Assembly (NCBI GenBank): GCA_963763885.1
Contig: CAVXQD010000003.1
Coordinates: forward strand, 140,085 to 204,084
DNA length: 64,000 nucleotides
DNA from: an uncultured Acidimicrobiales bacterium
GTDB taxonomy: Bacteria; Actinomycetota; Acidimicrobiia; Acidimicrobiales; JANYDT01
Reading direction: 5' to 3'
Shown here: piece by piece, positions 1 through 64,000 of the stretch
Layout of the letters: each line of letters opens with the position of its first letter
How positions within the stretch are numbered: the first letter of the stretch is position 1
Notes under the pieces: generated by a model
The model's database searches: none
The model's input: the letters and a program-made list of their open reading frames with translations, nothing else
What the model was told of the DNA's origin: nothing
Program-made: the position numbers and the translations under genes

Positions 1-612
1 GTCAGCGGATCGTTAACCACGGCAATGGTCGCGGCTTCCATCTTGAAGAAGCAGCCAGGCTCCAAGGTTGTTCACAACCTCATCTGCTCCAAGGCAGTCA
101 GCGAAGTTGTGAAGGAAAACGGCGGCACGCCTGTCCGTACACGTGTTGGCCACAGCTTCATCAAACAGGTGATGGCAGAAACCGGTGCCGTGTTCGGCGG
201 CGAGCACAGCGGCCACTACTACTTCCGTGAGAACTGGCGCGCTGACTCGGGCCTGATCGCTGCGTTGCACGTCATCGAGTTGTTGTCCGAACAGGGCGAC
301 TCTGGCGCCAAGTTGTCAACGCTGCGCATTCCGTTCGAGCGTTACGTCGGCTCTGGCGAAATCAACACGAAGGTTGCATCGCCCAAGGTTGTGATGGCTC
401 GCATCGAGCAGGCGTACGCCGGCAAGGGCGCAACGGTCGATCATCTCGACGGTCTCACGGTTGATTTCGGCGGATGGTGGTTCAACCTCCGTCCGTCCAA
501 CACCGAGCCGTTGCTGCGCCTCAACCTGGAAGCCGCAACCCAAGCGGATTGCGAGGCCCGCGTTGCTGAGGTCCTCACCCTTGTGACTGGGCTGGCGGCA
601 GCCAAGGACTGA
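1..612 (+). CDS. phosphomannomutase/phosphoglucomutase, C-terminal part (5' end outside window)
   Basis: Frame 1 is open from nt 1. Translation ...GHSFIKQVMAETGAVFGGEHSGHYYFRENWRADSG... and ...DGLTVDFGGWWFNLRPSNTEPLLRLNLEA is typical of alpha-D-phosphohexomutase domains III-IV. Confidence 0.85.
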   Translation, partial: VSGSLTTAMVAASILKKQPGSKVVHNLICSKAVSEVVKENGGTPVRTRVGHSFIKQVMAETGAVFGGEHSGHYYFRENWRADSGLIAALHVIELLSEQGDSGAKLSTLRIPFERYVGSGEINTKVASPKVVMARIEQAYAGKGATVDHLDGLTVDFGGWWFNLRPSNTEPLLRLNLEAATQADCEARVAEVLTLVTGLAAAKD

Positions 613-1441
613 CGCCCTGTTGGGACGGTTGCTGTTGAGACGCTGATAGGGGCGGCGCCAGCGGAACAGTCTGTGCTCGTGACCGTCGGTCACGGGCCCG
701 CCACGCAAGACCCCACAGGAAACCAACCACAAAACCGCCCACGTGGGCACCCCAAGCCACGCCACTGTTCTCGCTCATTATAAGGAACTGGCTGGCGATC
801 CAGAGCCCAAGTACCCAACTGGCGGAAACCTTCCGCAAGCCCATCCACGGTGTCACCACTTTGATGCGCATCTTTGGATACAACGCCAGGTAGGCGCCCA
901 TCACGGCCGCGATTGCACCCGATGCGCCCACCACCGGCACGGTGGAGTTGGGGTCAACCAGGATGTGGGCAAGGTCGCTCATGATGCCGCCAAAGAAGTA
1001 CAGCAGCGCAAACCTGATGCGGCCGCGGCTGTCTTCGATGTTGTTGCCAAACACCCACAGGAACAGCATGTTGCCGAACAGGTGGGCAAGGCTGCCGTGG
1101 AGAAACATGCTGAACGCAAGGCCCAGGTAGACGGGTTTGCCGGGGTTCAGGAGCTGTTGGTTGCCCGTGATCTTGCATGACGATCCGCTGCTTGCCGTGG
1201 GCCCGAACGTTGCGTCGAACTCAGCCTGCGTGAGTGACCGGCCCTGGATGATCTCGCACGGCACGGTGGCCCAATCCAGGGAGAACTGGAGGTCGTTTGA
1301 TGCAACGCGCGGGTCGGTGAGGTTAAACGTGTTCCGCCCGACCGGCTGGAGGATCAAATAAATAAGCGTGCATATTGCGATGATGCTGAGCGTGAGCCAT
1401 GGCTTGTGACGGAGCGGGTTCTCGTCGGCGATAGGGATCAT
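575..1441 (-). CDS. rhomboid family intramembrane serine protease
   Basis: Multi-TM protein with HLFGNMLFLWVFG and VVGASGAIAAVMGAYL (GxSG) motifs. Start set at ATG 1441, which forms an ATGA overlap with the stop of the upstream gene; the longer ORF to 1555 has no family support. Confidence 0.85.
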   Translation of the reverse strand: MIPIADENPLRHKPWLTLSIIAICTLIYLILQPVGRNTFNLTDPRVASNDLQFSLDWATVPCEIIQGRSLTQAEFDATFGPTASSGSSCKITGNQQLLNPGKPVYLGLAFSMFLHGSLAHLFGNMLFLWVFGNNIEDSRGRIRFALLYFFGGIMSDLAHILVDPNSTVPVVGASGAIAAVMGAYLALYPKMRIKVVTPWMGLRKVSASWVLGLWIASQFLIMSENSGVAWGAHVGGFVVGFLWGLAWRARDRRSRAQTVPLAPPLSASQQQPSQQGVSPWLPPAQSQG

Positions 1442-2046
1442 TGCGAACGCCAGGCGGAGGGCTGACGGATTGGGAGCGGCGAGGTCCAGCCGGTCCAGGT
1501 GCTGCCGTCGAACCAGCGCAGTGAACGGATGGGATCCCACGGGTCGACAAACCATCCGGGCGGCGATGTCGGCCCGATCGGGTACGTCCAGCCAGAATAT
1601 TGCCCTGCAGCCGGGGCAGACCGGACCCGTGCGATGCCGGCGATCAACGCGGCAATGAGTTCGTCACGGTTGTTGGTCCCAAGGGACAAATAAACGCGTT
1701 GGCCGCGGTGGTTCTTCCCGCGCAGGCCAACGGCAGTTGAGGTCCAGAACGGCACGCATGTGAGGCGGCGACTGGAGAACCAGAACCATGGCCACACGTT
1801 GCGCGGCTGCCCAAGGGTTGAGGGGTCAAGCCAGCCGAGGGGCATTTTCTTGCTTCCAACAGATACGAAGTGATCGTCGATCCGAATGTCTGCTCGGCTG
1901 AAACGCAGCAGGCTGTACGCCCAGGCGAGGGTGACGAACGGGAGCAGGACGATGCTTCCGGCGATCGCAACCGCAACACCGACGGCGAGCAGCCACCACA
2001 GTTGACGCGGCCGGATGGACAGGTGCTCGTAGTAGTGCAGCATCAT
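1438..2046 (-). CDS. membrane protein with C-terminal DUF2510-like WxDP...W(F/W)DG..WT motif
   Basis: Two N-terminal TM helices (LWWLLAVGVAVAIAGSIVLLPFVTLAWAY) and a C-terminal GWFVDPWDPIRSLRWFDGSTWTGW. Stop overlaps the rhomboid start. Start uncertain (ATG 2046 or ORF start 2085). Confidence 0.6.
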   Translation of the reverse strand: MMLHYYEHLSIRPRQLWWLLAVGVAVAIAGSIVLLPFVTLAWAYSLLRFSRADIRIDDHFVSVGSKKMPLGWLDPSTLGQPRNVWPWFWFSSRRLTCVPFWTSTAVGLRGKNHRGQRVYLSLGTNNRDELIAALIAGIARVRSAPAAGQYSGWTYPIGPTSPPGWFVDPWDPIRSLRWFDGSTWTGWTSPLPIRQPSAWRSQ

Positions 2047-2309
2047 GCGTAAAGCATTCAAGCAGGTGGAGCTTTCAAGCAGCACTCAAGTGACACGTGA
2101 GCATCTACAATCGGTAGGTCACGTTCGGACCGTGCCAACGTAAGTGTCAAATCGCAGCAACCGCGACTCTCTGAAGTTGCAGCAAGGTTGCGGCAAGACA
2201 CCAAGCGTTCGGCGTGGTTGTCACCCGGTGCTCCGGGCCGACAGACTCACACCCGTAATCCAGCCGTTGGCCCTGCCGACCTGGTTTCCCCCTTTACAAG
2301 GAGAACGAC

Positions 2310-3785
<1,476 letters not shown>

Positions 3786-3790
3786 GGCGC

Positions 3791-4036
3791 ATGACCATGT
3801 CTGGATCACTTGCCCCGCTGCTCATCGAGCTTCTCGTATGCCCTGAGGATCGCCTGCCGCTCCTCTACGTCCCAGAGCACAACGTGCTTTACAACGATCG
3901 CCTGCACCGCATCTATGCGGTCATCGAAGGCATCCCAGACCTGCTGATCGACGACGCAACCTCGGCCACCGACGAACAGCACACGACGTTTCTTGCATCG
4001 CCCGGTGCAGTCCGCACCGGTTCACCAGCGGCCTAA
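3791..4036 (+). CDS. Trm112/UPF0434 family small protein
   Basis: 81 aa; LLIELLVCPEDRLPLLYVPEHNVLYNDRLHRIYAVIEGIPDLLIDDA fits the Trm112p-like zinc-ribbon-derived fold pattern. Confidence 0.7.
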   Translation: MTMSGSLAPLLIELLVCPEDRLPLLYVPEHNVLYNDRLHRIYAVIEGIPDLLIDDATSATDEQHTTFLASPGAVRTGSPAA

Positions 4037-4134
4037 ATCGCCGCGAGAGAGGTTGCCCCCACCTGTGGGCGCGGCCGAGTGGTGAGCGGAGGGATCGGAG
4101 CGAATCCGAGGTGAGCAACCCGTCGTTGCTGGGG

Positions 4135-4171
4135 GCAATCCACCTCCTAACGGCGTTGCGAGGTGGATTGC
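4135..4171 (-). terminator. perfect 12-bp inverted repeat 5 nt downstream of the Prx-like gene stop
   Basis: gcaatccacctc (4135-4146) / gaggtggattgc (4160-4171), 13-nt loop. No U-tract, so the terminator role is tentative. Lies between convergent genes. Confidence 0.4.
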
Positions 4172-4175
4172 AGCG

Positions 4176-4652
4176 TTAGTCGCCGAGCTTGGCCAGATGA
4201 CGGCCAAGCTCGCTTGGTTTCACCAAATCCCACTGCTGATTACCAATGGTGTCGAAGGCGACTTTGCCGTCGCTTCCAATGACGAACAGCCCTGGTTGTT
4301 GGCCAAGTGACGCCATGCGGCTGGTGACGTCGTACGCGTCGAAGACGGCTCCGTCTGGGTCCGCGAGCAGCGTGAACGGGTAGTCGTTCGTCAAGAGGTG
4401 CCGGCGCAATCCAACGACTGTGTCTGGGGCGATGGCCACCATGATTGCGCCGTCGGCTGTTAGTGCTTGATGAGCCTCACGCAACTGCGCAAGGTGCTTG
4501 CGGCAAAACGGTCAAAAGAACCCTCTGAGGAAGACCAACACGACCGGCCCGTCTGCGTCCGCCAACCGCCACCGAGTCCCGTCCGCCTGTTCGAGGTCAA
4601 TTGCGGGTGCAACTGCACCCACAGAAGCGGTACGAGAACTCCGAGAAGACAT
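4176..4652 (-). CDS. peroxiredoxin-like (AhpC/TSA, redoxin) protein with in-frame TGA at the catalytic Cys position: candidate selenoprotein, or nonsense pseudogene
   Basis: Reading the minus strand from ATG 4652: MSSRSSRTASVGAVAPAIDLEQADGTRWRLADADGPVVLVFLRGFF-TGA-PFCRKHLAQLREAHQALTADGAIMVAIAP.... The TGA (4514-4512) aligns with the first Cys of the WCPxC/FCPFC redox motif. The ORF track reports only the downstream part (4176..4484). Confidence 0.5.
4475..4494 (-). promoter_or_regulatory. SECIS-like hairpin candidate downstream of the in-frame TGA
   Basis: mRNA nt +18 to +37 after UGA: CCUUGCGC-AGUU-GCGUGAGG. This is 8 bp including 2 G-U pairs, with a 4-nt apical loop that has G at position 2. 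The distance fits bacterial SECIS spacing. An alternative hairpin CGCAAG-CAC-CUUGCG lies at +10 to +24. Confidence 0.3.
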
Positions 4653-4687
4653 CCGCCCAGTCTGCTGCACTGCGCCCATCAACACCT

Positions 4688-4767
4688 ACTTCGCGTCCCC
4701 CACGTGCCTTCGCGTCCCCGGAGGGACGACACTGGGGGGACGCGAAGGCACACTGGGGACGCGACGT
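4688..4767. repeat. 32-bp imperfect inverted repeat (28/32) with 16-nt loop in a divergent intergenic region
   Basis: Left arm acttcgcgtcccccacgtgccttcgcgtcccc (4688-4719); right arm ggggacgcgaaggcacactggggacgcgacgt (4736-4767). Each arm holds two copies of the cttcgcgtcccc unit. Confidence 0.85.
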
Positions 4768-4772
4768 CGACC

Positions 4773-4853
4773 GTCGGTTCGTTTGTCAGAGGGCTGGCTG
4801 TCACATCGGTTCGTTTGTCAGAGGAGTTGGCTGTCACATGGTTGGCTGTCACA
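4773..4853. repeat. tandem direct repeats (2 x ~33 bp plus a 15-bp partial unit)
   Basis: tcggttcgtttgtcagagg[gc/agt]tggctgtcaca at 4773-4805 and 4806-4838, then tggttggctgtcaca at 4839-4853. The motif GGCTGTCACA occurs three times. Confidence 0.85.
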
Positions 4854-4875
4854 GGGGTTGGTGCACGATGCGCAC

Positions 4876-5592
4876 ATGTGGAAATCGGGTCAGGCTGTTT
4901 TGGGCACCAACAACGCGGGCGTTGTAGAGGTGTTGTTTCCCGCTCGGTGCGCTATCTGTGGATCGACTCGGTCCACAGGTTCCACTGGGTTATCTCCCTG
5001 TCGGAAGTGCGTGGTGCCCATTCGGGTGCGTTCGCTTCCCTTATGTCCGGCTGCGCCGTTGTGGTGCGCCACGGTGGTCTCGCCGTTTGCTTATGACGGA
5101 GCGGTGCGGACGTTGATCACTGCGGCGAAGTACCGAGGCAATACTCGGGCGCTGGTGTTTCTGGCCGGCCGCATGGCCGAGGCTGTCCTTGAGTCCCGCC
5201 CGGAAATCACATGCCTCGCCACCTCCGCTGCCTTTGGGGGCGAAACGGTGGTCACCTGGGCGCCGACCTCTCCACAACGTCGCCGACGCCGTGGCTATGA
5301 CCAGGCGCAGGTTCTTGCCCAGCACACAGCGATGCTTCTGGGCTTGCGCTGCCAACGTCTCCTTGTTCATCGGTCAGATCGTCGCGCCCAAACTGGTTCC
5401 ACCAGGGAAGAGCGCTCACAACGAGCAGAGCGGTTTCGGCTTCTGGAGGGGTCTGATGGGTTGGAACTGGGGCAGGTTCTCCTCGTTGACGATGTGATGA
5501 CCACGGGCGCCACCCTCAGCGACGCTGCCCGGGTACTTCGCGATGCGGGAGCACCGTGCGTGAACGCCCTCGTGGCAGCGGTGAAGCTCTAA
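4876..5592 (+). CDS. ComF family phosphoribosyltransferase-domain protein
   Basis: N-terminal Cys pairs (ARCAICGS...CRKC) and a C-terminal PRTase motif VLLVDDVMTTGATLSDAARVLRDAG. Start set at ATG 4876; the 126 codons further upstream in the ORF run through the repeat region. Confidence 0.75.
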   Translation: MWKSGQAVLGTNNAGVVEVLFPARCAICGSTRSTGSTGLSPCRKCVVPIRVRSLPLCPAAPLWCATVVSPFAYDGAVRTLITAAKYRGNTRALVFLAGRMAEAVLESRPEITCLATSAAFGGETVVTWAPTSPQRRRRRGYDQAQVLAQHTAMLLGLRCQRLLVHRSDRRAQTGSTREERSQRAERFRLLEGSDGLELGQVLLVDDVMTTGATLSDAARVLRDAGAPCVNALVAAVKL

Positions 5593-5792
5593 CGCGTCTG
5601 GGGCGCCCGCCGTTCACCCAAAACAACGCAACATGACACGAGCGTCACCGAATCGTCACACAACTGGTAGTTGCGAAACGGGTAGTCCGCGTGCGTACGA
5701 TGCGTTATGGGAGTTGAACCCAAAGGCGTCCGCCGGTGAATCCGTCAGATGTCGCAGGCTGCCACCACGCAGCATCCAGTTGTATGAATCCG

Positions 5793-5831
5793 AACGACCT
5801 CTGGCCGATGGCCCGGGGTCGTTGTGTTTTT
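5793..5831 (+). terminator. hairpin plus T-run in the comF-hpf spacer (terminator or leader structure)
   Basis: aacgacc (5793-5799) ... ggtcgtt (5817-5823), followed by gtgttttt. Confidence 0.45.
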
Positions 5832-5894
5832 CGAGCATTCGCAGCAACGTCAGTTTCCCAAAACGAAATCAACGACCAATCCGAAGGAGCACCA

Positions 5895-6497
5895 ATGGTG
5901 CATATCAGCATCCGTCATCGCAACGTCAGCATCGACGACATTGTGAAGGCGTCAGCCAACGAAAAGATCACCCGCCTGTCCCGTTTTCTCCCGGGCATGG
6001 ACACTGCAGAGGTCGGTTTCTCCGAGGAACCGAATCCGAGAGTTGGACATGGGCGGCGCGAAGTGTGTGAGGCGACCATGCGTGGCAACGGCCATATCGT
6101 GCGTGCCCGAGCCGCCGCTGCTACTCAGCAGGCTGCACTTGATCTCGTTGTTGCAAAGCTTGAGAACCAGTTGGTCAAGGTCAAAGGGAAGGTAGACATA
6201 CGTCAGCACGGTGGCCCGAAGGCTGGCCATCACCATTCGGCTGGTTTGCACGAGACGCCACCGGCGGCCGTCTTGTTGCTGGAGCCGCTGGCAGCGGAAG
6301 CCGAGCCGGACAACGTCGCCAAGATTGTGCGGCGCAAGCAGTTCGAAGTGAGTGCAATGACCGCAGACGACGCGGCACTGCGGATGGACCTCCTGCAGCA
6401 CGACTTCTATCTCTTCACCAACGTGGAGACGGGCCGGGCCGCTGTTGTGTATCGCCGGGAAGATGGCCACCTCGGCCTGATCGACGCCGCCGCTTGA
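5895..6497 (+). CDS. hpf: ribosome hibernation promoting factor (long form)
   Basis: MVHISIRHRNVSIDDIVKASANEKITRLSRFLP... (sigma-54 modulation/S30EA domain). C-terminal dimerisation domain KIVRRKQFEVSAMTADDAALRMDLLQHDFYLFTNVETGRAAVVYRREDGHLGLI. RBS GAAGGAG lies 5 nt upstream. Confidence 0.9.
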   Translation: MVHISIRHRNVSIDDIVKASANEKITRLSRFLPGMDTAEVGFSEEPNPRVGHGRREVCEATMRGNGHIVRARAAAATQQAALDLVVAKLENQLVKVKGKVDIRQHGGPKAGHHHSAGLHETPPAAVLLLEPLAAEAEPDNVAKIVRRKQFEVSAMTADDAALRMDLLQHDFYLFTNVETGRAAVVYRREDGHLGLIDAAA

Positions 6498-6557
6498 GCT
6501 TGAGCGAGCACGTGAGGTAATCCCAACCCCGCCGTCATCTGCTGATCGGCGAACGCG

Positions 6558-6597
6558 AATCAGGTCCCGAAACCCGCTGGGCGGGCGGGACCTGATT
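6558..6597. terminator. bidirectional terminator hairpin between convergent hpf and adh
   Basis: aatcaggtcccg (6558-6569) / cgggacctgatt (6586-6597), with an inner cccgc/gcggg stem, followed by tgtttg. Confidence 0.65.
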
Positions 6598-6627
6598 TGT
6601 TTGCGGGCTGCTTGTTGCGAAACAGCG

Positions 6628-7758
6628 TTAGGTGCGGTGGATCAACACGCCACGGAGGTTCTTGCCCGCGTGCATGTCGGCGTAGCCCTCGTTGAGCGTC
6701 TCGAGGGTGTAGGTCTTGGTGACCAACTCGTCGAGCTTCAACGTGCCGGCTTGGTACATCGACAAGTACCGAAGAATGTCCTTCGATGGGCTGGACTCGC
6801 CGAACAGCGATCCCTGGATTCGCTTCTGGAACAACGTGAGCATGCCGGGAGAAATTGGAATGCCCGTTTCGGTGAGGTCGCCGAGCCCGGTCACCACAAC
6901 GGTGCCGGCCTTGCGGATTGCGTCGAACGCCTGGGCTATGTGCTCGCCCTTGGTGACTCCAACGGTGACGATGGCGGAATCGGCGCCCTGACCGTTAGTT
7001 ACCGATTGGGCGAACGCCATGGCATCGACCATGTTGCTGAACGCGTGCGTTGCTCCGAGTTCCATCGCCTTTTCGCGCTTGAACTCGACTGGGTCAACGG
7101 CGATGACGTGGCTTGCGCCCTTGATCGCGGCACCCTGCACGGCGTTGATACCAATGCCGCCGATTCCCATCACGATGACCGTGTCGCCGGGCTTGACGTT
7201 GGCGGAGTTCTCCGCTGATCCGAATCCGGTGCCGACGCCGCAACCGACGAGGCATGCCTTGTCCAACGGGATGTCCTTCGAGATTTTGACGGCGTTCTCC
7301 GTTGAACAAACGGTGTACTCGGCGAAGGTTGAGATGCCACACATCTGCCCGACCGGCTGGCCGTTATAGGTCATGCGGTAGCTGAGGTCGGCGCGTGAAC
7401 CGAGGAGGAGCGTGGCGCCGCTGTCGCACAGGTTCTGCATGCCGCTTGCGCACCAACGGCAGCGACCGCAGCCGGGGAGGAACGACATGACCACGTGGTC
7501 GCCGATTTCGAACCCGGTTGTGTTGGGTCCGATCGCATCGACGATGCCGGCGCCTTCGTGGCCGCCGCAGACGGGGTAGGTGCCGAACGGGATGTCACCC
7601 GTTGCGAGGTGGTCATCGGAGTGGCAAAGCCCCGATGCAACCATCTTGAGGCGAAGTTCGCCCTGGCGTGGTTCGTCGAGGTCTACCTCGACGACTTCCC
7701 ACTTGCCGGCTACCGGTTTGACCGGCATCGACAACATGACTCCTGCTCGTACCTTCAT
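6628..7758 (-). CDS. zinc-dependent alcohol dehydrogenase (NDMA-dependent ADH-like)
   Basis: MKVRAGVML...ASGLCHSDDHLATGDIPFGTYPVCGGHEGAGIV...PGCGRCRWCASGMQNLCD, Rossmann motif VIVMGIGGIGINAVQG. Start at ATG 7758 with AGGAGA upstream. Confidence 0.9.
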   Translation of the reverse strand: MKVRAGVMLSMPVKPVAGKWEVVEVDLDEPRQGELRLKMVASGLCHSDDHLATGDIPFGTYPVCGGHEGAGIVDAIGPNTTGFEIGDHVVMSFLPGCGRCRWCASGMQNLCDSGATLLLGSRADLSYRMTYNGQPVGQMCGISTFAEYTVCSTENAVKISKDIPLDKACLVGCGVGTGFGSAENSANVKPGDTVIVMGIGGIGINAVQGAAIKGASHVIAVDPVEFKREKAMELGATHAFSNMVDAMAFAQSVTNGQGADSAIVTVGVTKGEHIAQAFDAIRKAGTVVVTGLGDLTETGIPISPGMLTLFQKRIQGSLFGESSPSKDILRYLSMYQAGTLKLDELVTKTYTLETLNEGYADMHAGKNLRGVLIHRT

Positions 7759-7915
7759 GGGTTCTCCTGACATGAGCTGCCGAGCGATTCGTCGGCTCTT
7801 GGGTGGCACTGTAACCAAGGTCACACTCGCCATTGCACTCGGGCGTGACCCGCCTTGTCGCTGCGGCAAAGTCGGGTCCCGCCAGACGTCTCAACGCCGG
7901 TACGATGTAGCCCTT

Positions 7916-10735
7916 ATGTCGATCTTCAAGCGGATTCTGCGCGCCGGCGAGGGGAAGAAGGTCCGCGCGCTCGCGGACATCGTCCCCAACATCAACGCGC
8001 TCGAGGCGCAATACGAACGGTTGTCCGACGACGAACTTCGCGGTAAGACCGGCGAGTTCCGTCAGATGTTGGCCAATGGAGCAGACCTCAACGACCTGCT
8101 GATCGATGCGTTTGCCACTACTCGTGAAGCTTCACGTCGTGTCATTGGCCAACGTCACTACGACGTGCAGCTCATGGGCGGCGCCGCGTTGCACTTCGGC
8201 TGGATCGCCGAAATGAAGACAGGTGAAGGCAAGACGCTTGTCTCCACGCTTCCGGTCTACCTCAACGGGCTCACGGGCAAGGGCGTGCACCTCGTGACGG
8301 TGAACGACTACCTGGCCCGCCGTGACGCAGATTGGATGGGCCAAATCCACCGCTGGCTTGGCCTCTCGGTCGGGTTGGTCATCCCGGACGACAGTGACTC
8401 TGCTGCAAAGCGTGCGGCATACGGCTGTGACGTCACGTACTCCACCAACTCTGAGCTTGGTTTCGATTTCCTCCGAGACAACATGGCCATGAGCACCGAA
8501 GACCGTGTGCAGCGTGGCCATTACTTCGCCATCGTCGACGAAGTTGACTCCATCCTCATCGACGAAGCCCGCACACCCCACATCATTTCCGGTCGTGTGG
8601 CAGACGCTGCCAAGTTGTACGTGCAGTTCGCCGCAATCTCTCGCAGCCTCACCCGTGGTACGGACTACGAGGTCGACGAAGAGAAGAAGCAGGTCTTCCC
8701 AACCGAGTCCGGCATCGACAAGGTTGAGGCTGCGTTGGGCGTCGACAACATCTACGACGATCCGTCCGCTGACTTTGTCCATCACCTCAACGCAGCGCTG
8801 CGCGCCAAAGAGTTGTATCGCCGTGACGTGGAGTACCTGGTCCAGGGCGGCGAAGTGAACATCGTCGACGAGTTCACGGGTCGTGTCCTCGAAGGCCGTC
8901 GCTGGTCCGAGGGTCTGCACCAAGCCGTTGAGGCCAAAGAGCGCGTGAAGATCAAGGAAGAGAACCAGACGCTGGCCACAACCACGCTGCAGAATTACTT
9001 CCGTCTCTACGAAAAGCTCGCAGGCATGACCGGTACGGCCGAGACCGAAGCCGGCGAGTTCCACAGCACCTACAGCCTTTCCGTGGTGCCAATCCCAACG
9101 CATCGTCCGTTGGTCCGCCAGGATCAGGCCGACCTTATCTACAAGGGCGAGCGTCCAAAGTTCGATGCGGTCGCAGCAGACATCGCCGAGCGTCACGAGA
9201 AAGGTCAGCCGGTTCTGGTTGGCACGGTTTCGGTTGAAAAGTCCGAGTACCTGTCGCAGCTCCTCACCGAGCGCGGCATTCCCCACTCGGTGCTGAACGC
9301 AAAGCAGCACACCAAGGAAGCCGAGATTGTGGCGCAGGCCGGCCGCATCGGTGCGGTCACGGTTGCCACCAACATGGCAGGCCGCGGCGTCGACATTCTC
9401 CTTGGCGGAAACCCTGACGGGTTGGCCCGTCGCCAGGCAACCGATCAGGGGCATAACCCAGCCCTCCTCGACATGGATCCGGGCGACCCCGCCGTGTTCG
9501 AGCAGCTCGAAGCTGACCCTGACCTTGCAACAGCACGGCGTGCAGCGCTTGATGCGCTCGAAAAGGCCAAGGCACACTTCGTCGAAGACTGCGCCAGCGA
9601 AGGCAAGCAGGTCAGGGAACTCGGCGGCTTGTACGTGCTTGCCACCGAACGACACGAGAGCCGCCGCATCGACAACCAGTTGCGTGGTCGTGCCGGCCGT
9701 CAGGGCGACCCAGGCGAAAGTCGTTTCTACCTGTCCTTGGACGACGACCTCATGCGGTTGTTCGCCACGGGCGCAATGAACTGGGTCATGGGACGTGCGC
9801 TTCCTGACGACGTGCCAATCGAAGCGAAGATGGTCAGCAAGGCCATCGAGCGCGCACAGTCAACGGTTGAAGGCCGCAACGCCGAAATCCGTAAGAACGT
9901 CCTCAAGTACGACGAGGTCATGAACGAGCAACGCAAGGTCATCTACGCCAAGCGAAACCAGGTCCTCACCGGAGGCGACGTCGACGAGGTGCTGCGCCGC
10001 AACATTGACACGGTTGTCGAAGACATGGTCGAGCGCAACTGCCCAACAGAAGCCTCCGACGAGTGGAACTTGGAGAACCTGCTGGCCGATGCGCAGGGCA
10101 TGTTCCCCACCGAGTTCTCGTTAGAGGACTTGGGCCAGGCCCGCTCGCGCAAGCAGCTCATCGAGTCCTTGCAGACCGAGGCACACGAGTTCTATACGGC
10201 CAAGGAAGCAAAGCTTGGTTCCGAAGTTGCACGAGACGTGGAACGCAACGTGTTTCTCAGCATCATCGACCAACGCTGGCGTGAACACCTCGCAGACATG
10301 GACTACCTCCAAGAGGGCATCCATCTCCGCGCAATGGGTCAAAAAGATCCGTTGGTCGAATGGCAACGAGACGGCTTTGCTGCGTTCGGCAACCTCATGG
10401 CCACCATCGAGGCAGACTTCGTGCGGTATTGCATGCACGCAGAGGTTGTTGTGGAGTCCCACGCCCCAACAATCGAAGACATTTCCTACGTGTCTGGTGA
10501 TGAAGGCGAAGCGCCAGAGCGTCTCACCGGTCTCATCGGCGCCGACGTCGCGCAGCTGTTGGCAGCGCAGGACGATGATGTCGAGGTCTCCGAAGATGGC
10601 CTTGTCACACGGATTGCGGAGGACGAACCCGCATCGCAAACCCCGCTCGTCAAGTCCGACCACGAGAAGCTGGGTCGTAACGACCCTTGCTGGTGCGACA
10701 GCGGCAAGAAGTTCAAGCTCTGTCACGGGCGCTGA
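7916..10735 (+). CDS. secA: preprotein translocase ATPase SecA
   Basis: MSIFKRILRAGEGKKVRAL..., Walker A MKTGEGKTL, DEVDSILIDEARTPHIISG, C-terminal zinc motif CWCDSGKKFKLCHGR. The ORF extends upstream to 7580 only as an antisense overlap with adh. Confidence 0.95.
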   Translation: MSIFKRILRAGEGKKVRALADIVPNINALEAQYERLSDDELRGKTGEFRQMLANGADLNDLLIDAFATTREASRRVIGQRHYDVQLMGGAALHFGWIAEMKTGEGKTLVSTLPVYLNGLTGKGVHLVTVNDYLARRDADWMGQIHRWLGLSVGLVIPDDSDSAAKRAAYGCDVTYSTNSELGFDFLRDNMAMSTEDRVQRGHYFAIVDEVDSILIDEARTPHIISGRVADAAKLYVQFAAISRSLTRGTDYEVDEEKKQVFPTESGIDKVEAALGVDNIYDDPSADFVHHLNAALRAKELYRRDVEYLVQGGEVNIVDEFTGRVLEGRRWSEGLHQAVEAKERVKIKEENQTLATTTLQNYFRLYEKLAGMTGTAETEAGEFHSTYSLSVVPIPTHRPLVRQDQADLIYKGERPKFDAVAADIAERHEKGQPVLVGTVSVEKSEYLSQLLTERGIPHSVLNAKQHTKEAEIVAQAGRIGAVTVATNMAGRGVDILLGGNPDGLARRQATDQGHNPALLDMDPGDPAVFEQLEADPDLATARRAALDALEKAKAHFVEDCASEGKQVRELGGLYVLATERHESRRIDNQLRGRAGRQGDPGESRFYLSLDDDLMRLFATGAMNWVMGRALPDDVPIEAKMVSKAIERAQSTVEGRNAEIRKNVLKYDEVMNEQRKVIYAKRNQVLTGGDVDEVLRRNIDTVVEDMVERNCPTEASDEWNLENLLADAQGMFPTEFSLEDLGQARSRKQLIESLQTEAHEFYTAKEAKLGSEVARDVERNVFLSIIDQRWREHLADMDYLQEGIHLRAMGQKDPLVEWQRDGFAAFGNLMATIEADFVRYCMHAEVVVESHAPTIEDISYVSGDEGEAPERLTGLIGADVAQLLAAQDDDVEVSEDGLVTRIAEDEPASQTPLVKSDHEKLGRNDPCWCDSGKKFKLCHGR

Positions 10736-10768
10736 GCGAAACCCACCAACCACACCGGATCCATTGCC

Positions 10769-11884
10769 ATGTTGAGAGATCATGCTGACGCGCTCGTTGC
10801 CGAACGAGCGCGCCTGCGCGAAGCCGAAAACTATTTAGGCTTCGACCGACTCAAGACAGAGTTTGTGCGGCTCGAGACAGAACTGGCCCGACCAGACCTG
10901 TGGGATGACCCCGAGATCGGCCGCAAGGTTGGCGCGCAGTACGCAACCGTGAAGGACGATCTCGAGTCGCTCACCGGTGTGGCCCGTCACCTCGACGACG
11001 CTGACACGCTCCTGGAGCTTGGCACAGAGATGGAAGACGAGTCCCTCGAGCCCGAGCTGCTGGAACATGTTGCAGCGGCTCGCAAGGTGCTGGAAGAACT
11101 CGAGCTGCGCAGCTTGTTTACGGGTGAGTACGACGAGGGCGACGCTATCTTCGAAATCCACTCCGGCGCAGGGGGCGTCGATGCGCAGGACTGGGCCGAA
11201 ATGCTGCTGCGTATGTATGTGCGCTGGGGAGAGCGGCGCGGCTTCGAAGTTGAAATCGAGTCCGTTGCCGAGGGTGCCGAAGCCGGCATCACAACTGCCA
11301 TTCTCATCGTTAAAGGTAGGTACGCATACGGTCTGTTGTCGGCCGAACGTGGTGTGCACCGCCTCGTTCGTATCTCGCCATTCGATCAGCAAGCGCGCAG
11401 ACAAACGTCGTTCGCCGGCGTGTCGCTCACGCCGGTCATCGAGGACGCCACGTCCAAGGTGAACATCGATGAAAAAGACCTCCGCGTCGACGTGTTCCGA
11501 TCATCTGGCGCTGGTGGTCAGCACGTCAACACAACGGACTCGGCCGTTCGTATGACCCACATCCCCACGGGCATCGTTGTCAGCTGCCAGATCGAGCGCA
11601 GCCAGATTCAGAACCGTGCACGGGCGATGGACATGTTGGCGGCGAAACTTATCGAGCGTCAGCGTCAAGAGCGAGACCAGATGATGGCAGACATCACTGG
11701 CCCTCAGAAGGAAGCTGCGTGGGGCAACCAGATCCGCTCCTACGTGCTTGCGCCGTACCAAATGGTCAAGGACCTCCGCACCGAGCACGAGGTTGGTACA
11801 CCTGCCGACGTGCTCGACGGTGACATCGACGGGTTCATTGAATCGTGGCTGCGATGGCGTCGAGCCAACGAGCCCGCGGCGTGA
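10769..11884 (+). CDS. prfB: peptide chain release factor 2
   Basis: RF2-specific SPF motif (RISPFDQQARRQTSFAGV) and GGQ motif (SGAGGQHVNTTDSAVRMTHIPTGIVV). A single uninterrupted 371-codon frame. Confidence 0.93.
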   Translation: MLRDHADALVAERARLREAENYLGFDRLKTEFVRLETELARPDLWDDPEIGRKVGAQYATVKDDLESLTGVARHLDDADTLLELGTEMEDESLEPELLEHVAAARKVLEELELRSLFTGEYDEGDAIFEIHSGAGGVDAQDWAEMLLRMYVRWGERRGFEVEIESVAEGAEAGITTAILIVKGRYAYGLLSAERGVHRLVRISPFDQQARRQTSFAGVSLTPVIEDATSKVNIDEKDLRVDVFRSSGAGGQHVNTTDSAVRMTHIPTGIVVSCQIERSQIQNRARAMDMLAAKLIERQRQERDQMMADITGPQKEAAWGNQIRSYVLAPYQMVKDLRTEHEVGTPADVLDGDIDGFIESWLRWRRANEPAA

Positions 11885-11958
11885 GGGTGCGCCTGTTCGT
11901 GAACGGTCCGAACTAGGGTGCGTGGCGGCGTTCGGCCCACAATGACTAGAGCTTGCCC

Positions 11959-12645
11959 ATGATCCGTCTCGACAACGTCACCAAGGTGTACCGCAACGGT
12001 GCAACGGCTCTCCGTGGAGTGTCCGCCGAAATCGAAAAGGGCGAGTTCGTCTTTCTTGTCGGTTCATCTGGCTCTGGCAAATCGACGTTCATGCGGTTGT
12101 TGCTGCGTGAAGAATTGCCCACAGAGGGCCAGGTTTATGTGGCCGGCAAAAATGTTCCCGAGTTGCCAAAAGGCAAGGTTCCTTACCTTCGCCGCAACAT
12201 CGGTTGCATCTTCCAGGACTTCAAACTGCTGCCCAATAAGACCGTCTACGAAAACGTGTCGTTTGCGCTCGACGTGATCGGCCGTCCGAAGTCGGTTATC
12301 TCGCAGCAGGTTCCGCAGATCTTGGATCTCGTCGGCCTCACCAAGAAGCAAGAAGCTTTCCCCAACGAGCTGTCCGGCGGCGAACAGCAGCGCGTCAGCA
12401 TCGCCCGTGCCTTCATCAACCGGCCGCTCTTGCTGTTGGCCGACGAGCCCACGGGCAACCTCGACCCCAACACGTCAATCGGCATCATGCGACTGCTGGA
12501 GCGCATCAACCGCACCGGCACAACCGTTCTGATGGCTACCCACGATCAGGGCATTGTTGACTCCATGCGTCGCCGGGTGATCGAGCTTGATCGCGGCACG
12601 TTGGTACGTGACCAGGCGCGCGGCGTCTACGGAACCCTGGACTGA
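11959..12645 (+). CDS. ftsE: cell division ATP-binding protein FtsE
   Basis: [11 protein letters not shown]..., Walker [10 protein letters not shown], signature [14 protein letters not shown], Walker [13 protein letters not shown]. Confidence 0.93.
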
Positions 12646-12663
12646 GACGAGCGAGAACTACAG

Positions 12664-13560
12664 ATGGCCGCCCGCCCCACATATCTCATTCGCGAAAGCC
12701 TTTCGAATCTTCGCCGCAATGTGTTGATGACTGTCACCGCGGTCATCACCATCGTGGTGTCGCTCACCATCGTTGGAGCGTCGCTCCTCCTGCGTCAGGG
12801 CATGAACAACTACGCCCGCCAATTCCGCGAGGGCATCGAGCTCAACATCTACATGCAGCCTGCGGCAACGCAGACGCAGCTCGATGCGGTGCGCGCCGAG
12901 CTCGACGATCTGAAGAAATCCGGTCAGGTCACGCGTTACCGCTACGTAGACCAGAAGTCTGCGTTTGAGGAATTCAAAGAGATCTTCCGCAACGACCCGG
13001 AACAGAAAGACCTGTTCCAGAGCGAGAAGGACATGCCTTCCTCGTTCCGAGTTGTGCCTGCCAAAGCAGAACGCATCAGCGCGTTGGGCGATCCGTTCCG
13101 CAATCGCGAGGGCGTGTACCGGGTCGTCAGCGACGAAGACATCAAGGCGCTGTTGCGCATAACAAGGGTTATTCAGTTGGTGTTGCTCTCCGTCGCAATC
13201 GCACTGTTGGTTGCTGCGGTTCTGCTGATCCTCAACACCATCCAGTTGGCAATTTTCAGCCGCCGTCGCGAAGTAGCTGTGATGAAGCTGGTTGGTGGAA
13301 CTAACTGGTTCATCCGCCTTCCGTTCATGTTGGAAGGATTGCTGCAGGGATTCATCGGAGCCGTCATCGCGTTCGCTGCTGTCTACCTGGGTGCTGGCCG
13401 GCTACAGAACGCAATCCGTGAGTCATCCACCACGTTGTTCAAGAGCTTCTCGGTGTCCGGTGCGGAAATCGCTGGCACGGGGATCTTGATGCTGTTGGTG
13501 GGCGCAGCAGTTGGGGCCATTGGGTCCGCCATTGCTGTCAGCCGCTTCCTCGACGTTTAG
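12664..13560 (+). CDS. ftsX: cell division permease FtsX
   Basis: Follows ftsE. N-terminal TM, periplasmic domain, C-terminal FtsX-like permease helices (EVAVMKLVGGTNWFIRLPFMLEGLLQG). Confidence 0.9.
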   Translation: MAARPTYLIRESLSNLRRNVLMTVTAVITIVVSLTIVGASLLLRQGMNNYARQFREGIELNIYMQPAATQTQLDAVRAELDDLKKSGQVTRYRYVDQKSAFEEFKEIFRNDPEQKDLFQSEKDMPSSFRVVPAKAERISALGDPFRNREGVYRVVSDEDIKALLRITRVIQLVLLSVAIALLVAAVLLILNTIQLAIFSRRREVAVMKLVGGTNWFIRLPFMLEGLLQGFIGAVIAFAAVYLGAGRLQNAIRESSTTLFKSFSVSGAEIAGTGILMLLVGAAVGAIGSAIAVSRFLDV

Positions 13561-13573
13561 CGCGTTGACTCCG

Positions 13574-14191
13574 ATGATCCTTGCGAGCTGGATCGTTGAT
13601 CGGCTCCAAACTTGGTTGAGTGGCGTGTCTGGACCGTGGCTCTACATCATCACGTTCATCGTGACGTTCGCCGAGACCGGAACCCTGTTGTTCTTCATTC
13701 CCGGTGAAGTCACGTTGCTGTTAGCGGGCGCTGCGGCTGGTGCTGGTAACGCATCGCTTTCGTTGCTCATCCTTGTGGGCATCGCTGCTGCACTGTCAGG
13801 TGATTTCGTCGGCTTTCATCTCGGGCTTCGATTCGGGGACCAAATCCGCAGCTCTCGCCTGGGGCGCCGCATCAAGCAAAGTTCTTGGGAACGCACCCAA
13901 ACCCTGATTCATCGCCGCAAAGGTTTGGTGGTTCTGTTTGGTCGTTGGATTGGGTTCTTGCGGGCCATCATGCCTGCCTCCGCTGGAATGTCTGGCATGT
14001 CGTATCGGGCGTTTCTTCCGTGGGACATCGCTGGCGCAATTTCCTGGGCCGCCACGTGTGTGTTCATCGGTTACAAAGTCGGTGACAACATTGAAGAGGT
14101 CGAGTCCTGGATCACGCGCGGGGGATACGTCATCGTTGGTGTGTTGGTCGTCGCTTACGTTGCGAACCATTTCCGTTCTCGCCGCCATTGA
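13574..14191 (+). CDS. DedA/SNARE-associated family membrane protein
   Basis: FIVTFAETGTLLFFIPGEVTLLLAGAAAG and RWIGFLRAIMPASAGMSGMSYRAFLPWDIAGAISWA. Confidence 0.8.
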   Translation: MILASWIVDRLQTWLSGVSGPWLYIITFIVTFAETGTLLFFIPGEVTLLLAGAAAGAGNASLSLLILVGIAAALSGDFVGFHLGLRFGDQIRSSRLGRRIKQSSWERTQTLIHRRKGLVVLFGRWIGFLRAIMPASAGMSGMSYRAFLPWDIAGAISWAATCVFIGYKVGDNIEEVESWITRGGYVIVGVLVVAYVANHFRSRRH

Positions 14192-14232
14192 CGGCAATCA
14201 CAGCATTGAATGAATAGATAGAAAGCACGCTT

Positions 14233-15693
14233 ATGAACATCAAGCACGCGAAACCGCATCGTACAAAGATCGTCGCAACAGTTGGGCCTGCGTCTGATTC
14301 ACACGAGCAGTTGACTGGGCTGATCAACGCTGGCGTCGATGTGTTTCGGCTCAACCTTTCACACGGTGATCTGGCAAGCCACTTGGATCGGTTGGCCAAA
14401 CTCCAGCGGGCGGTGAGAGAAGCGGATCACCCTGTGGCCATCCTCGCCGACCTTCCTGGACCCAAGATCCGCGCCGGTTCGTTCGGTGAAGTTGGTGTTG
14501 TGGTTTCGCCGGGGCAAGAAATCTCCCTCATGCCTGGTTCTGCAGAGTCCAACGGGTCCATCATCCACGTGGAGTATGCGGGACTCCTGACCGACGTTGC
14601 TGCCGGCGATCGGATTGCGTTGGGAGACGGCGACATCACCCTCGGTGTTGTGGAGGTTCGTTCCGAAAGCGTGCATGCGATTGTGCGAACCGGTGGGCGG
14701 TTGCGTGGCAAACCGGGCGTACACCTTCCTGGAGATCGTCTGCAGCTGGCCACACCCACAGACGAGGATCTTGTTTTCGCAGTCGAGATGGCCAAGGCCG
14801 GTGTGGACTTCTTGGCCGTTTCCTTCGTTCGCAAAGCAGCGGACCTTGTCAAGGTTCGTTCCACGCTGGAAGCTGCTGGGCTGGAGTGCCCGGCGTTGGT
14901 GGCAAAGATCGAGACTCGCGGCGGAGTCGACGAACTCATGCCAATCATCGAGGTTGCTGACGCTGTCATGGTTGCTCGCGGAGACCTTGGAATTGACTGT
15001 CCGTTGGAAGAGGTTCCTCACCTCCAGAAGCGAATCATCCGCGCATGCGTCGAAGCCGGTGTTCCGGTGATCACGGCAACCCAGATGCTTGAGTCGATGA
15101 TCAAGGCCCCAGCGCCAACGCGTGCTGAGGTGAGCGACGTGGCCAACGCAGTGTTCGACGGAACCGACGCAGTGATGCTTTCCGGCGAGACCGCAATCGG
15201 CGACCAGCCTGTGCTGGTCATCGAAACGATGGGTCGCATCATCGAAGCGGCCGAACGTCAAGCCAGCTACCAGCAATGGGGTTCTCGTCTCGGCCGGGTG
15301 CAGCGTCGTACCGATTCTGAGGGGGAGTTGCTGGTCACTCAGGCGCTCACCCACGCTGCATGGCAGGCGTCCTCAGACGTAGGCGCACGGGCAATTGTGT
15401 GCTGCACGGTTTCCGGCCGCACCGCTCGGGCTATGGCTCGCTTCCGTCCACTCCCGACGTTGATTGCCGCATCGCCCGACGACGCCGCAGCTCGGCGGCT
15501 GGCGTTGGTGTGGGGTGTGATTCCGCTGATGGTCGGCACGTACCGGTCAACCGATGAGCTGGTCTGGCAGAGCGTTGAGCGTGTCGTCAAGGCCGGTTTC
15601 GCCGGCCCCGGTGACCATGTGCTGGTGCTCGCCGGTGACCCATTGTCGGGCTACGGCTCCACTGACGTGATGCGAGTCGTGCGCGTCCGGTAA
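14233..15693 (+). CDS. pyk: pyruvate kinase
   Basis: TKIVATVGPASDS...GVDVFRLNLSHG...LADLPGPKIR...MVARGDLGI...TQMLESM. Confidence 0.93.
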   Translation: MNIKHAKPHRTKIVATVGPASDSHEQLTGLINAGVDVFRLNLSHGDLASHLDRLAKLQRAVREADHPVAILADLPGPKIRAGSFGEVGVVVSPGQEISLMPGSAESNGSIIHVEYAGLLTDVAAGDRIALGDGDITLGVVEVRSESVHAIVRTGGRLRGKPGVHLPGDRLQLATPTDEDLVFAVEMAKAGVDFLAVSFVRKAADLVKVRSTLEAAGLECPALVAKIETRGGVDELMPIIEVADAVMVARGDLGIDCPLEEVPHLQKRIIRACVEAGVPVITATQMLESMIKAPAPTRAEVSDVANAVFDGTDAVMLSGETAIGDQPVLVIETMGRIIEAAERQASYQQWGSRLGRVQRRTDSEGELLVTQALTHAAWQASSDVGARAIVCCTVSGRTARAMARFRPLPTLIAASPDDAAARRLALVWGVIPLMVGTYRSTDELVWQSVERVVKAGFAGPGDHVLVLAGDPLSGYGSTDVMRVVRVR

Positions 15694-15813
15694 GACCCCG
15701 AACCGTTCGCTTCGCGTGGCTGTGCGCTCCCTTGGTGGTCCCTCGGCTTTGATCGTCAAACCCGATGCACATCAGCGCACCTCACGGCACCCGAGTCACT
15801 ACGCCGTGCCTTT

Positions 15814-16124
15814 TTCAAACCATATGCATTCGTTCCGTAATGAATCCCTGATGGCAGCGACGGACTAGGCGAGAGTCCAACGGGTCGCGTTCGTTCCGTA
15901 ATGAATCCGCCCAAGTGCGTCTTTTCGTTCCGTAATGAATCCCGGTGGATTACGCCAACCCTCTCGTCCAAAGTTCGCGGCATTCAGGCACGTTCGCGGG
16001 CCTAGGCATCGCTATGGCAGGGCCGCGAACGTGCCTGAGTCCCGCGAAGTCTGCGAGAGCCTTCGTTCGGTCGTTTCAAGAGGCTTGCTGCATTTCATTA
16101 CGGAACGAATGCATATGTTGGGTT
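15814..16124. mobile_element. MITE-like non-autonomous element (24-bp perfect terminal inverted repeats, no coding capacity)
   Basis: catatgcattcgttccgtaatgaa at 15821-15844 and its exact reverse complement at 16094-16117. Flanking ttcaaac is also inverted, with a 4-nt indel. Internal 15-bp palindrome caggcacgttcgcgg (15985-15999) / ccgcgaacgtgcctg (16023-16037). Confidence 0.55.
15829..15942 (+). repeat. three direct copies of a 19-mer at the left end of the MITE-like element
   Basis: ttcgttccgtaatgaatcc at 15829-15847, 15890-15908 and 15924-15942 (spacings 61 and 34 nt). A fourth, inverted copy lies inside the right TIR (16094-16109). Confidence 0.9.
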
Positions 16125-16185
16125 TGAAGCGGGTCTGGTGGGTTTGAGGTCTTTGATTGTCATACCCTTCTGAGATCCTGCGTGT

Positions 16186-16905
16186 ATGACCGATGCATTT
16201 GAGAGCAAACGAGATGATTGTCAGGTGTTCACGCCTGAGGGAGTGATTCTTTGCGAATGGTGCAACACACGATTCAATCCACGATCAGATCGTGGGCGAC
16301 GCCCGAGGTTCTGCCGGGGTAGTCATCGAGTCCGGGCCTGCGAGAGGCGTCGGGGGCTCCTGCGGGCGGGTTCGCCCCCGCAACGTCGAACGCTGCCTGA
16401 GCCGAAGCGCGCCGGGCAGATCGGTGTTGCTGGTGTTCCTTCGGTAGCTTTTCTGGCACACGAAATGGGCACCCCACCGTTCATTGGTTTTGAGGCGTTC
16501 AGCCGTCTCAGATTGCATCGAGTCCGAGTGACCGGATTGCCCCATGGTGTGGCCGCCGACGCCCCAAATCTTGTGCCTTCTCTATGCGGAACGATGGTGA
16601 AGCCGGTCGGCAACCCTGTGCAGACGGGCACGGGGTGGATGCGATGCGTGTCGTGTGAGCGGCTTGCGCATTTGCACCCGGTGGACACGCGGTGGTGGGA
16701 CGCGATGACGCAACGAACGGCGGGTGTGCTCCTGGACGACTTCGGATCGACCGTTTTGGCGGCCGCTCAAGCGGTCGCAGGTGCACGCGAGCCGGTCGAA
16801 ACACTTGCGAGGCTCGAAGCGGAACTCCGCCGGTTCGGTCGGGCGTTAGGGCTGCCGGAGCCTCTCGCTCCTTCGTTGCATCACCGGTCGGTGCGACCTC
16901 GATGA
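16186..16905 (+). CDS. hypothetical protein with N-terminal zinc-ribbon / RxFC...R-rich motif
   Basis: 239 aa; CEWCNTRFNPRSDRGRRPRFCRGSHRVRACERRRG. No further family recognised. Confidence 0.45.
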   Translation: MTDAFESKRDDCQVFTPEGVILCEWCNTRFNPRSDRGRRPRFCRGSHRVRACERRRGLLRAGSPPQRRTLPEPKRAGQIGVAGVPSVAFLAHEMGTPPFIGFEAFSRLRLHRVRVTGLPHGVAADAPNLVPSLCGTMVKPVGNPVQTGTGWMRCVSCERLAHLHPVDTRWWDAMTQRTAGVLLDDFGSTVLAAAQAVAGAREPVETLARLEAELRRFGRALGLPEPLAPSLHHRSVRPR

Positions 16906-16969
16906 CCCGCGCTGGTCGCATCAGGTGGTCTCATTGGGCTCTCATGATGTGGCCGACATGGTTTGCGGC

Positions 16970-17767
16970 ATGACTTTTTCCCGGCCATCCCGCATTTCGT
17001 CGCGTTGCACGTTCGGTGTGGTCGCCCCAGCGGTAGTGGCCCTAATCGCTCTGTCGGGGTGTGGCAGTGACGCAGCCACAGCAGAGGTCGTCGAAACCAC
17101 CGTGGTGGCAGCAGAGGCCGCGCCCGTTACAGACGCAGCAGCTGATGAGGTTCCTGTTACCGAGGCTGCTCCGGTCACTGAAGCTGCGGTCGATGCGCCA
17201 ACGACCGAGGCAGCAGCTGCAGTTCAGGCTGGCTCGGCCAGTGACTCCGTGGAAGGTAACTGGACCGTGTCAACCGGGCAAGGCGGATACCGGGTGCCGG
17301 AGATCCTGCAGGGTCAGGAGACCGAGGGAGTTGGACGCACCACTGCGGTTACCGGGTCCATGACTATTGCTGGTACCCAGGCAACAGCGGCGTCGTTCGA
17401 GTTTGACCTCACGAAGCTTGCGTCGGACTCTGACCGCCGAGACGGACAGGTTCAGGGTCGGATCCTGCAGACGGCGCAGTTCCCAACAGCCAGCTTCACG
17501 TTGACGGCACCGATTGATTTCGGATCTGTGCCCGCCGAGGGCGAGCAGATTGCTGTCAAGGCAACCGGCGACCTTGCGCTCCACGGGGTCACGAAGTCCG
17601 TCATGGTCGACCTGCAGGCGCGTCGTCAGGGCGCAGAGATCCAGGTACTTGGCACCTTGCCAATCACGTTTGCTGACTACGGGATCGAGAACCCGTCGGT
17701 GAAGCCATTCGTGGAGGTTGGCGAGACCGGGACCATTGAATGGTTGGTATCGCTGGCCAAGGCCTGA
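16970..17767 (+). CDS. YceI-family lipoprotein
   Basis: Lipobox LIALSGC, Ala/Thr/Glu-rich PVTEAA-type linker, then a YceI-like domain (FEFDLTKLASDSDRRDGQVQGRILQTAQFPTASFTL...GDLALHGVTKSV). Confidence 0.8.
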   Translation: MTFSRPSRISSRCTFGVVAPAVVALIALSGCGSDAATAEVVETTVVAAEAAPVTDAAADEVPVTEAAPVTEAAVDAPTTEAAAAVQAGSASDSVEGNWTVSTGQGGYRVPEILQGQETEGVGRTTAVTGSMTIAGTQATAASFEFDLTKLASDSDRRDGQVQGRILQTAQFPTASFTLTAPIDFGSVPAEGEQIAVKATGDLALHGVTKSVMVDLQARRQGAEIQVLGTLPITFADYGIENPSVKPFVEVGETGTIEWLVSLAKA

Positions 17768-17782
17768 CCCCGCGGTCAGGCC
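17761..17782. terminator. 8-bp stem hairpin between convergent genes
   Basis: ggcctgac (17761-17768) / gtcaggcc (17775-17782). Overlaps the yceI-like stop codon. Confidence 0.45.
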
Positions 17783-17789
17783 TGAGCCC

Positions 17790-18668
17790 TTAGCCCTGCA
17801 GGAACGAAAGAATCGCCGGCCACGCGGCGGGGTCTTGAAACAGGAATCCGTGTCCGCCCTGAAACATCTGCAGCGTGGCATTGGGGATTCGGTCTGTGAG
17901 GGCCTGTGAGTTTGCTGGAGGGGCCTGGCCGTCGAACACCCCCGCACATACCAAGGTGGGTGCCGTGATTGATGTGAGGGCATCCCAGGTGTTGTGATCG
18001 GCACGAGCTTCTAATTGGCGCCGGTAACCGATCAGACCGTCCGGAGTTTCCGCTCGCAGTTGAGCGGCGATCGCACCACGTGCCGCTGCACCAGCAACGC
18101 CCGGCGCGTACGTCGGGGGGTCGGCAGTTGGATTGTTGCGGGTGTCGGAAATGGTGGCGCCGATGACAGCACGGTCTGCCATTGACATCGACTCCAGTGC
18201 GAGCAGGTCATAAGACGACCCGCCAACGCCGCCCGATGACGTGCAACACAACACCAGTCGCCCAACAAATGCGGGATGGCGGATCGCAAGATGTTGGGCA
18301 ACCATGCCACCGAAGCTGATCCCGACCACGCTGACCAGCGCCGAGGTGCCGCTCGTCTCGGCGCTGCCAGCGCTGATCGGGTCGATCTCGTCCACGTCCA
18401 CCAGCCATCGCAGCAGTGCGGCGGCATCGTCTGCGTAGTCGGCCATCGTGTATTTCTGGTCCGGTTTTGAGGTCTGGCCCAACCCGCGCTGGTCGTATCG
18501 GATCACTCGCATTCCGGCCTTCGCTGCCGGGTGCGTCATCCGGTTGCCGTGACGATCAACGTCGGACCGGAGATCACCCCCGGTTCCAGAGATCACCAGC
18601 AGCGTGGGTCCGTTGCGCGGCCCGGAGACTTCGACGTAGACCGAGATCCCGTTGACGTCGGCAAACAC
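17790..18668 (-). CDS. alpha/beta hydrolase
   Basis: 292 aa; nucleophile elbow VVGISFGGMVAQ (GxSxG) and C-terminal GGHGFLFQDP. Confidence 0.85.
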   Translation of the reverse strand: MFADVNGISVYVEVSGPRNGPTLLVISGTGGDLRSDVDRHGNRMTHPAAKAGMRVIRYDQRGLGQTSKPDQKYTMADYADDAAALLRWLVDVDEIDPISAGSAETSGTSALVSVVGISFGGMVAQHLAIRHPAFVGRLVLCCTSSGGVGGSSYDLLALESMSMADRAVIGATISDTRNNPTADPPTYAPGVAGAAARGAIAAQLRAETPDGLIGYRRQLEARADHNTWDALTSITAPTLVCAGVFDGQAPPANSQALTDRIPNATLQMFQGGHGFLFQDPAAWPAILSFLQG

Positions 18669-18674
18669 TTTGGG

Positions 18675-20447
18675 TCAGCCTGCCAGCAGTCGGGCGCGCA
18701 GCTCACGCTTGACCAGTTTGCCGTTCGCGTTACGCGGGATTGCTTCATCCAGCAGCCACACCTGCGAAGGGATCTTGTAGGCAGCCAGCTTGCCCGCGAG
18801 GAACTCCTGCAGCCCGCCCTGATCCAGCGTGGAACCTGGCTTCAGCAGCACGCCCGCTGCAACCGCTTCGCCAAGCCGCTCGTCTGGCACGCCGAACACG
18901 GCGGCTTCGATCACGTCGGGGTGCTCGTAGATGGCGATTTCGACCTCGGAGCAGTAGACGTTTTCGCCGCCGCGCAGCACCATGTCCTTGGCGCGGTCCA
19001 CGATGAACACGAACCCGTCGGCATCGATGCGGGCAATGTCGCCGGTGTTGAACCAGCCGTCTTGGATGGCCTCGGCGGTTGCCTCGACCCTGTTGAGGTA
19101 TCCCTTGATGACGCCTGAACCGCGGACCCACAACACGCCGGTGAGGTCACCACCAGACTGCACAACGTTGCTTTCTTCGTCTCGCAACTGCGCGTCGAAC
19201 GTTGGCATGACCGGTCCACACGACGAGGGCTTCTCGAGGAAGAACGCTGCGCCGTTGGCCGTGACGATGCCGTGTGTTTCGGTGAGCCCATAGCCGGTGG
19301 ACGGAGCGCCGCGCCCTTCGAGTGTCTTGCCAATCTTGCCGACGAGGTCTGGCTGCAAGGGTGCGCCACCTCCGCCGAGGCCAACCATTGACGACGTGTT
19401 GCGAGTTTCCCAGTCAGGGTGCGACAGCAACTCGCGCGCCATGGTTGGCACGCCAGAGAAGTTGGTGACGCCTTCGCGTTCGATCAGCTCGATTGCACGT
19501 GCAGGGTCCCACTTGTGCATGAACACAATCTTTGCGCCGCCCAGGGTGCCGGGGTGCAGGATGCAGTTGTTGGCGGTCACGTGGAACAGGGGAGTGGGCG
19601 CCATGAACACCGACTGTGGAGCCGGCGCACCTGGGGTGGGCGCAGCAGCAGGCGCTGGGTTGAGCGAAGCAAGCGCCCCTCCCGAAGCCGTGGCCCAGAA
19701 GATGATGTTGAAGATGTTGTTGACGCATCCCCGGTGGGTCAGCTGGGCGCCCTTGGGGAAGCCCGTGGTGCCTGAGGTGTAGAAGATGCAGGCGTCGTCG
19801 TTGGGGTCGATCGTTGCGTCGGGCAGCGTTGCGGGGGCAGTGGTCCGATCCACAACCTCTGACCATGCAAGCGAGTCGGCCAGTTCGCCATCCGTACGTG
19901 TACTGCGTACTCGGATGACCGCCAGTGGGTTGTTGGCCCGCAACCCTGCCAGCACTCCGTTGACCCGCTCGAGTCGTTCGTCGTCTGCGATGAGGACCTT
20001 TGGCTTGCTGTCAGCGAGGCCGAATTCCATTTCGGTTGGCGTCCACCAGGCGTTCATGCCAACCACGGTTGCGCCGATGGACAGGGTGGCCCAGTAAGCG
20101 GTGACCCACTCGGGGTAGTTCCGCATTGCGATGGCGACCCGGTCGCCTTGCTGCACGCCGAAGCGGTCGCGGAGTGAGTGTGCGAGTGAGCGAACATCGC
20201 CCCCGATGTCGGCATAGGAGTAGCGCTCGTCTTCGTAGACGAGGTACATGAGCGTGCGATCTGCTTCGCGAGCCATACCGAGTGCCCATAGGTCGCGCAT
20301 GGTTCCTGGAGCGTTTGCGAAGACCCGCAAGGGGACGCCGTTGACCTCGATCGGCGTCATGGCGAACAGTCCGCCGGGGGCGATCAGTGCCTCCCACGAG
20401 GTGTGGAGGGCAGCAACGAGCGAAGGGGACGAATCCGGTTGAGTCAC
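18675..20447 (-). CDS. AMP-dependent acyl-CoA synthetase/ligase
   Basis: 590 aa; AMP-binding motif IFYTSGTTGFPKGAQLTH, YGLTE, GWFNTGDIARIDADGFVFIVDRAKD, C-terminal YKIPSQVWLLDEAIPRNANGKLVKRELR. Confidence 0.9.
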   Translation of the reverse strand: MTQPDSSPSLVAALHTSWEALIAPGGLFAMTPIEVNGVPLRVFANAPGTMRDLWALGMAREADRTLMYLVYEDERYSYADIGGDVRSLAHSLRDRFGVQQGDRVAIAMRNYPEWVTAYWATLSIGATVVGMNAWWTPTEMEFGLADSKPKVLIADDERLERVNGVLAGLRANNPLAVIRVRSTRTDGELADSLAWSEVVDRTTAPATLPDATIDPNDDACIFYTSGTTGFPKGAQLTHRGCVNNIFNIIFWATASGGALASLNPAPAAAPTPGAPAPQSVFMAPTPLFHVTANNCILHPGTLGGAKIVFMHKWDPARAIELIEREGVTNFSGVPTMARELLSHPDWETRNTSSMVGLGGGGAPLQPDLVGKIGKTLEGRGAPSTGYGLTETHGIVTANGAAFFLEKPSSCGPVMPTFDAQLRDEESNVVQSGGDLTGVLWVRGSGVIKGYLNRVEATAEAIQDGWFNTGDIARIDADGFVFIVDRAKDMVLRGGENVYCSEVEIAIYEHPDVIEAAVFGVPDERLGEAVAAGVLLKPGSTLDQGGLQEFLAGKLAAYKIPSQVWLLDEAIPRNANGKLVKRELRARLLAG

Positions 20448-20509
20448 CCCCAGTTCTTAGTGGATCATGTGCTTCCAGGACCAGTCAGAGGTGCCGAGGA
20501 TCGGCGGCC

Positions 20510-21070
20510 CTAGTCCGGGGCGTGCCAGGCCCGCACGTCTGGAAGGTTGCGCCAGCGTTGTGCGGTGTCGAGGCCGTAGCCGACCAGCCAGTCGTCTGGG
20601 ATGGTGCGACCCACGTAGCGAAGTCCGGCCGTGTCCACGTGAGGAACGGTCTGGCGGACAAGGAGCGCGCACACCTCCACGCTTGCTGCGCCGCGGTCGG
20701 CCAACAGTCTGCGTACATAGTTCATGGTGAGGCCGGAGTCGATGATTTCGTCGACCAGGATGACGTGGCGTCCGGTGACGTCGGTCTCGAGATCCTTGAG
20801 GATGCGCACCACGCCGCTGCTCTTGGTGGTGGCGCCGTACGACGACACCGCCATGAAGTCAACCTCGACGCTCCATTGGATGGCGCGCGCAAGATCTGCC
20901 ATGAAGACGAACGCGCCACGCAGCACGCCGACCAGCAGGGGGTCGAGACCTGCGTAGTCGGTGGTGATGCGATGGCCGAGCCCGCTGACAATCTGCGCGA
21001 GCTCTGCCTGGCTGACGAGGATCTCGCCAAGCTCAGGGTGTTGCAACGGCTGAGGTTCTTCAGCAGGCAC
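20510..21070 (-). CDS. hpt: hypoxanthine phosphoribosyltransferase
   Basis: 186 aa; PRPP-binding loop HVILVDEIIDSGLTMNY and FVGYGLD-like LVGYGLDTAQRWRNLP. Confidence 0.9.
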   Translation of the reverse strand: MPAEEPQPLQHPELGEILVSQAELAQIVSGLGHRITTDYAGLDPLLVGVLRGAFVFMADLARAIQWSVEVDFMAVSSYGATTKSSGVVRILKDLETDVTGRHVILVDEIIDSGLTMNYVRRLLADRGAASVEVCALLVRQTVPHVDTAGLRYVGRTIPDDWLVGYGLDTAQRWRNLPDVRAWHAPD

Positions 21071-21087
21071 GTGCGTGCAGCCGTTAC

Positions 21088-21405
21088 TTAGAAGCGACGT
21101 TCGTTCGTCTTCTTCTTGGGCGGAGCGGTAAATGGAGCCTCGATGAGTGCGCCGAACGCAGCGTCTTCAGGCTGGCGTGGGTTGTTGAGGTTCTGCAGGA
21201 AGAGCTTCAACGCAGCACGTGCAGGTGCGACGTGGTCGCCTTTCAGTGCGGTTGAGCGAGCCAAAGCGTCCTTGGCCTGGGCGACGCGCTCTTTGCGCTT
21301 GGCCTTCTCTTCTTCGGAACGTTCCGTCTTTGGTCCGGCGTTCTTGGCGGCGGTCGCAGCTGCTGCGAGTTCTGCGGCGGTCGTGAGCTTGGCGCGGATG
21401 GCCAC
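21088..21405 (-). CDS. hypothetical Ala/Lys-rich protein
   Basis: 105-aa ORF immediately upstream of hpt on the same strand. No recognisable domain. Confidence 0.4.
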   Translation of the reverse strand: MAIRAKLTTAAELAAAATAAKNAGPKTERSEEEKAKRKERVAQAKDALARSTALKGDHVAPARAALKLFLQNLNNPRQPEDAAFGALIEAPFTAPPKKKTNERRF

Positions 21406-21600
21406 TGGAATCGTCTCCGAAAGAGGGTGGGGCTGATGGACCAGTCAAGGTTAGGCGATAGGAGGTGCCCGGACGGACGGGGCCCGAATTTGCCTTCTGG
21501 CGCTCGTACTCAGCCTCCTTGGCCACCACACGGAAGCAGTTTCCCGGAAATTTTCAGATGCAGCTGAAAGGAACCGAACGACTCCGGGCTCTTTGCTTTC

Positions 21601-23713
21601 ATGAGGTCGGTAAACGTCGGGAGCGCCCGACGATCAGGTGGCTGGGGGTCTGGTGGGCATCGGATCGCGGCGCTTGACGGAGTCCGGGCCATTGCAATTG
21701 CGGCCGTTGTGGCCTTCCACGCAGATCTGAGCGTGGATCCCCGGTGGGTTCCTCGGGGTTGAGGTGTTCTTCGTTCTGTCCGGGTTTCTGGTTGGGAACT
21801 GGTTGCTCGCGTCGGTGCGCGTCGGTCCCGGCCGAGTGGAGCACTCAATCCGATCTGGTTCTTCTCTCTGGCAACAGTTCTTGCGGCGTCGTGCGCGTCG
21901 GCTGATACCCGCTCTGGTTGCGTGCGTTGGCGTGGTGGGGATTGTGGTTGCGGCCGGTTACCCAGACGACCCGAATCAGTGGACAGCCTGGTGGCGCGGC
22001 GGGCTGGGCGGGCTTACCGGGACAGCGAACTGGGTGGAGATGGTGACGCAGCGGGACTACTTCGCCTCGTCGGGCAGGGGTGCGGTGTTTGGGCACCTGT
22101 GGTCTCTCGGTGTTGAGATGCAGGCGTACCTACTGCTTGCGGTGCTGGTTCCGGTCGTTTGGCGGTTGGTCGGATTTCGTTGCGCCGAAGTATTTGCAGT
22201 CCTTGCGACGCTTTCCTACTCATGGCAGGCCGTGGTGGCGACAGCTGCTGCAAAGGACGGGTCCATGGGCGGCGGCCACGCGTACTTTGGGACGGACACG
22301 CGGATCGGAGCGGTGTTCCTCGGTGTCGCGACGGCTGCGTTTGTCCGCCGGTCTGCGTCGCGTGAACCAGTGCTCTTTCCGTGGGTCGCCGAGGCCATCG
22401 TGTCGGTTGCGCTGCTGGGTTTGCTGCTGCTGTTCGTGCACGTGGAAGGGACTGATCTCTCGCTCTATCGCGGTTGGTTCTGTCTCACGGCTCTGTCGAC
22501 GGCGGTGGTCATCGGCGCATCGTGTGTGGCTTCGCAACAGGGCATCTCCACGCGCGCAGCTTGGCTGTTGGGTTCGCCACCGATGCGGTGGCTTGGGTCG
22601 CGTTCCTATGGCGTGTACTTGTGGCATTGGCCGGTATTTGTCATGACCCGCCCGATTGCCGGCGTGCCGATGTCCGCGTGGGGTTTTGCGCAGAGGGTGG
22701 TGCTAGTTGCGATTCTGTCCGAGGTCTCCTTCACGTGGATCGAAACAACACCTGTAACTGCGATCAACGCAATGGAGAACTGGCGCTTCAACTGGCACAT
22801 CAACGTGCCCCGGCTGGTCGTTCCACTCCGCATCGTGCCGGCTCCCCGGCGGGCTGCCGAACTGGTGGGCGCCGCAATGGTCGGCAGCGTCATCACATTG
22901 GTGGCGACCTTGGGTGCGGTGACCTCGGCTGCGGCGCCAGCTGCCTCGCGTCTCGCACCTGTGCCGTTGGCGAGTGGCATTGGCGAACTGATTCCGGTGT
23001 CGGCCGATCCGTCTTCGACAACTGTAGGTGCACCTACAACATTGCACATCTCGTCCAATGAACAGCTGCCTGAGTCGACGCTGCCGTCAACCGCGCTCCT
23101 TTCAACCGCGCTGCTGTCAACCACGGTGCTGCTAACTACGCTCCCGTCCACGGTTCCCGCAACGACATTTCCTCCGTTGGTGTTCGACCCGGCAAACGTG
23201 ACCATCATCGGTGACTCCGTGCTGCAAGCGGCATCCCCGGCACTGCGGGCGCGGCTTGGGCAGTCGATCGTGATCGACGCGAAAATCGGCCGGCAGTTTG
23301 TGCAAGCTGGTTCGGTGGTGGACGGGCTTCGAGTCGAGGGGCGATTGCGGGCGATGGTGGTTGTTGCGTTGGGAACAAACGGGCCGTTTAACGATGCGGC
23401 AATCGATGGGCTTATTGCGCAACTTGCGGATAGAGAGCTGGTTGCATTTGTGATGGTCAAAGCGCCGCGGCGATGGGAAGGTAAGGTCAATCAGACGCTT
23501 CGACGAGCACAAGAGCGTCATCCCAACGTGATCGTGATTGATTGGCCAACCGTGGTGCAACAGCGGCGCTTGCGCCTACCAGATGGTGTGCACCCGGCTC
23601 CAGTGGCTGCATCGGTCTATGCCGAGTTGCTGGTTGGGGCGCTCTCTGGGGCTGTGCAGGCGTGGCCTTGTTCAAGTCCAGCAGGTTGCTCCACGTCCAC
23701 GGTGCTTCCATGA
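21601..23713 (+). pseudogene. acyltransferase-3 (OafA/YrhL-like) plus C-terminal SGNH domain, interrupted by a +1 frameshift in a C4 run
   Basis: Frame 1 from ATG 21601 gives ...RIAALDGVRAIAIAAVVAFHADLSVDP and stops at 21760. Frame 2 continues GGFLGVEVFFVLSGFLVGNWLL... to 23713. Deleting one C of cccc (21739-21742) restores the conserved FHA...GGFLGV(D/E)VFFVLSGFL block. May be a sequencing error, phase variation or true decay. Confidence 0.7.
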
Positions 23714-24240
23714 CGCGGCTGCGGGTTGTTCGCAACGAAGTGGACGCTGCGGGCAGTTCGGACTCGGCGCCCGTTGCTGCCAGGCGAGATCCGTTCGAGG
23801 AATTTGTCGAGGTGGAGAGCGGCCGACTTCGTGCCGTGCTCGTTGCGCGCTACGGCGTGGAGGTCGGGTGCGACGCGCACGCTGATGCGTTGGGATGGGC
23901 ATGGCAGAACTGGGATCGGCTTGTGGTGATGGACAACCCCGTCGGCTACCTGTACCGGGTTGCTCAGTCTGCAACGCGGTCGCAACGACGATGGTTGACC
24001 CGCCACTCGTTTCCTGCACGTATGCCAGAGCGGTGGCATGTTGATGCGGACGTGTCGTTGATGACCTCACTTGCTCGGCTGACCGAGCCTCAGCGTGTTG
24101 CGCTTCTGATGGTCCACGGCCACCAATGGTCATACGCCGAAGTTGCAGAGGTGCTTGGGTGTTCCGTCAGTGCAGTTACTAATCATGTGCATCGAGGGCT
24201 TTCGGCGATGCGTAAACAACTGGTAGAGGAGGACTCATGA
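23710..24240 (+). CDS. ECF-type RNA polymerase sigma factor
   Basis: Region 2 (FEEFVEVESGRLRAVLVARYG...AWQNWDRL...NPVGYLYRVA) and region 4 HTH (LTEPQRVALLMVHGHQWSYAEVAEVLGCSVSAVTNHVHRGL). ATGA overlap with the acyltransferase stop. Confidence 0.85.
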   Translation: MTRLRVVRNEVDAAGSSDSAPVAARRDPFEEFVEVESGRLRAVLVARYGVEVGCDAHADALGWAWQNWDRLVVMDNPVGYLYRVAQSATRSQRRWLTRHSFPARMPERWHVDADVSLMTSLARLTEPQRVALLMVHGHQWSYAEVAEVLGCSVSAVTNHVHRGLSAMRKQLVEEDS

Positions 24241-24992
24241 ACGACGTTCCGGACTCGGAACTATCAGCGCGCATATCACGGGTCGCGGAGTCGCTTGATT
24301 CTGCCGCTGATCGATATCAGCGAGAGGTCGTTGGTCGACGCCGTGGTGGAACTGCGAGCCACCAGGGGGCCCGGGTCCGTTTCCTGGGCGGTATTGCAGC
24401 GGCATCGGCTCTGGCTGTGGTCGCAACGATTTCTCTCACGAATCGAGACGTTCGGACAACGGACTTGGCGGTCGACGCGGCCGCAGCGTCAAGCAGCCCA
24501 GGATCTGGTGCATCTGCAGAGCAGGCGTCGGTGCCCCCAGTGGCCGTAACGACGGCCGTCCCAACGTTTGATCCGGCCGCTGTCTACCCGAGCACCACAA
24601 CCTTTGAGCCCTTGCAGGTTGTTGACCTTGGTTGGCAGTCGTCGCCAACCGAGATCGTGTTCCCGGCCGGTGCCGCAGCTGTTGAGCTGCGTGCCTGGTT
24701 CGGGGATGTCGCTGCGGGATCCGTCGGTGGGTCCGTCACTACGCTCGACGTCGGGCCCGAGCACGGGTCCGGCACATTCCGTGCCAAAGCGAATCAGAAG
24801 ATTTCGGTCTCGGCGCAGTTCGCAGCTACGGTCACCGTCTCGTTGTTGGACACCACCACAACCGATCCTGTGGTTGCCGTGTTCACGTTGCCAGGATTGG
24901 GTTCAGCCCGGCTGCCGGCCACTGGGCGCTACTCAATTCAGGTCGATACGCAGGTGATAGAGCCGTCCAAGATCATGTTGTGGATCAGGTAG
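24237..24992 (+). CDS. single-pass membrane protein co-transcribed with the ECF sigma (possible anti-sigma factor)
   Basis: ATGA overlap with the sigma stop. One TM (FLGGIAAASALAVVATISL) followed by a Ser/Ala/Thr-rich extracytoplasmic domain. No zf-HC2 motif seen. Confidence 0.5.
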   Translation: MNDVPDSELSARISRVAESLDSAADRYQREVVGRRRGGTASHQGARVRFLGGIAAASALAVVATISLTNRDVRTTDLAVDAAAASSSPGSGASAEQASVPPVAVTTAVPTFDPAAVYPSTTTFEPLQVVDLGWQSSPTEIVFPAGAAAVELRAWFGDVAAGSVGGSVTTLDVGPEHGSGTFRAKANQKISVSAQFAATVTVSLLDTTTTDPVVAVFTLPGLGSARLPATGRYSIQVDTQVIEPSKIMLWIR

Positions 24993-25000
24993 GGCCCGAT

Positions 25001-27022
25001 TCAGGACCAGGTGAACTCTGCCGGGTCGACTTGTCGGGTGGAATGCCAGTAGTCGATGAGGCGGAACGGCATCGGTGACACAACCCGGCCAAACCGGTTG
25101 CGGTAGTAAGTGGACATGCCAGGGTGCGTCCAGATGAGCGTTTCGTGTTCGGCGTCGACTCGTTGGACGTACTCGTCTCGGACGGCATCGTGCACCTCCA
25201 TGGAGGCGTGGCCAGACGACAGGAGTTCAACGATGCACGACGTGATGTAGCGGGTCTGCGCCTCGGCCATCAGGAACCCGCTGCCTCCATGTCCGGCGTT
25301 GGTGTTGGGGCCACCCATCAGGAACAGGTTGGGAAATCCGGGGACCGTGATGCCCAAGTGCGCCGTTGGGTTGTCATCGGCCCAATCGTCTGCAAGGCGC
25401 TTTGCATTGCGGCCGGTGATGTTGAGGCGCGCCGCATGGTCGGTGACGCTGAACCCGGTAGCCACGACCACAACGTCTGCGTCGTGATGCGTGCCGTCTG
25501 CGGTGAGAACACCAGTTTCGTCAAGGCTCGTGATGGCATCGGTTGCCAGCGTCACGTGTGGTTGCTTCAGCGCAGCAAACCATCCCTTGTCCAGCAGGAT
25601 TCGCTTGCCGTATGGAGGGTAGGTCGGCACGCACTTTTCGATGAGGTCGGGCCGGCCATCCAGCTGCTGGAGGATGTGGCTGGTCATCTCTTCGCGGTGT
25701 CGGTCGTTGATGCGGTTGAGGGACCGTTCTGGGTGCGGCCACTCGGGGTCCTTCTTCAAGAACCGGAGGAGCCCGTCGCCGTAACGCCAGAACTGCGTGA
25801 AGCGGGTCCAAGTGCCGTAATACGGCAGGTTGCGAAAGAGCCACTCTTCAGCGGGACGGACCGGGTCGTTGAGGTGCGGCACGTTGCGAGCCCACTGGGG
25901 AGAGCGTTGGAAGATTGTCAGTGCGCGTACGGTGTCGACGATGGCAGGCACGATCTGCATGGACGATGCGCCGGTGCCGATGACGGCCACTTGCTTGTCC
26001 GTGAGATCCAAATTGTCGGGCCATCTAGCGGTGTGGAACATGGGTCCCGTGAATCGCTCCTGCCCGGGAAAGCTTGCGACCTCCGGGCGGTTGAAGTGGC
26101 CGATGGCGCCAACCACTACGCGCGCATTGATTGTGGATTCGCCGGCCGGAGTGGATACCGATACGTACCAGCGTTGCCCTGCGTCGGACCACAACACCTG
26201 CCGCACCTCGGTGTTGTATTCCACAGTCTGGGTCAGCTCTTGGTCTGCAGCGACGTTCTGCACGTAGCCAAGCAGTTCGTCGCGCTGTGAGAAGAAGTGG
26301 GTCCAGCCCGGGTTAGGCGCGAAGGAGTAGCTATAGAAGTGGTTGGGTGTGTCCACGCCGCAGCCCGGATACCGGTTCTCGAACCACGTGCCGCCGACCT
26401 GCGCGTTCTTCTCGACGATGCGGTATGCAATGCCCAGGCGACGCATCTGCAACGCGAGGCACAGGCCCGAGATGCCTGCTCCGATGATGAGCACGGAGGT
26501 GGAGTCTTCGCCGTCAGCGAGGTGTCGCGAGATGTCGCCGTTGCTGGAGGTGTCGCGGTCGGCGGCGGTCGGCCAGTCGATGACCCCCGCGTCGAAGCCC
26601 ATGTCGATGCGAACCATGGGGAGATACTCGGGCGGCACCTGTTCGCCCAGACAGACGTTCATCATGTCGGCGAGTAGTTCGTTGCCCGGGTCCCCAATTG
26701 TCGGAGTGGCAAAGGAACCGTTCTGCACCAGACCCCTGATTGCATCACGGATCTCGTCGGCCAGTTCGTCAGTGAAACCGGACTGTGGGTCAGCGATCAA
26801 CCGCACGTCGCGGCGTGGCGTGAACGGCGGTTGCATCCAGCGGCGGTCGCCGGTCAAATGGACGAGGCACATCAGCAAGACACGCAGGTCCGCGTCGGCC
26901 AGCGCTGCGGTCAAATCGTCAGTCTGCTGCTGGTCGCCGTTGTATGGCATGAGGCGGAGTGTACGCCGAGGGCATGGAATGGCAGGAATCGAGTCAAGAG
27001 TCGGTAGTTTCACCGATGACAA
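25001..27022 (-). CDS. flavin-dependent (Baeyer-Villiger type) monooxygenase
   Basis: FAD fold VLIIGAGISGLCLA, BVMO fingerprint FTGPMFHTARWP (FxGxxxHxxxWP), second Rossmann VAVIGTGASSMQ. Start uncertain (27022 or ATG 26950). Confidence 0.85.
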   Translation of the reverse strand: MSSVKLPTLDSIPAIPCPRRTLRLMPYNGDQQQTDDLTAALADADLRVLLMCLVHLTGDRRWMQPPFTPRRDVRLIADPQSGFTDELADEIRDAIRGLVQNGSFATPTIGDPGNELLADMMNVCLGEQVPPEYLPMVRIDMGFDAGVIDWPTAADRDTSSNGDISRHLADGEDSTSVLIIGAGISGLCLALQMRRLGIAYRIVEKNAQVGGTWFENRYPGCGVDTPNHFYSYSFAPNPGWTHFFSQRDELLGYVQNVAADQELTQTVEYNTEVRQVLWSDAGQRWYVSVSTPAGESTINARVVVGAIGHFNRPEVASFPGQERFTGPMFHTARWPDNLDLTDKQVAVIGTGASSMQIVPAIVDTVRALTIFQRSPQWARNVPHLNDPVRPAEEWLFRNLPYYGTWTRFTQFWRYGDGLLRFLKKDPEWPHPERSLNRINDRHREEMTSHILQQLDGRPDLIEKCVPTYPPYGKRILLDKGWFAALKQPHVTLATDAITSLDETGVLTADGTHHDADVVVVATGFSVTDHAARLNITGRNAKRLADDWADDNPTAHLGITVPGFPNLFLMGGPNTNAGHGGSGFLMAEAQTRYITSCIVELLSSGHASMEVHDAVRDEYVQRVDAEHETLIWTHPGMSTYYRNRFGRVVSPMPFRLIDYWHSTRQVDPAEFTWS

Positions 27023-27199
27023 TCGGGACGGCGTTGCTTAATGTGACCCACAGTGGCGCGAGCGGGGCGGGTAGTCCCGGTCTGGTCACAGTGGAAACGA
27101 CGGACTTCCATTGTGGCTGGATTGAGACGGACGCTTCTCGTCGGGGCGAACCGACTCCGGACGTGCGATGGGCGCACCTACGGACTACGGTGCGCGGTG

Positions 27200-28063
27200 A
27201 TGACAGGTCCCACGCCCCTGCACGATTACGAGTTCGACCTTCGAGGGTTCCTCGTTTTGCCCGGCGCGCTTGGCGAGGCCGAGGTGGGTGCGCTCAACGC
27301 TGCCTATGACCGGTTCCCGGAGATCGGGACCGGCGAGTGGTACGGAAACGCACAACGCAGGGACTACACAGCCGACACCGGGTTTGAGCTGCACAACCTG
27401 TTGGATTGCGGTGATCCAGCGTTCGACTTGCTGATCGACCATCCCAGCTGGATCCAGCACGTGAACCATTACGCGGGCGAAGAAGGGACGTACGTCCAAG
27501 GTGTGACGATCGACGAGAGCATCGCCACCATTCGGCAATCGGGCGGGCATCACCCTGTTCACTCGGGTGGACACGATGCATCCGTACGTACTCAGTACGC
27601 ATATCGAAACGGGAGGTTCCGCTGTGGCCAGGTCAACGTGTTGTTGGCGTTGACCGACATTGGACCCGGCGACGGTGCAACGATGGTGATTCCGGGAAGC
27701 CACAAGTCCAACCTGCCTCACCCCTTGGCAGGTAGCTATGTTCGGGGCGATCGGATGGATGCGTTGCCGGGGGCGATCGAGTGCCACGTGAAGGCAGGCG
27801 ACGCGTTGCTCTTCGTTGACTCGCTCATGCACGGCGGCTCCAGTCGGACAACGCTTGAGGGGGAGCGGCGTGTGATCATCCTGCGGTATGGGCCGCCGTG
27901 GGCACGTAGCCGCTACGGCTACCAGTGGTCCGACGAGCTGCTCGATCGTCTAACCCCTGATCGGCGAGACATCCTCCAGCCGATGCCGCCGATGGCGCGT
28001 GGGTCGACGCGTATCCCCACCGACATGTTCGTCAAACAGATGGCCGGCAAAAGCGACCAGTAA
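27200..28063 (+). CDS. phytanoyl-CoA dioxygenase (PhyH) family Fe(II)/2OG oxygenase
   Basis: MTGPTPLHDYEFDLRGFLVLPGAL...; metal ligands in HPVHSGGHD and MVIPGSHKSN...LMHGGS. Confidence 0.85.
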   Translation: MTGPTPLHDYEFDLRGFLVLPGALGEAEVGALNAAYDRFPEIGTGEWYGNAQRRDYTADTGFELHNLLDCGDPAFDLLIDHPSWIQHVNHYAGEEGTYVQGVTIDESIATIRQSGGHHPVHSGGHDASVRTQYAYRNGRFRCGQVNVLLALTDIGPGDGATMVIPGSHKSNLPHPLAGSYVRGDRMDALPGAIECHVKAGDALLFVDSLMHGGSSRTTLEGERRVIILRYGPPWARSRYGYQWSDELLDRLTPDRRDILQPMPPMARGSTRIPTDMFVKQMAGKSDQ

Positions 28064-28120
28064 CGCGGACCTGCGTTGCGCTGCCAGCGCGTATCGGGAG
28101 TGCGGTGCGAGAGTGGTGAA

Positions 28121-28528
28121 ATGACGACGCAACCCGATCCAACCGCACTGGCACATCAGACCATGCCCTTCGCCGCTCATCTTGGGATGACGGTCAGCGA
28201 GGCGAGCGCAGAACGGGTGGTCGCCCATCTGGAATGGGCGCCGGAGCGCTGCACGGCTGGCGGGGCGATGCATGGGGGAGCGCTGATGGCGTTGGCCGAT
28301 GCGTCGGGGGCTATGGCTGCCTTTTTCAACCTGCCTGACGGCGCAGCTGGCACCACCACCATCAGCAGCGCAACCAACTTCCTGCGTGGCGTGCGAAGTG
28401 GTTCCGTCACCGCAACCAGCACGTGCCTGCACAAGGGCCGGACCACCATCGTGGTGGATACGGAGTTGCGAGACGACGCAGGCAAGCTGGTCGCCCGAGT
28501 GACACAGACCCAGGCCGTGTTGAGCTAA
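28121..28528 (+). CDS. PaaI-family hotdog thioesterase
   Basis: 135 aa; PFAAHLGMTVSEASAERVVAHLEWAPERCTAGGAMHGGALMALADASG... Confidence 0.85.
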   Translation: MTTQPDPTALAHQTMPFAAHLGMTVSEASAERVVAHLEWAPERCTAGGAMHGGALMALADASGAMAAFFNLPDGAAGTTTISSATNFLRGVRSGSVTATSTCLHKGRTTIVVDTELRDDAGKLVARVTQTQAVLS

Positions 28529-28580
28529 GTCTGAAGCTGGTGCGAGTACTGGCGGTGGGCGAGTAGGGTGGGCGGTCTGC

Positions 28581-28930
28581 GGGGGTGCCTGGTTTCGACC
28601 TTGGTAGTCAACGCAGGTGAAGCGAGCCGTGGTCTCCGGATCCACGTAAAAGAGTCGGAAAACAAACACAAACGCCAACGACAACGTTGCGCTCGCAGCC
28701 TAAATAACTGCGATGTCGGTCTGGCCCCGGTTCCTCGGGCCAGCCGCCGGCACTATCTAGAGGGACTTACTCAGACGCAGTGCTCATGGGCGGCTGAGGA
28801 CATTAAGTGAGCTGGGGCCCTCCGGAGTTGCCGGTGTCGAGGGAGGACCCGAGATCTCTCCACCGGCTGCGCTCGGAGAAGCCCTGCTGCGAAGCTGAGG
28901 GACGGGGGTTCGATTCCCCCCACCTCCACC
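28581..28930 (+). ncRNA. ssrA: transfer-messenger RNA (tmRNA)
   Basis: 5' GGGGGUGCCUGGUUUCGAC pairs with 3' CACCUCC-A-CC, including a G3:U pair. T-arm GGGGGUUCGAUUCCCCC. Internal tag frame ends ...GCC AAC GAC AAC GTT GCG CTC GCA GCC TAA (..ANDNVALAA*, 28674-28703). Confidence 0.9.
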
Positions 28931-28932
28931 GT
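28906..28932 (+). repeat. att core copy 1 (authentic tmRNA T-arm/acceptor 3' end)
   Basis: gggttcgattccccccacctccaccgt; identical 27-mer at 31137-31163, and 24/24 at 38642-38665. Confidence 0.9.
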
Positions 28933-28977
28933 GTTTTGAAGCATTTCCCCTGGTCAGAGAGGGTGTGGTTCTCTGGT

Positions 28978-29040
28978 CAGGGCGTCAGAGGGCGCATTTA
29001 GGGCGTGCCAACGTGTGGAACGACGCCCTTTGCACGCCCT
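28978..29040. repeat. cluster of AGGGCG(T/C)(G/C) motifs at the left end of island 1 (3 direct, 2 inverted)
   Basis: cagggcgtc 28978, agagggcgc 28987, tagggcgtgc 29000; inverted acgccct 29022, cacgccct 29033. Confidence 0.7.
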
Positions 29041-29103
29041 TGGCGGCGATGCCAACTGTTGAATGAGGGCCTGACCTGGCTGAACTCCACTTCGATCCCA
29101 GAC

Positions 29104-29127
29104 GGGACGGGGGAATCGCACCCCCGG
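29104..29127 (+). repeat. degenerate tmRNA T-arm-like remnant
   Basis: gggacgggggaatcgcacccccgg versus tmRNA gggacgggggttcgattccccccac. Forms GGGGG-N7-CCCCC. Confidence 0.55.
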
Positions 29128-29311
29128 CCCTCAGGTTGGTTGCCGAACGTAGCCAGACACACGACGCCTCGCTCCACGTGGCCAATTCCGCAGACGGAAC
29201 TCTGGTGTTTCACGCCTGCTCAAGCGAGAGCGGTTTCGAGGCGCTGAATTCGCCACCCCGTTCGGGACATGATCAGCGCCCCTCTGGTCGAGGGGGTGCG
29301 GACGTGAGCGG

Positions 29312-30238
29312 CTACAGCAGCTGCCGGAGTTCCTTGACCCGGTCACAGCAGTCGTCGAACGTCGAGCGAGGAGCGCCCGGCCAGACGAGATTCCGCAGAA
29401 CGACCGATTCATACGCATATCGAGCGACTGTGCTCGTTGCCGGATCCCAGGCAGGACTCTGTGCGAAACCTCCTGGGGGACGGTCTGCCGTTGGCATCCC
29501 GGCAGCGCGAGAGTGCTGACAGACCTCGCGAGCGAGCACGTCGACCGGCAGATCGCTGAGCTGTGCGACCACGGTATCGTCACGCAGTAGCCGGTCGATG
29601 TCGTAGTAGTGCCGCGCTGTCACTTCTTTGCGGACGTCATCGCCTTCGCTGGCAGCGTGATGCAGCAACACGAGTTTGTCGACGAGCGTGCGGACTGGAT
29701 CGAGAACAAGAATGCTGACGGGTGTTGCCTCGTCGAAATCGATCGGCAGTTCAACGGATTCCGCGTGCTCGACGATCAGCGACTGCACTGCGAGACGGCG
29801 CTGCGGCAGAGCACCACCCCTGGTACCGATCTCGATGAGGACGCCTGGACGAAGCACGCCAGGCGCCTTGGTGGTCGGGTAGTGCACGATTGCGGTTCGC
29901 TTTTCGCCCTTGGTTGTCGACGAACCATCGACGATCGGTTCAATTCCCGTGGCAGCGGCTGCGCCGGCCATGAACTCCTTCAACGTAGCGTCACGGGATC
30001 CCTTGCCGCCGGCGGGCAGCACAGCTATCAGGTCAACGTCCTCGGAGAATCGTTGAATGAGTCGATGCGCCTTCGACAGACTTGTCCCGCCCTTGAACAC
30101 AATCGAGCAACCGACATTGCGAGATGCGGTAGCAACGCCACGCAACACCTCGGTCACCCAAAAGTCCTTCTCGATGTGGTCAGCCGGAATCCCAGTGAAC
30201 GCCGCTACGCGGCGAAACGTAGACCTCGAACTCGTCAA
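29312..30238 (-). CDS. abiEii: AbiEii/AbiGii nucleotidyltransferase toxin (DUF1814), island 1
   Basis: 308 aa; ...HIEKDFWVTEVLRGVA...SIVFKGGTSLSKAHRLIQRFSEDVDLI... Confidence 0.85.
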   Translation of the reverse strand: MTSSRSTFRRVAAFTGIPADHIEKDFWVTEVLRGVATASRNVGCSIVFKGGTSLSKAHRLIQRFSEDVDLIAVLPAGGKGSRDATLKEFMAGAAAATGIEPIVDGSSTTKGEKRTAIVHYPTTKAPGVLRPGVLIEIGTRGGALPQRRLAVQSLIVEHAESVELPIDFDEATPVSILVLDPVRTLVDKLVLLHHAASEGDDVRKEVTARHYYDIDRLLRDDTVVAQLSDLPVDVLAREVCQHSRAAGMPTADRPPGGFAQSPAWDPATSTVARYAYESVVLRNLVWPGAPRSTFDDCCDRVKELRQLL

Positions 30239-30259
30239 GATCGTCGCGCAAAAGACGGC

Positions 30260-30868
30260 TCACGAGACCGCCCCTTTCTGCAACTGGTCGGCTAGTTCAG
30301 CCCATCGTTCTCGGGTTGCCACATGGTGCTCGCAAGCGACCGACGATGCGATGGTGTTGAGGCGTACCTCTCCGGCGGCGGCGAGTCGGGCGATCGTGGA
30401 CGCCAGTTCGTTCCATGGCTTCTCGATAGATGCTGGACCGCTACGGAGCACTTCGAGTATGGCAACCTCGACCGGCGACAAACCAGCGATTCGGCGCTCG
30501 ATCGACCGAGACACGAAACGAGCCCCTTCTGCCGGAGTCGGAGCGCGACCAGGAACGGCGACGACAGCGACGGACGGCACCTGCGTAGTCAGGCCCAACG
30601 AATGCGCCGCCGACAGCTCAGCCAACCCAGCACCCCGCCCTGCAACCTCCAATGCAACATCAGCGGCCCGCGGCGATGCCATCCCGAACCTCGTCTTAGG
30701 ACCCTTCCAGTACAAACCTTTGCGAACCCGTATTACTCCACCATCAGCTGCGAGCCGAGACAACGCGCATTCAACCGCTCGACGAGAGCCCGGCATGTCG
30801 CCCACCGCGATGAAGGCGCGGAGCGGCGCCAAAGCAACACGCTCACGAACTATCTCAGCCGTACTCAT
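30260..30868 (-). CDS. abiEi: AbiEi-family antitoxin / transcriptional regulator, island 1
   Basis: 202 aa, directly upstream of abiEii on the same strand. wHTH-like ...RAVECALSRLAADGGVIRVRKGLYWKG... and ...AAHSLGLTTQVPS... Confidence 0.8.
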   Translation of the reverse strand: MSTAEIVRERVALAPLRAFIAVGDMPGSRRAVECALSRLAADGGVIRVRKGLYWKGPKTRFGMASPRAADVALEVAGRGAGLAELSAAHSLGLTTQVPSVAVVAVPGRAPTPAEGARFVSRSIERRIAGLSPVEVAILEVLRSGPASIEKPWNELASTIARLAAAGEVRLNTIASSVACEHHVATRERWAELADQLQKGAVS

Positions 30869-30990
30869 GAGAGGAAACTGTATCTATTTTCTCTCAAGAG
30901 GTCAAACGACGCCTTTCGCCGGCGATGCGTAGGACCAACGAAAAGCGTCACGGTTGGCGTTCGTCGACCACGACCGACGAGCAGCAATCA

Positions 30991-31030
30991 GAGGGCGTGG
31001 CCAGGGCGTGAGGGCGCACGGAGGGCGTGC
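30991..31030 (+). repeat. four tandem 10-bp repeats at the right end of island 1
   Basis: gagggcgtgg ccagggcgtg agggcgcacg gagggcgtgc. Same core motif as the left-end cluster, with a period of 10 bp (helical phasing). Confidence 0.8.
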
Positions 31031-31136
31031 TTCTCCGGCCTTCAGCGGCCGTGAAAGGTCCTCAACGGCACGACGAAAATGCCCTCTGAGCTGCACCAAC
31101 AGGTTTCTGGCCAGGCAGAACAGAATCGACGCAAGA

Positions 31137-31163
31137 GGGTTCGATTCCCCCCACCTCCACCGT
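31137..31163 (+). repeat. att core copy 2 (island 1 / island 2 junction)
   Basis: 27/27 identity to the tmRNA 3' end. No matching 5' acceptor strand upstream, so it is not a gene. Confidence 0.9.
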
Positions 31164-31165
31164 TT

Positions 31166-31187
31166 GCCCTGGTCAGGGCATGTTTTT
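31166..31187 (+). terminator. displaced tmRNA-type terminator hairpin plus T-run
   Basis: gccctggtcagggc followed by atgttttt. The same hairpin follows att copy 3 at 38671-38692. Confidence 0.55.
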
Positions 31188-31194
31188 ACATGTC

Positions 31195-31212
31195 TTGACA
31201 CGGGTTTGACAC
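31195..31212 (+). repeat. paired TTGACAC motifs (left end of island 2); third copy at 31306-31312
   Basis: ttgacac ggg t ttgacac, 11-bp period. Confidence 0.7.
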
Positions 31213-31374
31213 ATCGCGACAGCGCGGCGACGTTGGATGTTCAGATCCTGGTGCCGGTGACCTGCGCAAATGCTCATCGCCGTGGGCTTCGGGCGTGACG
31301 CACGCTTGACACACCACGACAACGCCCGGTGAAACCAGATGCGGCTGTGGTGCTGAGCCTCCACGCAAGAAAGA

Positions 31375-31393
31375 GGGTCCGATTCCCCCCACC
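31375..31393 (+). repeat. degenerate T-arm-like remnant
   Basis: gggtccgattccccccacc; homologous to 38858-38881 together with the following ..cg[g/a]aattcgc.. flank. Confidence 0.55.
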
Positions 31394-31480
31394 CCGGAAT
31401 TCGCCGAAATCGGCGGAAATGTGCCGGCCAATTTGGCGAGGTTGACGTTGCTGACGACCACGTTCAAGCATGATTGCTGA

Positions 31481-34400
31481 ATGAACGGAGCGCGTGAAGG
31501 GAGCGGAACAAAGCCTGAAGTGGGCACGGTGACGGTGATGTTCACTGACTTGGCGGGGAGTACGGCGATGCGGGCCCGTTTGGGGGAGGAGGCGGCCGAC
31601 GGGCTCCGGGGTGTGCACGACGCGATCCTCGCCGACGCCATCACAACCAACGGCGGACGCGTCGTGAAGCATCTCGGCGACGGATTCATGGCGGCGTTCC
31701 CGAGCGCGGCCGGAGCCGTTGGCGCGGCCGTGGCGTTGCAGCAGGAGATCGATCGGGCCAATCGTCGTGGCGCGACCGAGGCCATGCGGGTTCGTGTTGG
31801 TATCTCGACCGGTGACGTGACCTTCGAAGGCGGCGACTGCTTCGGACTCCCGGTCGTGGAGGCTCAGCGTCTCGAAGCCTCAGCGGAGCCGGGCACGATC
31901 CGATGCGCCGAGATGGTCAAGCTGTTGGCCCGCGGCCGCGGCGGACACGAGTTCGTCTCGCTCGGCGAGCTCGAATTGAAAGGCCTCGCCGAGCCGCTGC
32001 CCGTCTGTGAAATCAGGTGGACACCGCTCGACGACGAAGTCGCGTCGGCGAACGTCGAAGCAGGCCTGCCGCCGGTCTTCGCTCACGCCGGCGGTCTCCC
32101 GTTCTGCGGACGGGCCGAGGTGTTCGATCACCTCGTAGATGCCTGGAAACTATGCGCTGCCGGCGGGTTCGAGACGGTCCTGCTCGCCGGCGAGCCGGGG
32201 ATCGGCAAGACCCGTCTCGCCCAGGAACTCGCGTCACTCGTGCACGGCGGTGCCGGACTCGTGCTCGCCGGTCGGTGCGACGAAGACGTCACCGTGCCAT
32301 TCCAAGCCTTGGGCGCCGCGCTCGATTGGCAGATGAAGCAGACCGCTGCCGACGCCCGCCTCGCCGCACTCGGCGAACATGGCGGTGATCTCGTCCGTCT
32401 CGTGCCTGACCTCGCGAATCGCATTGTCGGCCTCCCTTCCGCGCTCGAAGCCGACGCCGACACCGAGCGCTACCGCCTCTTCCAAGCCGTCCAATCATGG
32501 CTGTCGATCGGCGGCGTTGAGCATCCCCGACTGTTGGTGATCGACGACCTCCACTGGGCCGACAAACCGACCCTGCTGCTCCTCAAGCACCTCATCGCCA
32601 ACCCCGTCGCCGGGCTCATGGTGCTTTGCACCTACCGCGACACCGACGTCGACCGCTCCCACCCTCTGTCGTCGATGCTCGCCGACTTCCGTCGCATGCC
32701 CGCAGTGACCCGCATCGCCGTGGCTGGCCTCGCCGACGACGGTGTGCGTGACCTCCTCGTGCGCATGGGCGGCCACGACCTCGACTCGGCCGGTCTGGAG
32801 TTCGCCGCGCTCGTGCACCGTGAGACGTCAGGCAACCCGTTCTTCGTCGGTGAAGTCCTCCGCCACCTCGCCGAGACCGGCGCGCTCGTCGAACAAGCCG
32901 GGCGGTGGACGAGTTCGCTGCGTCCGGAAGAAGCCGGAATCCCCGAAGGCATCCGTGAAGTCGTCGGCCGACGCCTCAGCCGACTCGGCGAAGACGTCGA
33001 ACAAGTCCTGCGCGCCGCAGCCGTCATCGGCTACGAGTTCGACGTCGACCTCCTCGCGGACGTCATTGGCCGCACCGCCGACGAGGTACTCGACGCGCTC
33101 GACACGGCGCGTGCGGCGAGTCTCGTGATCGAGGTCGGTGTCGACCGGCACCGCTTCGCCCACGCGCTCGTTCGCGAGACCTTGCATGGCGAGTTGTCGG
33201 CCAGCCGACGAGCCCGTCAACACCGGAAGGTCGCCGAGGCTCTCGAAGCACGTCACGCCGGTGATCTCAACACGGTGGTCGCCGACCTTGCCACTCACTG
33301 GGCCGAAGCGTCAGCGGGCGGCGATCCGGGCCGCGCCATCGAGCTCGCCACCCGAGCCGGCGCACAAGCCAATGAACGCGGCGCGTGGGAGAACGCCATC
33401 CGCTGGTACCAGAGCGCGCTCGAACTCATGGAAGATCAGCGCGCATACGATGTTGAACGTCGCCACACGCTCGTCGCGCTTGCCCAGGCCCAGGCCGACG
33501 CCGGAGCGGTCGCCGACGCCCGCGACAACGTCGTCCAAGCGGCTCGGTTGGCCCTCGATGCGGGTGACATCGACACCGCATGCGCCGCTCTCACGGTCAA
33601 GACGCGGGCGAGCTGGGCAGCGAGCGATCCCGCCGACACGGAGAAAGTTGTGCTCCTTCGCGCGGCGTTGGCCACGCCGACGCTCACCGATCCGCAACGC
33701 GCAGACCTGCTGAGCCAACTGGCAACCGAGATGATGTTCGAGGCCGATATCCCGGGCCGGCGTGCAGCAGTCGAGGAGTTCATGAGCGTGCTCCCCGCCG
33801 TCGATGCGCATGTCCACGCACGACTGCTCACGAACGTCGGCGCGTTCGGCGGAGTCCCGTTGCGAAGCAGTCTGGAGTCGCTGGACGCACTGATGGAACT
33901 TGCGCTCGCGGTTGCCCGCCCGGATCAGCGGTTCTGGTTACGTAGCAATCGCTTCTGGATGAACCTGCAACTCGGTCGACGCGATGTCCTCGACGAGTCG
34001 CTCGCTCTTTCCGAGCGACTCGTCGCGAGCGCTCCGAGCCGCGTGCAATGGGTCCCAGCGAACATGGCCACCATGGTCTATGTCCTCGACGGCGACCTCG
34101 CCAGGGCCGACGACGCAGTCGCGGAGATGAGTCGGCTCCTCGAGGGATGGGCCGTGCCAGAGGCTGCGAACTATCGGACGACCACTGGCGTGTCGATCGC
34201 CCGTGAGCGTCGAACTCTCAGCGATCTGTTGTGGCTTGCCGAGGTGATGGAGCAGATGGGCCCGCCGACAAGCGCGGCTCGAACCCTCGCCGCCTTCATC
34301 CGCCTCGCATCAGGTGATGCGGCCGCTGCCGCCGCGGCACTCGGCCTGGTCCGAGTCGACGAGATTGTCGAGGACAACGCCTATGGCGCCGTTGTCGCTC

Positions 34401-34792
34401 TGTGGGGCGAGACGGCCGTCAACGTCGGAACAGACCACCAGTGCAGAGCGCTGGAGGCGGTTCTCGAACCCCTGGCCGACGTACATCTCCTGACCGGCGG
34501 GTTGTACTGCGGCGCGGCAGATCGCGTACGAGGACTCCTGCTCGATCGTCTCGGCGAACACGAGCACGCCGACTCATTGTTCGCCGACGCGGTCCGCCAG
34601 CACGAGGGCCTTCGCTCGCCCACGTGGGTCGCCCGCACCCAGCTCGACTGGACCGATTCGCTCCTGCGCCGCCTCCAGCCTGACCTCGCGCGTACCCACC
34701 TCGACGCCGCCGCCACGGTCCTCGGCGGCCTCGACCTCCCTGACAACCAACTCCGCCTCGCGGAACTCCGCTCCCGGCTCGCTGCCGACTGA
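31481..34792 (+). CDS. class III nucleotide cyclase domain - STAND/AAA P-loop NTPase - TPR-like repeat protein (no C-terminal HTH)
   Basis: 1103 aa. Cyclase: VTVMFTDLAGSTAMRARLGEE...VKHLGDGFMAAF...RVRVGISTGDVTFEGGDCFGLPVVEAQRLEA. NTPase: Walker A LLAGEPGIGKTRL, Walker B RLLVIDDLHWADKPT. About 650 aa of helical repeats follow. Ends ...LRLAELRSRLAAD. Confidence 0.85.
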   Translation: MNGAREGSGTKPEVGTVTVMFTDLAGSTAMRARLGEEAADGLRGVHDAILADAITTNGGRVVKHLGDGFMAAFPSAAGAVGAAVALQQEIDRANRRGATEAMRVRVGISTGDVTFEGGDCFGLPVVEAQRLEASAEPGTIRCAEMVKLLARGRGGHEFVSLGELELKGLAEPLPVCEIRWTPLDDEVASANVEAGLPPVFAHAGGLPFCGRAEVFDHLVDAWKLCAAGGFETVLLAGEPGIGKTRLAQELASLVHGGAGLVLAGRCDEDVTVPFQALGAALDWQMKQTAADARLAALGEHGGDLVRLVPDLANRIVGLPSALEADADTERYRLFQAVQSWLSIGGVEHPRLLVIDDLHWADKPTLLLLKHLIANPVAGLMVLCTYRDTDVDRSHPLSSMLADFRRMPAVTRIAVAGLADDGVRDLLVRMGGHDLDSAGLEFAALVHRETSGNPFFVGEVLRHLAETGALVEQAGRWTSSLRPEEAGIPEGIREVVGRRLSRLGEDVEQVLRAAAVIGYEFDVDLLADVIGRTADEVLDALDTARAASLVIEVGVDRHRFAHALVRETLHGELSASRRARQHRKVAEALEARHAGDLNTVVADLATHWAEASAGGDPGRAIELATRAGAQANERGAWENAIRWYQSALELMEDQRAYDVERRHTLVALAQAQADAGAVADARDNVVQAARLALDAGDIDTACAALTVKTRASWAASDPADTEKVVLLRAALATPTLTDPQRADLLSQLATEMMFEADIPGRRAAVEEFMSVLPAVDAHVHARLLTNVGAFGGVPLRSSLESLDALMELALAVARPDQRFWLRSNRFWMNLQLGRRDVLDESLALSERLVASAPSRVQWVPANMATMVYVLDGDLARADDAVAEMSRLLEGWAVPEAANYRTTTGVSIARERRTLSDLLWLAEVMEQMGPPTSAARTLAAFIRLASGDAAAAAAALGLVRVDEIVEDNAYGAVVALWGETAVNVGTDHQCRALEAVLEPLADVHLLTGGLYCGAADRVRGLLLDRLGEHEHADSLFADAVRQHEGLRSPTWVARTQLDWTDSLLRRLQPDLARTHLDAAATVLGGLDLPDNQLRLAELRSRLAAD

Positions 34793-34925
34793 CCCCTGTA
34801 GAACTAAATAGTGCTCGAATAAGACGCGCACTGACTTCGACGCGTGGTGGGAGCCGGATGAGAACCGTCCGCGGACATCGCGGGAGGCGCTCTGAAATTC
34901 TTCGACGTTCCCAATCTGTGGATAT

Positions 34926-34956
34926 TTGACAGTTTAGTCACACGTATGCAAACTGT
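34926..34956 (+). promoter_or_regulatory. candidate promoter/operator of the abiEi-2 operon
   Basis: AT-rich spacer. TTGACA at 34926-34931. Inverted repeat acagttt (34929-34935) / aaactgt (34950-34956). ctgtgga occurs twice. Confidence 0.35.
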
Positions 34957-34973
34957 GGAAGAATCACATATTG

Positions 34974-35759
34974 ATGACACGTGCAGACTTCTCCGCGTTG
35001 TGGGATCAGTTGCTGTCCGAGGGCGTGAACACTGTCACGATCGACGAGGTCGAGTCGCGAACGGGAGCAACCCGCAACGCGGTGTACCTCGGCGTCAAGT
35101 ATGCGATGGACCGCAAACGGCTGTTCTCGCCCGCGCGCGGCTTCTACGTGATCGTGCCGCCCGAGTACCGGGCGGCTGGTGTGGTGCCAGCGACCCACTT
35201 CATCGACCCGATGATGAACCATCTCGGCATCGAGTACTACCTCGGTCTCGCGACCGCTGCAGGCTGGTGGGGATCGTCGCACCACGCGTCACAAGAATTC
35301 CAAGTCATCGCGAACGGACGACTACCGGACCGGACTATCGGCAAGGTGCGACTGCGCTTCATCAGCCGGGCCAGGCTCGACGACAAGGCAATTCGTCGTG
35401 TCGCAGGGCCACGAACGATGCTCAACGTGTCGACTCCCGACCTCACGGCCGTTGACCTCGCCGCCGACCCCGCGCATGTTGGCGGACTGTCCAATGTCGC
35501 GACCATCCTCGCCGAGCTCCCGGACCTCGACGGCCACGGCATCGCCACTCTTGCGAAACATCGCACCCGAGCTGACGCTCGACGTCTCGGTTGGCTCCTG
35601 TCACTCGTTCGCAACGACCTAAACCTACGTGCACTTATGAAAGTCGCTGACCCGCACCATGGACAGCCGACACTCATGGCATCGAACAAGCCACGAACCG
35701 GCCAGGTCGACAATGACTGGAACGTGCTCGTGAACACGAACGTCGAAGCCGACCTGTGA
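34974..35759 (+). CDS. abiEi: AbiEi-family antitoxin, island 2 (copy 2)
   Basis: MTRADFSALWDQLLSEG...ARGFYVIVPPEYRAAGVVPATHFIDPMMNHLGIEYYLGL...GGLSNVATILAEL.... Paralog of 37081..37893. Confidence 0.85.
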   Translation: MTRADFSALWDQLLSEGVNTVTIDEVESRTGATRNAVYLGVKYAMDRKRLFSPARGFYVIVPPEYRAAGVVPATHFIDPMMNHLGIEYYLGLATAAGWWGSSHHASQEFQVIANGRLPDRTIGKVRLRFISRARLDDKAIRRVAGPRTMLNVSTPDLTAVDLAADPAHVGGLSNVATILAELPDLDGHGIATLAKHRTRADARRLGWLLSLVRNDLNLRALMKVADPHHGQPTLMASNKPRTGQVDNDWNVLVNTNVEADL

Positions 35760-36204
35760 TCTCTCCGAACGCCCTTACCGCCTGGAGAACGACGCACCCC
35801 TGGGCCGACGACGAGCAGGTCGAACAAGACCTGATCATGACGCGAGTCGCGATCGAAATCGCCAACGATCCGCATCTCGGCAACGTCTTGGCGTGGCGCG
35901 GCGGAACATGTCTGCACAAACTGTTCGTCCCGTCGGCTGCAGGTACAGCGAAGACCTCGACCACATCGCATACGGCCTGTCGGTCAAGAACAACGACATG
36001 CGCCAGCTCTGCGCTGCCTCCTCGGCACTCATGAGCCTGACCGTGCTGACTCGCTCCGCGCGGAGGAGATCGAAAGACTCCCGCAATGTGGCCCGGCCAT
36101 GGCCAGCCTTGGCACAAACGTCGTCGTGTGGCTCGCCGTGTCCGTCGTCGGCCAGCGCCCGCTCGTCGACCAGGTGCGGAACCGATCGCGCCGCCACAGA
36201 CTGA
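35756..36204 (+). pseudogene. abiEii: AbiEii toxin remnant (frameshifted and truncated)
   Basis: GTGA overlap with abiEi. The N-terminus ...EQDLIMTRVAIEIANDPHLGNVLAWRGGTCLHKLFVP loses frame near 35940. RYSEDLDH continues in another frame, then similarity is lost. Runs into the 3' end of the convergent abiEii. The 3' limit is approximate. Confidence 0.6.
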
Positions 36205-36285
36205 GCCAGCTTCGTCGGGAGAAGAACCGCTCCGTCTGCACGGCAGTCGCCGCCTGCCCCAAGCACTGGATCGACGCTTCCGCCG

Positions 36286-37084
36286 TCACGGAGTCGCGCC
36301 GTCGAGCGCTTCGATCGCTTCGAGCACGGCCCGGGCGGCGACCGCGCCACTGTTGATCTGGTAGCCCGCAGGCCATTGGGCGACGAGCAGTTCGAGATCT
36401 GTGGTGAACGTCGCATCTTGCAGCTTCGCGGTGAGGTTGTCGTGGGCGCGGGTGATCGTCCATCCGGCTGGTCGGTACGGGCTGAAGCACTGGGCGATAG
36501 CGGCTGGTGTGACGCCTGCGTGTTCGACGGGCAAGCCAGAGGTCGAACAAGTCGCGTCCTTTGCTGCGTTGGAACAACGCGCGGATCTTGGTGGCGGTAA
36601 GTTCTTCGATCGTAAAGGTCGCCACGTCGGCTGAGCCGGTGAACCACGGGCTATCGACTGCGAATAAGCGCGTGACGGTTGGCTGGGCAGGTGAACGTTC
36701 GAAGGTGTTCATTTCCACTTTGATCTGCAAGCGTTGGCCGCTGAGGAATGTGGAGCGCAGTCGGGCTTTGGGGTGTCGGCCGATCTCGGCGCGGACGTCA
36801 TCGAAACCAACGAAGCGTGCGACGTCGCGGATTGCGTCGAGCACGTCGCCGACACCACCTTCGCTGCGCCGGACGTAATCGAGGTCTTCGCTGTACCGCC
36901 ACGGCCGATCGAGCCACAGTTTATGAAAGCACGTACCTCCGCGGAAGACGAGATCGCTGCCGAGGAGCGGGTGGTTGGCGAACTCGATGATCAACCGCGA
37001 CAGCACGAGGTCTTGTTCAACGTTCTCGGGGCTGGTCCACGGGACCTGTGTGCGCCAGTGGGCGATGTCGGCTTGGGTGATCAC
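36286..37084 (-). pseudogene. abiEii: AbiEii toxin with a single frameshift in a C3/G3 run
   Basis: MITQADIAHWRTQVPWTSPENVEQDLVLSRLIIEFANHPLLGSDLVFRGGTCFHKLWLDRPWRYSEDLDYV...RDLFDLWLA then shifts. The family-like tail VEHAGVTPAAIAQCFSPYRPAGW...EALDGATP* is in the -1 frame (ORF 36286..36534). The extra base lies in ggg 36529-36531. Confidence 0.75.
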
Positions 37085-37893
37085 AGGTCGTGCTCGATTC
37101 GGGTGTTGATCTGGACTCGCCAGCGGTCATCCCGGTCGATCGATGGCGGCCGACCGGTGGCCAGCGGCGTCACATCGGCTTGGTCGACAAGCTGTGCGAG
37201 TCCGTCGAGATCAATCGTGGTGCCGGTCTCATTCGCCATGAACTCGATCAGATGGCCGGCGCGTTGCACGGCGGCAACCGGCCGCAACCTGGCTGCGTCG
37301 ACCAGAGCTTGCGGAACGAGGCGGCCCTCGACGAGAAGGTCACCAATCACGGTGGCGACGTTGGATAGCCCTCCACCGGCACGGGGAAAGCTGACGAGAT
37401 CGAACACCGTCGCAACAGCGGCCGACACGGTGACTCGTCCGGTTGGGACATTGGTTTGTTCGCACTGCGTTTCTTCGGTGTTGGATCGTTGGATGAACTG
37501 GATGCGACCGCCACCGATCTGCCGGTCGCGTAACCGGGCCGGCGTTACGACTTGGAGGACCATCGCCGCTTGATGCGACGCACCGTGGATTGCTGCGGCG
37601 GAGAGGAACCCGACATAGTACGGGTGGCCGAGGTGGCGCATCATGGGGTCGATGAAGTGGATCGGCGGCGGCGCGCCAGCGGCACGGTATTCAGGCGGGA
37701 CCGGCACCCACGCGCCTTTGGTGACCGAAATGAGTTTCCCGGCCTCCCGGGCGCGTTGCAGGCTGTTCGACACCACGTCCGTGCCAATGCCGAGGAGCGC
37801 GGCAACCTCGGCAGTCTCGATGTAATGACGACCGCGGCTCATCAGCCAGTCCGCCAGTTCGCTCGGAGTGATCGTGGCCGTTCTCACCGGCAC
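37081..37893 (-). CDS. abiEi: AbiEi-family antitoxin, island 2 (copy 3)
   Basis: 270 aa; ...KGAWVPVPPEYRAAGAPPPIHFIDPMMRHLGHPYYVGFLSAAAIHG...GGLSNVATVIGDL.... GTGA overlap with the downstream abiEii. Confidence 0.85.
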   Translation of the reverse strand: MPVRTATITPSELADWLMSRGRHYIETAEVAALLGIGTDVVSNSLQRAREAGKLISVTKGAWVPVPPEYRAAGAPPPIHFIDPMMRHLGHPYYVGFLSAAAIHGASHQAAMVLQVVTPARLRDRQIGGGRIQFIQRSNTEETQCEQTNVPTGRVTVSAAVATVFDLVSFPRAGGGLSNVATVIGDLLVEGRLVPQALVDAARLRPVAAVQRAGHLIEFMANETGTTIDLDGLAQLVDQADVTPLATGRPPSIDRDDRWRVQINTRIEHDL

Positions 37894-38012
37894 AGCGTAC
37901 CAAAGACTGGCATGGTGCCGGTGTTTGATACTTCACAGGGGGCAAATTCGCTTGGCGAGGCCAGGCGCTGGACCATCAATCGAAGTCCGGCATCAGCTCG
38001 TGCGTGTAGTAG

Positions 38013-38395
38013 TTAAGCCCGGGTCAGAATCAAGCGGCATGTTCCCGACGTCGTGACCTCGAATCCGCGGTCGATCTCACCCGGACTTCGATGATGTTGG
38101 GCCAGCGGTCGAGGCTGTCGTCGGCACGCGTCGCCAGGGTCACGACAATGCCGCCGCGGCCAGGGTGGGTCGACGATGCGGGCGAGCGGTCGGCGTGTGT
38201 AGTGGAGGGCGGGCCGTTGGATCTGGTTCGTCGGGCCGGATTCAGATTCGACGATAACTCCGGCATCCATACGGCGATGTGCTCGGCAACGGAGGCCACC
38301 GAGACGAGATCGTGCGACACCAGGAGCACTCCTACGCCGAGATCGTTGGCGAGTTCGCGTACCAGCTCGATGACGGCGGCTTGGACCTAGACGTC
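38013..38395 (-). pseudogene. 3' remnant of an oligopeptide/dipeptide-type ABC transporter ATPase
   Basis: VQAAVIELVRELANDLGVGVLLVSHDLVSVASVAEHIAV, then a frameshift to MDAGVIVESESGPTNQIQRPALHYTRRPLARIV (HPYT-like tail). No Walker A/signature part upstream. Confidence 0.6.
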
Positions 38396-38495
38396 GCGAC
38401 GCGACCGGAATCTGGGCGTTACAAGGTCGGCTACTCGAGAGACGGAAACTCCATCACCCAGAACCAAAAGTGGCCGAACTCCTAAGCGCGCTTAC

Positions 38496-38532
38496 TTGAC
38501 ACAGTTTTGACACGGTGACACGCGTTTGACGC
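38496..38532 (+). repeat. four phased TTGACAC-type motifs at the right end of island 2
   Basis: ttgacac 38496, ttgacac 38507, gtgacac 38515, ttgacgc 38526 (spacing 8-11 bp). Confidence 0.75.
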
Positions 38533-38641
38533 AGTTCTCCAGCTTCCAGGGGACTCGAAAGGCATCGACGGGAACGACCAGAAACATGCTCTGACCAGGT
38601 GAAACACCCGCTGAGCAGCGAAAAGGCAAACGAGAACATGC

Positions 38642-38665
38642 GGGTTCGATTCCCCCCACCTCCAC
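38642..38665 (+). repeat. att core copy 3 (island 2 / island 3 junction)
   Basis: gggttcgattccccccacctccac, 24/24 identity to the tmRNA 3' end. The following ~50 nt are homologous to 31164-31216. Confidence 0.9.
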
Positions 38666-38670
38666 TATTT

Positions 38671-38692
38671 GCCCTGGTCAGGGCATGCTTTT
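38671..38692 (+). terminator. second copy of the tmRNA-type terminator hairpin
   Basis: gccctggtcagggc followed by atgctttt. Confidence 0.5.
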
Positions 38693-38698
38693 CATGCC

Positions 38699-38796
38699 TT
38701 GACACGGGTTTTGACACAGTGTGAAAAGGGTGCGCGCCCGAGGAAGTGCCCATGACCTGCGGCAATGCCGGGTGGGCGCTGACACGGTTTTGACAC
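38699..38796 (+). repeat. two pairs of TTGACAC motifs (left end of island 3)
   Basis: ttgacac 38699 and 38711; ctgacac 38779 and ttgacac 38790. Confidence 0.7.
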
Positions 38797-38857
38797 GGCG
38801 CTGCATTGTCACCCTCGCCGGTACTGAGCCCGCTAGCTGCGCTTTCTGTTCTGATTC

Positions 38858-38881
38858 GGGGGGTCACATTCCCCCCACCTC
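38858..38881 (+). repeat. degenerate T-arm-like remnant (perfect GGGGGG-N7-CCCCCC hairpin)
   Basis: ggggggtcacattccccccacctc. Confidence 0.55.
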
Positions 38882-39324
38882 GAAATTCGCTGCAATTAGC
38901 CGGAATGAGCCGGAATTCGCCGACTATCTGGCTAAGGGCCGGCCTGAACGAGGTGATCAAACGGCCTTCGGACTTCGAGGGTTCTACACCGCTGCTAACG
39001 AGGCGAAGGCTGCCTCGGGCGGGTTGCCGACAAACCTCACACCCACGCTGTGGGCCTTCGCGAACTGCGCGACCGAAAGCCAAAAGCGTTCGATCAGTAC
39101 TCGAGACCCAAGGCTTGGGCTTCGCGAGTCATCTCGTCGGCGATCTCGCGGCGTAGCGCCTCGTTCTTCGATCGAAACGTGTGGACGTCGGTGCGACATG
39201 ACGGTTCTGTGATGCTGCCACCAGCCGGAAAACTGATCCGTCAAGGGTAGATCGACCGCCGAGTTGTATTTGCTCTGGACAACTAGGTAGCGAGTCGGTA
39301 CCAGTTCGGTAGTAGCGTGTGGTC

Positions 39325-39555
39325 ATGTCGATCCAGATCGCGTTGCGGCTCCCCGATGACGTGGTCAAGTACATCGATGCCGAGGTGGCCGCCGGAAGGG
39401 CTAAGAGTCGTTCCGATGTCGTCGCTCGTTTTGTAGAACGAGACCGTCGACGGATACGGGCAGCCGAAGACGTCGAGCGTCTCCTCGCCGACCGCACGTC
39501 GGACTTCGATGATCTCGCCTTGGCAGCAGTGGCGACGAAGCTCGACATCGACTGA
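39325..39555 (+). CDS. ribbon-helix-helix antitoxin (MazE/CopG-like)
   Basis: MSIQIALRLPDDVVKYIDAEVAAGRAKSRSDVVARFVERD...; stop overlaps the mazF start (TGATG). Confidence 0.75.
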   Translation: MSIQIALRLPDDVVKYIDAEVAAGRAKSRSDVVARFVERDRRRIRAAEDVERLLADRTSDFDDLALAAVATKLDID

Positions 39556-39854
39556 TGCGGCCGATCCACATAGCGCAACTCGACAAGCCCCGCCCTGTCC
39601 TCATCCTGACGCGAGACCTCGCACGCGTGGTGCTCACGAACGTGACCGTTGCACCGATCACGACTCGCGCACGCGGGCTCGCCGTCGAGGTGCCGGTCGG
39701 CGTGCGCAATGGCCTTGGCGAAGCATCGGTCGTGAGCTGCGACAACGTGCAGACCATTCCGGCGACGGCGCTCGGACGCCTCGTCGGATACCTGTTCGAC
39801 GACGAAGAGCCCCTCCTGACGGAGGCCATCCTCGCTGCGTTCGACCTCACGTAA
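39555..39854 (+). CDS. mazF: MazF/PemK-family endoribonuclease toxin
   Basis: 99 aa; RPIHIAQLDKPRPVLILTRD...VTVAPITTRARGLAVEVPVG...SVVSCDNVQTIP. Confidence 0.85.
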   Translation: MRPIHIAQLDKPRPVLILTRDLARVVLTNVTVAPITTRARGLAVEVPVGVRNGLGEASVVSCDNVQTIPATALGRLVGYLFDDEEPLLTEAILAAFDLT

Positions 39855-39974
39855 CCCGCTGCCAACGGCTAGGCCGATTACACGGCGGCTCGGTCACTGG
39901 CCGAGGAGTAGCCCTCCGGACAGCGGCGGCGGTTTACTGCTCGACGTTGTTCGGTTCGATGGCTTCGGGAGGCG

Positions 39975-41144
39975 TTGCAGATAACCGAGGTTCCCGATGT
40001 TCGACGCGCCGATCTTTTGTCTGCGTTGGCCACCGAGCTGATCTTCGAAAACGACGTCCCGGGCCGGAAACGAGCCGTGGACGCGCTCTGGGAGATCTTT
40101 CCTTCGTTGCCTCCCGAGGACTGCGCCCGACTACTGCAGAACGTCGCTGCGTTCGGCATGGTCTTCTCAATGGACCGGCTCGACCTCATCTGCCTTCACC
40201 TGGACCGTGCGGTGCAGGTCGCTAAAGCGGATCAGCTGCGCATGTTGCAGATGAACCGATTCATGCGGCATCTCCAACGGGGCAACCGTGATCAGGTCGA
40301 CGAAGCCTTTCATGCCGCTGAGCAGCTGATGGCGAAACAGACAGGCCGTTGGCAATGGCTCCCGCACATGCTTGCGACGATCCGCTGTGTTGTGGACGGG
40401 GACCTCGCTGCCGCAGCAGGGGCCCGGAAGGTCGCGTCGGGACTACTGCGTACGCTGGATGTTCCGGAGGCGGAGAACTACAGCGTCACGATGCCAATCA
40501 TGATCGGTCGCGAACAGCGATCGCTCGGAACGCTGCTCCGCTATGCCGAGGCGATGGAGACGGTGGGGTCAGCTTCCGGTCCGCCTCGGGCACTCGCTGC
40601 ATTCATCCGGTTTGCGTCCGGCGATCTGGAATCCCCTCGCCGCGCATTGGACCTCGTCCGCGTAGAGGAGTTCGCCGACGATGCCGGCCATGCCGTCGTC
40701 GTCGCGCTGTGGAGCGAGATGGCCAGCACGCTCGGATCCGACGCACAACGGCGTGCCTTCATGGAGGCCCTGGAGATGGAAGCTGGCGTACACCTACTTG
40801 CCGGCGGGATCTACCTCGGCGCTGCGGATCGCCTGCGCGCGCTGCTACTCGATCGCCTCGGCGAGCACGAGCAGGCCGACACGCTGTTCGGAAACGCAGT
40901 CCGCCAGCATGAAGACCTCCGCTCGCCCACCTGGGTCGCGCGCACCCAACTCGACTGGGCCGAGGCGCTCCTGCGCCGAAGTTCGATGGCTGAGGCGCGG
41001 GCCCACCTTGAAGCCGCCGCTGGAGCGCTCGGCGACCTCGACCTCCCCGACAACCAGCTCCGCCTCGCTGAACTCCGAGCGGGGTCAGCAAAACCCGGTG
41101 TAGCCGCTTGTGACCTCGGTTCCATAGACTCCAGTCATGAGTGA
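39975..41144 (+). pseudogene. 5'-truncated paralog of the cyclase-STAND-TPR gene (C-terminal repeat region only)
   Basis: 389 codons, colinear with residues ~715-1103 of 31481..34792 (ADLLSALATELIFENDVPGRKRAV vs ADLLSQLATEMMFEADIPGRRAAV; LRSPTWVARTQLDW and DLPDNQLRLAELR shared). No cyclase or P-loop part. Only a TTG start is available. Confidence 0.7.
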
Positions 41145-41688
41145 CGCTGCCGTTGCCCCGATGGACGAAGAAGAGTTCGTCGCGTTCGAACTCGCCAGCC
41201 CCGAACGCCACGAATTCGTCGACGGCGTGATCCGGGCTATGACCGGGGCGTCGATCCGCCACAACGACGTCGCCCTGAACTTGGCGATGGCCTTGCGTGC
41301 CGCGGCGAAGGGCACCCGGTGCAAGGTGAACATCGAGGGGGTGCGCCTCAAGGTCAACAGCCGCCGGCATTACTACCCCGACGTGATGGTCAGCTGTGAG
41401 GAGCCCAACGACACCCACTCCCAATCGGCCCCGTGCCTTATCGCCGAGGTCCTCTCGCCCACCACCTCGTCGATCGACCGTGGTGAGAAGCGCATTTCGT
41501 ACATGGCGTTGCCATCGCTCCGTCACCTTTTGCTCATCGACCTCGAGGCCGGCAACATCGAGCATCAGTGGCGCGCCAACAGCGACGACGCCTGGTTCTT
41601 CGAAATCGGCATCCCCGGCGCCACGCTCCACCTGACGTGTCCGCAAGCGGCATTAATCAGCGTGGACGACATCCTCGTCGAAGCCTGA
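41137..41688 (+). CDS. Uma2-family (DUF820) restriction-endonuclease-fold protein
   Basis: 183 aa; ERHEFVDGVIRAM...HNDVALNL...YYPDVMVSCE...PCLIAEVLSPTTSSIDRGEKRISYMALPSLRHLLLID. 8-nt overlap with the preceding ORF. Confidence 0.85.
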   Translation: MSDAAVAPMDEEEFVAFELASPERHEFVDGVIRAMTGASIRHNDVALNLAMALRAAAKGTRCKVNIEGVRLKVNSRRHYYPDVMVSCEEPNDTHSQSAPCLIAEVLSPTTSSIDRGEKRISYMALPSLRHLLLIDLEAGNIEHQWRANSDDAWFFEIGIPGATLHLTCPQAALISVDDILVEA

Positions 41689-41749
41689 CGAAGGCGTCGT
41701 CGGTCAGCCGCGGCCTTCGCGCAAGTCTCGCCGGTCATACGATGGACTG

Positions 41750-42565
41750 GTGGACCTCGCTGGAATCGTTGACCTTGCTCGGTACTCCATCGTTGGTGCG
41801 AATTCCGACGCGCGCACTGCGCTGATTTCGAGGTGCCAGGAGCAGCTCGCTGCTGTTGGTGCAGCGGTGTTGGAAGGCTTTGTACTACCCGAGGCACTAG
41901 CGCGGATCGTCGCGCACGTCGATCCACTTGCCCCACTCGCATTTCATAAAGCAAAGCAACACAACGTGTATCTGGAAGCCGACGATCCGGACTACCCCGA
42001 TGATCATCCCCGGAATGCAAAAGAGACCACGACGTCGGCCACGCTCGGCAATCACCACCTGCAGGGATGCGCGGAACTTCAGGCCCTCTACGCATCCGAT
42101 GACTTCAAGGCATTCGTTGCAGAGGCACTCGGTTACGAGCGCCTGTATCCGTACCAAGACGCGGTGTCGGGAGTGAACGTACTTTTCTATGCGCCCGGCA
42201 CAGCGCTCGGCTGGCACTTTGACAACGCAGAATTCACCACCACATTGATGATCCGCGAAGCCGCTTCCGGCGCGGCGTTCGAGTACGTCCCGTTCCTTCG
42301 GACGGACACTGACCGCGCCTACGACGCCATAGCTGCGTTGCGATCGGGCGAACAAACCCCCGAAAAATCGGGAGTGCGGCAACTGTTCCAAACCGACGGA
42401 ACCCTGGTGTTGTTCAAGGGTTCGAGAACGGTTCACCGCGTCACAACCGTCGAAGGTCCCGTAACCCGATTGCTGTCGACGATGACCTTCTCACCCGTCG
42501 AAGGAGCTCGGCTCGCGCCAGTCACCCAAAAGACATTTTACGATTACACCGAGCCCCAGGACTGA
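41750..42565 (+). CDS. Fe(II)/2-oxoglutarate-dependent oxygenase family protein
   Basis: 271 aa; HxD...H pattern (LGWHFDNAEF ... GSRTVHRVT). Confidence 0.65.
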   Translation: MDLAGIVDLARYSIVGANSDARTALISRCQEQLAAVGAAVLEGFVLPEALARIVAHVDPLAPLAFHKAKQHNVYLEADDPDYPDDHPRNAKETTTSATLGNHHLQGCAELQALYASDDFKAFVAEALGYERLYPYQDAVSGVNVLFYAPGTALGWHFDNAEFTTTLMIREAASGAAFEYVPFLRTDTDRAYDAIAALRSGEQTPEKSGVRQLFQTDGTLVLFKGSRTVHRVTTVEGPVTRLLSTMTFSPVEGARLAPVTQKTFYDYTEPQD

Positions 42566-42666
42566 TGGCGAGGCATGGAGTCGCATCGCATCTTTTATCG
42601 GCGCATGGACGGGTGCCGTCTCTTCTGTCAGCTCGCAAGATCTCTGCTGATGTAAGACTCTGAACG

Positions 42667-43428
42667 ATGATCGACGGTCGCATTACGTTTCCAGGGAATC
42701 CATGGCCGAACGGTCATCGCGTGATCGAATGCGCGCTTACTGCCAACCTGCAGCTATTCAACGATCCGTTAAGCAACGGTAATGAGCTGCGGCGCCGTCT
42801 GGCCGTGGGAGTCGAACTGCGCACCGCAGATTATGACGAAGAGCCGCCGACAACTTCAGACGATGACCCAGACGCTACCGACTGGAACTCGCCCGGCGCG
42901 TGGACAAACTACGGCAGCTGTTGGCTGGGCCCGAGTGCGTCGAGCGAAACTCCCGGCATCACTGTTTCAGACGGCACGGTACCGTTCGCATTCGGCGCGC
43001 CCAACTATCGATTCACCTCTGACATGCTCCCCGTCGAATGGGACCGCTTCATGGCCACCGCTGCATTCGGGATCTACCTGCAAGGTCACGACGCGGTAGC
43101 AGGACACGAAATCGCTCTCCACAGCCGCCAAGACAACGGCACCTATACCGTGGATTGGACCGGCAGAATTGCCTCTGCCTACATCGGACACACAACGTTC
43201 GACCACACATTTGTTGCCCACATCACTGGCGTCAGCCTGGAGTCAATCATGATGTTCGACTTCGATGCTGATCGTATGCGGGATTACTTCGGGCTTGACT
43301 GGAACCCCAGTCACAGCGCACGAGACGAACTCGCTCCGTTTGTCGCCGACATCGACTCATTCACGTTTGAGCTACGAGACCACGGAATCGGTCGCCAGGT
43401 CACGTACGCCATCCCACCATCGATCTGA
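42667..43428 (+). CDS. hypothetical acidic protein, no recognisable domain
   Basis: 253-aa ORF. Locally lower GC (~55% in its first 60 nt). No motif recognised. Confidence 0.45.
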   Translation: MIDGRITFPGNPWPNGHRVIECALTANLQLFNDPLSNGNELRRRLAVGVELRTADYDEEPPTTSDDDPDATDWNSPGAWTNYGSCWLGPSASSETPGITVSDGTVPFAFGAPNYRFTSDMLPVEWDRFMATAAFGIYLQGHDAVAGHEIALHSRQDNGTYTVDWTGRIASAYIGHTTFDHTFVAHITGVSLESIMMFDFDADRMRDYFGLDWNPSHSARDELAPFVADIDSFTFELRDHGIGRQVTYAIPPSI

Positions 43429-43467
43429 CGTGAGTGCTGCGTTCCTCGTCCAGTTCGGTCGGCTGCG

Positions 43468-44499
43468 TCAGATGAGCTGCTTCACGGCGTGGATCTCGCC
43501 GTCGTCGATTCGGCCAGACGGCACGTAGCGGCGGGCGCGGAACATCGGTGCCGGAGAACCCAGGCCTTCTCTCCAGTTCACCTCGATGGCGGTTGCGCCT
43601 TGCTCGCGGCACCGGTCCTCGAACAGATTGAGCGCGGCCGAGCCGATGCCGCGGCGTTGATGCATCCTGTCGACAAGGAAGCGCCAGAGGTACGGGTTGC
43701 GGGTGGCGGTGACCTCGGTGGCCATGAGGAACCCGACGATGTCGCCGTCGGCTTCGATCGCTCGATACCACGGGACCAGCTGCGCGTCGTCGCGCCTTGG
43801 CGGTGCGAGCGCGTCCCGGAAGTTGCGCAGCATGGGCGAGACGAAACGTTCCTGGGACTTGTGGGTGGCCAGGTTGCCCACCGCCTCGCTGTTGTCCGCA
43901 GTGACCGGCACAAAGTTCACGACCGCTGGACGTCGACGGGAGCGGTTGCACCATGCGTCCCAGTCCGAGCGGGTCATGCCGTACAGCATGTCGTCGGAGC
44001 AGTCGTCTCCGACCCAGAACGATTGGCGGGTGAGACCCTCGAAGGTCATCCCGCAGGCTTCAAGCACGCGCGCCGACGCAGGATTGTCAGGGTGCAGAGT
44101 TGCCGCTACACGGCTGACACCAACGTCGGTGAAGAGGTAGTGGATCAATGCCTGGGCTGCCTCGGTCGCATAGCCCTGACCCCAATGGTCGGGATGGAAG
44201 GTGTAGCCGATCGCAGCACTGCGGCCGCCCCAAGAAATTTCGACGGCGAGATCGCCCAGGATCTGCTCCGGGTTGGCCGCTTTTACAACCGTGAGCGACC
44301 ACCACGTGCCATCGGTCGGGCCGTCCAATGCCACGCCTGCGGCCGTTTTCTGTTCGGCCCGTGCCCGTGAGTACGGCAATTCCCAATCCTGATAGCGGGC
44401 GACCTCGGGGAGGTTGCGTCGAATGAAGGCCGCCTCGGCATCGCTGAGGAATGGCGGCCGCAGGATGAGACGTTCGGTGCGGATTGGTTCGAAGGTCAC
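43468..44499 (-). CDS. tandem GNAT N-acetyltransferase (two acetyltransferase domains)
   Basis: RimJ/L-like ERLILRPPFLSDAEA...IGYTFHPDHWGQGYATEA...ASARVLEACGM, then a second GNAT FLVDRMHQRRGIGSAAL. Start uncertain (GTG 44499 or ORF start 44586). Confidence 0.75.
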   Translation of the reverse strand: MTFEPIRTERLILRPPFLSDAEAAFIRRNLPEVARYQDWELPYSRARAEQKTAAGVALDGPTDGTWWSLTVVKAANPEQILGDLAVEISWGGRSAAIGYTFHPDHWGQGYATEAAQALIHYLFTDVGVSRVAATLHPDNPASARVLEACGMTFEGLTRQSFWVGDDCSDDMLYGMTRSDWDAWCNRSRRRPAVVNFVPVTADNSEAVGNLATHKSQERFVSPMLRNFRDALAPPRRDDAQLVPWYRAIEADGDIVGFLMATEVTATRNPYLWRFLVDRMHQRRGIGSAALNLFEDRCREQGATAIEVNWREGLGSPAPMFRARRYVPSGRIDDGEIHAVKQLI

Positions 44500-44608
44500 G
44501 CGAATCGATGGTACCCGGCGCCGCACGCAGCGAAGGCGTTGCTCGCTAGCCAACTCAGGACGCAGATCGATCGAACCGCGTCGCACTGCAATGCATCGGC
44601 AACCTTCG

Positions 44609-45388
44609 CTACGAAGTCGCTACTTCAGCTCGAACCGGAATGGTGAAACGGTCGTAGCGGTCGTACACGGAAAACCCGAGTCGCTCGTACATGCCGAAGC
44701 CAAGCTTGCTTGCCTGTAACACCACTCGAGTCGCGCCAAGGGCGAAGAGATGATTCGTGGCCTCGCTGGTAATCATTGCGGCGAACCCACGTCCGCGGAA
44801 TTCCGGAGGAGTAGCGACCGAGTAAATGCCGCCCGTCTCACCCGACAGATACCCGCACGCAGCGGTAACCGGCACATCACCATCGAACCCGATGTGCCAA
44901 TAAGTGCCGGCAGCGCTGTACCCCTGCTGATGCGCCATCAGCCACGCCATGCCCGGCTTCGCGTAACCACGCTCGCAAAGATCACCAAAAACTGCCGCAG
45001 ACTCCGCATGGTTTACTAAACGGAAACGCAAGCCCGACCGAGGGGTGTTCGTTGGTGTACTTACGACCATCGCGGGCGACGGCTCGGAATCGGTGACCAA
45101 ATTGCGTCGTGCCGCCTCGGTGGCGAACGAGGGGTCACTCAACGGAGCCCACAGAACAAACGCCCGTTGAAGGCCGGCAAAGAAGTTGATCGCATCATCG
45201 AAGAACTCGGCCGCCGTCACACGTGGATCGGTTGGGATGGCCGTGTCCACGTAGGCATGAGGGACCGTCACCGGACCAGCAATAGCGACACCGCCACGAA
45301 TATCAGCGACTGAACCAATACGCCCAGCAGTCAACCGAACGAACCCAGCCAAGTTCAACGCACCCGCTTGATTCACATGCACAGCCAA
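44609..45388 (-). CDS. GNAT family N-acetyltransferase
   Basis: 259 aa; acetyl-CoA motif VATPPEFRGRGFAAMITSEA...ASKLGFGMYERLGF. Confidence 0.8.
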   Translation of the reverse strand: MAVHVNQAGALNLAGFVRLTAGRIGSVADIRGGVAIAGPVTVPHAYVDTAIPTDPRVTAAEFFDDAINFFAGLQRAFVLWAPLSDPSFATEAARRNLVTDSEPSPAMVVSTPTNTPRSGLRFRLVNHAESAAVFGDLCERGYAKPGMAWLMAHQQGYSAAGTYWHIGFDGDVPVTAACGYLSGETGGIYSVATPPEFRGRGFAAMITSEATNHLFALGATRVVLQASKLGFGMYERLGFSVYDRYDRFTIPVRAEVATS

Positions 45389-45554
45389 TGATCGCGCACG
45401 ACTGCGGGGCGAGCGACCCGAGCGGATGAATGGCTCAGATTTGCCAGTTCAAGTCGGTGATCCGGTACCTCGTTTCGATGTCTTTCCCGACAGAACGCGG
45501 CAAGTGTGATCAGGATCACGGAACTGCACTGAGCTGTCAGCAACAGTGGCCATC

Positions 45555-46949
45555 ATGACCCAGCGCACAATTGACGTCGACTACCTCATCATCGGCGGAG
45601 GGGCCGTCGGCATGGCCTTCGCCGACTCGCTTCTCACCGAGACCAGCGCCACGATGGCGATCATCGACCGGCATCATCGGCCCGGCGGGCACTGGAACGA
45701 CGCCTACCCGTTCGTCCGTCTCCACCAGCCGGCCGGGAACTACGGGGTGAACTCACGTCCGCTCGGAACAGGGGCCAAGGACGAGGTCGGCCACAACAAG
45801 GGCATGTACGAGCTGGCCTCTGGCCAGGAGGTACTCAGCCACTTCGACCTTGTGATGCAGCAGCGTTTCTTGGCCTCCGGCCGCGTTCACTGGTTCCCGA
45901 TGAGCAACGCCACCGACGATGGCGTTGTGACCTCGTTGCTCTCCGGAGACACCACAATAATCGGCGCGCGTACGATCGTGGATGCAACGCACTCGAAGAT
46001 GAACGTCCCGTCGACGCACACGCCGGGGTTCATGGTTTCGCCGGACGTCGCGTTCATCCCTCCGAACGGGCTGCCCCGCGTCGCACACGCCCACCCCGCC
46101 TACGTCGTGATTGGAGCGGGCAAGACCGCCATGGACACGATCATCTGGCTGCTCGACAATGGCGCCGATCCCGGCTCGATCCGCTGGATTATGCCCCGTG
46201 ATTCCTGGCTGCTGCGCCGGGGGAACTTCCAGCCCAGCCGCGAGTTTTTCCCCGACGCGGTGCGCAGCCTCGCCGGTCAGGTCGAGGCAGTCGAGGGCGC
46301 CGCTTCGATCGACGAGGTGTTCGAGCGACTGGAGGTATCGGGCGAACTGGCCAGGATCGACCCGAGTATTCGACCAGAGGCCTACCACTGCGCCGTGATC
46401 AGCGACGGCGAACTCGAGCAGCTGCGACGCGTCGCGGGCATCGTCCGCATGGGCCGGGTGCGCGCCATCGAGGACGACCGCATCGTGCTCGAAGGCGGCG
46501 AGATTCCAACGGGTCCGGGCGTCCTGCACATCGACTGCTCTGCTGCGGGCATCCCGACCCTGGCGTCGAAGCCGGTGTTCGAAGGGAACCGCATCACGCT
46601 GCAGTGGATCCGGATCTGTCAGCCGACGTTCAGCGCTGCGCTTATTGGAGTCGTGGAGGCCTCGGTCGCGGACGAGTCCGAGAAGAACCGGATCTGTTCA
46701 CCGATCGTTCCTCCCACCGCCCCGCGCGACTGGCTAGCCATGCTGGTGGTGGAGCTGGCCAACCGTCAGCTCTGGCCCACGATCCCGGCCGTCGCCTCGT
46801 TCCTTGCGACATCTCGACTCTCGGGCGGCTTCCATCAGCACCTCGCGTCGCTCACACCTGAAGACACCGAGATCTGGGCGGATCTGCGTCGCTACCTGGC
46901 AGCCGTCGGCCCGGCTGCCGCCAACGCACGCCGGCTGCTCGAGGCTTGA
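45555..46949 (+). CDS. FAD/NAD(P)-binding oxidoreductase
   Basis: N-terminal dinucleotide fold DYLIIGGGAVGMAFADSL and a second VVIGAGKTAMDTIIWL. Confidence 0.75.
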   Translation: MTQRTIDVDYLIIGGGAVGMAFADSLLTETSATMAIIDRHHRPGGHWNDAYPFVRLHQPAGNYGVNSRPLGTGAKDEVGHNKGMYELASGQEVLSHFDLVMQQRFLASGRVHWFPMSNATDDGVVTSLLSGDTTIIGARTIVDATHSKMNVPSTHTPGFMVSPDVAFIPPNGLPRVAHAHPAYVVIGAGKTAMDTIIWLLDNGADPGSIRWIMPRDSWLLRRGNFQPSREFFPDAVRSLAGQVEAVEGAASIDEVFERLEVSGELARIDPSIRPEAYHCAVISDGELEQLRRVAGIVRMGRVRAIEDDRIVLEGGEIPTGPGVLHIDCSAAGIPTLASKPVFEGNRITLQWIRICQPTFSAALIGVVEASVADESEKNRICSPIVPPTAPRDWLAMLVVELANRQLWPTIPAVASFLATSRLSGGFHQHLASLTPEDTEIWADLRRYLAAVGPAAANARRLLEA

Positions 46950-47289
46950 CCTCCGCTGACCCACCACACAAAGATGGTGATGACACATATCGGCGTGCCG
47001 GCCGATTCGCCTGGTGGCCAAGGTTTGGCAATGGGAATCTCGAAGCTCGAGCACGCGTGGCCGACCAACCCCGATGACCTTCCTGACTCGGAAGTCACCA
47101 CCCAGTCGGGGCCTAGTCCTTCGGTGAAAGTGGGCTGAGAACTCTGAGCGCGGGCTGTGGATTCCTGAGCCAATCGCAACGTCCTAGCTGGCGGAAAATC
47201 ACGATCTCCAAGCGATGTTTCCATCGGCGCACGTACCGGAACCGTGACCGGTTTGCCGAAGAACGGCGTTGTTGGTTGTCTCCAAGAAG

Positions 47290-47622
47290 CTAGGCCTTCT
47301 TGACAAACTCGGCTTTGATCAGGATTCCTCGGCCATTGACCTTTCCGTCAATCGGGTGATCACCGGGGACCAGGCGAATACCGCGCACCTTTGTCCCGAT
47401 TTTCACGCCGCCAGACTTGCCGTCCAGCTTCAGATCCTTGATCACCGTCACGTCGTCACCGTTGGCCAGCAAGACACCGTTGGCATCACGCACGTCGTCG
47501 AGCCCGTCGCTTAACGCACCCAACCACTCGTGTCCGCACGTGTCGCACTCGAACCCGTCGACTGTTTCAAGCGGGTTTGGCATTGTGCAGATCGGACACA
47601 CATTCTCTTGCTCTTCAGGCAT
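47290..47622 (-). CDS. phnA: PhnA/YjdM zinc-ribbon protein
   Basis: 110 aa; CPICTMPN...CDTCGHEW then ...VRDANGVLLANGDDVTVIKDLKLDGKSGGVKIGTKVRGIRL. Confidence 0.9.
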   Translation of the reverse strand: MPEEQENVCPICTMPNPLETVDGFECDTCGHEWLGALSDGLDDVRDANGVLLANGDDVTVIKDLKLDGKSGGVKIGTKVRGIRLVPGDHPIDGKVNGRGILIKAEFVKKA

Positions 47623-47715
47623 GGATCTGGTCTACCGCAGTTCCTAGTACCTGAACGAAGGGCTCAAGGTCTCCTTGATGCATGCGCGAATGCCGTACCG
47701 GAGGGAACCGTTTTG

Positions 47716-48156
47716 TTACTCCGCTGGTTCGAGGGTCAGTGACACAGAGTTGATGCACCAGCGCTCATCGGTCGGTACCGGAAAACCCTCACCCCGGAAC
47801 ACGTGTCCGAGGTGCGAACCACAAGCAGCGCACCGCGCCTCAACTCTGGGGTAGCCGAGCAGGTTGTCCTCCAAAAGCACAACTGAGTCGTCGCTGGTGG
47901 GCTCATAGAACGAAGGCCACCCGCAGCCAGAATGAAACTTGGCGTCGCTGCGGAACAGTTCGGCGCTGCATGCCTTGCAGCGATACACGCCGGTGGACTT
48001 CGTGTCGGTGTACTCGCCGGTGCCCGCCCGTTCGGTGCCGGCATGCCGGAGGACCTCATAGGACAAACGGTTAAGCCGCGACCGGAGTTCAGCGTCGTCA
48101 AGCTGCACCGGGTATGGGGTTCCATCGGGACGGACGCTGCTGATCTCTCCACTCAT
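47716..48156 (-). CDS. msrB: peptide-methionine (R)-S-oxide reductase
   Basis: YRCKACSAELFRSDAKFHSGCGWPSFYEP...CAACGSHLGHVFRGEGFP. Confidence 0.93.
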   Translation of the reverse strand: MSGEISSVRPDGTPYPVQLDDAELRSRLNRLSYEVLRHAGTERAGTGEYTDTKSTGVYRCKACSAELFRSDAKFHSGCGWPSFYEPTSDDSVVLLEDNLLGYPRVEARCAACGSHLGHVFRGEGFPVPTDERWCINSVSLTLEPAE

Positions 48157-48495
48157 GGAACCAAGGTACCTCCAGACAGCCGCTCGGTGAACCCGTGCCT
48201 GAACGCGTACCTAGAACGTTGATCCCTCGCTTCCAGCGCTGCGTTACAAGCGGGGCTGCGGTTTGGCCGGAGCGTCAGCGCTGGTGGTCCCGATTCAGAA
48301 GACGTCGGCCAGGTCTGACCGTGTCGGAAACAAGCGGGTCTGCCGGGACCATGGCTCCCGTGTTTTACGGGTGTCTGGGTCTTGTTGTGGTTGCAGCGTG
48401 TTGTGGCTGGTCACAGGGTTGTTTGTGGGGGAGATGGGGTGATCACTGGTTGTGATCACGAACACCAGTTCGATCAGTCGGTGTATACTTTCTGT

Positions 48496-49704
48496 ATGGA
48501 CGCGGCGTTGGTGGACATCACGGAAGGGTTGGGTGAGGGGTTCGCCCGGTTGATGTTGTACGTGTCTGAACATGTTCTGTGTGCTGATGATGTGGTTGCT
48601 GTTCGACGGCTTGTTGATACTGCGGAGTTGGTGTGTACGCGTACGGTCGCGAAGTTTGCGAAGGAGGCTGAGTTTCGTGAGTTGGGGTTCCGCGATATTG
48701 GTTCGTGGATGGCTGCGAAGACTGGTTCGCGTCGCACGGAGGGTCATGCTCGGTGTGAGCAGGCGAAGTTGTTGGAGGATTTGCCTGAGGTTGCTGCTGC
48801 GGTGTTGGCTGGGACGTTCAGTGCTGCGCATCTCAGGTGCTTGTCGGCGAGCGTGTCCAGGAAGCGTCTCCCGTTGGCGCAGCGTGATCAGCATGTGTTT
48901 GTGAACGCAGCGGTGTGGTTGGACGCGTCACTGTTTTCACAGTTGGTCCAGCGTTGGGTTGCTCTTGCGGATGACGAGTTGTGTGATCCCAGCCAGCCTG
49001 GGAAGGAGGACGGCCAGTTCGATGCGCGCCGGTTGCAGTTGACGTTGATGTTGGATGGGATGTGGCGGCTGAATGGCGTGTTTGACCCGGTCGCGGGTGA
49101 AGCCATCCAGGCGGTCCTTGCGGCTGTCACCCCGGCACCGTCCAAAGACGATCCGCGGACGCCAGCCCAACGTCGTGCTGACGGGTTCATTGAGTGGTGC
49201 AATTCGTTCCTTGCAGAGCAGGACCGTGTGCATCTGGGGAACGAACGCCCCAATGTGAACGTGGTGTTCCACACGGCGGACGGTTCCGCGCATACCACCG
49301 GCGGCCATTTCCTGCGGAATTGGCAGTTGGGTCAGGTGATGTGCGACGCAACGTTCACCGCTGTGGCTGCGACGTTGACAGGCCGACCCTTCGATGTGGG
49401 CACCCCGTTACGGGCGATCCCGGCAAGGAACCGCAAAGCAGTTGTCGTGAGGGACCGGTGTTGCCGGTTCCCGCATTGTGGCCGGCCGGCGAGGTGGTGT
49501 GAGATCCACCACATCCTGGAACGTGAGAACGGTGGAGCCCATGAGCTTCCAAATCTTGTTCTTCTGTGTGCTTATCATCACCGTGAAGTCCACCGGCAAG
49601 GCATCAAACTCGCCTGGGACGGCCCCACGCTGACAGCCCGGCTGCCCAACGGCACCCTGTTACACGGCCCCCCACACCCCACCACAAAACCAACGTTGCT
49701 CTAA
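48496..49704 (+). CDS. DUF222 / HNH endonuclease family protein (13E12-type)
   Basis: C-terminal HNH: RDRCCRFPHCGRPARWCEIHHILERENGGAHELPNLVLLCAYHHREVH. Start set at ATG 48496. Confidence 0.85.
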   Translation: MDAALVDITEGLGEGFARLMLYVSEHVLCADDVVAVRRLVDTAELVCTRTVAKFAKEAEFRELGFRDIGSWMAAKTGSRRTEGHARCEQAKLLEDLPEVAAAVLAGTFSAAHLRCLSASVSRKRLPLAQRDQHVFVNAAVWLDASLFSQLVQRWVALADDELCDPSQPGKEDGQFDARRLQLTLMLDGMWRLNGVFDPVAGEAIQAVLAAVTPAPSKDDPRTPAQRRADGFIEWCNSFLAEQDRVHLGNERPNVNVVFHTADGSAHTTGGHFLRNWQLGQVMCDATFTAVAATLTGRPFDVGTPLRAIPARNRKAVVVRDRCCRFPHCGRPARWCEIHHILERENGGAHELPNLVLLCAYHHREVHRQGIKLAWDGPTLTARLPNGTLLHGPPHPTTKPTLL

Positions 49705-49833
49705 CCCAAACTCATCGTCCCAGGGCGCCGGAGTATCGGCGCCCTGGCGAAGCCGCGTCCAACCAGCGGAGTGGGTGGGGGGTGACCCGAAGGGAGGGAC
49801 CCGACGAGCTTGCGAGGCGGGAGGGTACCCGGA

Positions 49834-49901
49834 GGAGGCAGGACCCGCCACCCACGCAGCGGACCGGCCGGTGGAGGCAGGACCCGCCATCCACGCAGCG
49901 G
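49834..49901 (+). repeat. two direct 29-bp repeats (39-bp period), intergenic
   Basis: ggaggcaggacccgcca[c/t]ccacgcagcgg at 49834-49862 and 49873-49901. Confidence 0.85.
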
Positions 49902-50017
49902 GACTGTGGCTGGGCCATCGAAAGGGATCCGTCGCTGATTTGGCGGCGGGTGGTGCGTGGTGGGAAGACTTCCTTGCCGGTCGCTACGGACCGGCCGCAT
50001 GCCCAAGGTGGTTACCC

Positions 50018-50788
50018 ATGAAGATCGATTCGTTGTTCTCTGTCGCTGGGAAGGTCGTCGTGGTGACCGGCGGGTCACGCGGCATCGGCGAGATGATCGC
50101 TGCTGGTTTCGTTGCGAACGGAGCGAAGGTCTACATCAGTTCCCGCAAGGCCGCTGGGTGCGACGCCACTGCGGCCCGACTGGCAGAGACCTACGGCGGC
50201 ACGTGCATCTCCGTCCCCTCCGACCTGTCCACGATGGATGGCATCGACGCATTGGCTGCAGCGCTGCGTGAACGCGAAGAAGGAATTGACGTCCTCGTCA
50301 ACAACGCCGGTGTTTCATGGGGTGCCCCCTTGGAGTCGTTTCCCGAGGCCGGTTGGGACAAGGTGATGGACACAAACGTGAAGGGTGTGTTCTTCCTCAC
50401 TCAGCGCTTGCTGCCCATGCTTGAAGCCCGAGCAACTGCCGAAAATCCTGCTCGGGTCGTCAACATTGGGTCGATCGACGGGATCAAGAGCCTGCGTTCG
50501 CACGTTCTCTATGGCCCATCCAAAGCGCGCTGCACCGTTGACCGGACGTGCGCCACTGCGGCGAAACGTCTTGTGAATGCGATCGCGCCGGGGCCATTCC
50601 GACTGGATGCTGAGCACCGGAGTTGGTGGTGGCGGCGATGTGAGAACACGATTGGAACGCCGTCGCCAAAGGCAACCCACGCGGCCGGGTTGGCACACCT
50701 GAAGATATCGCCGGGCTGGCGATCTTCCTCAGCTCACGCGGGGGCACGGGGGAAGATCACTGCGGTCGGCGGCATCTTGGTGAGCTGA
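50018..50788 (+). pseudogene. short-chain dehydrogenase/reductase, decayed 3' half (multiple frameshifts/deletion)
   Basis: Intact N-terminal part: KVVVVTGGSRGIGEMIA...NNAG...YGPSKA. After ~50525 the family pattern is lost. PLGRVGTPEDIAGLAIFLSSRGG reappears in another frame (~50660-50745). Confidence 0.7.
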
Positions 50789-50822
50789 TAAGTGTGGGCG
50801 AGAAGTGTTAGTGCCGAAAAGT

Positions 50823-52017
50823 TCAGCCTGCGTGAGTGGCTACTCGTCTTTCAGCCGTCAGTCGGCCGGCGCGGCTGCGCAGCGGCAGTTCTGGCATCGC
50901 GAGTGCCCAGCCGATGCCGATCAGCTGCACAGCGCCGATAACAGCTGAATGCGGCCACCCAGCGAGATCGAATCCACACGGCTTGCGTAGGTTTGCAGGC
51001 AGGGCAGCGATCTTGTCCGGTTCTCGGATCACGCGACGCCTTCGTCGGCCGACAGCCCTGTGCGAGACGGGATCTCGGCCGGCCGTCTTGTTGAGTACGG
51101 TGCCCGAATGGCCAACATGATCGATCCACCCAATGTTCGGAGAACATGATTGTTGCCGTTGCCACACCCATGTCTCGTCTCGCGGCGTTCGGGTGCGATC
51201 GACGTCGTGGTGTAGACGGACCCGTCCGAGTCCCTGAGCGCGCCGGGGACGACAGATACGTCATCGTTGACACGAGGGCGCCACGACAGGCACGGTTGCC
51301 TGATCGACCAGCACGGGACCGCTTGTAACCCGCGGCTGAGATCCCGCCCCGCAGCGGTGGAGCCGCGACGACACCGACCCAGCGGCTGGTTCGGGCCCTG
51401 CTCTGTGGCGGCCGCAGTGCGCCCTGAGCCGGCCTGTAGTTCGACCGCCCCACGACACCGCCCGGCCCCGCGCCGAGCCCGCGCCGTCGCCACCCGGCCG
51501 GACAGCCGCGCGGCCTGCGCCGCCCGCCCCCTGGACCCACAGCGTCAGCCCCGAGGCGCGCCTCAGCCCAATGACCGGGTGTTGGTGAGGCTTGTCCGCC
51601 CCTCCCAGGCCGATCATCAGCGACGCAAGCCCGACGACAGCAGGAACGCTCCCATGAGATCCAGCTTCGCCTGTCGGCGAGCAAACGGAAGCTAGGACGT
51701 TGCAGAAGAACATCATCACGCGCAGAGGGGTACGTTGATGAAAAGACCACGGCCACGACCACCGTCGATGATGAACGCACAAGGGAAAGAGGGGGAAGGG
51801 GCACCCGGGGTGGAAGGACGTCGCCGACGATCGCAAACGCGAGCGCCTGGATGGCTCCTCCTCCGATTCCTTGCACGGCCCGAGCTGCGATGAGCTGGCC
51901 AATCGTCTGAGCAAGTCCACACAGCAGCGACGCAACCGCGAAGGTGCCCATCGCAATCTGGAAGATGGTGCGTCGACCGTAGAGGTCGGACAGCTTGCCG
52001 AGCAGGGGAGTGGGTGT
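50823..52017 (-). pseudogene. MFS (DHA2/EmrB-like) transporter, 5'-truncated and multiply frameshifted
   Basis: TPLLGKLSDLYGRRTIFQIAMGTFAVASLLCGLAQTIGQLIAARAVQGIGGGA in one frame. FIIDGG..LFINVPL, GSVPAVVGLASLMIGLGG and AVIGAVQLIGIGWALA lie in other frames. An in-frame TAG at 52018-52020 cuts off the N-terminus, 24 nt from the stop of the upstream gene (52045-52047). Confidence 0.6.
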
Positions 52018-52044
52018 CTAGTGGTTTCACCCCTGTTGCCGGCG

Positions 52045-53172
52045 TCACTGCATCATCGAACGCACGCGCTCGTTGGCTTCGATGAACTCCTCGACCATGT
52101 CCATCACCACTCGAGCTGCAGGCTTCACCTCGTTCATTGAGCCAACGATCTGACCCACGAAATAGTTGGCAAGCTTCGCGGAGCCGGAGGTGGAATCGTG
52201 AGCGCCTCGGTCGATGCGCCTGGTGGCTGCTGCGGTAAGGATCGGCTGCAGTGGCATCGGAAGCGGACCCGGCGATTCGGGGCTGTCCCACGCATCGGTC
52301 CAGTCCGATCGCAGCTGACGCGCTGGCTTGCCCGTGCGACTGCGGGACCGAAGCGTGTCCGAAGATGTCGCCTTCAGGAACTTCTGCTTTACGGTCGGAT
52401 GTGTCTCGGCCTCTTCGGTGGTGAGCCACACCGAGCCACACCACACTCCATCGGCGCCGAGGGCAAGCGCTGCTGCCATCTGCCGACCTCCACCGATACC
52501 ACCGGCGGCAAGCACCGGCACTGGCGCAACGGCGTCGACCACCTCTGGGATCAACACCATGGTGGCGATGTCCCCCGTATGGCCCCCTGCTTCGTATCCC
52601 TGCGCAATGATCAGGTCGACTCCAGCGGCAACGTGGCGAACTGCGTGGGCCGGTTTGCCGGCGAGCGCGCCAACTTTGATCCCGGCGCTGTGAGCGCGCT
52701 CCAACATGTCAGGAGGAGGGCTCCCGAGTGCATTCACGATGAGCGCGATCGGATGGGAGAACGCAATGTCCATCATCCGCGCTGCCGATGAATAACTCAT
52801 CGGGGGAGCGTTTTCGCTGCTGCGACGACGAGGCTCTTCCAGCGGAGGTGGGACGTCGTACCGCTGCAAGAGATTCTCGAGGAAGTCACGATGCGCCTGA
52901 GGGATGCGATCGTTCAATTCGGCAACCGTGAGCTCGCCTTCTGCCTTGCCTTCGTACTTCGCCGGCACGATCACATCGACGCCAAAGGGCTTGTCGCCAA
53001 CTTGCTCTTTGATCCATGCAAGGTCGATGTCGAACTGTTCCGGCGTCAGGGCCTCGGCACCCAAGATGCCCATCCCTCCAGCCTTCGTGACTGCCGCAAC
53101 CACGTCGCGGCAATGCGAGAAGGCGAGGATTGGGAACTCGATGCCGAACATCTGGCAGATGCGATTTTCCAT
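52045..53172 (-). CDS. nitronate monooxygenase (NMO / 2-nitropropane dioxygenase family)
   Basis: 375 aa; MFGIEFPILAFSHCRDVVAAVTKAGGMGILGA...AQGYEAGGHTG...VLAAGGIGGGRQMAAALALGADGVW. Confidence 0.9.
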   Translation of the reverse strand: MENRICQMFGIEFPILAFSHCRDVVAAVTKAGGMGILGAEALTPEQFDIDLAWIKEQVGDKPFGVDVIVPAKYEGKAEGELTVAELNDRIPQAHRDFLENLLQRYDVPPPLEEPRRRSSENAPPMSYSSAARMMDIAFSHPIALIVNALGSPPPDMLERAHSAGIKVGALAGKPAHAVRHVAAGVDLIIAQGYEAGGHTGDIATMVLIPEVVDAVAPVPVLAAGGIGGGRQMAAALALGADGVWCGSVWLTTEEAETHPTVKQKFLKATSSDTLRSRSRTGKPARQLRSDWTDAWDSPESPGPLPMPLQPILTAAATRRIDRGAHDSTSGSAKLANYFVGQIVGSMNEVKPAARVVMDMVEEFIEANERVRSMMQ

Positions 53173-53213
53173 GCCACATCCTCGTCGTTATCGACTTGAC
53201 GAAGCGAACCGCC

Positions 53214-53307
53214 GGAGGGGGAGGGGGGGGGGGGTGGGGGGAGTGGGGGGTGGTGGGAGGAGGGGGGTGTGATGAGAGTGAGGAGTAAGTAGTGGGAGAT
53301 GAATGGG
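53214..53307 (+). repeat. C-free, G-rich tract with a G12 homopolymer (G-quadruplex-capable)
   Basis: ggagggggagggggggggggggtggggggagtggggggtggtgggaggaggggggtgtgatgagagtgaggagtaagtagtgggagatgaatggg. No C occurs on the + strand over ~94 nt. The G12 run is at 53223-53234. The tract begins 42 nt upstream of the NMO start codon. Confidence 0.9.
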
Positions 53308-53714
53308 CACGTGTCATGTTCAAGCGCTCGATCCAGTGACCACGACGACACAGGGGCATCGAACTGGCGGAAGCCTCGCTTACCAGTCTGGCGGCGCTTG
53401 TGTCCGAGCGATGCCATGGCTTCGATAGCTGCACGGCGATCTGGACCTGGCGGTCGCGGTGCACACCTTGGTAGCCGTGTCGCTCATCTTGATCCGCGGT
53501 CGACGGTGCGCCGGCCAGCATCCGCTCAGTGTTGCCTTTGCGGATCATCTCGAGCGGTTCACCGGTGATGGCGTGAAAGTGCCACGGTTGTGTGTTCATC
53601 GAAGACGGCGCCGGCTGGCGAGGTCGATGATCTCGTTGATGAGTTCCTTTGGAACGGGGTCGGGTTGTAACCACGGATGCTGCGACGTTCGTGAACCAAT
53701 GAGGCGTAATCCAT
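53270..53714 (-). pseudogene. nitroreductase family gene, 5' fragment with at least two frameshifts, truncated at the G/C tract
   Basis: MDYASLVHERRSIRGYNPTP (frame a), PVPKELINEIIDLAS (frame b), APSSMNTQPWHFHAITGEPLEMIRKGN (frame c), then ..GFRQFDAPVSSWSLDR.. before the C-rich tract. Confidence 0.65.
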
Positions 53715-53778
53715 CCGGCTCACCGTAACGAGTAGTGCAGGAGCGGCACAACAACGACTGACCGGCGTCGGCAAAGGA

Positions 53779-55401
53779 GTGGAGGAGAACGGGATCTGGC
53801 CGCCGCTGTCGGGCAGAATCCTCACCGTGACCCATGTCTGGCAGCCCGAGATCGATGAACTGGCCCACCGCAAAGCGCTCGCCGCGCAGATGGGCGGCAA
53901 GGAGCGCGTCGAGAGGCAAAAGGCGGCCGGCAAGCTCACGGTGCGGGAGCGCTTCGAGCGATTCTGTGATCCGGGGACCTTCGCCGAAGTCGGAGCGACC
54001 TCGGGCGTTGGTGTGTACGACGATGAGGGCAACCTCGTGTCGTTCACGCCCTCCAACTTGATTGCTGGCGTCGCCGAGGTCGACGGACGACCTGTGGTGG
54101 TGTCTGGTGATGACTTCACGGTGCGGGGCGGATCCAACGAAGCGACCATCGCGGCCAAGCGCGACTTTGCGGAACAGATTGCGATCGAGCTTGAAATTCC
54201 CCACGTCCGTCTCGTCGACGGCATGGCAGGAGGAGGGTCGGTCAAGTCGATCGAGATAAAGGGCCGCACGCTGATCCCAGTCCTTCCCGGTTACGAGATT
54301 GTGTTCAACCACCTTGCGGTTGCTCCGTCGGTGGCGCTTGCGCTCGGGTCTGTTGCTGGGATGGGTGCGGCTCGGGTTGCAACGAGCCACTATTCGGTGA
54401 TCGTAGAGGGGACCGCACAGATGATGATTGCTGGCCCTGCGCTTGTTGACCAGGCATCGCTCGGCGATGTGACGAAGGAAGAGCTTGGCCACGCTCGCAT
54501 TCACACCTCCAACGGTGCAATCGACGATGTAGCAAAGACCGAAGAAGAGGCGTTCGCTCTGGCCCGCCGATTCCTCAGCTTCTTGCCCAGCAACGTCAAC
54601 GAGCTACCGCCCCGCACCGAACCGACCGATGATCCTCTTCGCCGCGACGATGCGCTTGCCTCTGTGGTGCCACGCGACGCCCGCAAGGTCTACAAAATGC
54701 GCCCGGTCATCAACTCGATCGTCGATCAAGCCGACGGTGCGAGCACGTTCTTCGAGATGGGCCGAGGCTGGGGCAAATCGGTCATCACAGGGTTTGCGCG
54801 GTTGGACGGTTGGCCCGTTGCAATCTTCGCTGAAGATCCGTATGTGTACGGAGGAGCTTGGACGGCTGATGCATCGCGCAAGGTGACACGCTTCGCAGAC
54901 CTTGCCTCTACGTTCCATCTGCCGCTCATTCACTTGGAGGATTGCCCCGGCTTCCTCATAGGAAAACAGTCAGAAGAAACCGCAACGATTCGTTTCGGGG
55001 CAACGGCGTTCGCTGCGCTCGGCCAGTCCACAAGCCCGTTCTGTTGCGTCGTGCTGCGCAAAGCATTTGGCGTCGCCGGTGCCTCGAACAAGATCCCTGG
55101 CAAGACCCACTTCCGGTATGCCTGGCCGTCAGGTGACTGGGGTTCGTTGCCAATCGAAGGTGGCTTGGAAGTTGCCTATCGCCAAGAGCTTGCCGGGCTC
55201 GAAGGCGGCACGTTGGCTGCCGAGATAGACAAGATCAAGACCCGGCTCAACCGGTTCCGCACCCCGTTCCGAACGGCGGAGCCTTTCGAGATCGACGACG
55301 TAATAGACCCCCGTGACACCCGTGCATTGCTGTGTCGTTGGGCGAACCTCGTGGCCCCTGCGCGCAAGCCCGGCAAGATGTCCTGGACCTTCCGGCCCTA
55401 G
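53779..55401 (+). CDS. acyl-CoA carboxylase carboxyltransferase (beta) subunit
   Basis: 540 aa; ...RQKAAGKLTVRERFERFCDPGTFAEVG...VVSGDDFTVRGGS...DCPGFLIGKQSE.... Start uncertain (GTG 53779 or 53827). Confidence 0.9.
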   Translation: MEENGIWPPLSGRILTVTHVWQPEIDELAHRKALAAQMGGKERVERQKAAGKLTVRERFERFCDPGTFAEVGATSGVGVYDDEGNLVSFTPSNLIAGVAEVDGRPVVVSGDDFTVRGGSNEATIAAKRDFAEQIAIELEIPHVRLVDGMAGGGSVKSIEIKGRTLIPVLPGYEIVFNHLAVAPSVALALGSVAGMGAARVATSHYSVIVEGTAQMMIAGPALVDQASLGDVTKEELGHARIHTSNGAIDDVAKTEEEAFALARRFLSFLPSNVNELPPRTEPTDDPLRRDDALASVVPRDARKVYKMRPVINSIVDQADGASTFFEMGRGWGKSVITGFARLDGWPVAIFAEDPYVYGGAWTADASRKVTRFADLASTFHLPLIHLEDCPGFLIGKQSEETATIRFGATAFAALGQSTSPFCCVVLRKAFGVAGASNKIPGKTHFRYAWPSGDWGSLPIEGGLEVAYRQELAGLEGGTLAAEIDKIKTRLNRFRTPFRTAEPFEIDDVIDPRDTRALLCRWANLVAPARKPGKMSWTFRP

Positions 55402-55480
55402 CTGCTTGGACGCAACCGCCTTCTCAGGCGTATGTTCGGGCTAGGTGGCGGTTGTGCCACACCCGAAACGGAGCCCCGAT

Positions 55481-56674
55481 ATGACGGCTGCAACCGCAAT
55501 CGATTCACCGGCGGCCGATTCACCGGCGGCTGAATCACCTGTCATCGATTACCCGGTGATCTCGGCTGACTCCCACATCACCGAGCCACCCGAGACGTAC
55601 ACGGCGTTCATCGATCCTGCGTTTCTTGACCGGGCGCCCAGGATCGTGCGTGATCCGGTGAAGGGCGATGTATTCCACATCGACGGGTTCCGCAAGCCGG
55701 TCACGCTTGGCACAGCAGCGGCGGCCGGACTCGACCCGAAGGACATCCGCGAGACGGGACGTTTATTCGAGGAACTCCATCGAGGTGGCTGGGACCCGAC
55801 AGCCCGCGTGGCCGACCAGCAGCGTGACGGTGTTGCCGCAGAAGTGATCTATCCGACCGTCGGCATGGTGCTGTGCAACCACACCGACGCAGACTATAAG
55901 CGCGCATGCTTTGAGGCGTACAACCGCTGGATCACGCAGTACTGCTCGCATGACCCAGCCCGACTGCTTGGCGTGGGACAAACCGCGATGCGGACCCCTG
56001 AGGAGGGCATCGCAGACTTGGAGTCGATCAAGGCCCTGGGGCTGCGTGGCGTCATGATGCCCGGGGTTCCAGGGCGGGGAACCGACGAAGACCCTGACTA
56101 CGACTCGCCGGCGTTTGACGAGTTCTGGGAGGCAGCGATCGATCTCGATCTTCCGCTCAGTTTCCACATCTTGACGACCCGCGCGGAACGGACCCGCGGT
56201 CCCAAGATGAACACCTTCCTGTCGATCGTTCGCGGTTGTCAGGACATCATGGGCATGCTGGTGCTCGGCGGAGTGTTCGAGCGCCACCCCAAGCTGAAGA
56301 TCGTTTGCGTCGAAGCCGACGCCGGGTGGGTCCCACACTTCATGTATCGCATGGACCACGCCTACAACCGGCACCGCTACTGGTTGAGCGCTGGCCAGGA
56401 GCTGTCAAAGCTGCCGAGCCAGTATTTCTCCGACAACATCTACGTCACGTTCCAAGACGACTGGACTGCGTTCCGGTTCGCGAACGACATGAACTGGAAG
56501 CATCTGCTGTGGGCGAATGATTTCCCGCACAGCGACTCGACCTGGCCGTGGTCACAAGAGCTTTTGGCCAAACACACTGCCAACATGCCAGCGGACCAGA
56601 AGCGAGCGATCTTGTCGGGCAACACCGCTCAGCTGTACAACATCGACCTGTCCACGTTGTCGGTAGCAAGCTAA
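55481..56674 (+). CDS. amidohydrolase-2 family metal-dependent hydrolase
   Basis: VISADSHITEPPETY..., ...FHILT..., WANDFPHSDSTWPWS. Confidence 0.85.
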   Translation: MTAATAIDSPAADSPAAESPVIDYPVISADSHITEPPETYTAFIDPAFLDRAPRIVRDPVKGDVFHIDGFRKPVTLGTAAAAGLDPKDIRETGRLFEELHRGGWDPTARVADQQRDGVAAEVIYPTVGMVLCNHTDADYKRACFEAYNRWITQYCSHDPARLLGVGQTAMRTPEEGIADLESIKALGLRGVMMPGVPGRGTDEDPDYDSPAFDEFWEAAIDLDLPLSFHILTTRAERTRGPKMNTFLSIVRGCQDIMGMLVLGGVFERHPKLKIVCVEADAGWVPHFMYRMDHAYNRHRYWLSAGQELSKLPSQYFSDNIYVTFQDDWTAFRFANDMNWKHLLWANDFPHSDSTWPWSQELLAKHTANMPADQKRAILSGNTAQLYNIDLSTLSVAS

Positions 56675-56849
56675 CTTCAGCGCTGCACTGTCGGCCGGTT
56701 GATTTCTTACTCGCGGGCGAGGGTGGCGTTTCCTGCAGCATCGTGGTCGAGGGCCTGGTCCTCTGCGAGGTCGACGATCACCTTTTCGAGAGTGTTCCTT
56801 TCCAGGCGAGTGGGACCGGCCTTTCTGAAGTGACAGTCTGGTGTGTGCC

Positions 56850-57087
56850 GCCGATGTTGAGGTCGTGGACGAGGTGACCGCTCTGGACGTAAAGGCTGTA
56901 GCCGCTGGTCTTGTCCCCGTGAGCGAGAAGGACGCCTTCGGCTCCATCGTATGTACGCCTACATATCGCCGGCTACAAGGTACCGAAAGTTGTCGACTTC
57001 TCCGAAGCCCTCCCACGCGAGGACTCGGGCAAGATCTTCAAACGCAAGCTGCGCGACGCCTACTGGCCCGAGGGCCGCTCAATCTGA
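56850..57087 (+). pseudogene. 3' remnant of an acyl-CoA synthetase
   Basis: Terminal IAGYKVPKVVDFSEALPREDSGKIFKRKLRDAYWPEGRSI* is the AMP-binding C-terminal signature. The preceding DVEVVDEVTALDVKAVAAGLVPVSEKDAFGSIVC is in a different frame. No N-terminal domain is present. Confidence 0.55.
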
Positions 57088-57160
57088 ACCAACTCCGAGG
57101 AAGGCGAATTCTGGACACCTGTGGCTTACGATGTGCCGTACTAAAAAGGGGGAGCCACTC

Positions 57161-58006
57161 ATGTTTGTGAACGCGACCAGCGTCGGTGAATACAGCCAAA
57201 TCAAGGTGGAGCCGCTCACCGGCTCTATCGGCGCCGAAATCACGGGCGTCGACCTGAGAGACGTCGAGGACGAGACCTTTACTGAGTTGCGAGATGCGTG
57301 GCTCGCTCACAAGGTGCTCTTCTTTCGCGATCAGCCCTTGAGTCACGCCGAACACGTTGCGTACGGTCGTCGCTTTGGCGATTTGGAGGTGCATCCGTTC
57401 ATTGCGGCGCCCGAGGGGTATCCGGAGATCGTGGTGCTCAAATCGACTCCGGAAGATCCGTCGGCTGCAGAGATATGGCATTCCGACGTCACCTGGCGCT
57501 CTGAGCCGTCTCTCGGTTCAATACTCTGTGGACGTACCATTCCCGCCTACGGTGGCGACACCGTCTGGGCAGATATGGAGTTGGGATACGAGCTGCTCGA
57601 CGATGCCACCAAGGAGCTGATTGAGGGCCGCATCGCGGTGCACTCGTTTGTGAAGACCTTTGCCCGGAACAAGTCTGTCGAAGAAGTCGCAGCGCTTCTG
57701 GAGCGATACCCCGAGGCTCGCCATCCGGTTGTGCGAACGCATCCCGACACGGGTCGTCGGTGTCTGTATGTGAATGCCAATTTCACCGACCGCATCGACG
57801 GCATGGATCCTGCCGAATCCACTGCGTTGTTGCAGCAACTCTTCAAGCAATCGTCGATTCCTCAAATTCAATGCCGTTTCCGTTGGCGTGAGGGGTCGAT
57901 CGCGCAGTGGGACAACCGTTGCACCCAGCACTACGCGGTCCCTGACTACGGCGGGTTTTCCCGGCGTGTAGAGAGGGTCACTATTTGTGGCGACAAACCG
58001 TTCTAG
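57161..58006 (+). CDS. TauD/TfdA family Fe(II)/2OG dioxygenase
   Basis: 281 aa; ...VLFFRDQPLSHAEHVAYGRRFG...WHSDVTWRSEPSLGSIL...GGDTVWADM...WDNRCTQHYA. RBS AAAAGGGGGAG. Confidence 0.9.
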   Translation: MFVNATSVGEYSQIKVEPLTGSIGAEITGVDLRDVEDETFTELRDAWLAHKVLFFRDQPLSHAEHVAYGRRFGDLEVHPFIAAPEGYPEIVVLKSTPEDPSAAEIWHSDVTWRSEPSLGSILCGRTIPAYGGDTVWADMELGYELLDDATKELIEGRIAVHSFVKTFARNKSVEEVAALLERYPEARHPVVRTHPDTGRRCLYVNANFTDRIDGMDPAESTALLQQLFKQSSIPQIQCRFRWREGSIAQWDNRCTQHYAVPDYGGFSRRVERVTICGDKPF

Positions 58007-58100
58007 GTCGGTGAAACTCGACGGCGAAGACATCGGTTTTCCGGACGTGCTCGAGGTCTGCTGGAAGGGCGAGTTCTTTCATGCTCGAGGTACTTGCATG

Positions 58101-58784
58101 TCATGCGAACCCTGCGGCTTCGGCCACCGCTTGGTAATCACTAGAGGGCAGCGCGGCCTGCGCTGCCGCCCGGAACATTTCGAATATCTCCGGAGGTGCA
58201 CCGTCATGCATCCCGCCGAGCATGTCGAGCCGCTCGGAGAAGTTCATCGACGGGACCATGTAGCGAATGAACACACACATCTCCGGCGGCGGCACGCTGC
58301 CACGGATCATGTTCGTCACAACTTCGAGCTTCGCGTCCGTCAGCGCAGCATTCAGCGCAGGCATAACGACGTCTTCCTCGAAACGGAGATGATCGATGTA
58401 CTGACCTGTGAAGTCGGCCAGGTCGAGGTAAAAGGCGCGCAACAGCGTCCACCGATGCTCTCTCGGGCTAGCTGCGATCGCTTCCGCCGAGCCCCGCAAC
58501 TTGGCGATCGCGTCGTCCGCGAGGAGGTGGGATTCTTCGAGCTTGTCGCGGAGCTGCGGTGCGTGAGTTTTGACCAGCACGTCGCAGAAGTCGTCTTCGT
58601 GGCCATGATGGCCGAGCAGGACCATGCACACGTCGTCCCATTCCTTCAGGAGCGCTGCGACGGCGACGTCGTCGTTAGCGTCGGTAGCACCTGCTCGGAC
58701 GGTCACGCCGAACAACGCAAATCGCATCGCCTTGTGGATCTCTCGGTAGACGTCCCAACTCGTGTTCGACACCTGTGGTCCCAT
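58101..58784 (-). CDS. hemerythrin (HHE cation-binding) domain protein
   Basis: 227 aa; YREIHKAMRFAL..., LLGHHGHEDDF, IDHLRFEEDVVMPAL. Confidence 0.75.
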   Translation of the reverse strand: MGPQVSNTSWDVYREIHKAMRFALFGVTVRAGATDANDDVAVAALLKEWDDVCMVLLGHHGHEDDFCDVLVKTHAPQLRDKLEESHLLADDAIAKLRGSAEAIAASPREHRWTLLRAFYLDLADFTGQYIDHLRFEEDVVMPALNAALTDAKLEVVTNMIRGSVPPPEMCVFIRYMVPSMNFSERLDMLGGMHDGAPPEIFEMFRAAAQAALPSSDYQAVAEAAGFA

Positions 58785-58935
58785 GTGTTGCTCCTTCGAT
58801 TCGGTCGGTTGACGTTATCTGTGTGGCGCTGCCGATGAGCTTTTGTTGAACCTGTCTAGCTCGTTGTGGGCACTCCTGCTTTGCTCACGGGTGCATCAAC
58901 GTGACCAGCGCGTCGACTGCGGGGAGTAGTCCGCT

Positions 58936-59439
58936 TTGGAACAGTTCGTCGACCCGGAGTGCCCTGTTTCGTGCTGGATCGGCGAAGCTGTCACGGTGAG
59001 TTCTTCCGATGCACCGAGAAGCGTCCCTGATGTGCGACCAGCGTCGCGGATCGTACGCCTCATTGGGGTATACGACGCCGACGCGACGTTCCGCGGTGAG
59101 CTGTCGTACTGGTTAGGAGCGCGTCTTGGGCGGCGGCACTGCGCCCTGTGCGACATCACCCACGGGTCCGTTAGGGAGCGGCCCGAGTGGGCGGCGTGTC
59201 GGAGCGTGTTGCCGATCCCCTTCGACACGTTCCATCGTAACGACCAACCAGCAGAGGTCCGTGATGCAGCTGGCGGGCAGGCGCCGGTCGTGGTGGCCGA
59301 AACGGACGGGCGCGGGCGCGGTTTTGTCTTGCTCCTCTCCCGTGATGACCTCGATGGCTGCGACGGCTCGATAGAACGACTCATGGCAGCCATCGAAGGT
59401 GCCGCGGTGCGTCTTGGCCTTGACTGGAGCGTCTCGTGA
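58936..59439 (+). CDS. hypothetical protein
   Basis: 167-aa ORF with a conserved-looking core IVRLIGVYDADATFRGELSYWLGARLGRRHCALCDITHG. Family not recognised; start uncertain. Confidence 0.4.
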   Translation: MEQFVDPECPVSCWIGEAVTVSSSDAPRSVPDVRPASRIVRLIGVYDADATFRGELSYWLGARLGRRHCALCDITHGSVRERPEWAACRSVLPIPFDTFHRNDQPAEVRDAAGGQAPVVVAETDGRGRGFVLLLSRDDLDGCDGSIERLMAAIEGAAVRLGLDWSVS

Positions 59440-59620
59440 GGCCGCAACGAACCGCGCCGAGGCCAACCGAGGACATCAACCAAATTGGTGCCGGCGCCGT
59501 CTTCGACCGACATGACGTACTCCGCTACCGATCGCTCCCAGCGACTCGAGATGTTTTGTCGATAAGCGCACGTATCAACGCAGTCGCCTGAGAAGCTGTA
59601 ATCGGCTGCGCACTCAATTC

Positions 59621-60256
59621 TCAACGACTTGCCGGGCGAATTCTCCACGATTCCACCACTGCGTGAGCGGCGGCGAAGTGTTGGGCAAGCTCTGCAGTTG
59701 GCGCTTCGGATCGCATGAGTACTCCTACGCCGAGGGTGAAACAGACCAACATGGCAACTGCGTTGGGAACCTGATCTGGCGAGATTTCGCCCATCGCCGC
59801 GGCTCGTTCGAGCGGCAATCGCACCGCGTTTGCGAGCCCCACTCGAAAGTCGATGAGTTGCTGTTTTGCGTCACCCGCTCGTGGACCGAGTTCGGCCATC
59901 ACGTTGATGGCGAGGCAACCTTGGAGGGCCCACGCGGAAGCACTTTCCTGTTCTTGCAGATCGAGTGTGCGGTGGAGGTCAGTCAGCCCTTCTGTGCCGT
60001 TGCCGAGGGCAGCTGAGAAAAAGCCGAGGCGTTGCGTTTGGTAGCGGGCAAGGGCCTGGTGGAACAACCCTTCTTTCGATCCGAAGGTGTTGTAGAGGCT
60101 GGAAACATTCAGGCCGGTGGCGCGTTCAAGTTCGGCCATGGACGATGCCTCGTAGCCGCGGGAGCGGAACACTTCGATGGTCCGGTCGAGGACCTCGTCG
60201 ACGTCGAATGAGCGTGGTCTGCCCGATGTCCTCTCCGTGGTTGCTTGGCGTGCCAT
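59621..60256 (-). CDS. TetR family transcriptional regulator
   Basis: HTH: RPRSFDVDEVLDRTIEVFRSRGYEASSMAELERATGLNVSSLYNTFGSKEGLF. Divergent from the MFS gene. Confidence 0.88.
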   Translation of the reverse strand: MARQATTERTSGRPRSFDVDEVLDRTIEVFRSRGYEASSMAELERATGLNVSSLYNTFGSKEGLFHQALARYQTQRLGFFSAALGNGTEGLTDLHRTLDLQEQESASAWALQGCLAINVMAELGPRAGDAKQQLIDFRVGLANAVRLPLERAAAMGEISPDQVPNAVAMLVCFTLGVGVLMRSEAPTAELAQHFAAAHAVVESWRIRPASR

Positions 60257-60284
60257 TGGCTGAACTCTACCGATTCTGAGGCGG

Positions 60285-60337
60285 TTTTGAAACGCCCAAT
60301 TCAAAATTCGCAGGATTTTGTAGCGAACACTACAAAA
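60285..60337. promoter_or_regulatory. two palindromes in the TetR/MFS divergent spacer (candidate TetR operators)
   Basis: ttttgaa-N8-ttcaaaa (60285-60306) and ttttgtag-cgaaca-ctacaaaa (60316-60337). AT-rich spacer. Confidence 0.55.
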
Positions 60338-60384
60338 GGTTGATAGGTTCTGAAACGATCACTTCATAACTCAGGAGAACTACC

Positions 60385-61947
60385 GTGTCTGAACCGCTTC
60401 CAATCAACGTGAAACGAGATCCGCGCAGATGGCTGGTGCTGGCGGTGATGTCCGTGGGAACGCTGATCGTGTTTCTCGACGGCACCTTGGTGAACACGGC
60501 ACTGCCCGACATTTCTACGCGGCTTTCGGCGACCACCAGCCAGCTTCAGTGGGTCGTCGACTCATACATTCTTGTTCTCGCAGGTCTTCTCCTGCTGGGC
60601 GGCACGGTGGGGGATCGCTTCGGTCGCCGTCGCTGGATGAACGTCGGTCTCCTGTTCTTTCTCGCCGGTTCCGTTTTGGGAGGTCTTTCCAACTCTGTTG
60701 CCACACTGATCGCCGGCCGAGCAGTTCAGGGTTTGGGTGCTGCGCTTGTCCTGCCAGCCACGCTGTCCATCGTCACCAACGTGTTCGACCGCGAAGAGCG
60801 CGCCAAAGCGATTGCCATTTGGACTGCAGTCGGCGGGCTTGGGGTCGGGCTCGGCCCTGCGGTCGGCGGGTACCTCGTTGAGCACTGGGACTACAGCGCA
60901 GCCTTCTGGGTGCACATCCCAATCCTGCTGTTGGCTGGACTTGGCATGTTCTTCGTGAGCGAGTCCAAAGACACCCGCGACATCGGCCTGGACATTCCCG
61001 GAGCGTTCACGGCCACGCTGGCGATGGGGACCCTGGTCTACGGAGTCATCCAGGGCAGCGAAGCTGGCTGGACCTCCACCGAAATTTTGTTTGCCCTTGG
61101 GATCTCGGCAGTTTCGTTCGTCGCTTTTGCAGTCATTGAGAAACGAACGAAACACCCGATGCTCCCGCTTCAGTTCTTCCGTCAACGTGACTTCACGGGC
61201 AGTGTCATCTCGCTTGGAATCGTTTTCTTTGCGGGGATCGTGCTGTTCTTCTTCTTGAGTCAATACTGGCAATTGGTGCAGGGTCGTAGCCCGTTCAAAG
61301 CCGGGCTGATGGCGTTGCCGAACGCTGCGGCAATCATCACCGGTTCGGGCGTAGCGCAGGCACTGTTGGCAAAGGTCGGCCCACGGCGGCTGGTCAGCTC
61401 GGCCATGGCCATCATGGGCGCTGGCGTCGCGTTGTTCACCACCGTCGATATTGATACCTCGACGCTCCGCATGTGCTTGACGTTGATGGTCGTTGGATTT
61501 GGCTTCGGCCTGGCCGCTCAACCTCTCACGGACACGGTCATGGCAGCTGTGCCGCTCGAAGACGCCGGAGTGGGCTCGGCGGTAAATGATGTGAGCCGCG
61601 AAGTGGGATCGGCTCTGGGAGTCGCAATCATTGGATCAATCGTGTCGCATCTGTATCGGGGCAACATCGAAGACCGACTCGCAGGCCAAGTCCCCGGCGA
61701 GATCATCGATGTTGCAAGCGAAGGAATTGGGGTTGTGCATGTGGCCGCTAGCAGGCTCGATCCAGCCGTGGCTGCGAAAACCATCGAAGGTGCCAACCTG
61801 GCGTTTCTTGACGCCATGACAACAGGATTCTGGATCTCCGTTGGGTTCATCGCCGTCGGCCTGGCGACGTCGCTGTTCATGCTGCCCAAGCAGGCGCGAT
61901 TGACCCAAGTTGTCCTGGGCGGCGAGCAAAACCTCGCGATCCTTTAG
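60385..61947 (+). CDS. MFS transporter, DHA2 (EmrB/QacA) 14-TM type
   Basis: 520 aa; LVLAVMSVGTLIVFLDGTLVNTALPDIS...LQWVVDSYILVLAGLLLLGGTVGDRFGRRR...AGRAVQGLGAAL. GTG start with AGGAGA upstream. Confidence 0.9.
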   Translation: MSEPLPINVKRDPRRWLVLAVMSVGTLIVFLDGTLVNTALPDISTRLSATTSQLQWVVDSYILVLAGLLLLGGTVGDRFGRRRWMNVGLLFFLAGSVLGGLSNSVATLIAGRAVQGLGAALVLPATLSIVTNVFDREERAKAIAIWTAVGGLGVGLGPAVGGYLVEHWDYSAAFWVHIPILLLAGLGMFFVSESKDTRDIGLDIPGAFTATLAMGTLVYGVIQGSEAGWTSTEILFALGISAVSFVAFAVIEKRTKHPMLPLQFFRQRDFTGSVISLGIVFFAGIVLFFFLSQYWQLVQGRSPFKAGLMALPNAAAIITGSGVAQALLAKVGPRRLVSSAMAIMGAGVALFTTVDIDTSTLRMCLTLMVVGFGFGLAAQPLTDTVMAAVPLEDAGVGSAVNDVSREVGSALGVAIIGSIVSHLYRGNIEDRLAGQVPGEIIDVASEGIGVVHVAASRLDPAVAAKTIEGANLAFLDAMTTGFWISVGFIAVGLATSLFMLPKQARLTQVVLGGEQNLAIL

Positions 61948-62086
61948 GGGTGTCAGTTCCGCGACAAGTAGCGTTTAGCGTACGGTCATGCTACAATCCG
62001 ACGTTCCTTCGGGGCGGGTGGCGGTGGGCGATACCCGGCCCAACGAGCAGCAGGAGACGGGGAACCGTCTTCGAGGAAGAAATGCG

Positions 62087-62737
62087 ATGCGCTACGACAA
62101 CAACCACAAACAGGCATCCCGCCTGCGAATCATCGAGTCTTCAGGACGTCGACTGAAAGCCGACGGCATCGACGGGTCGGGTGTCGCAACGCTCATGACC
62201 GACGCTGGTCTCACCAACGGTGCGTTCTATGCGCACTTTGCTTCCAAGGACGATCTCGTCGCTACTGTCATCGCTGACCAGTTACGTGTCCAGCGAGAAA
62301 GCCTCGCGACGCTGCCACCCGGTCGGGCGGGTATCGATCTGTTCCTCCAGTGGTATCTGTCCGCTGAGCATCGAGACAATCCTGCGGACGGATGCCCTTC
62401 GGCGGCGTTGCTCGACGAGATTGCCCGTGCCTCCGAAACAACGCGAACTGCGTACACAGCCGGAGTGCTCGCGATGGCCGACAATGTCGCAGCGCAACTT
62501 GCTCCGGACGATCCCAGCTCGGCTCGTTCGACGGTGTTGGGGATCTTCGCCATGGTGATAGGGGCTGTCCAGCTTGCCCGCTCGCTCACCGACTCGAAAC
62601 TTGCTGCAGCGGTGCTGGAACAGAGCCTCAAGAACGCCATAGCCATCCTCGATTCGGCCGCATTTGCTCCATCACAAACGAGGAAACGTCAAAAACCGAA
62701 AACCGAAAAGGAGACAAGTAATGTCCGAACCAACTGA
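62087..62737 (+). CDS. TetR family transcriptional regulator
   Basis: [46 protein letters not shown]. 17-nt overlap with the next gene. Confidence 0.85.
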
Positions 62738-63164
62738 ATACCTCCCCAGCTCATGGGAGTGGGTCAGAAATCAAGTTGACGAATATGAATCGTCCGGTGG
62801 AGAGCGTGGGAACACGTTGCTTGAAACGGGTATGCCCATCATCGTGGTGACTACCAAGGGAGCCAGTAGCGGAGCGATTCGCAAGACTCCCCTGATGCGG
62901 GTGGAGCACGACGGTGCCTACGCGCTGGTGGCATCTATGGGTGGCGCTCCCAAGCACCCGTCGTGGTACCACAACCTGATGGCTCACCCACATGAGGTCC
63001 GGGTTCAAGATGGCCCTGAACCGTTCGACGTCGTCATCCGCGAGGTCACCGGCGACGAGAAGGCGCAGTGGTGGGACCGTGCGGTGGCTGCGTATCCGCC
63101 CTATGCCGAGTACCAGATGAAAACCGAGCGGCAGATCCCGGTGTTCATCGCGTCTCGTCGTTAA
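62721..63164 (+). CDS. deazaflavin (F420)-dependent nitroreductase-family oxidoreductase (Ddn-like, PNPOx fold)
   Basis: 147 aa; ...[51 protein letters not shown]...QIPVFI. RBS AAAGGAGA. Confidence 0.8.
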
Positions 63165-63556
63165 GCGCCAGGTCCGGGCAGAACCCGGATCTCGCGCACG
63201 TCGAGCGGTACCGAACACTCACCACAAACAACGACTGCTTGCATATCGTGGTCACATGGAGTGTGGTGAAGAACGATCGGTGATCCTTCGCTGCCGGTCA
63301 GCCAGCGGTCGCCCCATGCCGCCATGGCAGCGAGGATGGGGTACGCATCGCGGCCCTTTTCGGTGAGGCGATACTCGTGGCGCACAGGATTGGACTGGTA
63401 CTCAACGCGACGCATCATGTCCTCATCGATCAGCGCGTTCAGCCGACGAGCGAGCATGTTTCGACCGATGCCCAGTGCTGCCTGGAAATCGTCGAAGCGG
63501 CGAGTGCCGAGACATGCCTCCCGAATCAAAATGAGGTTCCAGTGGTCGCCAAGCAC
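63161..63556 (-). CDS. HxlR family transcriptional regulator
   Basis: [68 protein letters not shown]. The conserved upstream Cys (..DWPCTIARSAS) is in frame, but no ATG/GTG/TTG precedes it after the TAA, so the true start is unclear. Confidence 0.8.
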
Positions 63557-63649
63557 CGAAGCGCTGCGGGCAATGGTGCAGGGCCAGTCGGACGTGTCAG
63601 TTCGCTTAATGCTCTGACGTTAGCTGATCAGTTGCATAATGACACCCTC

Positions 63650-64000
63650 ATGAACAGTGCAAACGACCAGCACGGGGGAGCGCTCGACCAAACGGAGTTG
63701 TTCCGCAAACTCAGCGCGACGGCTTCGTTCAACGAATGGGCGCAATTCGACGTTGAGCGTGTTGTCGAAGGGGAATGTGATCTGCGCATGGTGTGGCGCA
63801 GCAACGACATGGGCCAGTACGCCGGATTTCTCCATGCGGGGGTCATCGCTGCTCTGCTTGACACCGCATGCGGTTTCGCCGCCGCCGCATCCGCCGGATC
63901 GGTGCTCTCATCGCATTTCTCGATGAACTGTCTTGCTCCGGCGATCGGGGAATCTTTCCTCGCGACCGGCCGGGTGATCAAGGCAGGTCGGTCACAGATC
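63650..64000 (+). CDS. PaaI-family hotdog thioesterase (3' end outside window)
   Basis: ATG 63650: MNSANDQHGGALDQTELFRKLSATASFNEWAQFDVERVVEGECDLRMVWRSNDMGQYAGFLHAGVIAALLDTACGFAAAA...; open to the window end. Not in the ORF track because no stop is reached. Confidence 0.7.
   Translation, partial: MNSANDQHGGALDQTELFRKLSATASFNEWAQFDVERVVEGECDLRMVWRSNDMGQYAGFLHAGVIAALLDTACGFAAAASAGSVLSSHFSMNCLAPAIGESFLATGRVIKAGRSQI

Follow-up and report, generated by a model that had tools for sequence, protein, structure and literature searches.

Does the UGA that interrupts a thioredoxin-fold reading frame on the minus strand of this 64 kb stretch of DNA (the window, that is, the whole sequence analysed) end a protein, disable one, or encode selenocysteine (Sec)? 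The earlier note had reported a peroxiredoxin-like (Prx-like) frame of 158 codons at 4652–4176 with a TGA at 4514–4512 and had put it forward as a candidate selenoprotein. Both frame and TGA are found exactly there, and the comparative analysis presented below suggests that the locus is very probably a gene for a small thioredoxin-fold redox protein with a selenocysteine in its active site, encoded by the in-frame UGA. The features on which the argument turns at the level of the reading frame are as follows.

4176–4652, minus strand: coding sequence of the proposed Prx-like selenoprotein, 158 codons including Sec47, followed by the TAA stop at 4178–4176
4512–4514, minus strand: in-frame UGA, the proposed Sec codon (codon 47); the homologous codon is TGA in 105/105 related loci
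4482–4484, minus strand: TTG (Leu57), a false start used by gene callers, which opens the 102-aa ORF 4176–4484 of the ORF list

The 158 sense codons begin with the ATG at 4652–4650 and contain a single internal stop, the TGA of codon 47, in the context DGPVVLVFLRGFF-TGA-PFCRKHLAQLREAHQAL, which is read as FLRGFF-U-PFC-RKHLAQLRE. With Cys put in place of this stop, the product is matched by a single AhpC-TSA Pfam domain over residues 11–132, running across the TGA (E = 1.2e-24; 87 bits, the cut-off being 26). Orthologues share both the start codon and the N-terminal peptide MSxRSS, and Nei-Gojobori estimates of pN and pS show the two halves of the gene to be under purifying selection of about equal strength (mean pN/pS 0.33/0.62 before the TGA and 0.26/0.57 after it). 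Apart from the internal TGA, the gene contains neither stops nor frameshifts.

The TGA is a character of the whole family. The related sequences compared (105, at ~33–83% identity) come from Acidimicrobiia/Actinomycetota MAGs and from metagenomes, and at the homologous codon 105/105 have TGA; other stops and sense codons do not occur there. This holds for 18/18 genome loci, including 17 Acidimicrobiia/Actinomycetota MAG loci at 45–71% identity, for the 80/80 metagenome loci examined from at least 261 relatives matched in the scan, and for 7/7 divergent representatives, in each of which the gene is split at this point and the identity over the C-terminal part is 33–40%. The divergent representatives were retrieved by an exhaustive HMMER search with residues 48–158 as the query. 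The members share the signature FLRG[FY]xUPFCR[RK]HLAQLR, AYDVTSRMxSLGQ[QR]P and GxQQW, and no Cys form above ~40% identity was present in the 105 loci examined across all sources. An alignment of orthologues at this codon, which the earlier note had proposed as a check, is therefore favourable to it, with TGA in 105/105 relatives and Cys in the distant homologues described below.

Downstream of the UGA lies an RNA element, also noticed earlier, which resembles a bacterial selenocysteine insertion sequence (SECIS).

4475–4494, minus strand: SECIS-like hairpin at +18 to +37 after the UGA, with an 8-bp stem in the window

The position of this hairpin (4494–4475, CCUUGCGC-AGUU-GCGUGAGG) and its G-containing loop agree with the original description, but the 8-bp stem is specific to the window and just the upper 6 bp are conserved. 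In this conserved core 4492–4487 pairs with 4482–4477, and the apical loop AGUU (4486–4483) follows 25 nt after the UGA; the loop pattern in the family is xGUU, with the loop G-U 27–28 nt after the UGA. Taken in isolation, the hairpin has a folding energy of -10.6 kcal/mol (z = -3.5; this stability is reached in 0/200 shuffles), while the total MFE of its 60-nt context is unexceptional against shuffles (z = 0.18). RNAalifold on the genome sequences returns the 6-bp stem with the AGUU loop. Codon usage is constrained here as well: at invariant amino-acid columns of the 18 genome sequences the codon entropy is 0.49 in the 13 codons after the TGA against 1.15 elsewhere (Mann-Whitney p = 0.002), the codons Ala-GCG, Gln-CAG and Leu-TTG, the last of them rare otherwise, do not vary within this stretch, and the sole wobble variation (C/U) stands opposite a G.

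Covariation analysis of the first 17 genome sequences alone gave one-sided changes only and was not significant. Across 93–94 sequences, 98.9% of the cells of the hairpin core are paired, 4/6 pairs show compensatory changes on both sides, and all five covariation measures, including the two that are robust to phylogeny, exceed the values obtained in 500/500 column shuffles and in every slid control. Of the two peptide patterns that served as baits in the metagenome scan, one (CR[RK]HLAQLR) overlaps with the hairpin, and the canonical hairpin form is consequently over-represented in this set, whereas the divergent hairpins come from the protein search and are independent of these baits. At one pair a swap from C-G to G-C combines a synonymous Leu change with a change of D/E to Q/H; one clade shows it, as do two sequences whose closest relatives retain C-G, a distribution that points to at least 2–3 independent events. 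In L110 the hairpin CUCCGCC-AGUU-GGCGGAG keeps the register with three pairs flipped, the peptide HLAQLRE becoming HLRQLAE through mirrored GCG/CGC swaps. The same register is kept in L104 (UCCGGC-GGUU-GUCGGA, two pairs flipped and one G-U) and in L106 (AUGGCGC-AGUU-GCGCCAG), while the 6-bp hairpin of L107 is a different one, with a GUC loop and placed 4 nt nearer the UGA. Rfam SECIS models did not match the hairpin at either the gathering or a permissive threshold, and three other near-matches to the hairpin core in the window have no TGA upstream. A small apical loop containing G is among the accepted features of bacterial SECIS elements (PMC1088965), and a stem-loop with such a loop, directly downstream of the UGA, is what we find here.

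Where is the machinery for Sec insertion then? With E. coli SelA, SelB and SelD (from NC_000913) as tblastn queries, neither the window (64 kb) nor the related loci (~330 kb) yielded a homologue of selA, selB or selD, and ARAGORN found no tRNA-Sec in the window, which holds only a tmRNA, or in the related loci. A 93-nt 'tRNA-Glu(ctc)' in L039, considered as a possible tRNA-Sec, was judged to be a false positive in GC-rich, coding-like sequence. A scan of the window for TGA-interrupted frames gave 362 mechanical candidates, and no second selenoprotein gene was evident among the 10 inspected, which were picked for long flanking frames and coding-like base composition; these were adjacent genes (acyl-CoA synthetase and hydrolase, FtsE and FtsX) or non-coding frames. 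All Actinomarina genomes are reported to have complete selA/B/C/D (preprint 10.64898/2026.04.03.716425) and, since Actinomarina (Actinomarinales) belongs to an order of the same class, the Sec trait exists in Acidimicrobiia.

The missing machinery in the window and related loci, together with the CC that always follows the UGA among the compared sequences (a weak UGA-C context), would suit a SelB-independent read-through, where the UGA is suppressed by a near-cognate Trp or Cys tRNA and the full-length product contains no selenium. The hairpin would in that case be a stimulator of read-through only, and we know of no bacterial read-through stimulator formed by a hairpin 19 nt downstream. We regard such read-through as very unlikely. 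The homologues have Cys, not Trp, at the site, and a codon intended for Cys would be expected to appear occasionally as TGC or TGT, which is the case in 0/105 sequences. The spacing of the hairpin and the invariant G-U in its 4-nt loop also fit the features of bacterial SECIS elements (PMC1088965).

In the databases the gene is held as two pieces, because gene callers take the UGA as a stop. About 40 close database homologues are only 86–106 aa long and cover the C-terminal ~64% of the query, with about 40 of 100–106 aa (P0002, for example) that start at the TTG, and two further 'hypothetical proteins' terminate exactly at …FLRGFF; the entries found for the family are either a truncated ~100-aa 'peroxiredoxin' devoid of the active site or an orphan N-terminal fragment. 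Could these annotations be right, with the UGA as a genuine stop that leaves a 46-aa N-terminal peptide and/or a 102-aa C-terminal protein from TTG 4484? The alternative start at TTG 4484 named in the earlier note does exist and its 102-aa ORF is listed, gene callers everywhere annotate the split, and the TTG is invariant in close relatives (the Leu57 codon is TTG in 18/18 genome sequences, while other invariant Leu columns are mostly CTN). Nevertheless, we consider a genuine stop highly improbable. The split would fall inside the beta1-alpha1 unit that carries the active site, within what is one Trx-fold domain, and the Pfam match likewise runs across the stop as a single domain; no Shine-Dalgarno sequence precedes TTG 4484. 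The invariance of the TTG is explained by its place in the hairpin, where it runs from the 3' end of the loop into the first base of the 3' arm of the stem, and this invariance is broken elsewhere in the family, with CTG at this position in L107 and an AGCU loop in L032. A genuine stop would have no need to be TGA in 105/105 sequences, and the compensatory changes preserve the hairpin and not a ribosome-binding site.

Both alternatives that the earlier note had offered, the truncated product from TTG 4484 and a nonsense pseudogene, are contradicted by the pattern of conservation. Decay of a Prx-like gene after a nonsense change from TGC to TGA, or else an error of sequencing, would agree with a TGA that is one transition from a Cys codon and with the lack of Sec machinery in the window. 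It is nonetheless extremely improbable, and the pseudogene reading is effectively refuted by the comparative sequence data: the same TGA recurs in 105 independent contigs from many samples, purifying selection acts on either side of it, and the synteny prfB-secA-ADH-HPF-comF-[gene]-Trm112-ahcY is kept in 73–75%-identical relatives. Orthologues with the same stop and further disabling mutations, which according to the earlier note would have spoken against a selenoprotein, were not encountered: the stop is shared and additional stops, frameshifts or other lesions are absent. A change of the genetic code, by which UGA would be sense (e.g. Trp or Gly) throughout the lineage, has nothing specific in its favour and is barely credible, as UGA terminates secA in the window, just before the gene for RF2 (10769–11884, with the SPF motif), which reads UGA, as well as 36/67 orthologues of the selenoprotein gene, and the gene contains a single internal UGA. 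The true terminators of these 67 complete metagenomic copies vary (TGA 36, TAG 28, TAA 3) and those of the genome loci are likewise a mixture of TAA, TAG and TGA. Pseudogene, sequencing error and code change were excluded because the TGA is family-wide, the terminators vary, selection acts on both sides and UGA is an ordinary stop in the source genome. The original proposal of a candidate selenoprotein is borne out, with TGA in 105/105 loci, varied terminators, pN below pS on both sides, Cys homologues and a covarying hairpin. UGA codon 47 is thus very likely, judging from the sequence comparisons, to be a genuine Sec codon, with Sec insertion predicted.

What kind of redox centre would this Sec belong to? 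Two further features are needed to answer this.

4503–4514, minus strand: U-P-F-C redox motif (Sec47, Pro48, Phe49, Cys50) at the N-terminus of helix alpha-1
4293–4295, minus strand: Pro120 at the cis-Pro position, in the invariant SLGQ[QR]P motif, placed by alignment to the ResA cis-Pro loop

Cys is aligned with the TGA in ResA and in the full-length distant homologues P0065, P0061, P0067, P0129, P0099, P0076 and P0046; the site reads CPFC in P0061, P0067, P0129 and P0076, and CPYC in P0099 and P0046. P0065, of the Cys type (VFLRGFGCPFCCRHL…SLGQRP…GWQQWEIP), shows 37% identity (E = 1e-30). Among solved structures, those nearest in sequence are ResA thiol-disulfide oxidoreductases (E = 2e-9), in which the TGA falls on the N-terminal Cys of CxxC, the nucleophile, and QQ-P120-GLF on the cis-Pro loop. 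Pro120 is invariant in the family; in the homologues of the BCP type P0043, P0088 and P0132 an Arg stands at its place. As a proxy for the fold of the Sec protein we used the AlphaFold (AF2) model of the Cys orthologue P0065 (pLDDT 93), in which helix 40–51 comes directly after Cys39 and helix alpha-1 has the first Cys at its N-cap. In a Foldseek comparison with known structures this model gave TM 0.87–0.91 to BCP/PrxQ and TM ~0.8 to ResA.

True Prx homologues have TPGC, TPIC or SPVC at the site, with Arg before the beta-strand. In the family, by comparison, Thr is replaced by U and the catalytic Arg by Pro, a Cys stands where the peroxidatic Cys is found, and the Pro at -4 is missing. Because Sec is aligned with the N-terminal Cys of CxxC and the arginine of Prx has given way to a cis-Pro, the protein appears to be a UxxC thiol:disulfide oxidoreductase and not a canonical peroxiredoxin. 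We classify it as a CxxC-type (UxxC) oxidoreductase in a Prx-like, BCP/ResA-like fold, its activity being predicted from sequence. This refines what had been said of the site in the earlier note: the TGA does occupy the place of the first Cys of CxxC when compared to CxxC-type members, but in genuine peroxiredoxins the aligned residue is Thr (TxxC), and to speak of the redox-active Cys of a peroxiredoxin was imprecise, as the PxxxTxxC/Arg signature is absent and the site is of the CxxC type (ResA/PRX-like). The N-terminus, MSSRSSRTASVGAVAPAIDLEQ, lacks a hydrophobic segment, and inspection of the translated sequence revealed no signal peptide or TM segment.

We infer the following course for Sec insertion by SelB, for the catalytic cycle and for the physiological substrate. 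The locus would encode a 158-residue cytoplasmic thioredoxin-fold protein of the AhpC/TSA superfamily, with UGA47 recoded to selenocysteine. At UGA47 the ribosome would meet SelB-GTP with Sec-tRNA(Sec), tethered by the hairpin that starts 19 nt downstream, and SelB would deliver Sec in competition with RF2. The product would bear a U47-P-F-C50 centre at the N-terminus of helix alpha-1, with Sec47 as the exposed nucleophile. Sec47 may attack a disulfide, or a peroxide in a GPx-like manner, leading to a selenenylsulfide with Cys50, and this Sec47-Cys50 selenenylsulfide would be recycled by a thioredoxin-type reductant.

The genomic surroundings say little about the partners of the enzyme. The gene forms a cistron of its own, with a comF-like gene transcribed away from it and a Trm112-like ORF and ahcY transcribed towards it; its neighbours differ between clades, and no specific functional partner could be inferred from neighbourhood or fusion analysis. 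Distant multidomain relatives are mostly tandem AhpC/TSA domains. In P0099 a Cys-type domain is fused to a BCP domain, which hints weakly at a link to peroxiredoxin recycling.

Once the codon is read as Sec, more than a hundred genomes and metagenomes regain a complete redox enzyme. We found no description of this Acidimicrobiia family in the literature searched, and the chances appear about even that the gene represents a previously undescribed, strictly Sec-retaining clade of PRX-like/ResA-like oxidoreductases, spread through uncultured Acidimicrobiia of soil, sediment and groundwater. If this is true, Sec decoding would be widespread in a class where it has so far been reported for marine Actinomarina alone, and the gene would mark Acidimicrobiia lineages as selenium users, with a bearing on the trace-element ecology of soils and groundwater. 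The hairpin would then also be an unusually clean natural case of a SECIS dictating the peptide that it overlaps (H-L-A-Q-L-R to H-L-R-Q-L-A), and as a compact, covariation-supported actinobacterial SECIS it could help to find more selenoproteins in these genomes and to test the specificity of SelB. The enzyme itself might function as a Sec peroxidase of the GPx-like kind, or it might serve specifically to reduce BCP-type peroxiredoxins, the latter idea being suggested by the domain fusion in P0099.

How does the locus compare with known systems? Its hairpin resembles the E. coli fdhF-type SECIS in that it lies within the coding sequence just 3' of the UGA and has a short G-C-rich upper stem and a small G-U loop. 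The loop G is found at roughly +20 from the A of the UGA in fdhF and at +27 here, and, unlike in fdhF-type elements, no bulged U is evident; the binding of SelB is putative. As for the protein, BCP/PrxQ share the Pfam family and the overall fold with it (TM 0.87–0.91 of the P0065 model to Sulfolobus Bcp1/Bcp4). In contrast to them, it does not possess the Prx signature PxxxTxxC with the catalytic Arg, having R43 for Pro, U for Thr and Pro120 for Arg. In PrxU (TxxU) Sec is found at the peroxidatic Cys, i.e. in the second position of the motif, whereas here it comes first. The peroxiredoxin profiles score below their cut-offs (NF006960 35 vs 140; NF040737, for PrxU, 23 vs 270).

ResA/TlpA/CcmG are similar in the active site, with U on the nucleophilic N-terminal Cys and a conserved cis-Pro loop. 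However, ResA is membrane-anchored and extracytoplasmic and has WCxxC, while the protein described here has, by inspection, no signal peptide or TM segment and contains a BCP-like insertion, TSRMASLGQQ, unlike ResA. The ResA profile NF002854 gives 41 bits, below its cut-off of 170. The best NCBIfam match is to SelL-related redox protein (NF040769, E = 6e-18), with a Prx-like Trx fold and the redox motif at the same position; it covers residues 15–110 only and its 65.1 bits fall short of the cut-off of 120. In selenoprotein L (PRX_like2 group), the eukaryotic SelL has UxxU, unlike the UxxC seen here.

The closest likeness is to the Prx-like thiol:disulfide oxidoreductase selenoproteins, which are defined as pfam00578 with UxxC or UxxU (PMC9312934). 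Selenoproteins with PF00578 and UxxC are a recognised family (PMC9312934, PMC13188914, PMC2398784), known since 2004 and predicted with high confidence, with 225 sequences of 'Prx-like 1' in GOS and members in 28 organisms in a 2016 survey. Members such as Geobacter sulfurreducens WP_010940744.1 (Kryukov & Gladyshev 2004) and GOS 'Prx-like 1' have the same AhpC-TSA domain, the same UxxC with Sec first, CxxC in their Cys homologues and a bacterial-type SECIS just downstream, and their function, as here, is solely predicted. By the definition of the family (pfam00578 with UxxC), and from its sequence, the predicted selenoprotein belongs with them. No new principle is involved, as UxxC Prx-like selenoproteins and SECIS hairpins in coding regions are both well established; what is new is a large, strictly Sec-retaining Acidimicrobiia lineage, its universal misannotation and a well-supported SECIS. 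Known members come mainly from Deltaproteobacteria, Clostridia and marine metagenomes, while the clade described here is found in Acidimicrobiia/Actinomycetota of soil, sediment and groundwater.

The selenoprotein gene, a peroxiredoxin-like frame on the minus strand with an in-frame UGA codon and a TAA stop at 4178-4176, is followed directly past this stop by a strong hairpin on the same strand (4128-4174), with a stem of 12–15 bp and a predicted stability of -25.4 kcal/mol (z = -4.9), which was equalled by none of 200 shuffles. The hairpin sits between the selenoprotein gene on one side and the convergent Trm112-like and ahcY genes on the other, and is likely to act as a bidirectional terminator, albeit one without a U-tract. 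A separate, perfect 11-bp inverted repeat, CGAGCTTGGCC…GGCCAAGCTCG, is found at 4184-4212, within the final 12 codons of the coding sequence, where it encodes the peptide SELGRHLAKLG.

The other side of the gene, towards the divergent comF-like gene, is an intergenic region dense in repeats (4688-4767 and 4774-4862), with the following features:

4688-4719 and 4736-4767: 32-nt arms of nested inverted repeats, 88% complementary
within the same intergenic region: tandem repeat units of 19 nt each
4774 and 4806: perfect 19-nt direct repeat, TCGGTTCGTTTGTCAGAGG
4784 and 4832: 31-nt direct repeat

This set could be an operator or other regulatory region, or it could represent a small repetitive element.

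In the divergent Sec-type representative L107 the family hairpin, that is, the SECIS-like stem-loop downstream of the UGA, is absent (L107:399-450), and its place is taken by a 6-bp hairpin, CAGUUG-GUC-CAACUG, situated 4 nt nearer to the UGA, which looks like SECIS turnover inside the selenoprotein family. The 175-residue relative P0053, from the representative search, reads VFLRG-PFW-RRHL in the motif region: compared with the family motif the FxU residues are deleted and Trp is found instead of Cys, with an aberrant C-terminus. P0053 may represent a Sec-type gene copy that has decayed. P0099 (309 residues) combines two domains in one chain: a Prx-like domain of the Cys type (CPYC) at the N-terminus and, fused to it, a genuine BCP/PrxQ domain (TPGC). 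This fusion may be a Rosetta-stone hint of a CxxC/UxxC domain working in the service of a peroxiredoxin.

One related locus, L011 (JANPAY010000328.1), is a 1.8-kb contig binned under a 'Comamonadaceae' MAG; there is only one amino-acid difference between its gene copy and that of L010, an Acidimicrobiia MAG locus, and the contig is likely a binning contaminant. At another, ARAGORN called a 93-nt 'tRNA-Glu (ctc)' (L039:3224-3316) in GC-rich, coding-like surroundings. We rejected this call as tRNA-Sec because its anticodon is not UCA, and it is probably a false positive altogether.

In the 64-kb window as a whole, no RNA genes were found besides a tmRNA gene on the plus strand (28581-28930; tag peptide ANDNVALAA). 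At 10733-10771 a TGA terminates secA and, 33 nt on, prfB (RF2, with the SPF motif) follows in the same frame. The window prfB shows no sign of a programmed +1 frameshift site and is a single unbroken frame of 371 codons; such a site is a common feature of bacterial prfB.

Follow-up and report, generated by a model that had tools for sequence, protein, structure and literature searches.

Island hot spots at tmRNA genes are of a well documented kind. In Dehalococcoides, the ssrA-GIs are tandem islands bounded by a 20-bp ssrA repeat (McMurdie et al., 2011; PMC3146451), 15 of which lack an integration module and have been proposed to be cis-mobilizable elements (PMC3146451). CIMEs, which are defined together with accretion in PMC5704250, retain both attL and attR, lack genes for integration and transfer, stand in tandem at the 3' end of a target gene and originate by decay together with further site-specific integration. 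Mobilization of CIMEs by a neighbouring ICE was shown experimentally with ICESt1/ICESt3 of Streptococcus thermophilus (Pavlovic, 2004; Bellanger, 2011; both as cited in PMC5704250). In Islander/TIGER islands (PMC4383910, PMC12424338), the island sequence restores an intact target gene, a displaced 3' fragment lies at the far end and tandem arrays occur at one tDNA; an Islander call needs an integrase gene in the island.

In this study, the region downstream of ssrA was analyzed in a window (the whole stretch of DNA that was analysed, 64 kb in length) from an Acidimicrobiia-like actinobacterium. The locus probably arose as ssrA-targeting elements from two related families accreted in tandem and decayed to integrase-less, CIME-like remnants. 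Current models of island formation are unchallenged by the array. As in Dehalococcoides (PMC3146451), multiple tandem islands lie directly 3' of a single-copy tmRNA gene and include islands without an integration module. However, the Dehalococcoides islands have a module with the CcrB-like serine recombinase DsiB beside attL, whereas no Resolvase/Recombinase domain occurs here in 28.9–42 kb; the 20-bp repeat is replaced by a core of 24–27 nt with arms carrying phased repeats of two types, and the cargo is AbiE, MazEF, Uma2 and a STAND gene rather than rdhA. The host also differs, and a conjugative element with a T4CP gene is associated with one of the arm types. The likeness to CIMEs (PMC5704250) extends to the tandem position at the 3' end of the target gene and to att sites at both ends, in that islands 1 and 2 each have a core and matched arms at either end, which the third unit does not. 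Unlike the CIMEs of ICESt1/ICESt3, no functional ICE is adjacent, and the target is ssrA and not fda or a tRNA gene. With regard to Islander, the tmRNA gene is intact and a displaced 3' direct repeat is present for islands 1 and 2 only; Islander would not call these units because none of the three has an integrase gene, and integrase-based island finders would miss all of them.

A functional tmRNA gene, ssrA, was identified at 28581–28931 on the + strand (ARAGORN; Rfam RF00023, 157.7 bits; tag ANDNVALAA). Its last 24–27 nt form core copy 1 (28906–28932), the 27-mer GGGTTCGATTCCCCCCACCTCCACCGT, and a pattern search of the window located an exact second copy, 27/27, at 31137–31163 (+). Copy 3, at 38642–38668 (+), agrees with GGGTTCGATTCCCCCCACCTCCACCGT at 25 of 27 positions; its first 24 nt are exact (24/24; 38642–38665) and it diverges at CTAT. 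In dinucleotide shuffles, the chance expectation for the core was 0 matches. A sequence-only reading of this DNA had already described these exact repeats and had taken the extra copies for att duplications rather than genes, and both claims hold. ARAGORN and Rfam give a single tmRNA in the window, and copies 2 and 3 are not genes because the core copies outside ssrA appear only as sub-threshold tmRNA fragments at E <= 1, which supports their assignment as non-genic att-type duplications. That reading listed the three full-strength copies correctly but overlooked two degenerate ones, both on the + strand, which a repeat search located nested in the two type-B arms: one at 31375–31401, with 18/20 matches in its first 20 nt, and its homolog at 38861–38887 (17/20). 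The same search gave part of the tmRNA T-arm region in inverted orientation at 29109–29137 (−), complementary to 28892–28920 at 26 of 29 positions.

The flanks of the core copies are structured att arms, better preserved than is usual for such hot spots. Two types of arm repeat were distinguished: island 1 has AGGGCG at either end, and TGACAC marks either end of island 2 and also follows copy 3; this matched pairing is drawn from the only two fully bounded islands. Clusters of AGGGCG and TGAC(A/G)C on the + strand of the 64-kb window are confined to these arms, all of which are given here on that strand. The left arm of island 1 (type A or 'alpha', 28933–29050), recognized by motif clusters and by homology to contigs L037, L080 and L129, has three AGGGCG repeats at 28979–29005 with 10–11 nt phasing and an inverted pair at 29024–29040. 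Its right arm (P arm, alpha; 30960–31136) has four AGGGCG repeats at 30992–31027, followed by ~110 nt common to all P arms. The left arm of island 2 (type B or 'beta', 31164–31374), identified by homology, motif clusters and a hairpin search, contains a terminator-like hairpin at 31165–31180 and TGACAC pairs at 31196–31212 and 31296–31312, and the right arm (P arm, beta; 38465–38641) has four TGAC(A/G)C repeats at 38497–38532 and then the shared ~110 nt. The two right-arm clusters have equal 11-8-11 spacing at equal alignment positions. After copy 3, a second beta-type left arm (38666–38860) has its hairpin at 38670–38685 and TGACAC pairs at 38700–38717 and 38780–38796. The hairpins stand immediately 3' of copies 2 and 3, as would be expected if these arms had formerly completed a working ssrA.

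The ~50 nt of homology, hairpin included, that had been noted after copies 2 and 3 extends to 92% over 78 nt (31137–31213 versus 38642–38718) and continues in further blocks, such as 31375–31439 versus 38861–38923 (77%). The earlier assignment of islands 2 and 3 to one family and of island 1 to another is likewise supported by the contrast between TGACAC and AGGGCG. These att sites are unusually readable, with two sets of phased repeats at identical positions of otherwise homologous arms. An integrase or excisionase may bind the repeats as arm-type sites, in which case AGGGCG and TGACAC would represent two recognition specificities, and the contrast between them looks like a natural specificity swap. 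Such repeat types could serve to pair orphan islands with their recombinases. The TGACAC repeats could instead be promoter or operator elements, since TTGACA is also the sigma-70 −35 consensus.

Two other Acidimicrobiia genomes have the window's arms at junctions that lack a tmRNA gene, beside conjugation genes and unrelated cargo. The flanks left of copies 2 and 3, including the ~110 nt next to the core, are homologous to the left flanks of tmRNA-less cores in the MAG contigs L037 and L080; in blastn, the right arm of island 1 matched L080 at 75.7% over 169 nt (E = 3e-23) and that of island 2 matched L037 at 69.7% over 185 nt (E = 6e-13). The sequence to the right of copy 1 shares 94% identity over 111 nt with that to the right of the L037 core, and it is also homologous to the corresponding flanks of L080 and of the ssrA of an 81% relative, L129. 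In L037/L136, a TGACAC-type arm lies ~500 nt from a TraG/VirD4 coupling-protein gene, with VWA, PP2C, kinase-like and DUF4407 genes coming next; on the opposite side of the core, a type-A arm leads into a defence island that is unrelated and exceeds 9 kb. The TGACAC-type arm in this relative ends a conjugative element with a type IV coupling protein. The L080 junction lies between AbiEii and an NlpC/P60-transglycosylase gene. In L129, the tmRNA of which is ~93–96% identical, a type-A arm follows ssrA and then gives way to DNA different from that of the window. L129 was the only close relative with readable sequence, and neither an empty ssrA site nor a strain without one of the islands was recovered. 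A metagenome scan for further P-arm-plus-core sites returned ordinary tmRNA genes only, so this family is sparsely sampled.

The cargo of island 1 (28933–31136) consists solely of an AbiEi/AbiEii operon on the − strand, as had been proposed: AbiEii at 29312–30238 (Pfam AbiEii, 7e-29; PADLOC AbiEii, 8e-50) and AbiEi at 30260–30868 (PADLOC AbiEi, 5e-47). Island 2 opens with a STAND protein of 1103 aa at 31481–34792 (+), composed of a cyclase, an AAA_16/NACHT-like ATPase and a helical repeat (Pfam Guanylate_cyc, 7e-12; AAA_16, 6e-23). It continues with AbiEi at 34971–35759 (+; Pfam, PADLOC) and a truncated AbiEii N-terminus at 35756–36034 (+), 50% identical over 58 aa to the neighbouring AbiEii in BLASTP, and with a second AbiE module on the − strand, AbiEii at 36029–37084 and AbiEi at 37081–37893 (both Pfam, PADLOC). 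With adjacent AbiEi and AbiEii genes on one strand as the definition of AbiE, a type IV toxin-antitoxin/abortive infection system, there are two intact pairs (30868–29312 and 37893–36029, both −), and the AbiEii of the third (34971–36034) is truncated. The cyclase-STAND gene and the two AbiE modules assigned to island 2 in the sequence-only reading stand, one AbiEii being truncated; the ABC ATPase remnant at 38033–38386 (−), N-terminally truncated, was recognized by eye in the translation from its H-loop 'LLVSHDL' and had no Pfam match at E <= 0.1. The description of the cargo as almost purely defence was overstated, as the PADLOC match of the cyclase-STAND protein is limited to the generic cyclase domain of PycC (4e-7), with no defence system beyond that.

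The gene content of the units is restricted to TA, STAND, Uma2 and gene fragments, without genes for recombination or conjugation. A six-frame scan of 28933–42000, covering 90 stop-to-stop segments of at least 45 aa outside the identified genes, detected no recombinase domain (PF00589, PF00239, PF07508 or other) at E <= 0.1, and no recombinase family matched the identified genes of 28.9–42 kb; the earlier failure to recognize a tyrosine or serine recombinase between 28.9 and 41.7 kb is thereby borne out. In the rest of the window, none was found among the larger ORFs, which were greedily chosen, with a few short chosen ORFs lying outside the scan. Nor was an integrase with a matching attP found; the L037 element was followed for 16 kb from its arm without coming to an integrase or to its far end. 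Tyrosine integrase genes do occur in elements whose coupling proteins are related, full length in L138 and as a fragment in L140; the tmRNA core and these arms are absent from both. A tyrosine integrase is the likeliest class of recombinase.

Under the accretion model, each incoming element would have recombined inside the 24-nt core, which comprises the T-stem, T-loop, 3' acceptor strand and discriminator. The element would have furnished a new 3' end of ssrA, together with a terminator hairpin in type-B elements, and the old 3' end would have been displaced to the far side, repeated events giving the copies at 31137 and 38642. The two families have the ~110-nt core-proximal left arm in common, and what sets them apart is the helically phased direct repeat found on both arms, AGGGCG in alpha (island 1) and TGACAC in beta (island 2, 31164–38641, and the DNA after copy 3). 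These elements lost their integrase and transfer genes or never had them, and the label CIME-like is used because only cargo of the addiction/defence type was kept, with several deletion scars, seen as truncated AbiEii, ABC and STAND genes in islands 2 and '3'. The remnants would be movable only with a matching recombinase from a related element, acting in trans or in cis. The order of insertion is inferred from this scheme, as would be any present-day mobility.

The third unit begins as island 2 does, with a beta left arm, yet it is open-ended. The genes previously attributed to it were confirmed by Pfam and BLASTP, all on the + strand: a MazE-like RHH antitoxin at 39319–39552 (RHH_1, 5e-3), a MazF/PemK toxin at 39555–39854 (PemK, 1.3e-10), a STAND paralog fragment at 39975–41144 and, as the last gene, a putative endonuclease of the Uma2 family at 41137–41688 (Pfam Uma2, 1.3e-25; PADLOC PDC-S03, 1e-20). 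Islands 2 and 3 do both lead to cyclase-STAND paralogs, as stated earlier, the copy in the third unit being a C-terminal fragment that corresponds to residues 722–1098 of the island-2 protein (53% over 377 aa, E = 3e-102); the nucleotide homology is 72% between 34237–34770 and 40544–41077. Of the three repeat-bounded islands that had been proposed, islands 1 and 2 are upheld and 'island 3' has no right end: searches for cores and arms found neither downstream of 38.9 kb up to 64 kb, in line with the earlier observation, and its extent and separate status cannot be fixed for this reason. The accretion model would treat it as a further beta-type element in which the STAND gene is missing its N-terminal two thirds and the entire right end, with attR, is gone. 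Alternatively, there may be only two islands. Copy 3 would then be the 3' end that the chromosomal ssrA had at the outset, and the sequence that follows it (terminator, TGACAC pairs, degenerate core, MazEF, STAND fragment and Uma2) would be the native ssrA trailer, which island 2 would resemble through derivation from the ssrA-downstream region of a related genome. The missing right end agrees with this, simple accretion places the last repeat against native DNA, the hairpin after copy 3 resembles a genuine ssrA terminator and ordinary housekeeping genes run from ~47 kb onward. However, copy 3 is followed by TGACAC repeats that match those in the right arm of island 2 and in the arm of the L037 conjugative element, and an attB flank would have no reason to contain them. 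Furthermore, the ssrA trailer of the closest readable relative is type A and not type B, and the genes after copy 3 are of the TA/defence type and include a truncated paralog of island-2 cargo. The two-island alternative is considered unlikely.

It is quite improbable that the units are working recombinase-less cassettes and not dead remnants. The locus would then be an array of short defence/TA modules with full att arms of two interchangeable specificities, which the integrases of T4CP-type conjugative elements of the same arm type, located elsewhere, would excise, capture, reorder and export, amounting to an integron-like economy built on the tmRNA gene. The arms are indeed far better conserved than the cargo (94% between the window and L037; 92% between islands 2 and 3 versus 72% for the STAND gene), identical arm types surround wholly different cargo in three genomes, island 1 is arms and AbiE and nothing else, and relatives' assemblies break at the core. 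However, neither a cognate integrase nor a circular form nor an alternative junction was seen, the truncated genes in islands 2 and 3 indicate decay, and recent acquisition or gene conversion between neighbouring repeats could explain the arm conservation. An origin of the repeats without site-specific integration, in which the 3' region of ssrA and its trailer underwent segmental duplication or unequal crossing-over, would account for the twofold order of core, hairpin, TGACAC pairs, degenerate core and STAND gene, but is barely credible given that the two copies differ by 8–47% depending on the part, the trailer of island 1 is different, nothing upstream of copy 1 corresponds to the left arms of copies 2 and 3, and arm–core–arm junctions also occur in other genomes beside conjugation genes.

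With this array, a poorly studied actinobacterial class, most of it uncultured, joins the lineages whose ssrA serves as a hot spot for defence and addiction genes. It is precisely at this ssrA locus that short-read assemblies of related populations break; the contigs of the other relatives end at or inside ssrA, one of them exactly at the first base of the core.

The array downstream of the tmRNA gene ssrA is most simply accounted for if elements of two related families integrated site-specifically, one after another, at the 3' end of ssrA and afterwards decayed. The 27-nt sequence GGGTTCGATTCCCCCCACCTCCACCGT occurs exactly at 28906–28932 (copy 1) and 31137–31163 (copy 2) in a pattern search of the window, and its first 24 nt recur exactly at 38642–38665 (copy 3); shuffled sequence yields no such match. 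ARAGORN and Rfam both place the sole tmRNA gene at 28581–28931 (tag ANDNVALAA), and a permissive Rfam scan of 28.4–42 kb gave no further RNA above threshold. Because there is a single tmRNA gene, copy 1 is its T-arm/acceptor/discriminator end and copies 2 and 3 are bare 3' fragments, as had been proposed from the sequence alone, where the repeats were described as exact and the extra copies as not being genes. The block of identity begins inside the 5' strand of the T-stem and extends as far as the discriminator; in Williams's sublocation scheme, such a block in tRNA- and tmRNA-targeting tyrosine integrases reportedly corresponds to crossover in the T-loop, between the inverted halves of the T-stem.

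The flanks of the core copies are of two types. Type A follows copy 1 and consists of three AGGGCG repeats, spaced by 10–11 nt, and an inverted pair. Type B follows copies 2 and 3 (92% mutual identity over 78 nt), with a terminator-like hairpin directly after the core (31165–31180 and 38670–38685), then two TGACAC pairs, 11–12 nt apart, and then a degenerate core. These degenerate cores, found by a looser search at 31375–31394 (18/20; wider span 31375–31401) and 38861–38880 (17/20; wider span 38861–38887), lie within both type-B arms, 220–240 nt past an intact copy, and agree with each other at 79% over 53 nt, which implies that an older att scar was already present in the type-B (beta) ancestor of islands 2 and 3. 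On the other side of the core, copies 2 and 3 have about 110 nt of core-proximal left-flank sequence in common; farther out come four AGGGCG (copy 2) or four TGAC(A/G)C (copy 3) repeats, which align position for position and share an 11-8-11 spacing. Plus-strand clusters of the AGGGCG and TGACAC motifs are confined to the arms across the 64-kb window. Thus, AGGGCG is found at both ends of island 1, between copies 1 and 2, and TGACAC at both ends of island 2, between copies 2 and 3; beyond copy 3, the DNA opens as another TGACAC-type left arm. The shared left arm was also considered as coding sequence, a reading that was rejected because it lies outside ORFs in L037 and L080, two loci of other genomes. 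In attP, arm-type integrase and excisionase sites, such as those of phage lambda and mycobacteriophage L5, are arranged as phased direct repeats, with four on one arm and two or three on its partner, and by analogy we infer that the arm repeats may be arm-type integrase or excisionase sites. An inverted 29-nt partial T-arm copy in the left arm of island 1 (29109–29137, 26/29 complementary to 28892–28920), not found in the homologous arms of L037, L080 and L129 (the last a relative's contig), could have been left by an inversion or by an element whose crossover position differed.

The same junctions were observed in other genomes. A scan of the genome collection with the 24-nt core gave at least 119 loci from many phyla, so many because the core is the conserved tmRNA 3' end; none of the 119 had a second exact core within its 8-kb piece. 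Among these loci, L037 and L080 alone share flanks with the window; both are Acidimicrobiia MAG contigs, in which no tmRNA gene was found. In L037, the junction runs from a TGACAC-type left arm through the core into a type-A right arm with 94% identity to the window over 111 nt; in L080, the left arm is of the AGGGCG type, and the arm to the right of the core is again type A. A TraG/VirD4 coupling-protein gene occupies the left side of the L037 junction, with kinase-like, PP2C, VWA and DUF4407 genes beyond it; the right side is an unrelated island, over 9 kb long, that carries TIR, SLOG, HMUDK, MazG, ThsB, Nmad2, RAMA and HsdM genes. The L080 junction separates AbiEii from an NlpC/P60-transglycosylase gene. 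These neighbours indicate that the same arm–core–arm junctions join mobile, variable DNA elsewhere, and the TGACAC-type arm terminates a conjugative element in L037. In L136 (contig JANPBU010000017.1), which has this L037 junction, the dense defence island (1–9300) begins right at the type-A arm and encodes three TIR proteins; its HMUDK is a kinase. Unassigned ORFs adjoin the arms in L080 (208 aa) and L136 (99 aa).

Homologs of the L037 coupling protein have tyrosine integrase genes in their vicinity, a full-length one in L138 and a fragment in L140. Since neither of these loci has the tmRNA core, the link between the arm-bearing elements and a tyrosine integrase is only suggestive. Neither the other end of the L037 element nor an integrase was reached over 16 kb, and a look-up of a coupling-protein relative led to no integrase that has these att arms. 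An insensitive jackhmmer search, with the L138 integrase as seed, matched neither the window nor any att-bearing locus. A triad of VWA, PP2C phosphatase and kinase-like genes stands beside the coupling-protein gene in three related elements, in differing orientations (L136, 11491–17703; L138, 13184–16216; L140, 1368–7745), accompanied by DUF4407 in L136 and L140 but not recorded in L138. A metagenome scan for the P arm (the flank left of the core) plus core, as GAAAGG-N74-86-core, returned ordinary tmRNA genes alone; scans of viral contigs, and blastn of the copy-3 junction against plasmid and phage collections, gave no match. By eye, the ORFs adjoining ssrA in other Acidimicrobiia loci are ordinary-looking genes, for example MFS transporters.

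Homologs with 81–86% identity exist for the thioesterase gene just upstream of ssrA; those with 62–70% identity showed no linkage to ssrA. Every contig with an 81% homolog ends at or shortly after ssrA: L125 ends at the first bases of the core and L128 inside ssrA, and L135, with an 84% homolog, ends before it. The Logan contig of the L037 element terminates exactly at the core. Of the short-read metagenome contigs L125, L128, L135 and L137, two end exactly at the 24-nt core. L129 continues 260 nt past a tmRNA of the same tag; a type-A arm of the L080 subtype comes first, and the sequence after it does not match the window. No empty ssrA site was found among the relatives' contigs, as L129 has the type-A arm and the others end at or near ssrA. 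The contig ends and L129 fit either a repeated core or a locus or downstream DNA that is polymorphic in the population. It is unlikely that copy 3 is instead the native end of ssrA and type B the native trailer, for this would leave unexplained both why the trailer bears the same repeats as mobile-element arms and why a type-A trailer is present in the nearest relative.

Under successive integration, the hairpin directly after copies 2 and 3 indicates that each of these type-B arms at one time made a functional ssrA complete, so that the third unit likely arrived first, island 2 next and island 1 last. Neither a right arm nor a core for the third unit was detected up to 64 kb, in agreement with the sequence-only reading, and housekeeping-type genes (YjdM, MsrB, SDR and carboxyltransferase) begin by about 47 kb; its right end was probably deleted somewhere within 41.7–47 kb. 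The observation made from the sequence alone is borne out, and its interpretation as stacked islands largely holds, save for the third island, which is undefined.

No integrase, resolvase or recombinase family was detected (Pfam, E ≤ 0.1) in the 90 stop-to-stop segments of at least 45 aa from six frames of 28933–42000 outside identified genes, in the identified genes of the islands or in the larger ORFs scanned across the whole window. This six-frame HMM check upholds the description of the islands as lacking an integrase. Room for a full-length recombinase gene between identified genes exists at 37.9–40.0 kb alone, which is occupied by MazEF and non-coding arms.

Island 1 (28933–31136) holds an AbiEi/AbiEii operon alone, on the minus strand, with AbiEi at 30260–30868; a plus-strand ORF at 30323–31054 is spurious, the true gene there being the minus-strand AbiEi according to PADLOC. 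Island 2 (31164–38641) encodes a cyclase-STAND protein of 1103 aa (nucleotide cyclase domain, AAA_16/NACHT-like ATPase, helical C-terminus), an AbiEi with a truncated AbiEii, an intact AbiEii/AbiEi pair on the opposite strand and an ABC ATPase remnant in which the H-loop is the only recognisable feature. After copy 3 come MazE/MazF, a STAND fragment corresponding to residues 722–1098 of the island-2 STAND protein (53% identity) and Uma2. PADLOC recognised the AbiE modules and rated Uma2 a candidate system; its match to the cyclase-STAND protein was limited to the generic cyclase domain. The cargo is thus largely as first listed, but 'purely defence' was too strong, because PADLOC misses the cyclase-STAND protein beyond that domain.

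In Dehalococcoides, ssrA is known to carry islands in tandem, delimited by a repeat of the gene's 3' end; 15 of them have no integration module and were proposed as cis-mobilizable elements (PMC3146451). CIMEs and accretion were defined from streptococcal ICEs (PMC5704250), and such arrays have been mapped at scale by Islander and TIGER (PMC4383910, PMC12424338). The present locus works like these arrays, and islands 1 and 2 fit the definition of a CIME in features readable from sequence: both att sites are kept, and there are neither recombination nor conjugation genes. It lies outside the Dehalococcoides family, since there is no DsiB-type serine recombinase here, and an integrase-based finder would not call it. 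New here are the lineage of the host, an arm architecture with two specificities and the tie to a T4CP-type element.

On the upstream side, prfB, ftsE and ftsX are present (10769–13560), followed by about 15 kb of accessory metabolic genes between ftsX and ssrA (13.5–28.5 kb); no smpB was found between ftsX and ssrA or among the larger ORFs scanned in the window. In the 81% relative L125, about 5 kb of extra genes (HpcH, ABC, DUF6297 and DUF6069) lie between a PhyH-like gene and the thioesterase gene, so the upstream side of ssrA is variable too. Amid the housekeeping genes, a DUF222-HNH endonuclease gene of the 13E12-repeat type common in actinobacteria was located at 48382–49704, and just downstream, within the next ORF, there is a 34-nt tandem pair (49829–49901; 94% identical).

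Follow-up and report, generated by a model that had tools for sequence, protein, structure and literature searches.

The short words repeated at the ends of the islands downstream of this tmRNA gene are putative arm sites of a tmRNA-specific integrase family, and the islands appear to have decayed by loss of their excisionase-integrase (xis-int) module while the arms were kept, a reading given a probability of about 0.7. In the window, the whole 64-kb stretch of DNA that was analyzed, an intact tmRNA (ssrA) gene is followed by islands in tandem, each with copies of the tmRNA 3′ end at its borders (Table 1). Judged from their sequence, these are most likely decayed, CIME-like ssrA islands that carry arm-type integrase sites.

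The tmRNA encodes the tag peptide ANDNVALAA, and the final ~25 nt of its gene form the att core common to all islands. Four direct copies of the 3′ end lie downstream, two perfect (at the ends of islands 1 and 2) and two degenerate (in islets A and B). As expected of ssrA islands, the target gene is intact and its displaced 3′ fragment is directly repeated at the far end; the integrase gene inside the island, which belongs to the Islander definition, is absent. A thioesterase gene lies upstream of ssrA. None of the ORFs scanned, the three that follow ftsX included, encodes SmpB, and smpB synteny provides no anchor.

Table 1. Features of the tmRNA-associated array (window positions)
Feature	Position	Strand	Internal sites	Basis
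tmRNA (ssrA) gene, intact	28581..28930	+	att core 28905-28930	ARAGORN; Rfam RF00023, 157.7 bits, full length
attL (P′-type) arm, island 1	28931..29040	+	CTGGTCAG 28950, 28973; AGGGCG 28979, 28989, 29000 (+), 29024, 29035 (-)	column alignment with attL arms of L051, L002, L062, L063
Inverted, diverged tmRNA 3′-end copy	29105..29137	-		inverted repeat of 29 nt, 90% complementary; gapped alignment
AbiEii toxin, island 1 cargo	29312-30238	-		Pfam PF08843, 7e-29
AbiEi-like antitoxin, island 1 cargo	30260-30868	-		DUF6088, weak Pfam match
attR (P-type) arm, island 1	30992..31162	+	AGGGCG 30992, 31003, 31011, 31022 (+); perfect core 31136-31162	word/scaffold/core alignment across arms
Islet A, cargo-free, attL arm fused to shortened attR arm	31163..31400	+	hairpin 31165-31180, containing CTGGTCAG; TTGACAC 31195, 31206, 31306; TGACGC 31296; TGACCTGCG 31258; degenerate core 31375-31397	homologous units in L003, L053
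Cyclase (adenylate/guanylate)-AAA/STAND-like protein, island 2 cargo	31481-34792	+		Pfam
Orphan AbiEi_1, island 2 cargo	34971-35759	+		Pfam
AbiEii, island 2 cargo	36029-37084	-		Pfam
AbiEi_1, paired with AbiEii, island 2 cargo	37081-37893	-		Pfam
attR arm, island 2	38496..38666	+	TTGACAC 38496, 38507; gTGACAC 38515 (TGACAC 38516); TTGACGC 38526; CTGACCAG 38591; perfect core 38641-38666	arm alignment; 80% identity to L003 arm
Islet B, homologue of islet A	38667..38885	+	hairpin 38670-38685; TTGACAC 38699, 38711, 38790; cTGACAC 38779 (TGACAC 38780); TGACCTGCG 38753; degenerate core 38861-38881	repeat and hairpin analysis

Island 1 carries an AbiE pair with its own promoter-like site (30905-30877, promoter scan). 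In its attL arm the three direct AGGGCG sites are spaced 10 and 11 bp, and the two inverted sites, together with the inverted core copy, duplicate core and arm in a palindrome-like layout. The inverted core copy is also found in L051, in which island 1 is nearly base-identical and the int deletion is present as well. The attR arm consists of four AGGGCG(T/C)(G/A) sites, a scaffold of ~110 bp that contains TTCTCCGG, GAAAGG, CTGAgCtG, and CTGgCCAG, and the perfect core. The cargo of island 2 (31481..37893) has a GC content of 0.67 versus a background of ~0.62. Islets A and B measure ~240 bp each.

The original prediction placed three direct and two inverted AGGGCG words at the left end of island 1, where all five are found. 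At the right end four AGGGCG sites stand, but they are not perfect-period decamers, as their start spacing is 11, 8, and 11 bp and the mean alone is 10. The TTGACAC copies at 31195/31206, 38699/38711, and 38790 are likewise present, whereas the one claimed at 38779 reads cTGACAC and is one base off. The four-site array with a spacing of 8 to 11 bp at the right end of island 2 holds too, with TTGACAC exact at the first two sites and followed by gTGACAC and TTGACGC. Two elements are added here: the pair TGACGC/TTGACAC at 31296 and 31306, and a third word, CTGACCAG/CTGGTCAG, with eight copies in the window, five of them in att arms (2.5 expected over the whole window). No 6-mer other than AGGGCG occurs four or more times in 45 bp anywhere in the 64 kb, and 3 of 30 Markov simulations yield any 6-mer that does; the clustering of AGGGCG exceeds chance.

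The words adjoin the att cores, as originally proposed, and do so at fixed offsets from the tmRNA 3′-end copies in both arms. All eight attR arms, which stem from six genomes, are colinear: four word sites spaced 11-8-11 bp, about 116 bp including the ~110-bp scaffold, and the core. Six of them use AGGGCG and two use TGAC(A/G)C at identical word positions. The five attL arms are colinear as well, with AGGGCG and TGAC(A/G)C exchanged at equal columns. Measured from the core, AGGGCG lies at +49 to +105 in attL and at -146 to -116 in attR, and TGAC(A/G)C at +33/+44 and -147 to -117, respectively. Among five independent attR arms the pairwise identity is 0.97 in the word columns (22 of 24 invariant), 0.53 in the spacers, 0.64 in the scaffold, and 0.30 in the upstream flank; the words are more constrained than the noncoding DNA that surrounds them. 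The words are also present at the ends of homologous islands elsewhere, colinear and with almost all columns invariant. Between the word arrays and the core stands a further conserved word, CTGACCAG/TGACCTGCG. The scaffold was also considered as a foreign tmRNA fragment, an idea that was dropped, since by eye its likeness to the window tmRNA is confined to the T-arm.

Island 2 and its counterpart in L003 have attR arms that are 80% identical and tmRNA genes that are 77% identical. The cyclase cargo shares 37% amino-acid identity over one domain, and the cargo is otherwise unrelated. The composite layout of islet A, cargo, and attR is common to both loci and may hint at excision or transfer through a related element. 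The core sequence differs in the L053 arm, and hybrid junctions between word types are seen.

No recombinase is encoded in the 64-kb window, in agreement with the original claim: Pfam scans of 68 ORFs detected none, and tblastn with six integrases gave no match below E 0.1. In L062 the int gene adjoins the orthologous AbiEii. Homology of the window to L062 begins only at 29297, int being therefore missing from the window, and its position is occupied by 366 bp of nonhomologous DNA. Loss of the int genes, one of the two explanations offered at the outset, thereby gains direct support for island 1 only, through an int-bearing relative with the same AbiE pair. As in CIMEs, attL and attR are retained as word-bearing arms around perfect core copies, and integration and transfer genes are absent, the island ORFs being AbiE pairs and the cyclase-AAA protein only; derivation by deletion from an integrase-bearing element can be traced for island 1 only. 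Loss of the integrase is an ordinary fate of mobile DNA that has integrated beside a tmRNA gene.

Three metagenome loci (L062, L063, and L064) combine the AGGGCG array, the scaffold, and the core 0.2 to 4 kb downstream of a tyrosine integrase gene. In L062, the homologous island that still carries int, the order is int, AbiEii, an AbiEi-like gene (product 85% identical to the window protein), four copies of AGGGCGCG, scaffold, and core. In L063 an HTH_17 gene is followed by int (82% identical to the L062 integrase), one gene, five copies of AGGGC(A/G), scaffold, and core. In L064 int is followed by 4 kb of cargo, four copies of AGGGCG, the scaffold, and a partial core copy. No tmRNA gene lies within reach in L063 and L064, and the AGGGCG elements that bear int extend at their attL end beyond the contig ends or the fetched flanks. 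The nearest relative loci come from Acidimicrobiia MAGs, which makes an uncultured member of this class the probable source of the window.

The linked integrase is Tn1549/lambda-like, with Tn1549 Int and lambda Int as its top solved-structure matches. In the AlphaFold model of the family member P0121 (mean pLDDT 87), residues 1-59 form an extra β-sheet-plus-helix domain, N-terminal to the domains for core binding and catalysis. Full-length lambda Int aligns over ~345 columns versus ~287 for the 75-356 construct. The N-terminal integrase family PF26003 gives a weak precomputed match and none at E <= 0.01 in our own scan. An HTH_17 excisionase-like gene precedes int in L063, L066, and the more distant L065. 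Other integrases in these loci, located by tRNA-Gly and tRNA-Pro, also have, in the interval from int to the tRNA end, paired or three-direct-plus-two-inverted words placed ~11 bp apart. One of them, the L051 integrase beside the island 1 homologue, was rejected as the cognate enzyme because it lies against a tRNA-Gly gene and carries its own words. The P0140 integrase (63% identical) was also set aside; the element that carries it also encodes a relaxase and has another kind of end, not a tmRNA one.

Of the two words, AGGGCG is found near an integrase gene in these three loci, and TGACAC is not. No integrase linked to TGACAC/TTGACGC words was found, the TGACAC-type islands observed (window, L003, and L002) all being without int. 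A scan of the genome collection for the core plus a TTGACAC pair returned only L002 and L003, both from Acidimicrobiia MAGs, and a metagenome scan for hairpin plus TTGACAC gave three chance matches. Viral contigs contained no match to core plus pair. The core alone matched 44 times, nearly always in low-GC phage contigs and never with this scaffold; most of these matches resemble phage tmRNA genes. Scans of viral contigs for the word arrays matched TGACAC in two low-GC phages that are unrelated and AGGGCG in none, and a viral protein-profile scan yielded only integrases of 24 to 27% identity.

The fixed positions, the footprint-like conservation, and the integrase beside the same array in relatives argue for the arm-type reading that was originally put forward. 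In the proposed mechanism, one tyrosine integrase family would repeatedly insert elements at the tmRNA 3′ end and thereby build the tandem array. AGGGCG and TGAC(A/G)C are the predicted arm-type sites of two specificity variants of this family, located in the P′ arm between +33 and +105 (attL) and, as four sites between about -150 and -116, in the P arm (attR). The integrase would be heterobivalent, with its N-terminal domain on the words and its catalytic domains on the tmRNA T-arm core. By bridging arm and core, it would build up the intasome that carries out integration and, together with the HTH_17 excisionase, excision. The TGACAC words may serve a sister integrase. In the window islands the xis-int module would have been deleted while both arms and the cargo (AbiE pairs and the cyclase-STAND protein) were kept, which would make them CIME-like islands in decay. 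The extreme of this decay may be seen in islets A and B, in which attL is fused to attR with nothing between. The islands may still be movable by a cognate integrase acting in trans or supplied from a neighboring element.

Some competing explanations retain a role in recombination. Xis sites, such as those of lambda and L5, typically consist of phased direct repeats within a single arm, and the HTH_17 excisionase, a recombination directionality factor, or a DNA-bending protein of the host may occupy the words in place of the integrase N-terminal domain. An HTH_17 gene stands ahead of int in three loci. However, the same word in both arms is the hallmark of Int arm-type sites, and CTGACCAG/TGACCTGCG is the better candidate for an accessory protein, which makes this assignment unlikely, although not negligible. 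It is also rather improbable that the int-less islands and islets are actively exchanged defense-gene cassettes at ssrA, moved in trans and sorted by orthogonal arm codes. This proposal draws on word conservation in int-less copies, on composites shared despite differing cargo, and on the hybrid junctions, and would involve two or more codes (AGGGCG, TGACAC, and GACGCG) on one scaffold. If true, cassette exchange would amount to an integron-like system built from attP arms, in which the code decides which integrase moves which cassette. The repeats could further be inert relics of vertically inherited, long-dead islands, conserved through recent common ancestry alone, as the near identity of island 1 in the window and L051, with the int deletion already in both, and the lack of any observed excision product or cognate integrase would allow. 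This is highly improbable: the words stay invariant while the spacers fall to ~50% in arms with differing tmRNA cores (as in L053) and cargo, and the arms of window and L003 exceed their tmRNA genes in identity beside unrelated cargo.

AbiEi-type antitoxins autoregulate by binding repeats, and the words might be operators of the islands' AbiEi-type antitoxin/regulators with no role in recombination. In the window, L051, L053, and L062, ~120 to 160 bp do separate the AGGGCG array from the AbiEi-like start codon downstream of it, and AbiEi_1 proteins are encoded in island 2 as well. The repeats, however, do not follow the abiEi promoter from locus to locus. In L058 and L059, an AbiEi-like/AbiEii pair of 66% identity that lies away from any att context keeps the promoter-proximal sequence and lacks array, scaffold, and core, whereas L063 and L064 have the array without a Pfam-detected AbiE gene. 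In L003 the TGACAC array lies by a DUF234 ATPase, with no AbiE among the annotated ORFs. Additionally, the gene's own promoter-like site is ~90 bp off the array, and the same words occur at the far end of the island, past the toxin gene; operators are thus very unlikely. TTGACA is the sigma-70 -35 consensus, and the TTGACAC words, which come after the tmRNA terminator hairpins, could form promoter arrays directing transcription into the islands or outward from them, an alternative raised in the original prediction. It fails because no word has a -10 partner (consensus scan, with the -10 sought 16-18 bp downstream of TTGACAC) and because at identical scaffold positions the -35-like word gives way to AGGGCG, which is GC-rich and unlike a -35 box. 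Four same-strand -35 boxes 8 to 11 bp apart and 116 bp from a tRNA-like core are no promoter layout, and this option deserves hardly any weight.

Taken as arm sites, the words make this locus a clean natural case of integrative elements that decay at a tmRNA hotspot and keep their recombination arms. They would also document a shift in arm-site specificity, in which a 6-7-bp word is swapped within an otherwise conserved attP scaffold. Integrase-based island finders miss such islands, which here hold toxin-antitoxin and STAND-type genes typical of defense islands, and arm-word arrays beside tRNA-like core copies could serve as an annotation marker for them. For integrase engineering, word/N-domain variants of one tmRNA-specific family from Acidimicrobiia are candidate orthogonal arm/integrase sets. 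The current understanding of site-specific recombination is unchanged by these islands and arm words.

The closest mechanistic parallels are lambda Int (P1/P2/P′1-3), L5 (P1-P7 pairs), and Tn916/Tn1549 Int, in which each arm contains short non-core words, commonly paired at a distance of roughly one helical turn and within ~150 bp of the crossover, as found here. Heterobivalent integrases of the lambda type have a separate N-terminal DNA-binding domain, a part that the extra N-terminal domain modeled for the relatives' integrase family may play, and the excisionase gene of these systems adjoins int, as an excisionase-like gene does in relatives. Unlike in lambda, L5, or Tn916, the integrase is absent from the window. 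What is new is the words and scaffold themselves and their occurrence in an Acidimicrobiia host lineage (MAGs). The definition of CIMEs comes from ICESt1-type elements of Streptococcus, for which experiments showed mobilization; for the window islands mobilization is a prediction, and they include ~240-bp islets without any cargo. The likeness lies in islands with intact att sites and no int that share one tRNA-like target with related elements in a tandem arrangement, and in the int-bearing relative L062, which points to derivation by deletion. CIMEs are decayed ICEs/IMEs that kept attL and attR, lost their integration and transfer genes, and occur in tandem accretions (PMC5704250). Tandem arrays of ssrA-specific islands are known from Islander/TIGER (PMC4383910) and from Dehalococcoides (PMC3146451). 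Because an Islander-type call depends on the presence of an integrase gene within the island, the window islands would be missed or labeled as remnants. In all other respects compared they resemble the Islander and Dehalococcoides ssrA islands: they insert in the tmRNA 3′ end, restore the gene with island sequence, carry displaced 3′ fragments at their ends, and stack several deep at one ssrA.

The window contains one intact tmRNA gene (ssrA), and the 3′ end of this gene (GGTTCGATTCCCCCCACC...) is repeated downstream in perfect copies at 31138 and 38643 and in degenerate copies at 31376 and 38862; another degenerate copy is inverted (29105-29122). Such repeats are the signature of elements inserted successively into the 3′ end of ssrA. 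As cores, they split the region into four units, namely island 1, islet A, island 2, and islet B (see table). Each perfect core copy is immediately followed by a hairpin with a T-run (31165-31180 and 38670-38685) that resembles a terminator supplied by the element for the restored tmRNA gene.

The stretch 28892-29137, at the left end of island 1, is palindrome-like: the tmRNA 3′ end and its AGGGCG arm are followed by their own inverted, diverged copy, with 29-nt arms that are 90% complementary and with AGGGCG inverted twice at the corresponding offsets. It could stem either from an inversion or from a native design of three direct and two inverted words, like that beside tRNA-Pro in the related locus L064. 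The related locus L051 keeps the inverted core copy of this island end and has lost the two inverted words. The DNA past islet B (39319-41688) still appears island-like and, besides the genes in the table, encodes a TPR-like protein; no further core copy was found in it, and it may hold older, fully eroded islands. The genes secA, prfB, ftsE, and ftsX lie at 7580-13560, with ssrA (28581) 15 kb further on. SmpB was not found among the window ORFs scanned.

Coordinates of the tmRNA gene, the ssrA-associated units, and neighboring features
Feature	Position	Description
Intact tmRNA gene (ssrA)	28581-28930	tag ANDNVALAA by ARAGORN; Rfam RF00023 157.7 bits, full model
Island 1	28931-31162	AbiEii/AbiEi-like toxin-antitoxin pair
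Islet A	31163-31400	238 bp, cargo-free
Island 2	up to 38666	cyclase-AAA protein, orphan AbiEi, second AbiE pair
Islet B	38667-38885	homologous to islet A
Third word CTGACCAG/CTGGTCAG	28950-28980, 31169-31176, 38591-38598, 38674-38681	variant TGACCTGCG at 31258, 38753
RHH antitoxin and MazF/PemK toxin	39319-39854	downstream of islet B
Uma2 endonuclease	41137-41688	downstream of islet B

The unit ends carry short words, AGGGCG in island 1 and TGAC(A/G)C, including TTGACAC, in island 2 and the two islets. Every word position listed in the original prediction was confirmed, and an additional pair was found at 31296/31306. Two details were corrected: the right-end AGGGCG sites of island 1, described as four perfect-period decamers, are spaced 11, 8, and 11, and the site at 38779 is present but reads cTGACAC rather than TTGACAC. 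The clustering of the words is not due to chance, because AGGGCG is the sole 6-mer in the 64 kb with four copies within 45 bp, and a 6-mer clustered in this way appeared in just 3 of 30 Markov simulations. An intergenic repeat cluster at 4690-4860 is unrelated to these words; it comprises an inverted repeat, CTTCGCGTCCCC / GGGGACGCGAAG, in which CGTCCC/GGGACG occurs five times within 70 bp, and behind it CGGTTCGTTTGTCAGAGG...TTGGCTGTCACA as a direct repeat in two or three copies. A gene for a DUF222 and HNH endonuclease lies at 48382-49704, with strong GC and AT skew at 48-49 kb.

The right ends (attR) of islands 1 and 2 have one common structure and differ in the word. After four sites spaced 11-8-11 come TTCTCCGG, GAAAGG, two CTGA(C/G)C(A/T)G motifs, and finally the core, which begins ~116 bp past the last site. 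The left ends (attL) are alike in this respect: the core is followed by a short hairpin or a GAAG...CAGGTCA block and then by words at fixed columns. A third word, CTGACCAG/CTGGTCAG (complement; variant TGACCTGCG), is conserved in each arm in the interval from the word array to the core, and both word families as well as the relatives have it. Five of its eight window copies fall inside att arms, with 2.5 copies expected in the whole window, and it may be bound by an accessory protein or the excisionase.

A scan of genome collections yielded two Acidimicrobiia MAG loci. L003 repeats the layout of the window but lacks island 1: its tmRNA gene is followed by an islet-A-like unit, cargo, a TGACAC array, the ~110-bp scaffold between words and core, the core, and then a hairpin and word pair. 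Its attR arm is 80% identical to that of the window, the tmRNA gene only 77%, and its cargo is unrelated, with a single cyclase domain at 37% amino-acid identity and in opposite orientation; the arms are thus conserved independently of the DNA they flank. In L002, two CsoR-type operator-like palindromes (ATACCCCCGGGGGTAG, ATACCCCCAGGGGTAG; 2925-2960) adjoin a metal-sensing repressor gene and occupy the array position; behind a second core copy at ~6703, the arm is a hybrid in which a single AGGGCG precedes a TGACCC/TTGACTC pair (6700-6830). Further loci (L051-L059) were reached via homologs of the island-1 antitoxin, to which the following identities refer. L051/L052 (97%) contain the same int-less island as island 1. 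L053 to L057 (78%) have four copies of AGGGCGCG at the same spacing, the same scaffold, a different core sequence, and a TTGACGC pair after it. L058/L059 (66%) have the gene pair away from any att context and lack the array. In five independent arms of the AGGGCG type, identity reaches 0.97 in the word columns, 22 of 24 of which are invariant, compared with 0.53 in the spacers, 0.30 in the upstream flank, and 0.64 in the scaffold.

As originally stated, no recombinase is encoded in the window: Pfam detected none in 68 ORFs scanned across it, and tblastn with six integrases of the L062-type family gave nothing below E = 0.1. The proposed comparison with int-bearing homologous islands did reveal integrases in L062, L063, and L064. 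L062, whose antitoxin is 85% identical, encodes the C-terminus of a tyrosine integrase (PF00589, 9e-29) that directly adjoins AbiEii on the side opposite the array. Homology between the window and L062 does not start before 29297, a point 15 bp within the 3′ end of AbiEii, so that in the window 366 bp of arm and palindrome sequence stand in place of the integrase; for island 1, this supports the suggested loss of int. L063 encodes a homolog of this integrase (82% identical) with an HTH_17 excisionase-like gene just upstream; 0.9 kb downstream of the integrase come five AGGGC(A/G) words together with the scaffold and the core. Another 82% homolog in L064 precedes 4 kb of cargo, after which four AGGGCG words (11-8-11) lead into the scaffold and a core that is only partial. 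L065 (69%) shows the left side of such an int-bearing element: smpB, tmRNA, and a hairpin are followed by GACGCG words at 11-bp spacing and then by cargo, HTH_17, int, and more cargo; its smpB is immediately upstream of ssrA, unlike in the window. No integrase for the TGACAC word was found among the loci examined.

In sequence and fold, the integrase family best matches Tn1549 Int, followed by lambda Int; full-length lambda Int aligns over ~345 columns, compared with ~287 for a construct without the arm-binding domain. In the AlphaFold model of the member P0121 (mean pLDDT 87), residues 1-59 take on a beta-sheet-plus-helix domain that is followed by a disordered linker and the core-binding and catalytic domains, a predicted order that is the layout of integrases binding arm-type sites. 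Examples of such arms from the same lineage come from two other tyrosine integrases in the retrieved loci, each adjoining a tRNA gene (L051 6129-7555, tRNA-Gly; L064 16865-18202, tRNA-Pro). Each has its own words between int and the tRNA end, paired or as three direct and two inverted copies with ~11-bp spacing: GTGGCACG x2, 11 bp apart, and ATGGGCAAAA x2, 12 bp apart, for tRNA-Gly, and GAGAACA, three direct and two inverted, for tRNA-Pro. A second tRNA-Gly fragment was not found in L051.

The promoter arrays originally offered as an alternative, with TTGACAC as −35 boxes, fail, as every word lacks a −10 partner and AGGGCG can take the place of the −35-like word. An AbiEi operator fails as well: the array is missing where the gene pair sits outside an att site (L058/L059), and it occurs in L063 and L064, in which AbiE genes were not detected. 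An excisionase or host factor could act at some word sites, but the occurrence of the words in both arms favors the integrase, and for an accessory site the CTGACCAG/TGACCTGCG motif is a better candidate than the words. Dense intergenic TTGACAC/TGACAC arrays of four or five sites also occur in two unrelated low-GC phage contigs from IMG/VR (L082, L083), with the same word as the window and a different scaffold; they could be arrays of operators or iterons.

On the best reading, the words are predicted arm-type sites that serve two specificity variants within a single family of tmRNA-targeting integrases. The original interpretation as arm-type sites is supported by the fixed columns in both arms, the conservation of words over spacers, and the integrase beside the array in relatives. 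The islands of the window are best read as decayed derivatives that retain attL, attR, and cargo. The composite of islet A, cargo, and attR is common to the window and L003 with different cargo, and island 1 is common to the window and L051 with different neighbors; both co-mobilization and turnover of neighbors fit these layouts. The feature belongs to a known kind of system: the decayed islands match the published definition of cis-mobilizable elements (CIMEs, PMC5704250), and their tandem arrangement agrees with the island stacking already known at ssrA (PMC4383910, PMC3146451).

Follow-up and report, generated by a model that had tools for sequence, protein, structure and literature searches.

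Does a gene that joins a nucleotidyl cyclase to a STAND NTPase and a repeat-built sensor, and that sits in an island among abortive-infection genes, belong to antiviral immunity? The initial annotation of the window (here, the whole 64-kb stretch of DNA that was analysed) proposed that it does, reading the product as an Avs-like sensor with a cyclase output. Our analysis points elsewhere. The gene probably encodes a soluble, ligand-gated STAND-type adenylyl cyclase in a large paralogous family that has expanded in Ilumatobacteraceae (Acidimicrobiia), and it has the look of a switch for cAMP signalling rather than of a proven antiviral sensor.

A cyclase–STAND–TPR gene in a degenerate ssrA island

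The open reading frame has the limits originally given for it and contains all of the quoted cyclase and Walker motifs, with FTDLAGST starting at residue 21, KHLGDGFM at 63, RVGISTGDV at 105, GEPGIGKTRL at 237 and LLVIDDLHWAD at 351 (Table 1). The C-terminal end of the 1103-aa product reads LRLAELRSRLAAD, and the GC3 of the gene is 0.78. Two database entries, P0001 and the 1103-aa cluster member P0267, match the protein at 100%, and orthologues at 76-79% identity occur at eight loci in Acidimicrobiia metagenome-assembled genomes (MAGs; L001-L007 and L010). The best NCBIfam match, the TOMM system kinase/cyclase fusion TIGR03903, shares the cyclase–AAA_16–helical core (query aa 36-667 aligned to model positions 311-936), but the match begins at model position 311 and the model's N-terminal kinase part is missing from the query. 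With 191.1 bits, far under the equivalog cutoff of 705.75, and no kinase domain, membership of this family was rejected.

The gene was described as the first of an ssrA island with AbiE modules on its flanks, and both points hold: it is the first gene after att-like copies of the tmRNA 3' end, and Pfam and PADLOC place AbiE modules on both sides of it. The first of these copies lies 294 nt upstream of the gene and is followed at 31165-31180 by a hairpin and T-run that copy the tmRNA terminator; a 56-nt block of the third is 91% identical to 31132-31187. Besides the two AbiE pairs and the orphan AbiEi, which is common to locus L004 (87% nucleotide identity), the island carries a Uma2 gene, and none of its Pfam-scanned ORFs was identified as an integrase. 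The upstream AbiEii and AbiEi genes (Pfam AbiEii 7e-29; PADLOC AbiEii 8e-50, AbiEi 5e-47) form a toxin–antitoxin (TA), or abortive-infection, pair. With AbiE modules on either side, the window copy is carried by a degenerate ssrA island; it is probably a paralogue that arose by duplication or was moved horizontally, and that feeds the general cellular cAMP network.

The next island had been credited with a diverged paralogue at the equivalent position. What lies there is a 5'-truncated relic of which only the C-terminal module is left. An in-frame stop at 39911 immediately precedes it, it lacks both the cyclase and the NTPase part, and remnants further upstream are unconvincing. Its tblastn match (39963..41081, in an ORF at 39975..41144) covers only query aa 726-1098, at 53% identity, and it is 60-68% identical to genes of other MAGs.

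Table 1. Features of the locus, with coordinates in the window
Feature	Coordinates	Strand	Basis
tmRNA (ssrA), island attachment site	28581..28931	+	ARAGORN; Rfam RF00023, 157.7 bits
Upstream AbiE pair: AbiEii 29312-30238, AbiEi 30260-30868	29312..30868	-	Pfam, PADLOC
Att-like tmRNA 3'-end copy (31128-31163) and terminator hairpin copy	31128..31187	+	89% to 28897-28932
Second att-like copy, degenerate, 80 nt upstream of gene	31366..31401	+	67% to tmRNA 3' end
Cyclase–STAND–TPR gene, complete	31481..34792	+	ORF, 1103 aa
Class III nucleotidyl cyclase catalytic domain, aa 13-168	31517..31984	+	Pfam PF00211 7e-12
STAND nucleotide-binding oligomerisation module, aa ~207-560	32099..33160	+	AAA_16 5.5e-23, invariant motifs, Foldseek
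Arm and TPR-like alpha-solenoid, presumed sensor, aa ~562-1103	33164..34789	+	AF2 model, Foldseek
Fast-evolving family-specific C-terminal module, aa 761-1103	33761..34789	+	Identity contrast, cluster search
Orphan AbiEi antitoxin gene, directly downstream (178-nt gap)	34971..35759	+	AbiEi_1 1.5e-26 (Pfam); AbiEi 6e-67 (PADLOC)
Second AbiE pair: AbiEii 36029-37084, AbiEi 37081-37893	36029..37893	-	Pfam, PADLOC
Third att-like copy, opening next island remnant	38633..38692	+	75% to tmRNA 3' end at 38633-38668
5'-truncated relic of second cyclase–STAND gene, C-terminal module only	39912..41144	+	tblastn

The cyclase domain is predicted to make cAMP

The profile searches that the initial annotation had called for put both Guanylate_cyc and AAA_16 above cutoff, the former (PF00211) with 45.7 bits against 21.9. 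The closest solved protein to the cyclase domain is Ma1120, an adenylyl cyclase of Mycobacterium avium, both by sequence (E 5e-23) and by structure (TM 0.89, ~2 Å; Foldseek). The fold superposes on those of Ma1120, Rv1900c and 3mr7 with TM 0.83-0.90 and ~2-3 Å rmsd, and the domain groups with Ma1120 and Rv1900c in one mycobacterial-type subfamily. Conservation was read from a family alignment of 111 sequences, including 110 homologues. The metal-binding D67 is invariant (111/111), and its partner D23 is present in 108 of the 111, which is every sequence ungapped at that column. Also invariant among the 110 homologues are the transition-state R130 and the ATP-specifying K63 and D119, which align to K101 and D157 of Ma1120. 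The retention of the metal Asp pair, the Lys/Asp pair and the Arg predicts cAMP as the product, and ATP, a purine, is the substrate to which Lys/Asp and the similarity to Ma1120 point.

One catalytic position does depart from the canonical pattern. As first noted from the sequence, the Asn of the N-x-x-x-R motif is replaced, with Val126 in its place and Arg130 kept; all 110 homologues have Val or Ile there, within a strongly conserved VVEAQRLE motif. The suggestion that this signals non-canonical chemistry or a sensor role is not supported: Ma1120, an active adenylyl cyclase, has Ala164 at the Asn position and keeps Arg168, and its activity is drastically reduced when the Asn is restored (A164N; PMC4215837). 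As this active enzyme lacks the Asn and is harmed by its introduction, Val126 is compatible with class III membership or activity. The two proteins share a catalytic pattern, in which Lys, Asp and Arg are retained and the Asn gives way to a small or hydrophobic residue (Ala in Ma1120, Val in the query); the solved Ma1120 constructs (PDB 4wp3, 4wp8 and 4wp9; 157-210 residues) consist of the cyclase domain alone, without STAND or TPR regions.

It could still be argued from Val126, and from the inactive cyclase domains reported in some conflict-system proteins (PMC7159879), that the domain is a dead pseudo-enzyme serving only for nucleotide binding or dimerisation in a scaffold or ATPase. We regard this as very unlikely given the invariance of the other catalytic residues and the behaviour of Ma1120. 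Further, cNMP-binding genes cluster beside family members, an arrangement that speaks for the actual production of a cyclic nucleotide.

A STAND core with a fast-evolving presumed sensor

The AAA_16 match (aa 207-374) scores 82.7 bits against a cutoff of 32.6, and a NACHT match is sub-threshold. Walker A (GEPGIGKT, aa 237-244), Walker B (LLVIDD, aa 351-356), GNPFF (aa 451-455), F559 and H561 are invariant among homologues; GNPFF would belong to the HD and F559 and H561 to the winged-helix (WHD) region. In the AF2 model, an NBD–HD–WHD core leads into an arm and then a repeat sensor; the best PDB match of the model is the STAND–TPR protein 6mfv (Foldseek, E 4e-13), with Apaf-1 (3shf) and SAMD9 among the further matches. 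These matches bear out the proposed layout of an N-terminal output enzyme, a STAND NTPase and C-terminal helical repeats without an HTH. No sequence match to any solved STAND protein was detected, even in searches with the family profile. The NBD–HD–WHD–arm–TPR architecture is that of MalT and PH0952, but the query has an N-terminal cyclase as its effector in place of a DNA-binding domain. For MalT and PH0952, autoinhibition and multimerisation are established (PMC6468293), and by analogy the query presumably works in the same way.

The helical repeats stand up in the structure model, which has an all-alpha solenoid of ~540 aa (about aa 562-1102) with pLDDT mostly above 85-90 that matches TPR superhelices, MalT domain III and Rap-type TPR sensors; by sequence, TPR matches stay below threshold. 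Within the solenoid, the C-terminal module is 58% identical to its closest homologue, compared with 84-94% for the rest of the protein. It is matched by only 523 representative clusters, always at the C-terminal end; none of these joins it to another effector type, and their long representatives all measure ~1040-1200 aa.

This C-terminal region also bears on whether the gene is a decaying transcription regulator of the LAL/Rv0386 type whose DNA-binding domain is cryptic or lost. The cyclase–MalT-like ATPase–TPR order is indeed that of Rv0386, a 1085-aa protein that ends in a LuxR HTH (10.1101/2024.03.06.583649). However, Pfam finds no GerE/LuxR HTH in the query or in 120 homologues among the matches listed, and a separate AF2 model of the C-terminal 403 aa is a confident TPR solenoid (pLDDT 93.6) that returns only TPR matches in Foldseek and contains no HTH fold. 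The reported lack of a LuxR-type HTH is thus borne out, and the cryptic C-terminal DNA-binding domain that the initial annotation named as evidence against its proposal was not found. Because lack of the HTH is conserved in full-length proteins throughout the clade, it does not reflect decay, and the idea, scarcely credible to us, is largely refuted by the present data.

The protein is instead of a known cyclase–STAND–TPR kind: it is Rv0386 minus the HTH, and analogous to full-length mammalian soluble adenylyl cyclase (sAC). Like the query, the actinobacterial proteins Rv0386, Rv1358 and Rv2488c of Mycobacterium tuberculosis (class IIIc adenylyl cyclase, MalT-like ATPase, TPR, LuxR HTH) place an N-terminal class III cyclase before an AAA_16/MalT-type P-loop NTPase and TPRs, and Rv0386 is similar in size. 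They differ in that the query lacks the LuxR/GerE HTH, so that the cyclase is its only output, and in that its C-terminal 340 aa form a family-specific solenoid. The substrate pair also differs, being Lys/Asp in the query and, reportedly, Gln/Asn in the mycobacterial enzyme (10.1101/2024.03.06.583649). Full-length sAC (ADCY10, sACfl) likewise combines a cyclase, a predicted STAND P-loop domain and a C-terminal regulatory region (PMC12802110), and the general logic of a STAND module controlling a cyclase is common to both as a likeness of layout. Whereas sAC has tandem C1–C2 catalytic domains that form an intramolecular pseudo-heterodimer, the query's single domain must homodimerise. The nucleotides tested on sACfl had no distinguishing effect (PMC12802110).

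For the protein's product, its activation through oligomerisation and its ligand, we infer the following sequence of events. At rest, the TPR-like sensor and arm would keep the nucleotide-binding module shut on ADP. Binding of a ligand or protein at the fast-evolving solenoid would release this autoinhibition, allowing ADP to be exchanged for ATP and the NTPase modules to multimerise. Class III cyclases need head-to-tail dimers for catalysis, and multimerisation would pair the single N-terminal cyclase domains as such homodimers. The paired domains would then make cAMP, as Lys63 and Asp119 predict, to be read by cNMP-binding proteins, which in relatives are encoded next door.

Genomic contexts of the family

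The family is large, with 7,224 matches at E <= 1e-10. The close relatives retrieved all come from Acidimicrobiia or unclassified Actinomycetota MAGs, mostly Ilumatobacteraceae, and several MAGs, Ilumatobacteraceae among them, carry at least two family copies. One ortholog group keeps a stable position between uvrB and uvrA, and other copies form tandem pairs, three of which (L013, L020 and L055) are followed by a cNMP-patatin gene. Cyclic-nucleotide binding is the most frequent theme nearby: of the Pfam families in 135 neighbour ORFs from 21 loci, cNMP_binding has the most members (11), and a six-frame scan of 25 loci gave nine cNMP-binding matches within 2.5 kb, three at 2.5-5 kb and none in the 178 kb lying 5-10 kb away. 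The proteins concerned include cNMP-NTE/patatin lipases, cNMP-ABC ATPases, a cNMP-MFS transporter, cNMP-P450 fusions and small cNMP-binding proteins. In the 64-kb window itself, a home-made HMM of limited sensitivity found no cNMP-binding ORF.

Most of the ~30 MAG loci sampled are ordinary and include uvrB...uvrA, metabolic, TetR and two-component neighbourhoods; several are orthologous and therefore not independent. Richness in mobile elements or TA genes is apparent only in the window, at L004 (AbiEi) and at L049 (transposases, PIN/Phd). The defence enrichment that the initial annotation had suggested looking for beside HTH-less homologues is not apparent in the 135 ORFs from 21 loci, where genuine defence or TA genes come down to one frameshifted AbiEi and a few PIN proteins, and the remaining PADLOC matches are UvrA, UvrB, UvrD or cNMP-domain cross-hits.

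An immune sensor or a signalling switch

If the protein were an Avs- or NLR-like antiviral sensor, a phage protein would trigger STAND oligomerisation, and the resulting nucleotide alarm or ATP depletion would act through a cNMP effector such as a patatin lipase to cause abortive infection. Several features fit. As in Avs, a STAND core links an N-terminal effector to a TPR-like sensor at the C terminus, and in the query the divergence of the C-terminal module far outpaces that of the remaining protein; the gene comes first in an island remnant at ssrA, flanked by AbiE modules, and a truncated second copy is cargo of the next island; L004 and L049 offer similar surroundings; and cNMP cyclase domains are known in predicted conflict systems (PMC7159879). 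In formal terms, the tandem pairs of L013, L020 and L055, whose sensors diverge and which precede a gene for a cNMP-binding patatin phospholipase, resemble Pycsar or CBASS logic.

However, PADLOC matches the query to no Avs, NLR-type or other STAND defence model and returns only weak hits to PycC, PDC-S73 and IetA (P-loop), the PycC match being partial and generic (E 4e-7, aa 12-115 only). Pycsar also uses a class III-like cyclase, of the pyrimidine-specific (cCMP or cUMP) PycC family, and adds cNMP-binding effectors, but the query has purine (ATP)-type specificity residues, and no such effector gene adjoins it in the window. cAMP, the product predicted from Lys/Asp, is a housekeeping messenger, and the cNMP neighbours include transporters and P450s. 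Most homologue loci, including the stably syntenic uvrB–uvrA group, are not defence loci. Avs genes typically show promiscuous horizontal transfer, whereas the taxonomic confinement of the close relatives and their several copies per MAG look like a lineage-specific expansion. Other effector types do not carry the sensor module, and cyclase effectors go unmentioned in the main text of a systematic STAND survey from 2026. An antiviral role is therefore unsupported and, in our judgement, unlikely, although for the island-borne copy it keeps a small probability. More specifically, the island copy, and perhaps the tandem plus cNMP-patatin clusters of relatives, might form a new, STAND-controlled and Pycsar-like immune module, in which diversifying TPR sensors would detect invader proteins and cNMP from the oligomerised cyclase would gate a phospholipase or other effector. 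On this reading, which we consider quite unlikely, the sensor-only copy in the next island might be left over from an exchange of sensors or act as a reservoir for it.

If the protein is a cAMP signalling switch, as we favour, an effector–STAND–TPR gene in an island is insufficient for calling a defence gene, and HTH-less cyclase–STAND–TPR proteins would constitute a large, multi-copy cAMP-signalling family of Acidimicrobiia with receptors encoded next door. How a STAND module gates a class III cyclase is a question that extends to full-length mammalian sAC; a compact, homodimeric bacterial cyclase–STAND protein with clear receptor partners (cNMP-patatin, cNMP-ABC) would make a tractable model. 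Were the defence reading true, an effector class that produces second messengers would join bacterial NLR-like immunity.

Two features of the window copy count against the reading we favour: its mobile-island location and unusually fast sensor evolution are also what would be expected of a defence gene.

Gene and domain architecture

The gene is intact and real, and encodes an 1103-aa protein, ending in LRLAELRSRLAAD, in which all the motifs quoted in the initial annotation are found. Pfam recognizes a class III cyclase domain and an AAA_16 domain, with NACHT and TPR detected only as sub-threshold matches. A publicly called version of the protein (P0001, 1074 aa) begins at Met30, so that the first beta-strand is lost together with the invariant metal-binding Asp23; the 1103-aa start is favoured by another database member, P0267, and by the alignment of homologues, and the shorter start is, as far as the sequences indicate, probably mis-annotated.

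Coordinates of features in the window and at homologue loci in other MAGs (L handles)
Feature	Position	Strand	Remark
PhyH-family dioxygenase and thioesterase genes	27053-28528
tmRNA gene	28581..28931
AbiEii/AbiEi pair	29312-30868	minus
First copy of tmRNA 3' end	31128-31163		89%
Second copy of tmRNA 3' end	31366-31401		67%
Cyclase-STAND-TPR gene	31481..34792	+	1103 aa
Class III cyclase domain	aa 13-168		Pfam, 45.7 bits, cutoff 21.9
AAA_16	aa 207-374		Pfam, 82.7 bits
Alternative start of P0001	31481-31570
Orphan AbiEi	34971-35759
Second AbiEii/AbiEi pair	36029-37893	minus
Third copy of tmRNA 3' end	38633-38668		75%
Truncated copy, open frame	39912-41144	+
Truncated copy, ORF	39975..41144
Uma2 gene	41137-41688
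DUF222-HNH endonuclease gene	48382-49704	+
AbiEi gene compared with the window orphan	L004:13322-14082
cNMP-P450 gene	L005:2898-4637	minus
cNMP-P450 gene	L006:3460-5199	minus
Tandem cyclase-STAND-TPR pair	L013:8271-16712
Tandem cyclase-STAND-TPR pair	L020:8251-17132
Tandem cyclase-STAND-TPR pair	L055:4705-16197
Giant paralogue	L056:220-7902	minus
DUF222 gene	L056:11422-12615
Uvr cross-match site	L019:3037-5169
Uvr cross-match site	L021:5368-7497
Uvr cross-match site	L023:14249-16300

The Walker A (GEPGIGKT), Walker B (LLVIDD) and GNPFF motifs are invariant in homologues. Searches of PDB sequences, both direct and with a family profile, gave matches confined to the cyclase domain, and no solved STAND protein matched the NTPase and helical region. 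An AlphaFold2 model based on an alignment of 32 sequences was confident (mean pLDDT 84, with the helical region mostly above 90), and its best PDB match was 6mfv, the STAND-TPR protein PH0952 (E 4e-13); Apaf-1 and SAMD9 also matched. Modelled separately, the C-terminal 403 aa (pLDDT 93.6, pTM 0.92) match TPR superhelices only (LGN, APC/C subunits, Ski3, Rap proteins and MalT domain III). Structure prediction, proposed at the outset as a check, thus returned a STAND-TPR fold with a TPR solenoid. The protein has no GerE/LuxR match in Pfam and the C-terminal model contains no DNA-binding fold, cryptic or otherwise, in agreement with the initial annotation, which had noted the lack of a C-terminal HTH.

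The cyclase domain

The solved protein closest to the cyclase domain is Ma1120, a Mycobacterium avium adenylyl cyclase, both by sequence (E 5e-23) and by structure (TM 0.89, about 2 Å); the alignment pairs K63 with K101, D119 with D157, V126 with A164 and R130 with R168. Ma1120, in which Ala164 replaces the usual Asn and Arg168 is conserved, has experimentally demonstrated adenylyl cyclase activity, which falls drastically in an A164N mutant (PMC4215837). Across 110 full-length homologues of the window protein (42-79% identity), D23, D67, K63, D119 and R130 are invariant, and the Asn position is Val or Ile throughout, within a conserved VVEAQRLE motif. The V-E-A-Q-R sequence had been read as a hint of non-canonical chemistry. 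Because the Asn-less Ma1120 is active and all 110 homologues carry Val or Ile, we regard this deviation instead as a trait conserved across a probably active subfamily, and do not take it as a sign of decay or unusual chemistry. From the Lys/Asp pair, ATP is the predicted substrate and cAMP the predicted product.

A lineage-restricted family with a variable putative sensor

Of 8,000 candidates scored in a homology search, 7,224 proteins reached E <= 1e-10. Among the 120 matches listed, nearly all are about 1,100 aa long with cyclase and AAA_16 domains, those that are named belong to Ilumatobacteraceae, and none contains GerE. A scan of species-representative genomes located close relatives, some of them partial, at 26 loci, with 49-79% identity. 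Every one of these loci comes from an Acidimicrobiia or unclassified Actinomycetota MAG, most often of the Ilumatobacteraceae, and two or more copies occur in several of the MAGs. Identity to the closest homologue is 90% for the cyclase, 89% for the NBD, 94% for the HD/WHD and 84% for the arm, and only 58% for aa 761-1103. An exhaustive search with this last module recovered just 523 representative clusters; as the match is always C-terminal and every long protein measures 1,040-1,200 aa, the module is family-specific and not shuffled to other effector types.

cNMP-binding proteins recur beside these genes. Among 135 neighbouring ORFs within 5 kb at 21 loci, cNMP_binding is the commonest Pfam family, with 11 members. 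A six-frame scan of 25 loci placed nine cNMP-binding matches less than 2.5 kb from the cyclase gene and three at 2.5-5 kb; the internal control, 178 kb of sequence at 5-10 kb, held none. The partnering domains are NTE/patatin, ABC ATPase, MFS transporter and P450. No cNMP-binding ORF was found in the window itself. At four loci (L013, L017, L020 and L055), tandem or single family genes are followed by a gene encoding two cNMP-binding domains with NTE-patatin and by FtsX/ABC components, and the combination of tandem pair, cNMP-patatin and FtsX/ABC looks like a conserved cAMP-signalling cassette.

The tandem genes of L013 and L020 are about 73% identical to the query over the N-terminal ~600 aa and have divergent C-terminal modules. 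The patatin phospholipase gene, on the same strand, directly follows the pair in L013 and L020, with two genes between in L055. Several L013 and L020 genes appear frameshifted, and long-read assembly errors are possible. The remaining partners are unusual cNMP-regulated enzyme or transporter fusions: a 580-aa protein with an N-terminal cNMP-binding domain and a cytochrome P450, encoded 2-3 kb upstream of the cyclase gene in L005 and L006, ABC ATPases in L013 and L026, and an MFS transporter in L017.

The uvrB-uvrA region is a stable position for the family (L019, L021, L023, L051-53, L057 and L058), where a TrkA-type K+ channel gene is the usual companion and a two-component system is present at some loci. 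Most members of the 76-79% identity group have a conserved Abhydrolase_10 gene downstream, and other relatives have metabolic, TetR and similar surroundings. A single region, L049, is rich in transposase, resolvase, PIN-Phd and integrase genes. At L056, a 2,560-aa paralogue adjoins a family member; this giant protein, whose gene is divergently oriented, has additional domains, with Guanylate_cyc, double zinc ribbon (DZR), SnoaL-like and AAA_16 matches, and a DUF222 gene lies directly downstream of the family member.

Proposed mechanism and relation to known systems

The best-supported reading, and one we consider probable, makes the window protein an adenylyl cyclase gated by its STAND module. 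Binding of a ligand to the variable TPR module would relieve autoinhibition by the arm and sensor, ADP-to-ATP exchange would then drive multimerisation, and single cyclase domains would meet as the homodimers that class III cyclases need. Multimerisation driven by ADP/ATP exchange is established for MalT and PH0952 (PMC6468293). cNMP-binding proteins, often the products of adjacent genes, would sense the cAMP produced. The analysis itself establishes the domains, the conserved residues, the fold, the genomic contexts and the cNMP association; the product, the ligand and the mode of activation are inferred.

Rv0386, Rv1358 and Rv2488c share this architecture but carry a LuxR HTH, which the window protein lacks. 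Full-length mammalian sAC is analogous, in that a predicted STAND P-loop domain comes after its cyclase domains (PMC12802110). The window protein falls outside TIGR03903 (191 versus 705.75 bits), and probably outside Avs and Pycsar too. cNMP cyclase domains are known from conflict systems in other architectures (PMC7159879), and the main text of a 2026 systematic STAND survey makes no mention of cyclase effectors. The window gene offers an uncharacterised yet tractable model for the proposed STAND gating of a cyclase.

The ssrA islands

As the initial annotation held, the gene is the first of an ssrA island: copies of the tmRNA 3' end, at least three of which follow the tmRNA gene, mark out a tandem series of degenerate island remnants, and the gene comes first behind one of these att-like repeats. 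The first and third copies are followed by DNA that is itself homologous. The islands are old remnants, and no integrase was found among their ORFs scanned with Pfam. Between 28 and 42 kb, Rfam detected the tmRNA only, and a promoter/terminator scan added solely a copied ssrA terminator. The gene is indeed flanked by AbiE modules, with AbiEii/AbiEi pairs on both sides and an orphan AbiEi, and a Uma2 gene is also present in the flanks. The remainder of the window is ordinary chromosome (SecA, AdoHcy hydrolase, acyl-CoA ligase and similar genes). PhyH-family dioxygenase and thioesterase genes lie upstream of the tmRNA, and no smpB was found beside it among the scanned ORFs. Beyond the islands is a DUF222-HNH endonuclease gene, of a family typical of actinobacterial mobile elements.

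No homologue locus contains the att-like core GGTTCGATTCCCCCCACC and none lies near a tmRNA gene, so the ssrA-island location is specific to the window genome. Flanking DNA is common to the window and L004 only, in the form of an AbiEi gene with 87% nucleotide identity versus 77% for the cyclase gene, which suggests a more recent acquisition or exchange for AbiEi than for the neighbouring cyclase gene. The L004 copy of AbiEi appears frameshifted.

Is the island-borne copy a defence gene?

The initial annotation proposed an NLR(Avs)-like antiviral sensor. A defence role for the island-borne copy would fit its location, its AbiE neighbours, its fast-evolving sensor and the cNMP-patatin partners of its relatives, but is in our judgement unlikely: PADLOC gave no match to any Avs or NLR-type model, the neighbours of homologues, many of them in uvrB-uvrA, metabolic and TetR contexts, show no apparent defence enrichment, the distribution is lineage-restricted and multi-copy, and the predicted messenger is of a housekeeping type. 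Of the 135 ORFs, only a frameshifted AbiEi and a few PIN proteins are genuine defence or TA neighbours. An NLR-like layout and an island location do not establish defence function.

The top PADLOC matches among neighbours were to PycTIR and 'TIR effector' models. Those scanned carry cNMP_binding and patatin, TIR is absent from the 25 commonest Pfam families, and the cNMP-binding domain is the simplest explanation for these matches. Apparent mad3, mad8, AriA, PbeA and GajB neighbours are really UvrA, UvrB and UvrD. Genuine UvrA draws strong matches from the mad3, mad8 and AriA models (E as low as 2.5e-88), UvrB draws matches from PbeA, mREase_IV and DinG models, and UvrD from GajB models. Lone-protein PADLOC matches beside housekeeping repair genes can thus mimic defence enrichment.

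The truncated copy in the next island

A diverged paralogue had been described at the equivalent position of the next island. The ORF there covers only aa 726-1098, at 53% identity, and, to judge from its sequence, is a 5'-truncated relic. It represents the variable C-terminal module and is 60-68% identical to genes of other MAGs, nearer than to the window gene. A frameshifted full-length pseudogene upstream of 39975 was considered and rejected, the cyclase and NBD giving only insignificant, out-of-order HSPs. The frame opens right after a stop at 39911, and the copy may be expressed as a stand-alone sensor-like protein or be a mere relic. Its open 389-aa ORF has an altered C-terminal tail and an 8-nt overlap with the beginning of the Uma2 gene.
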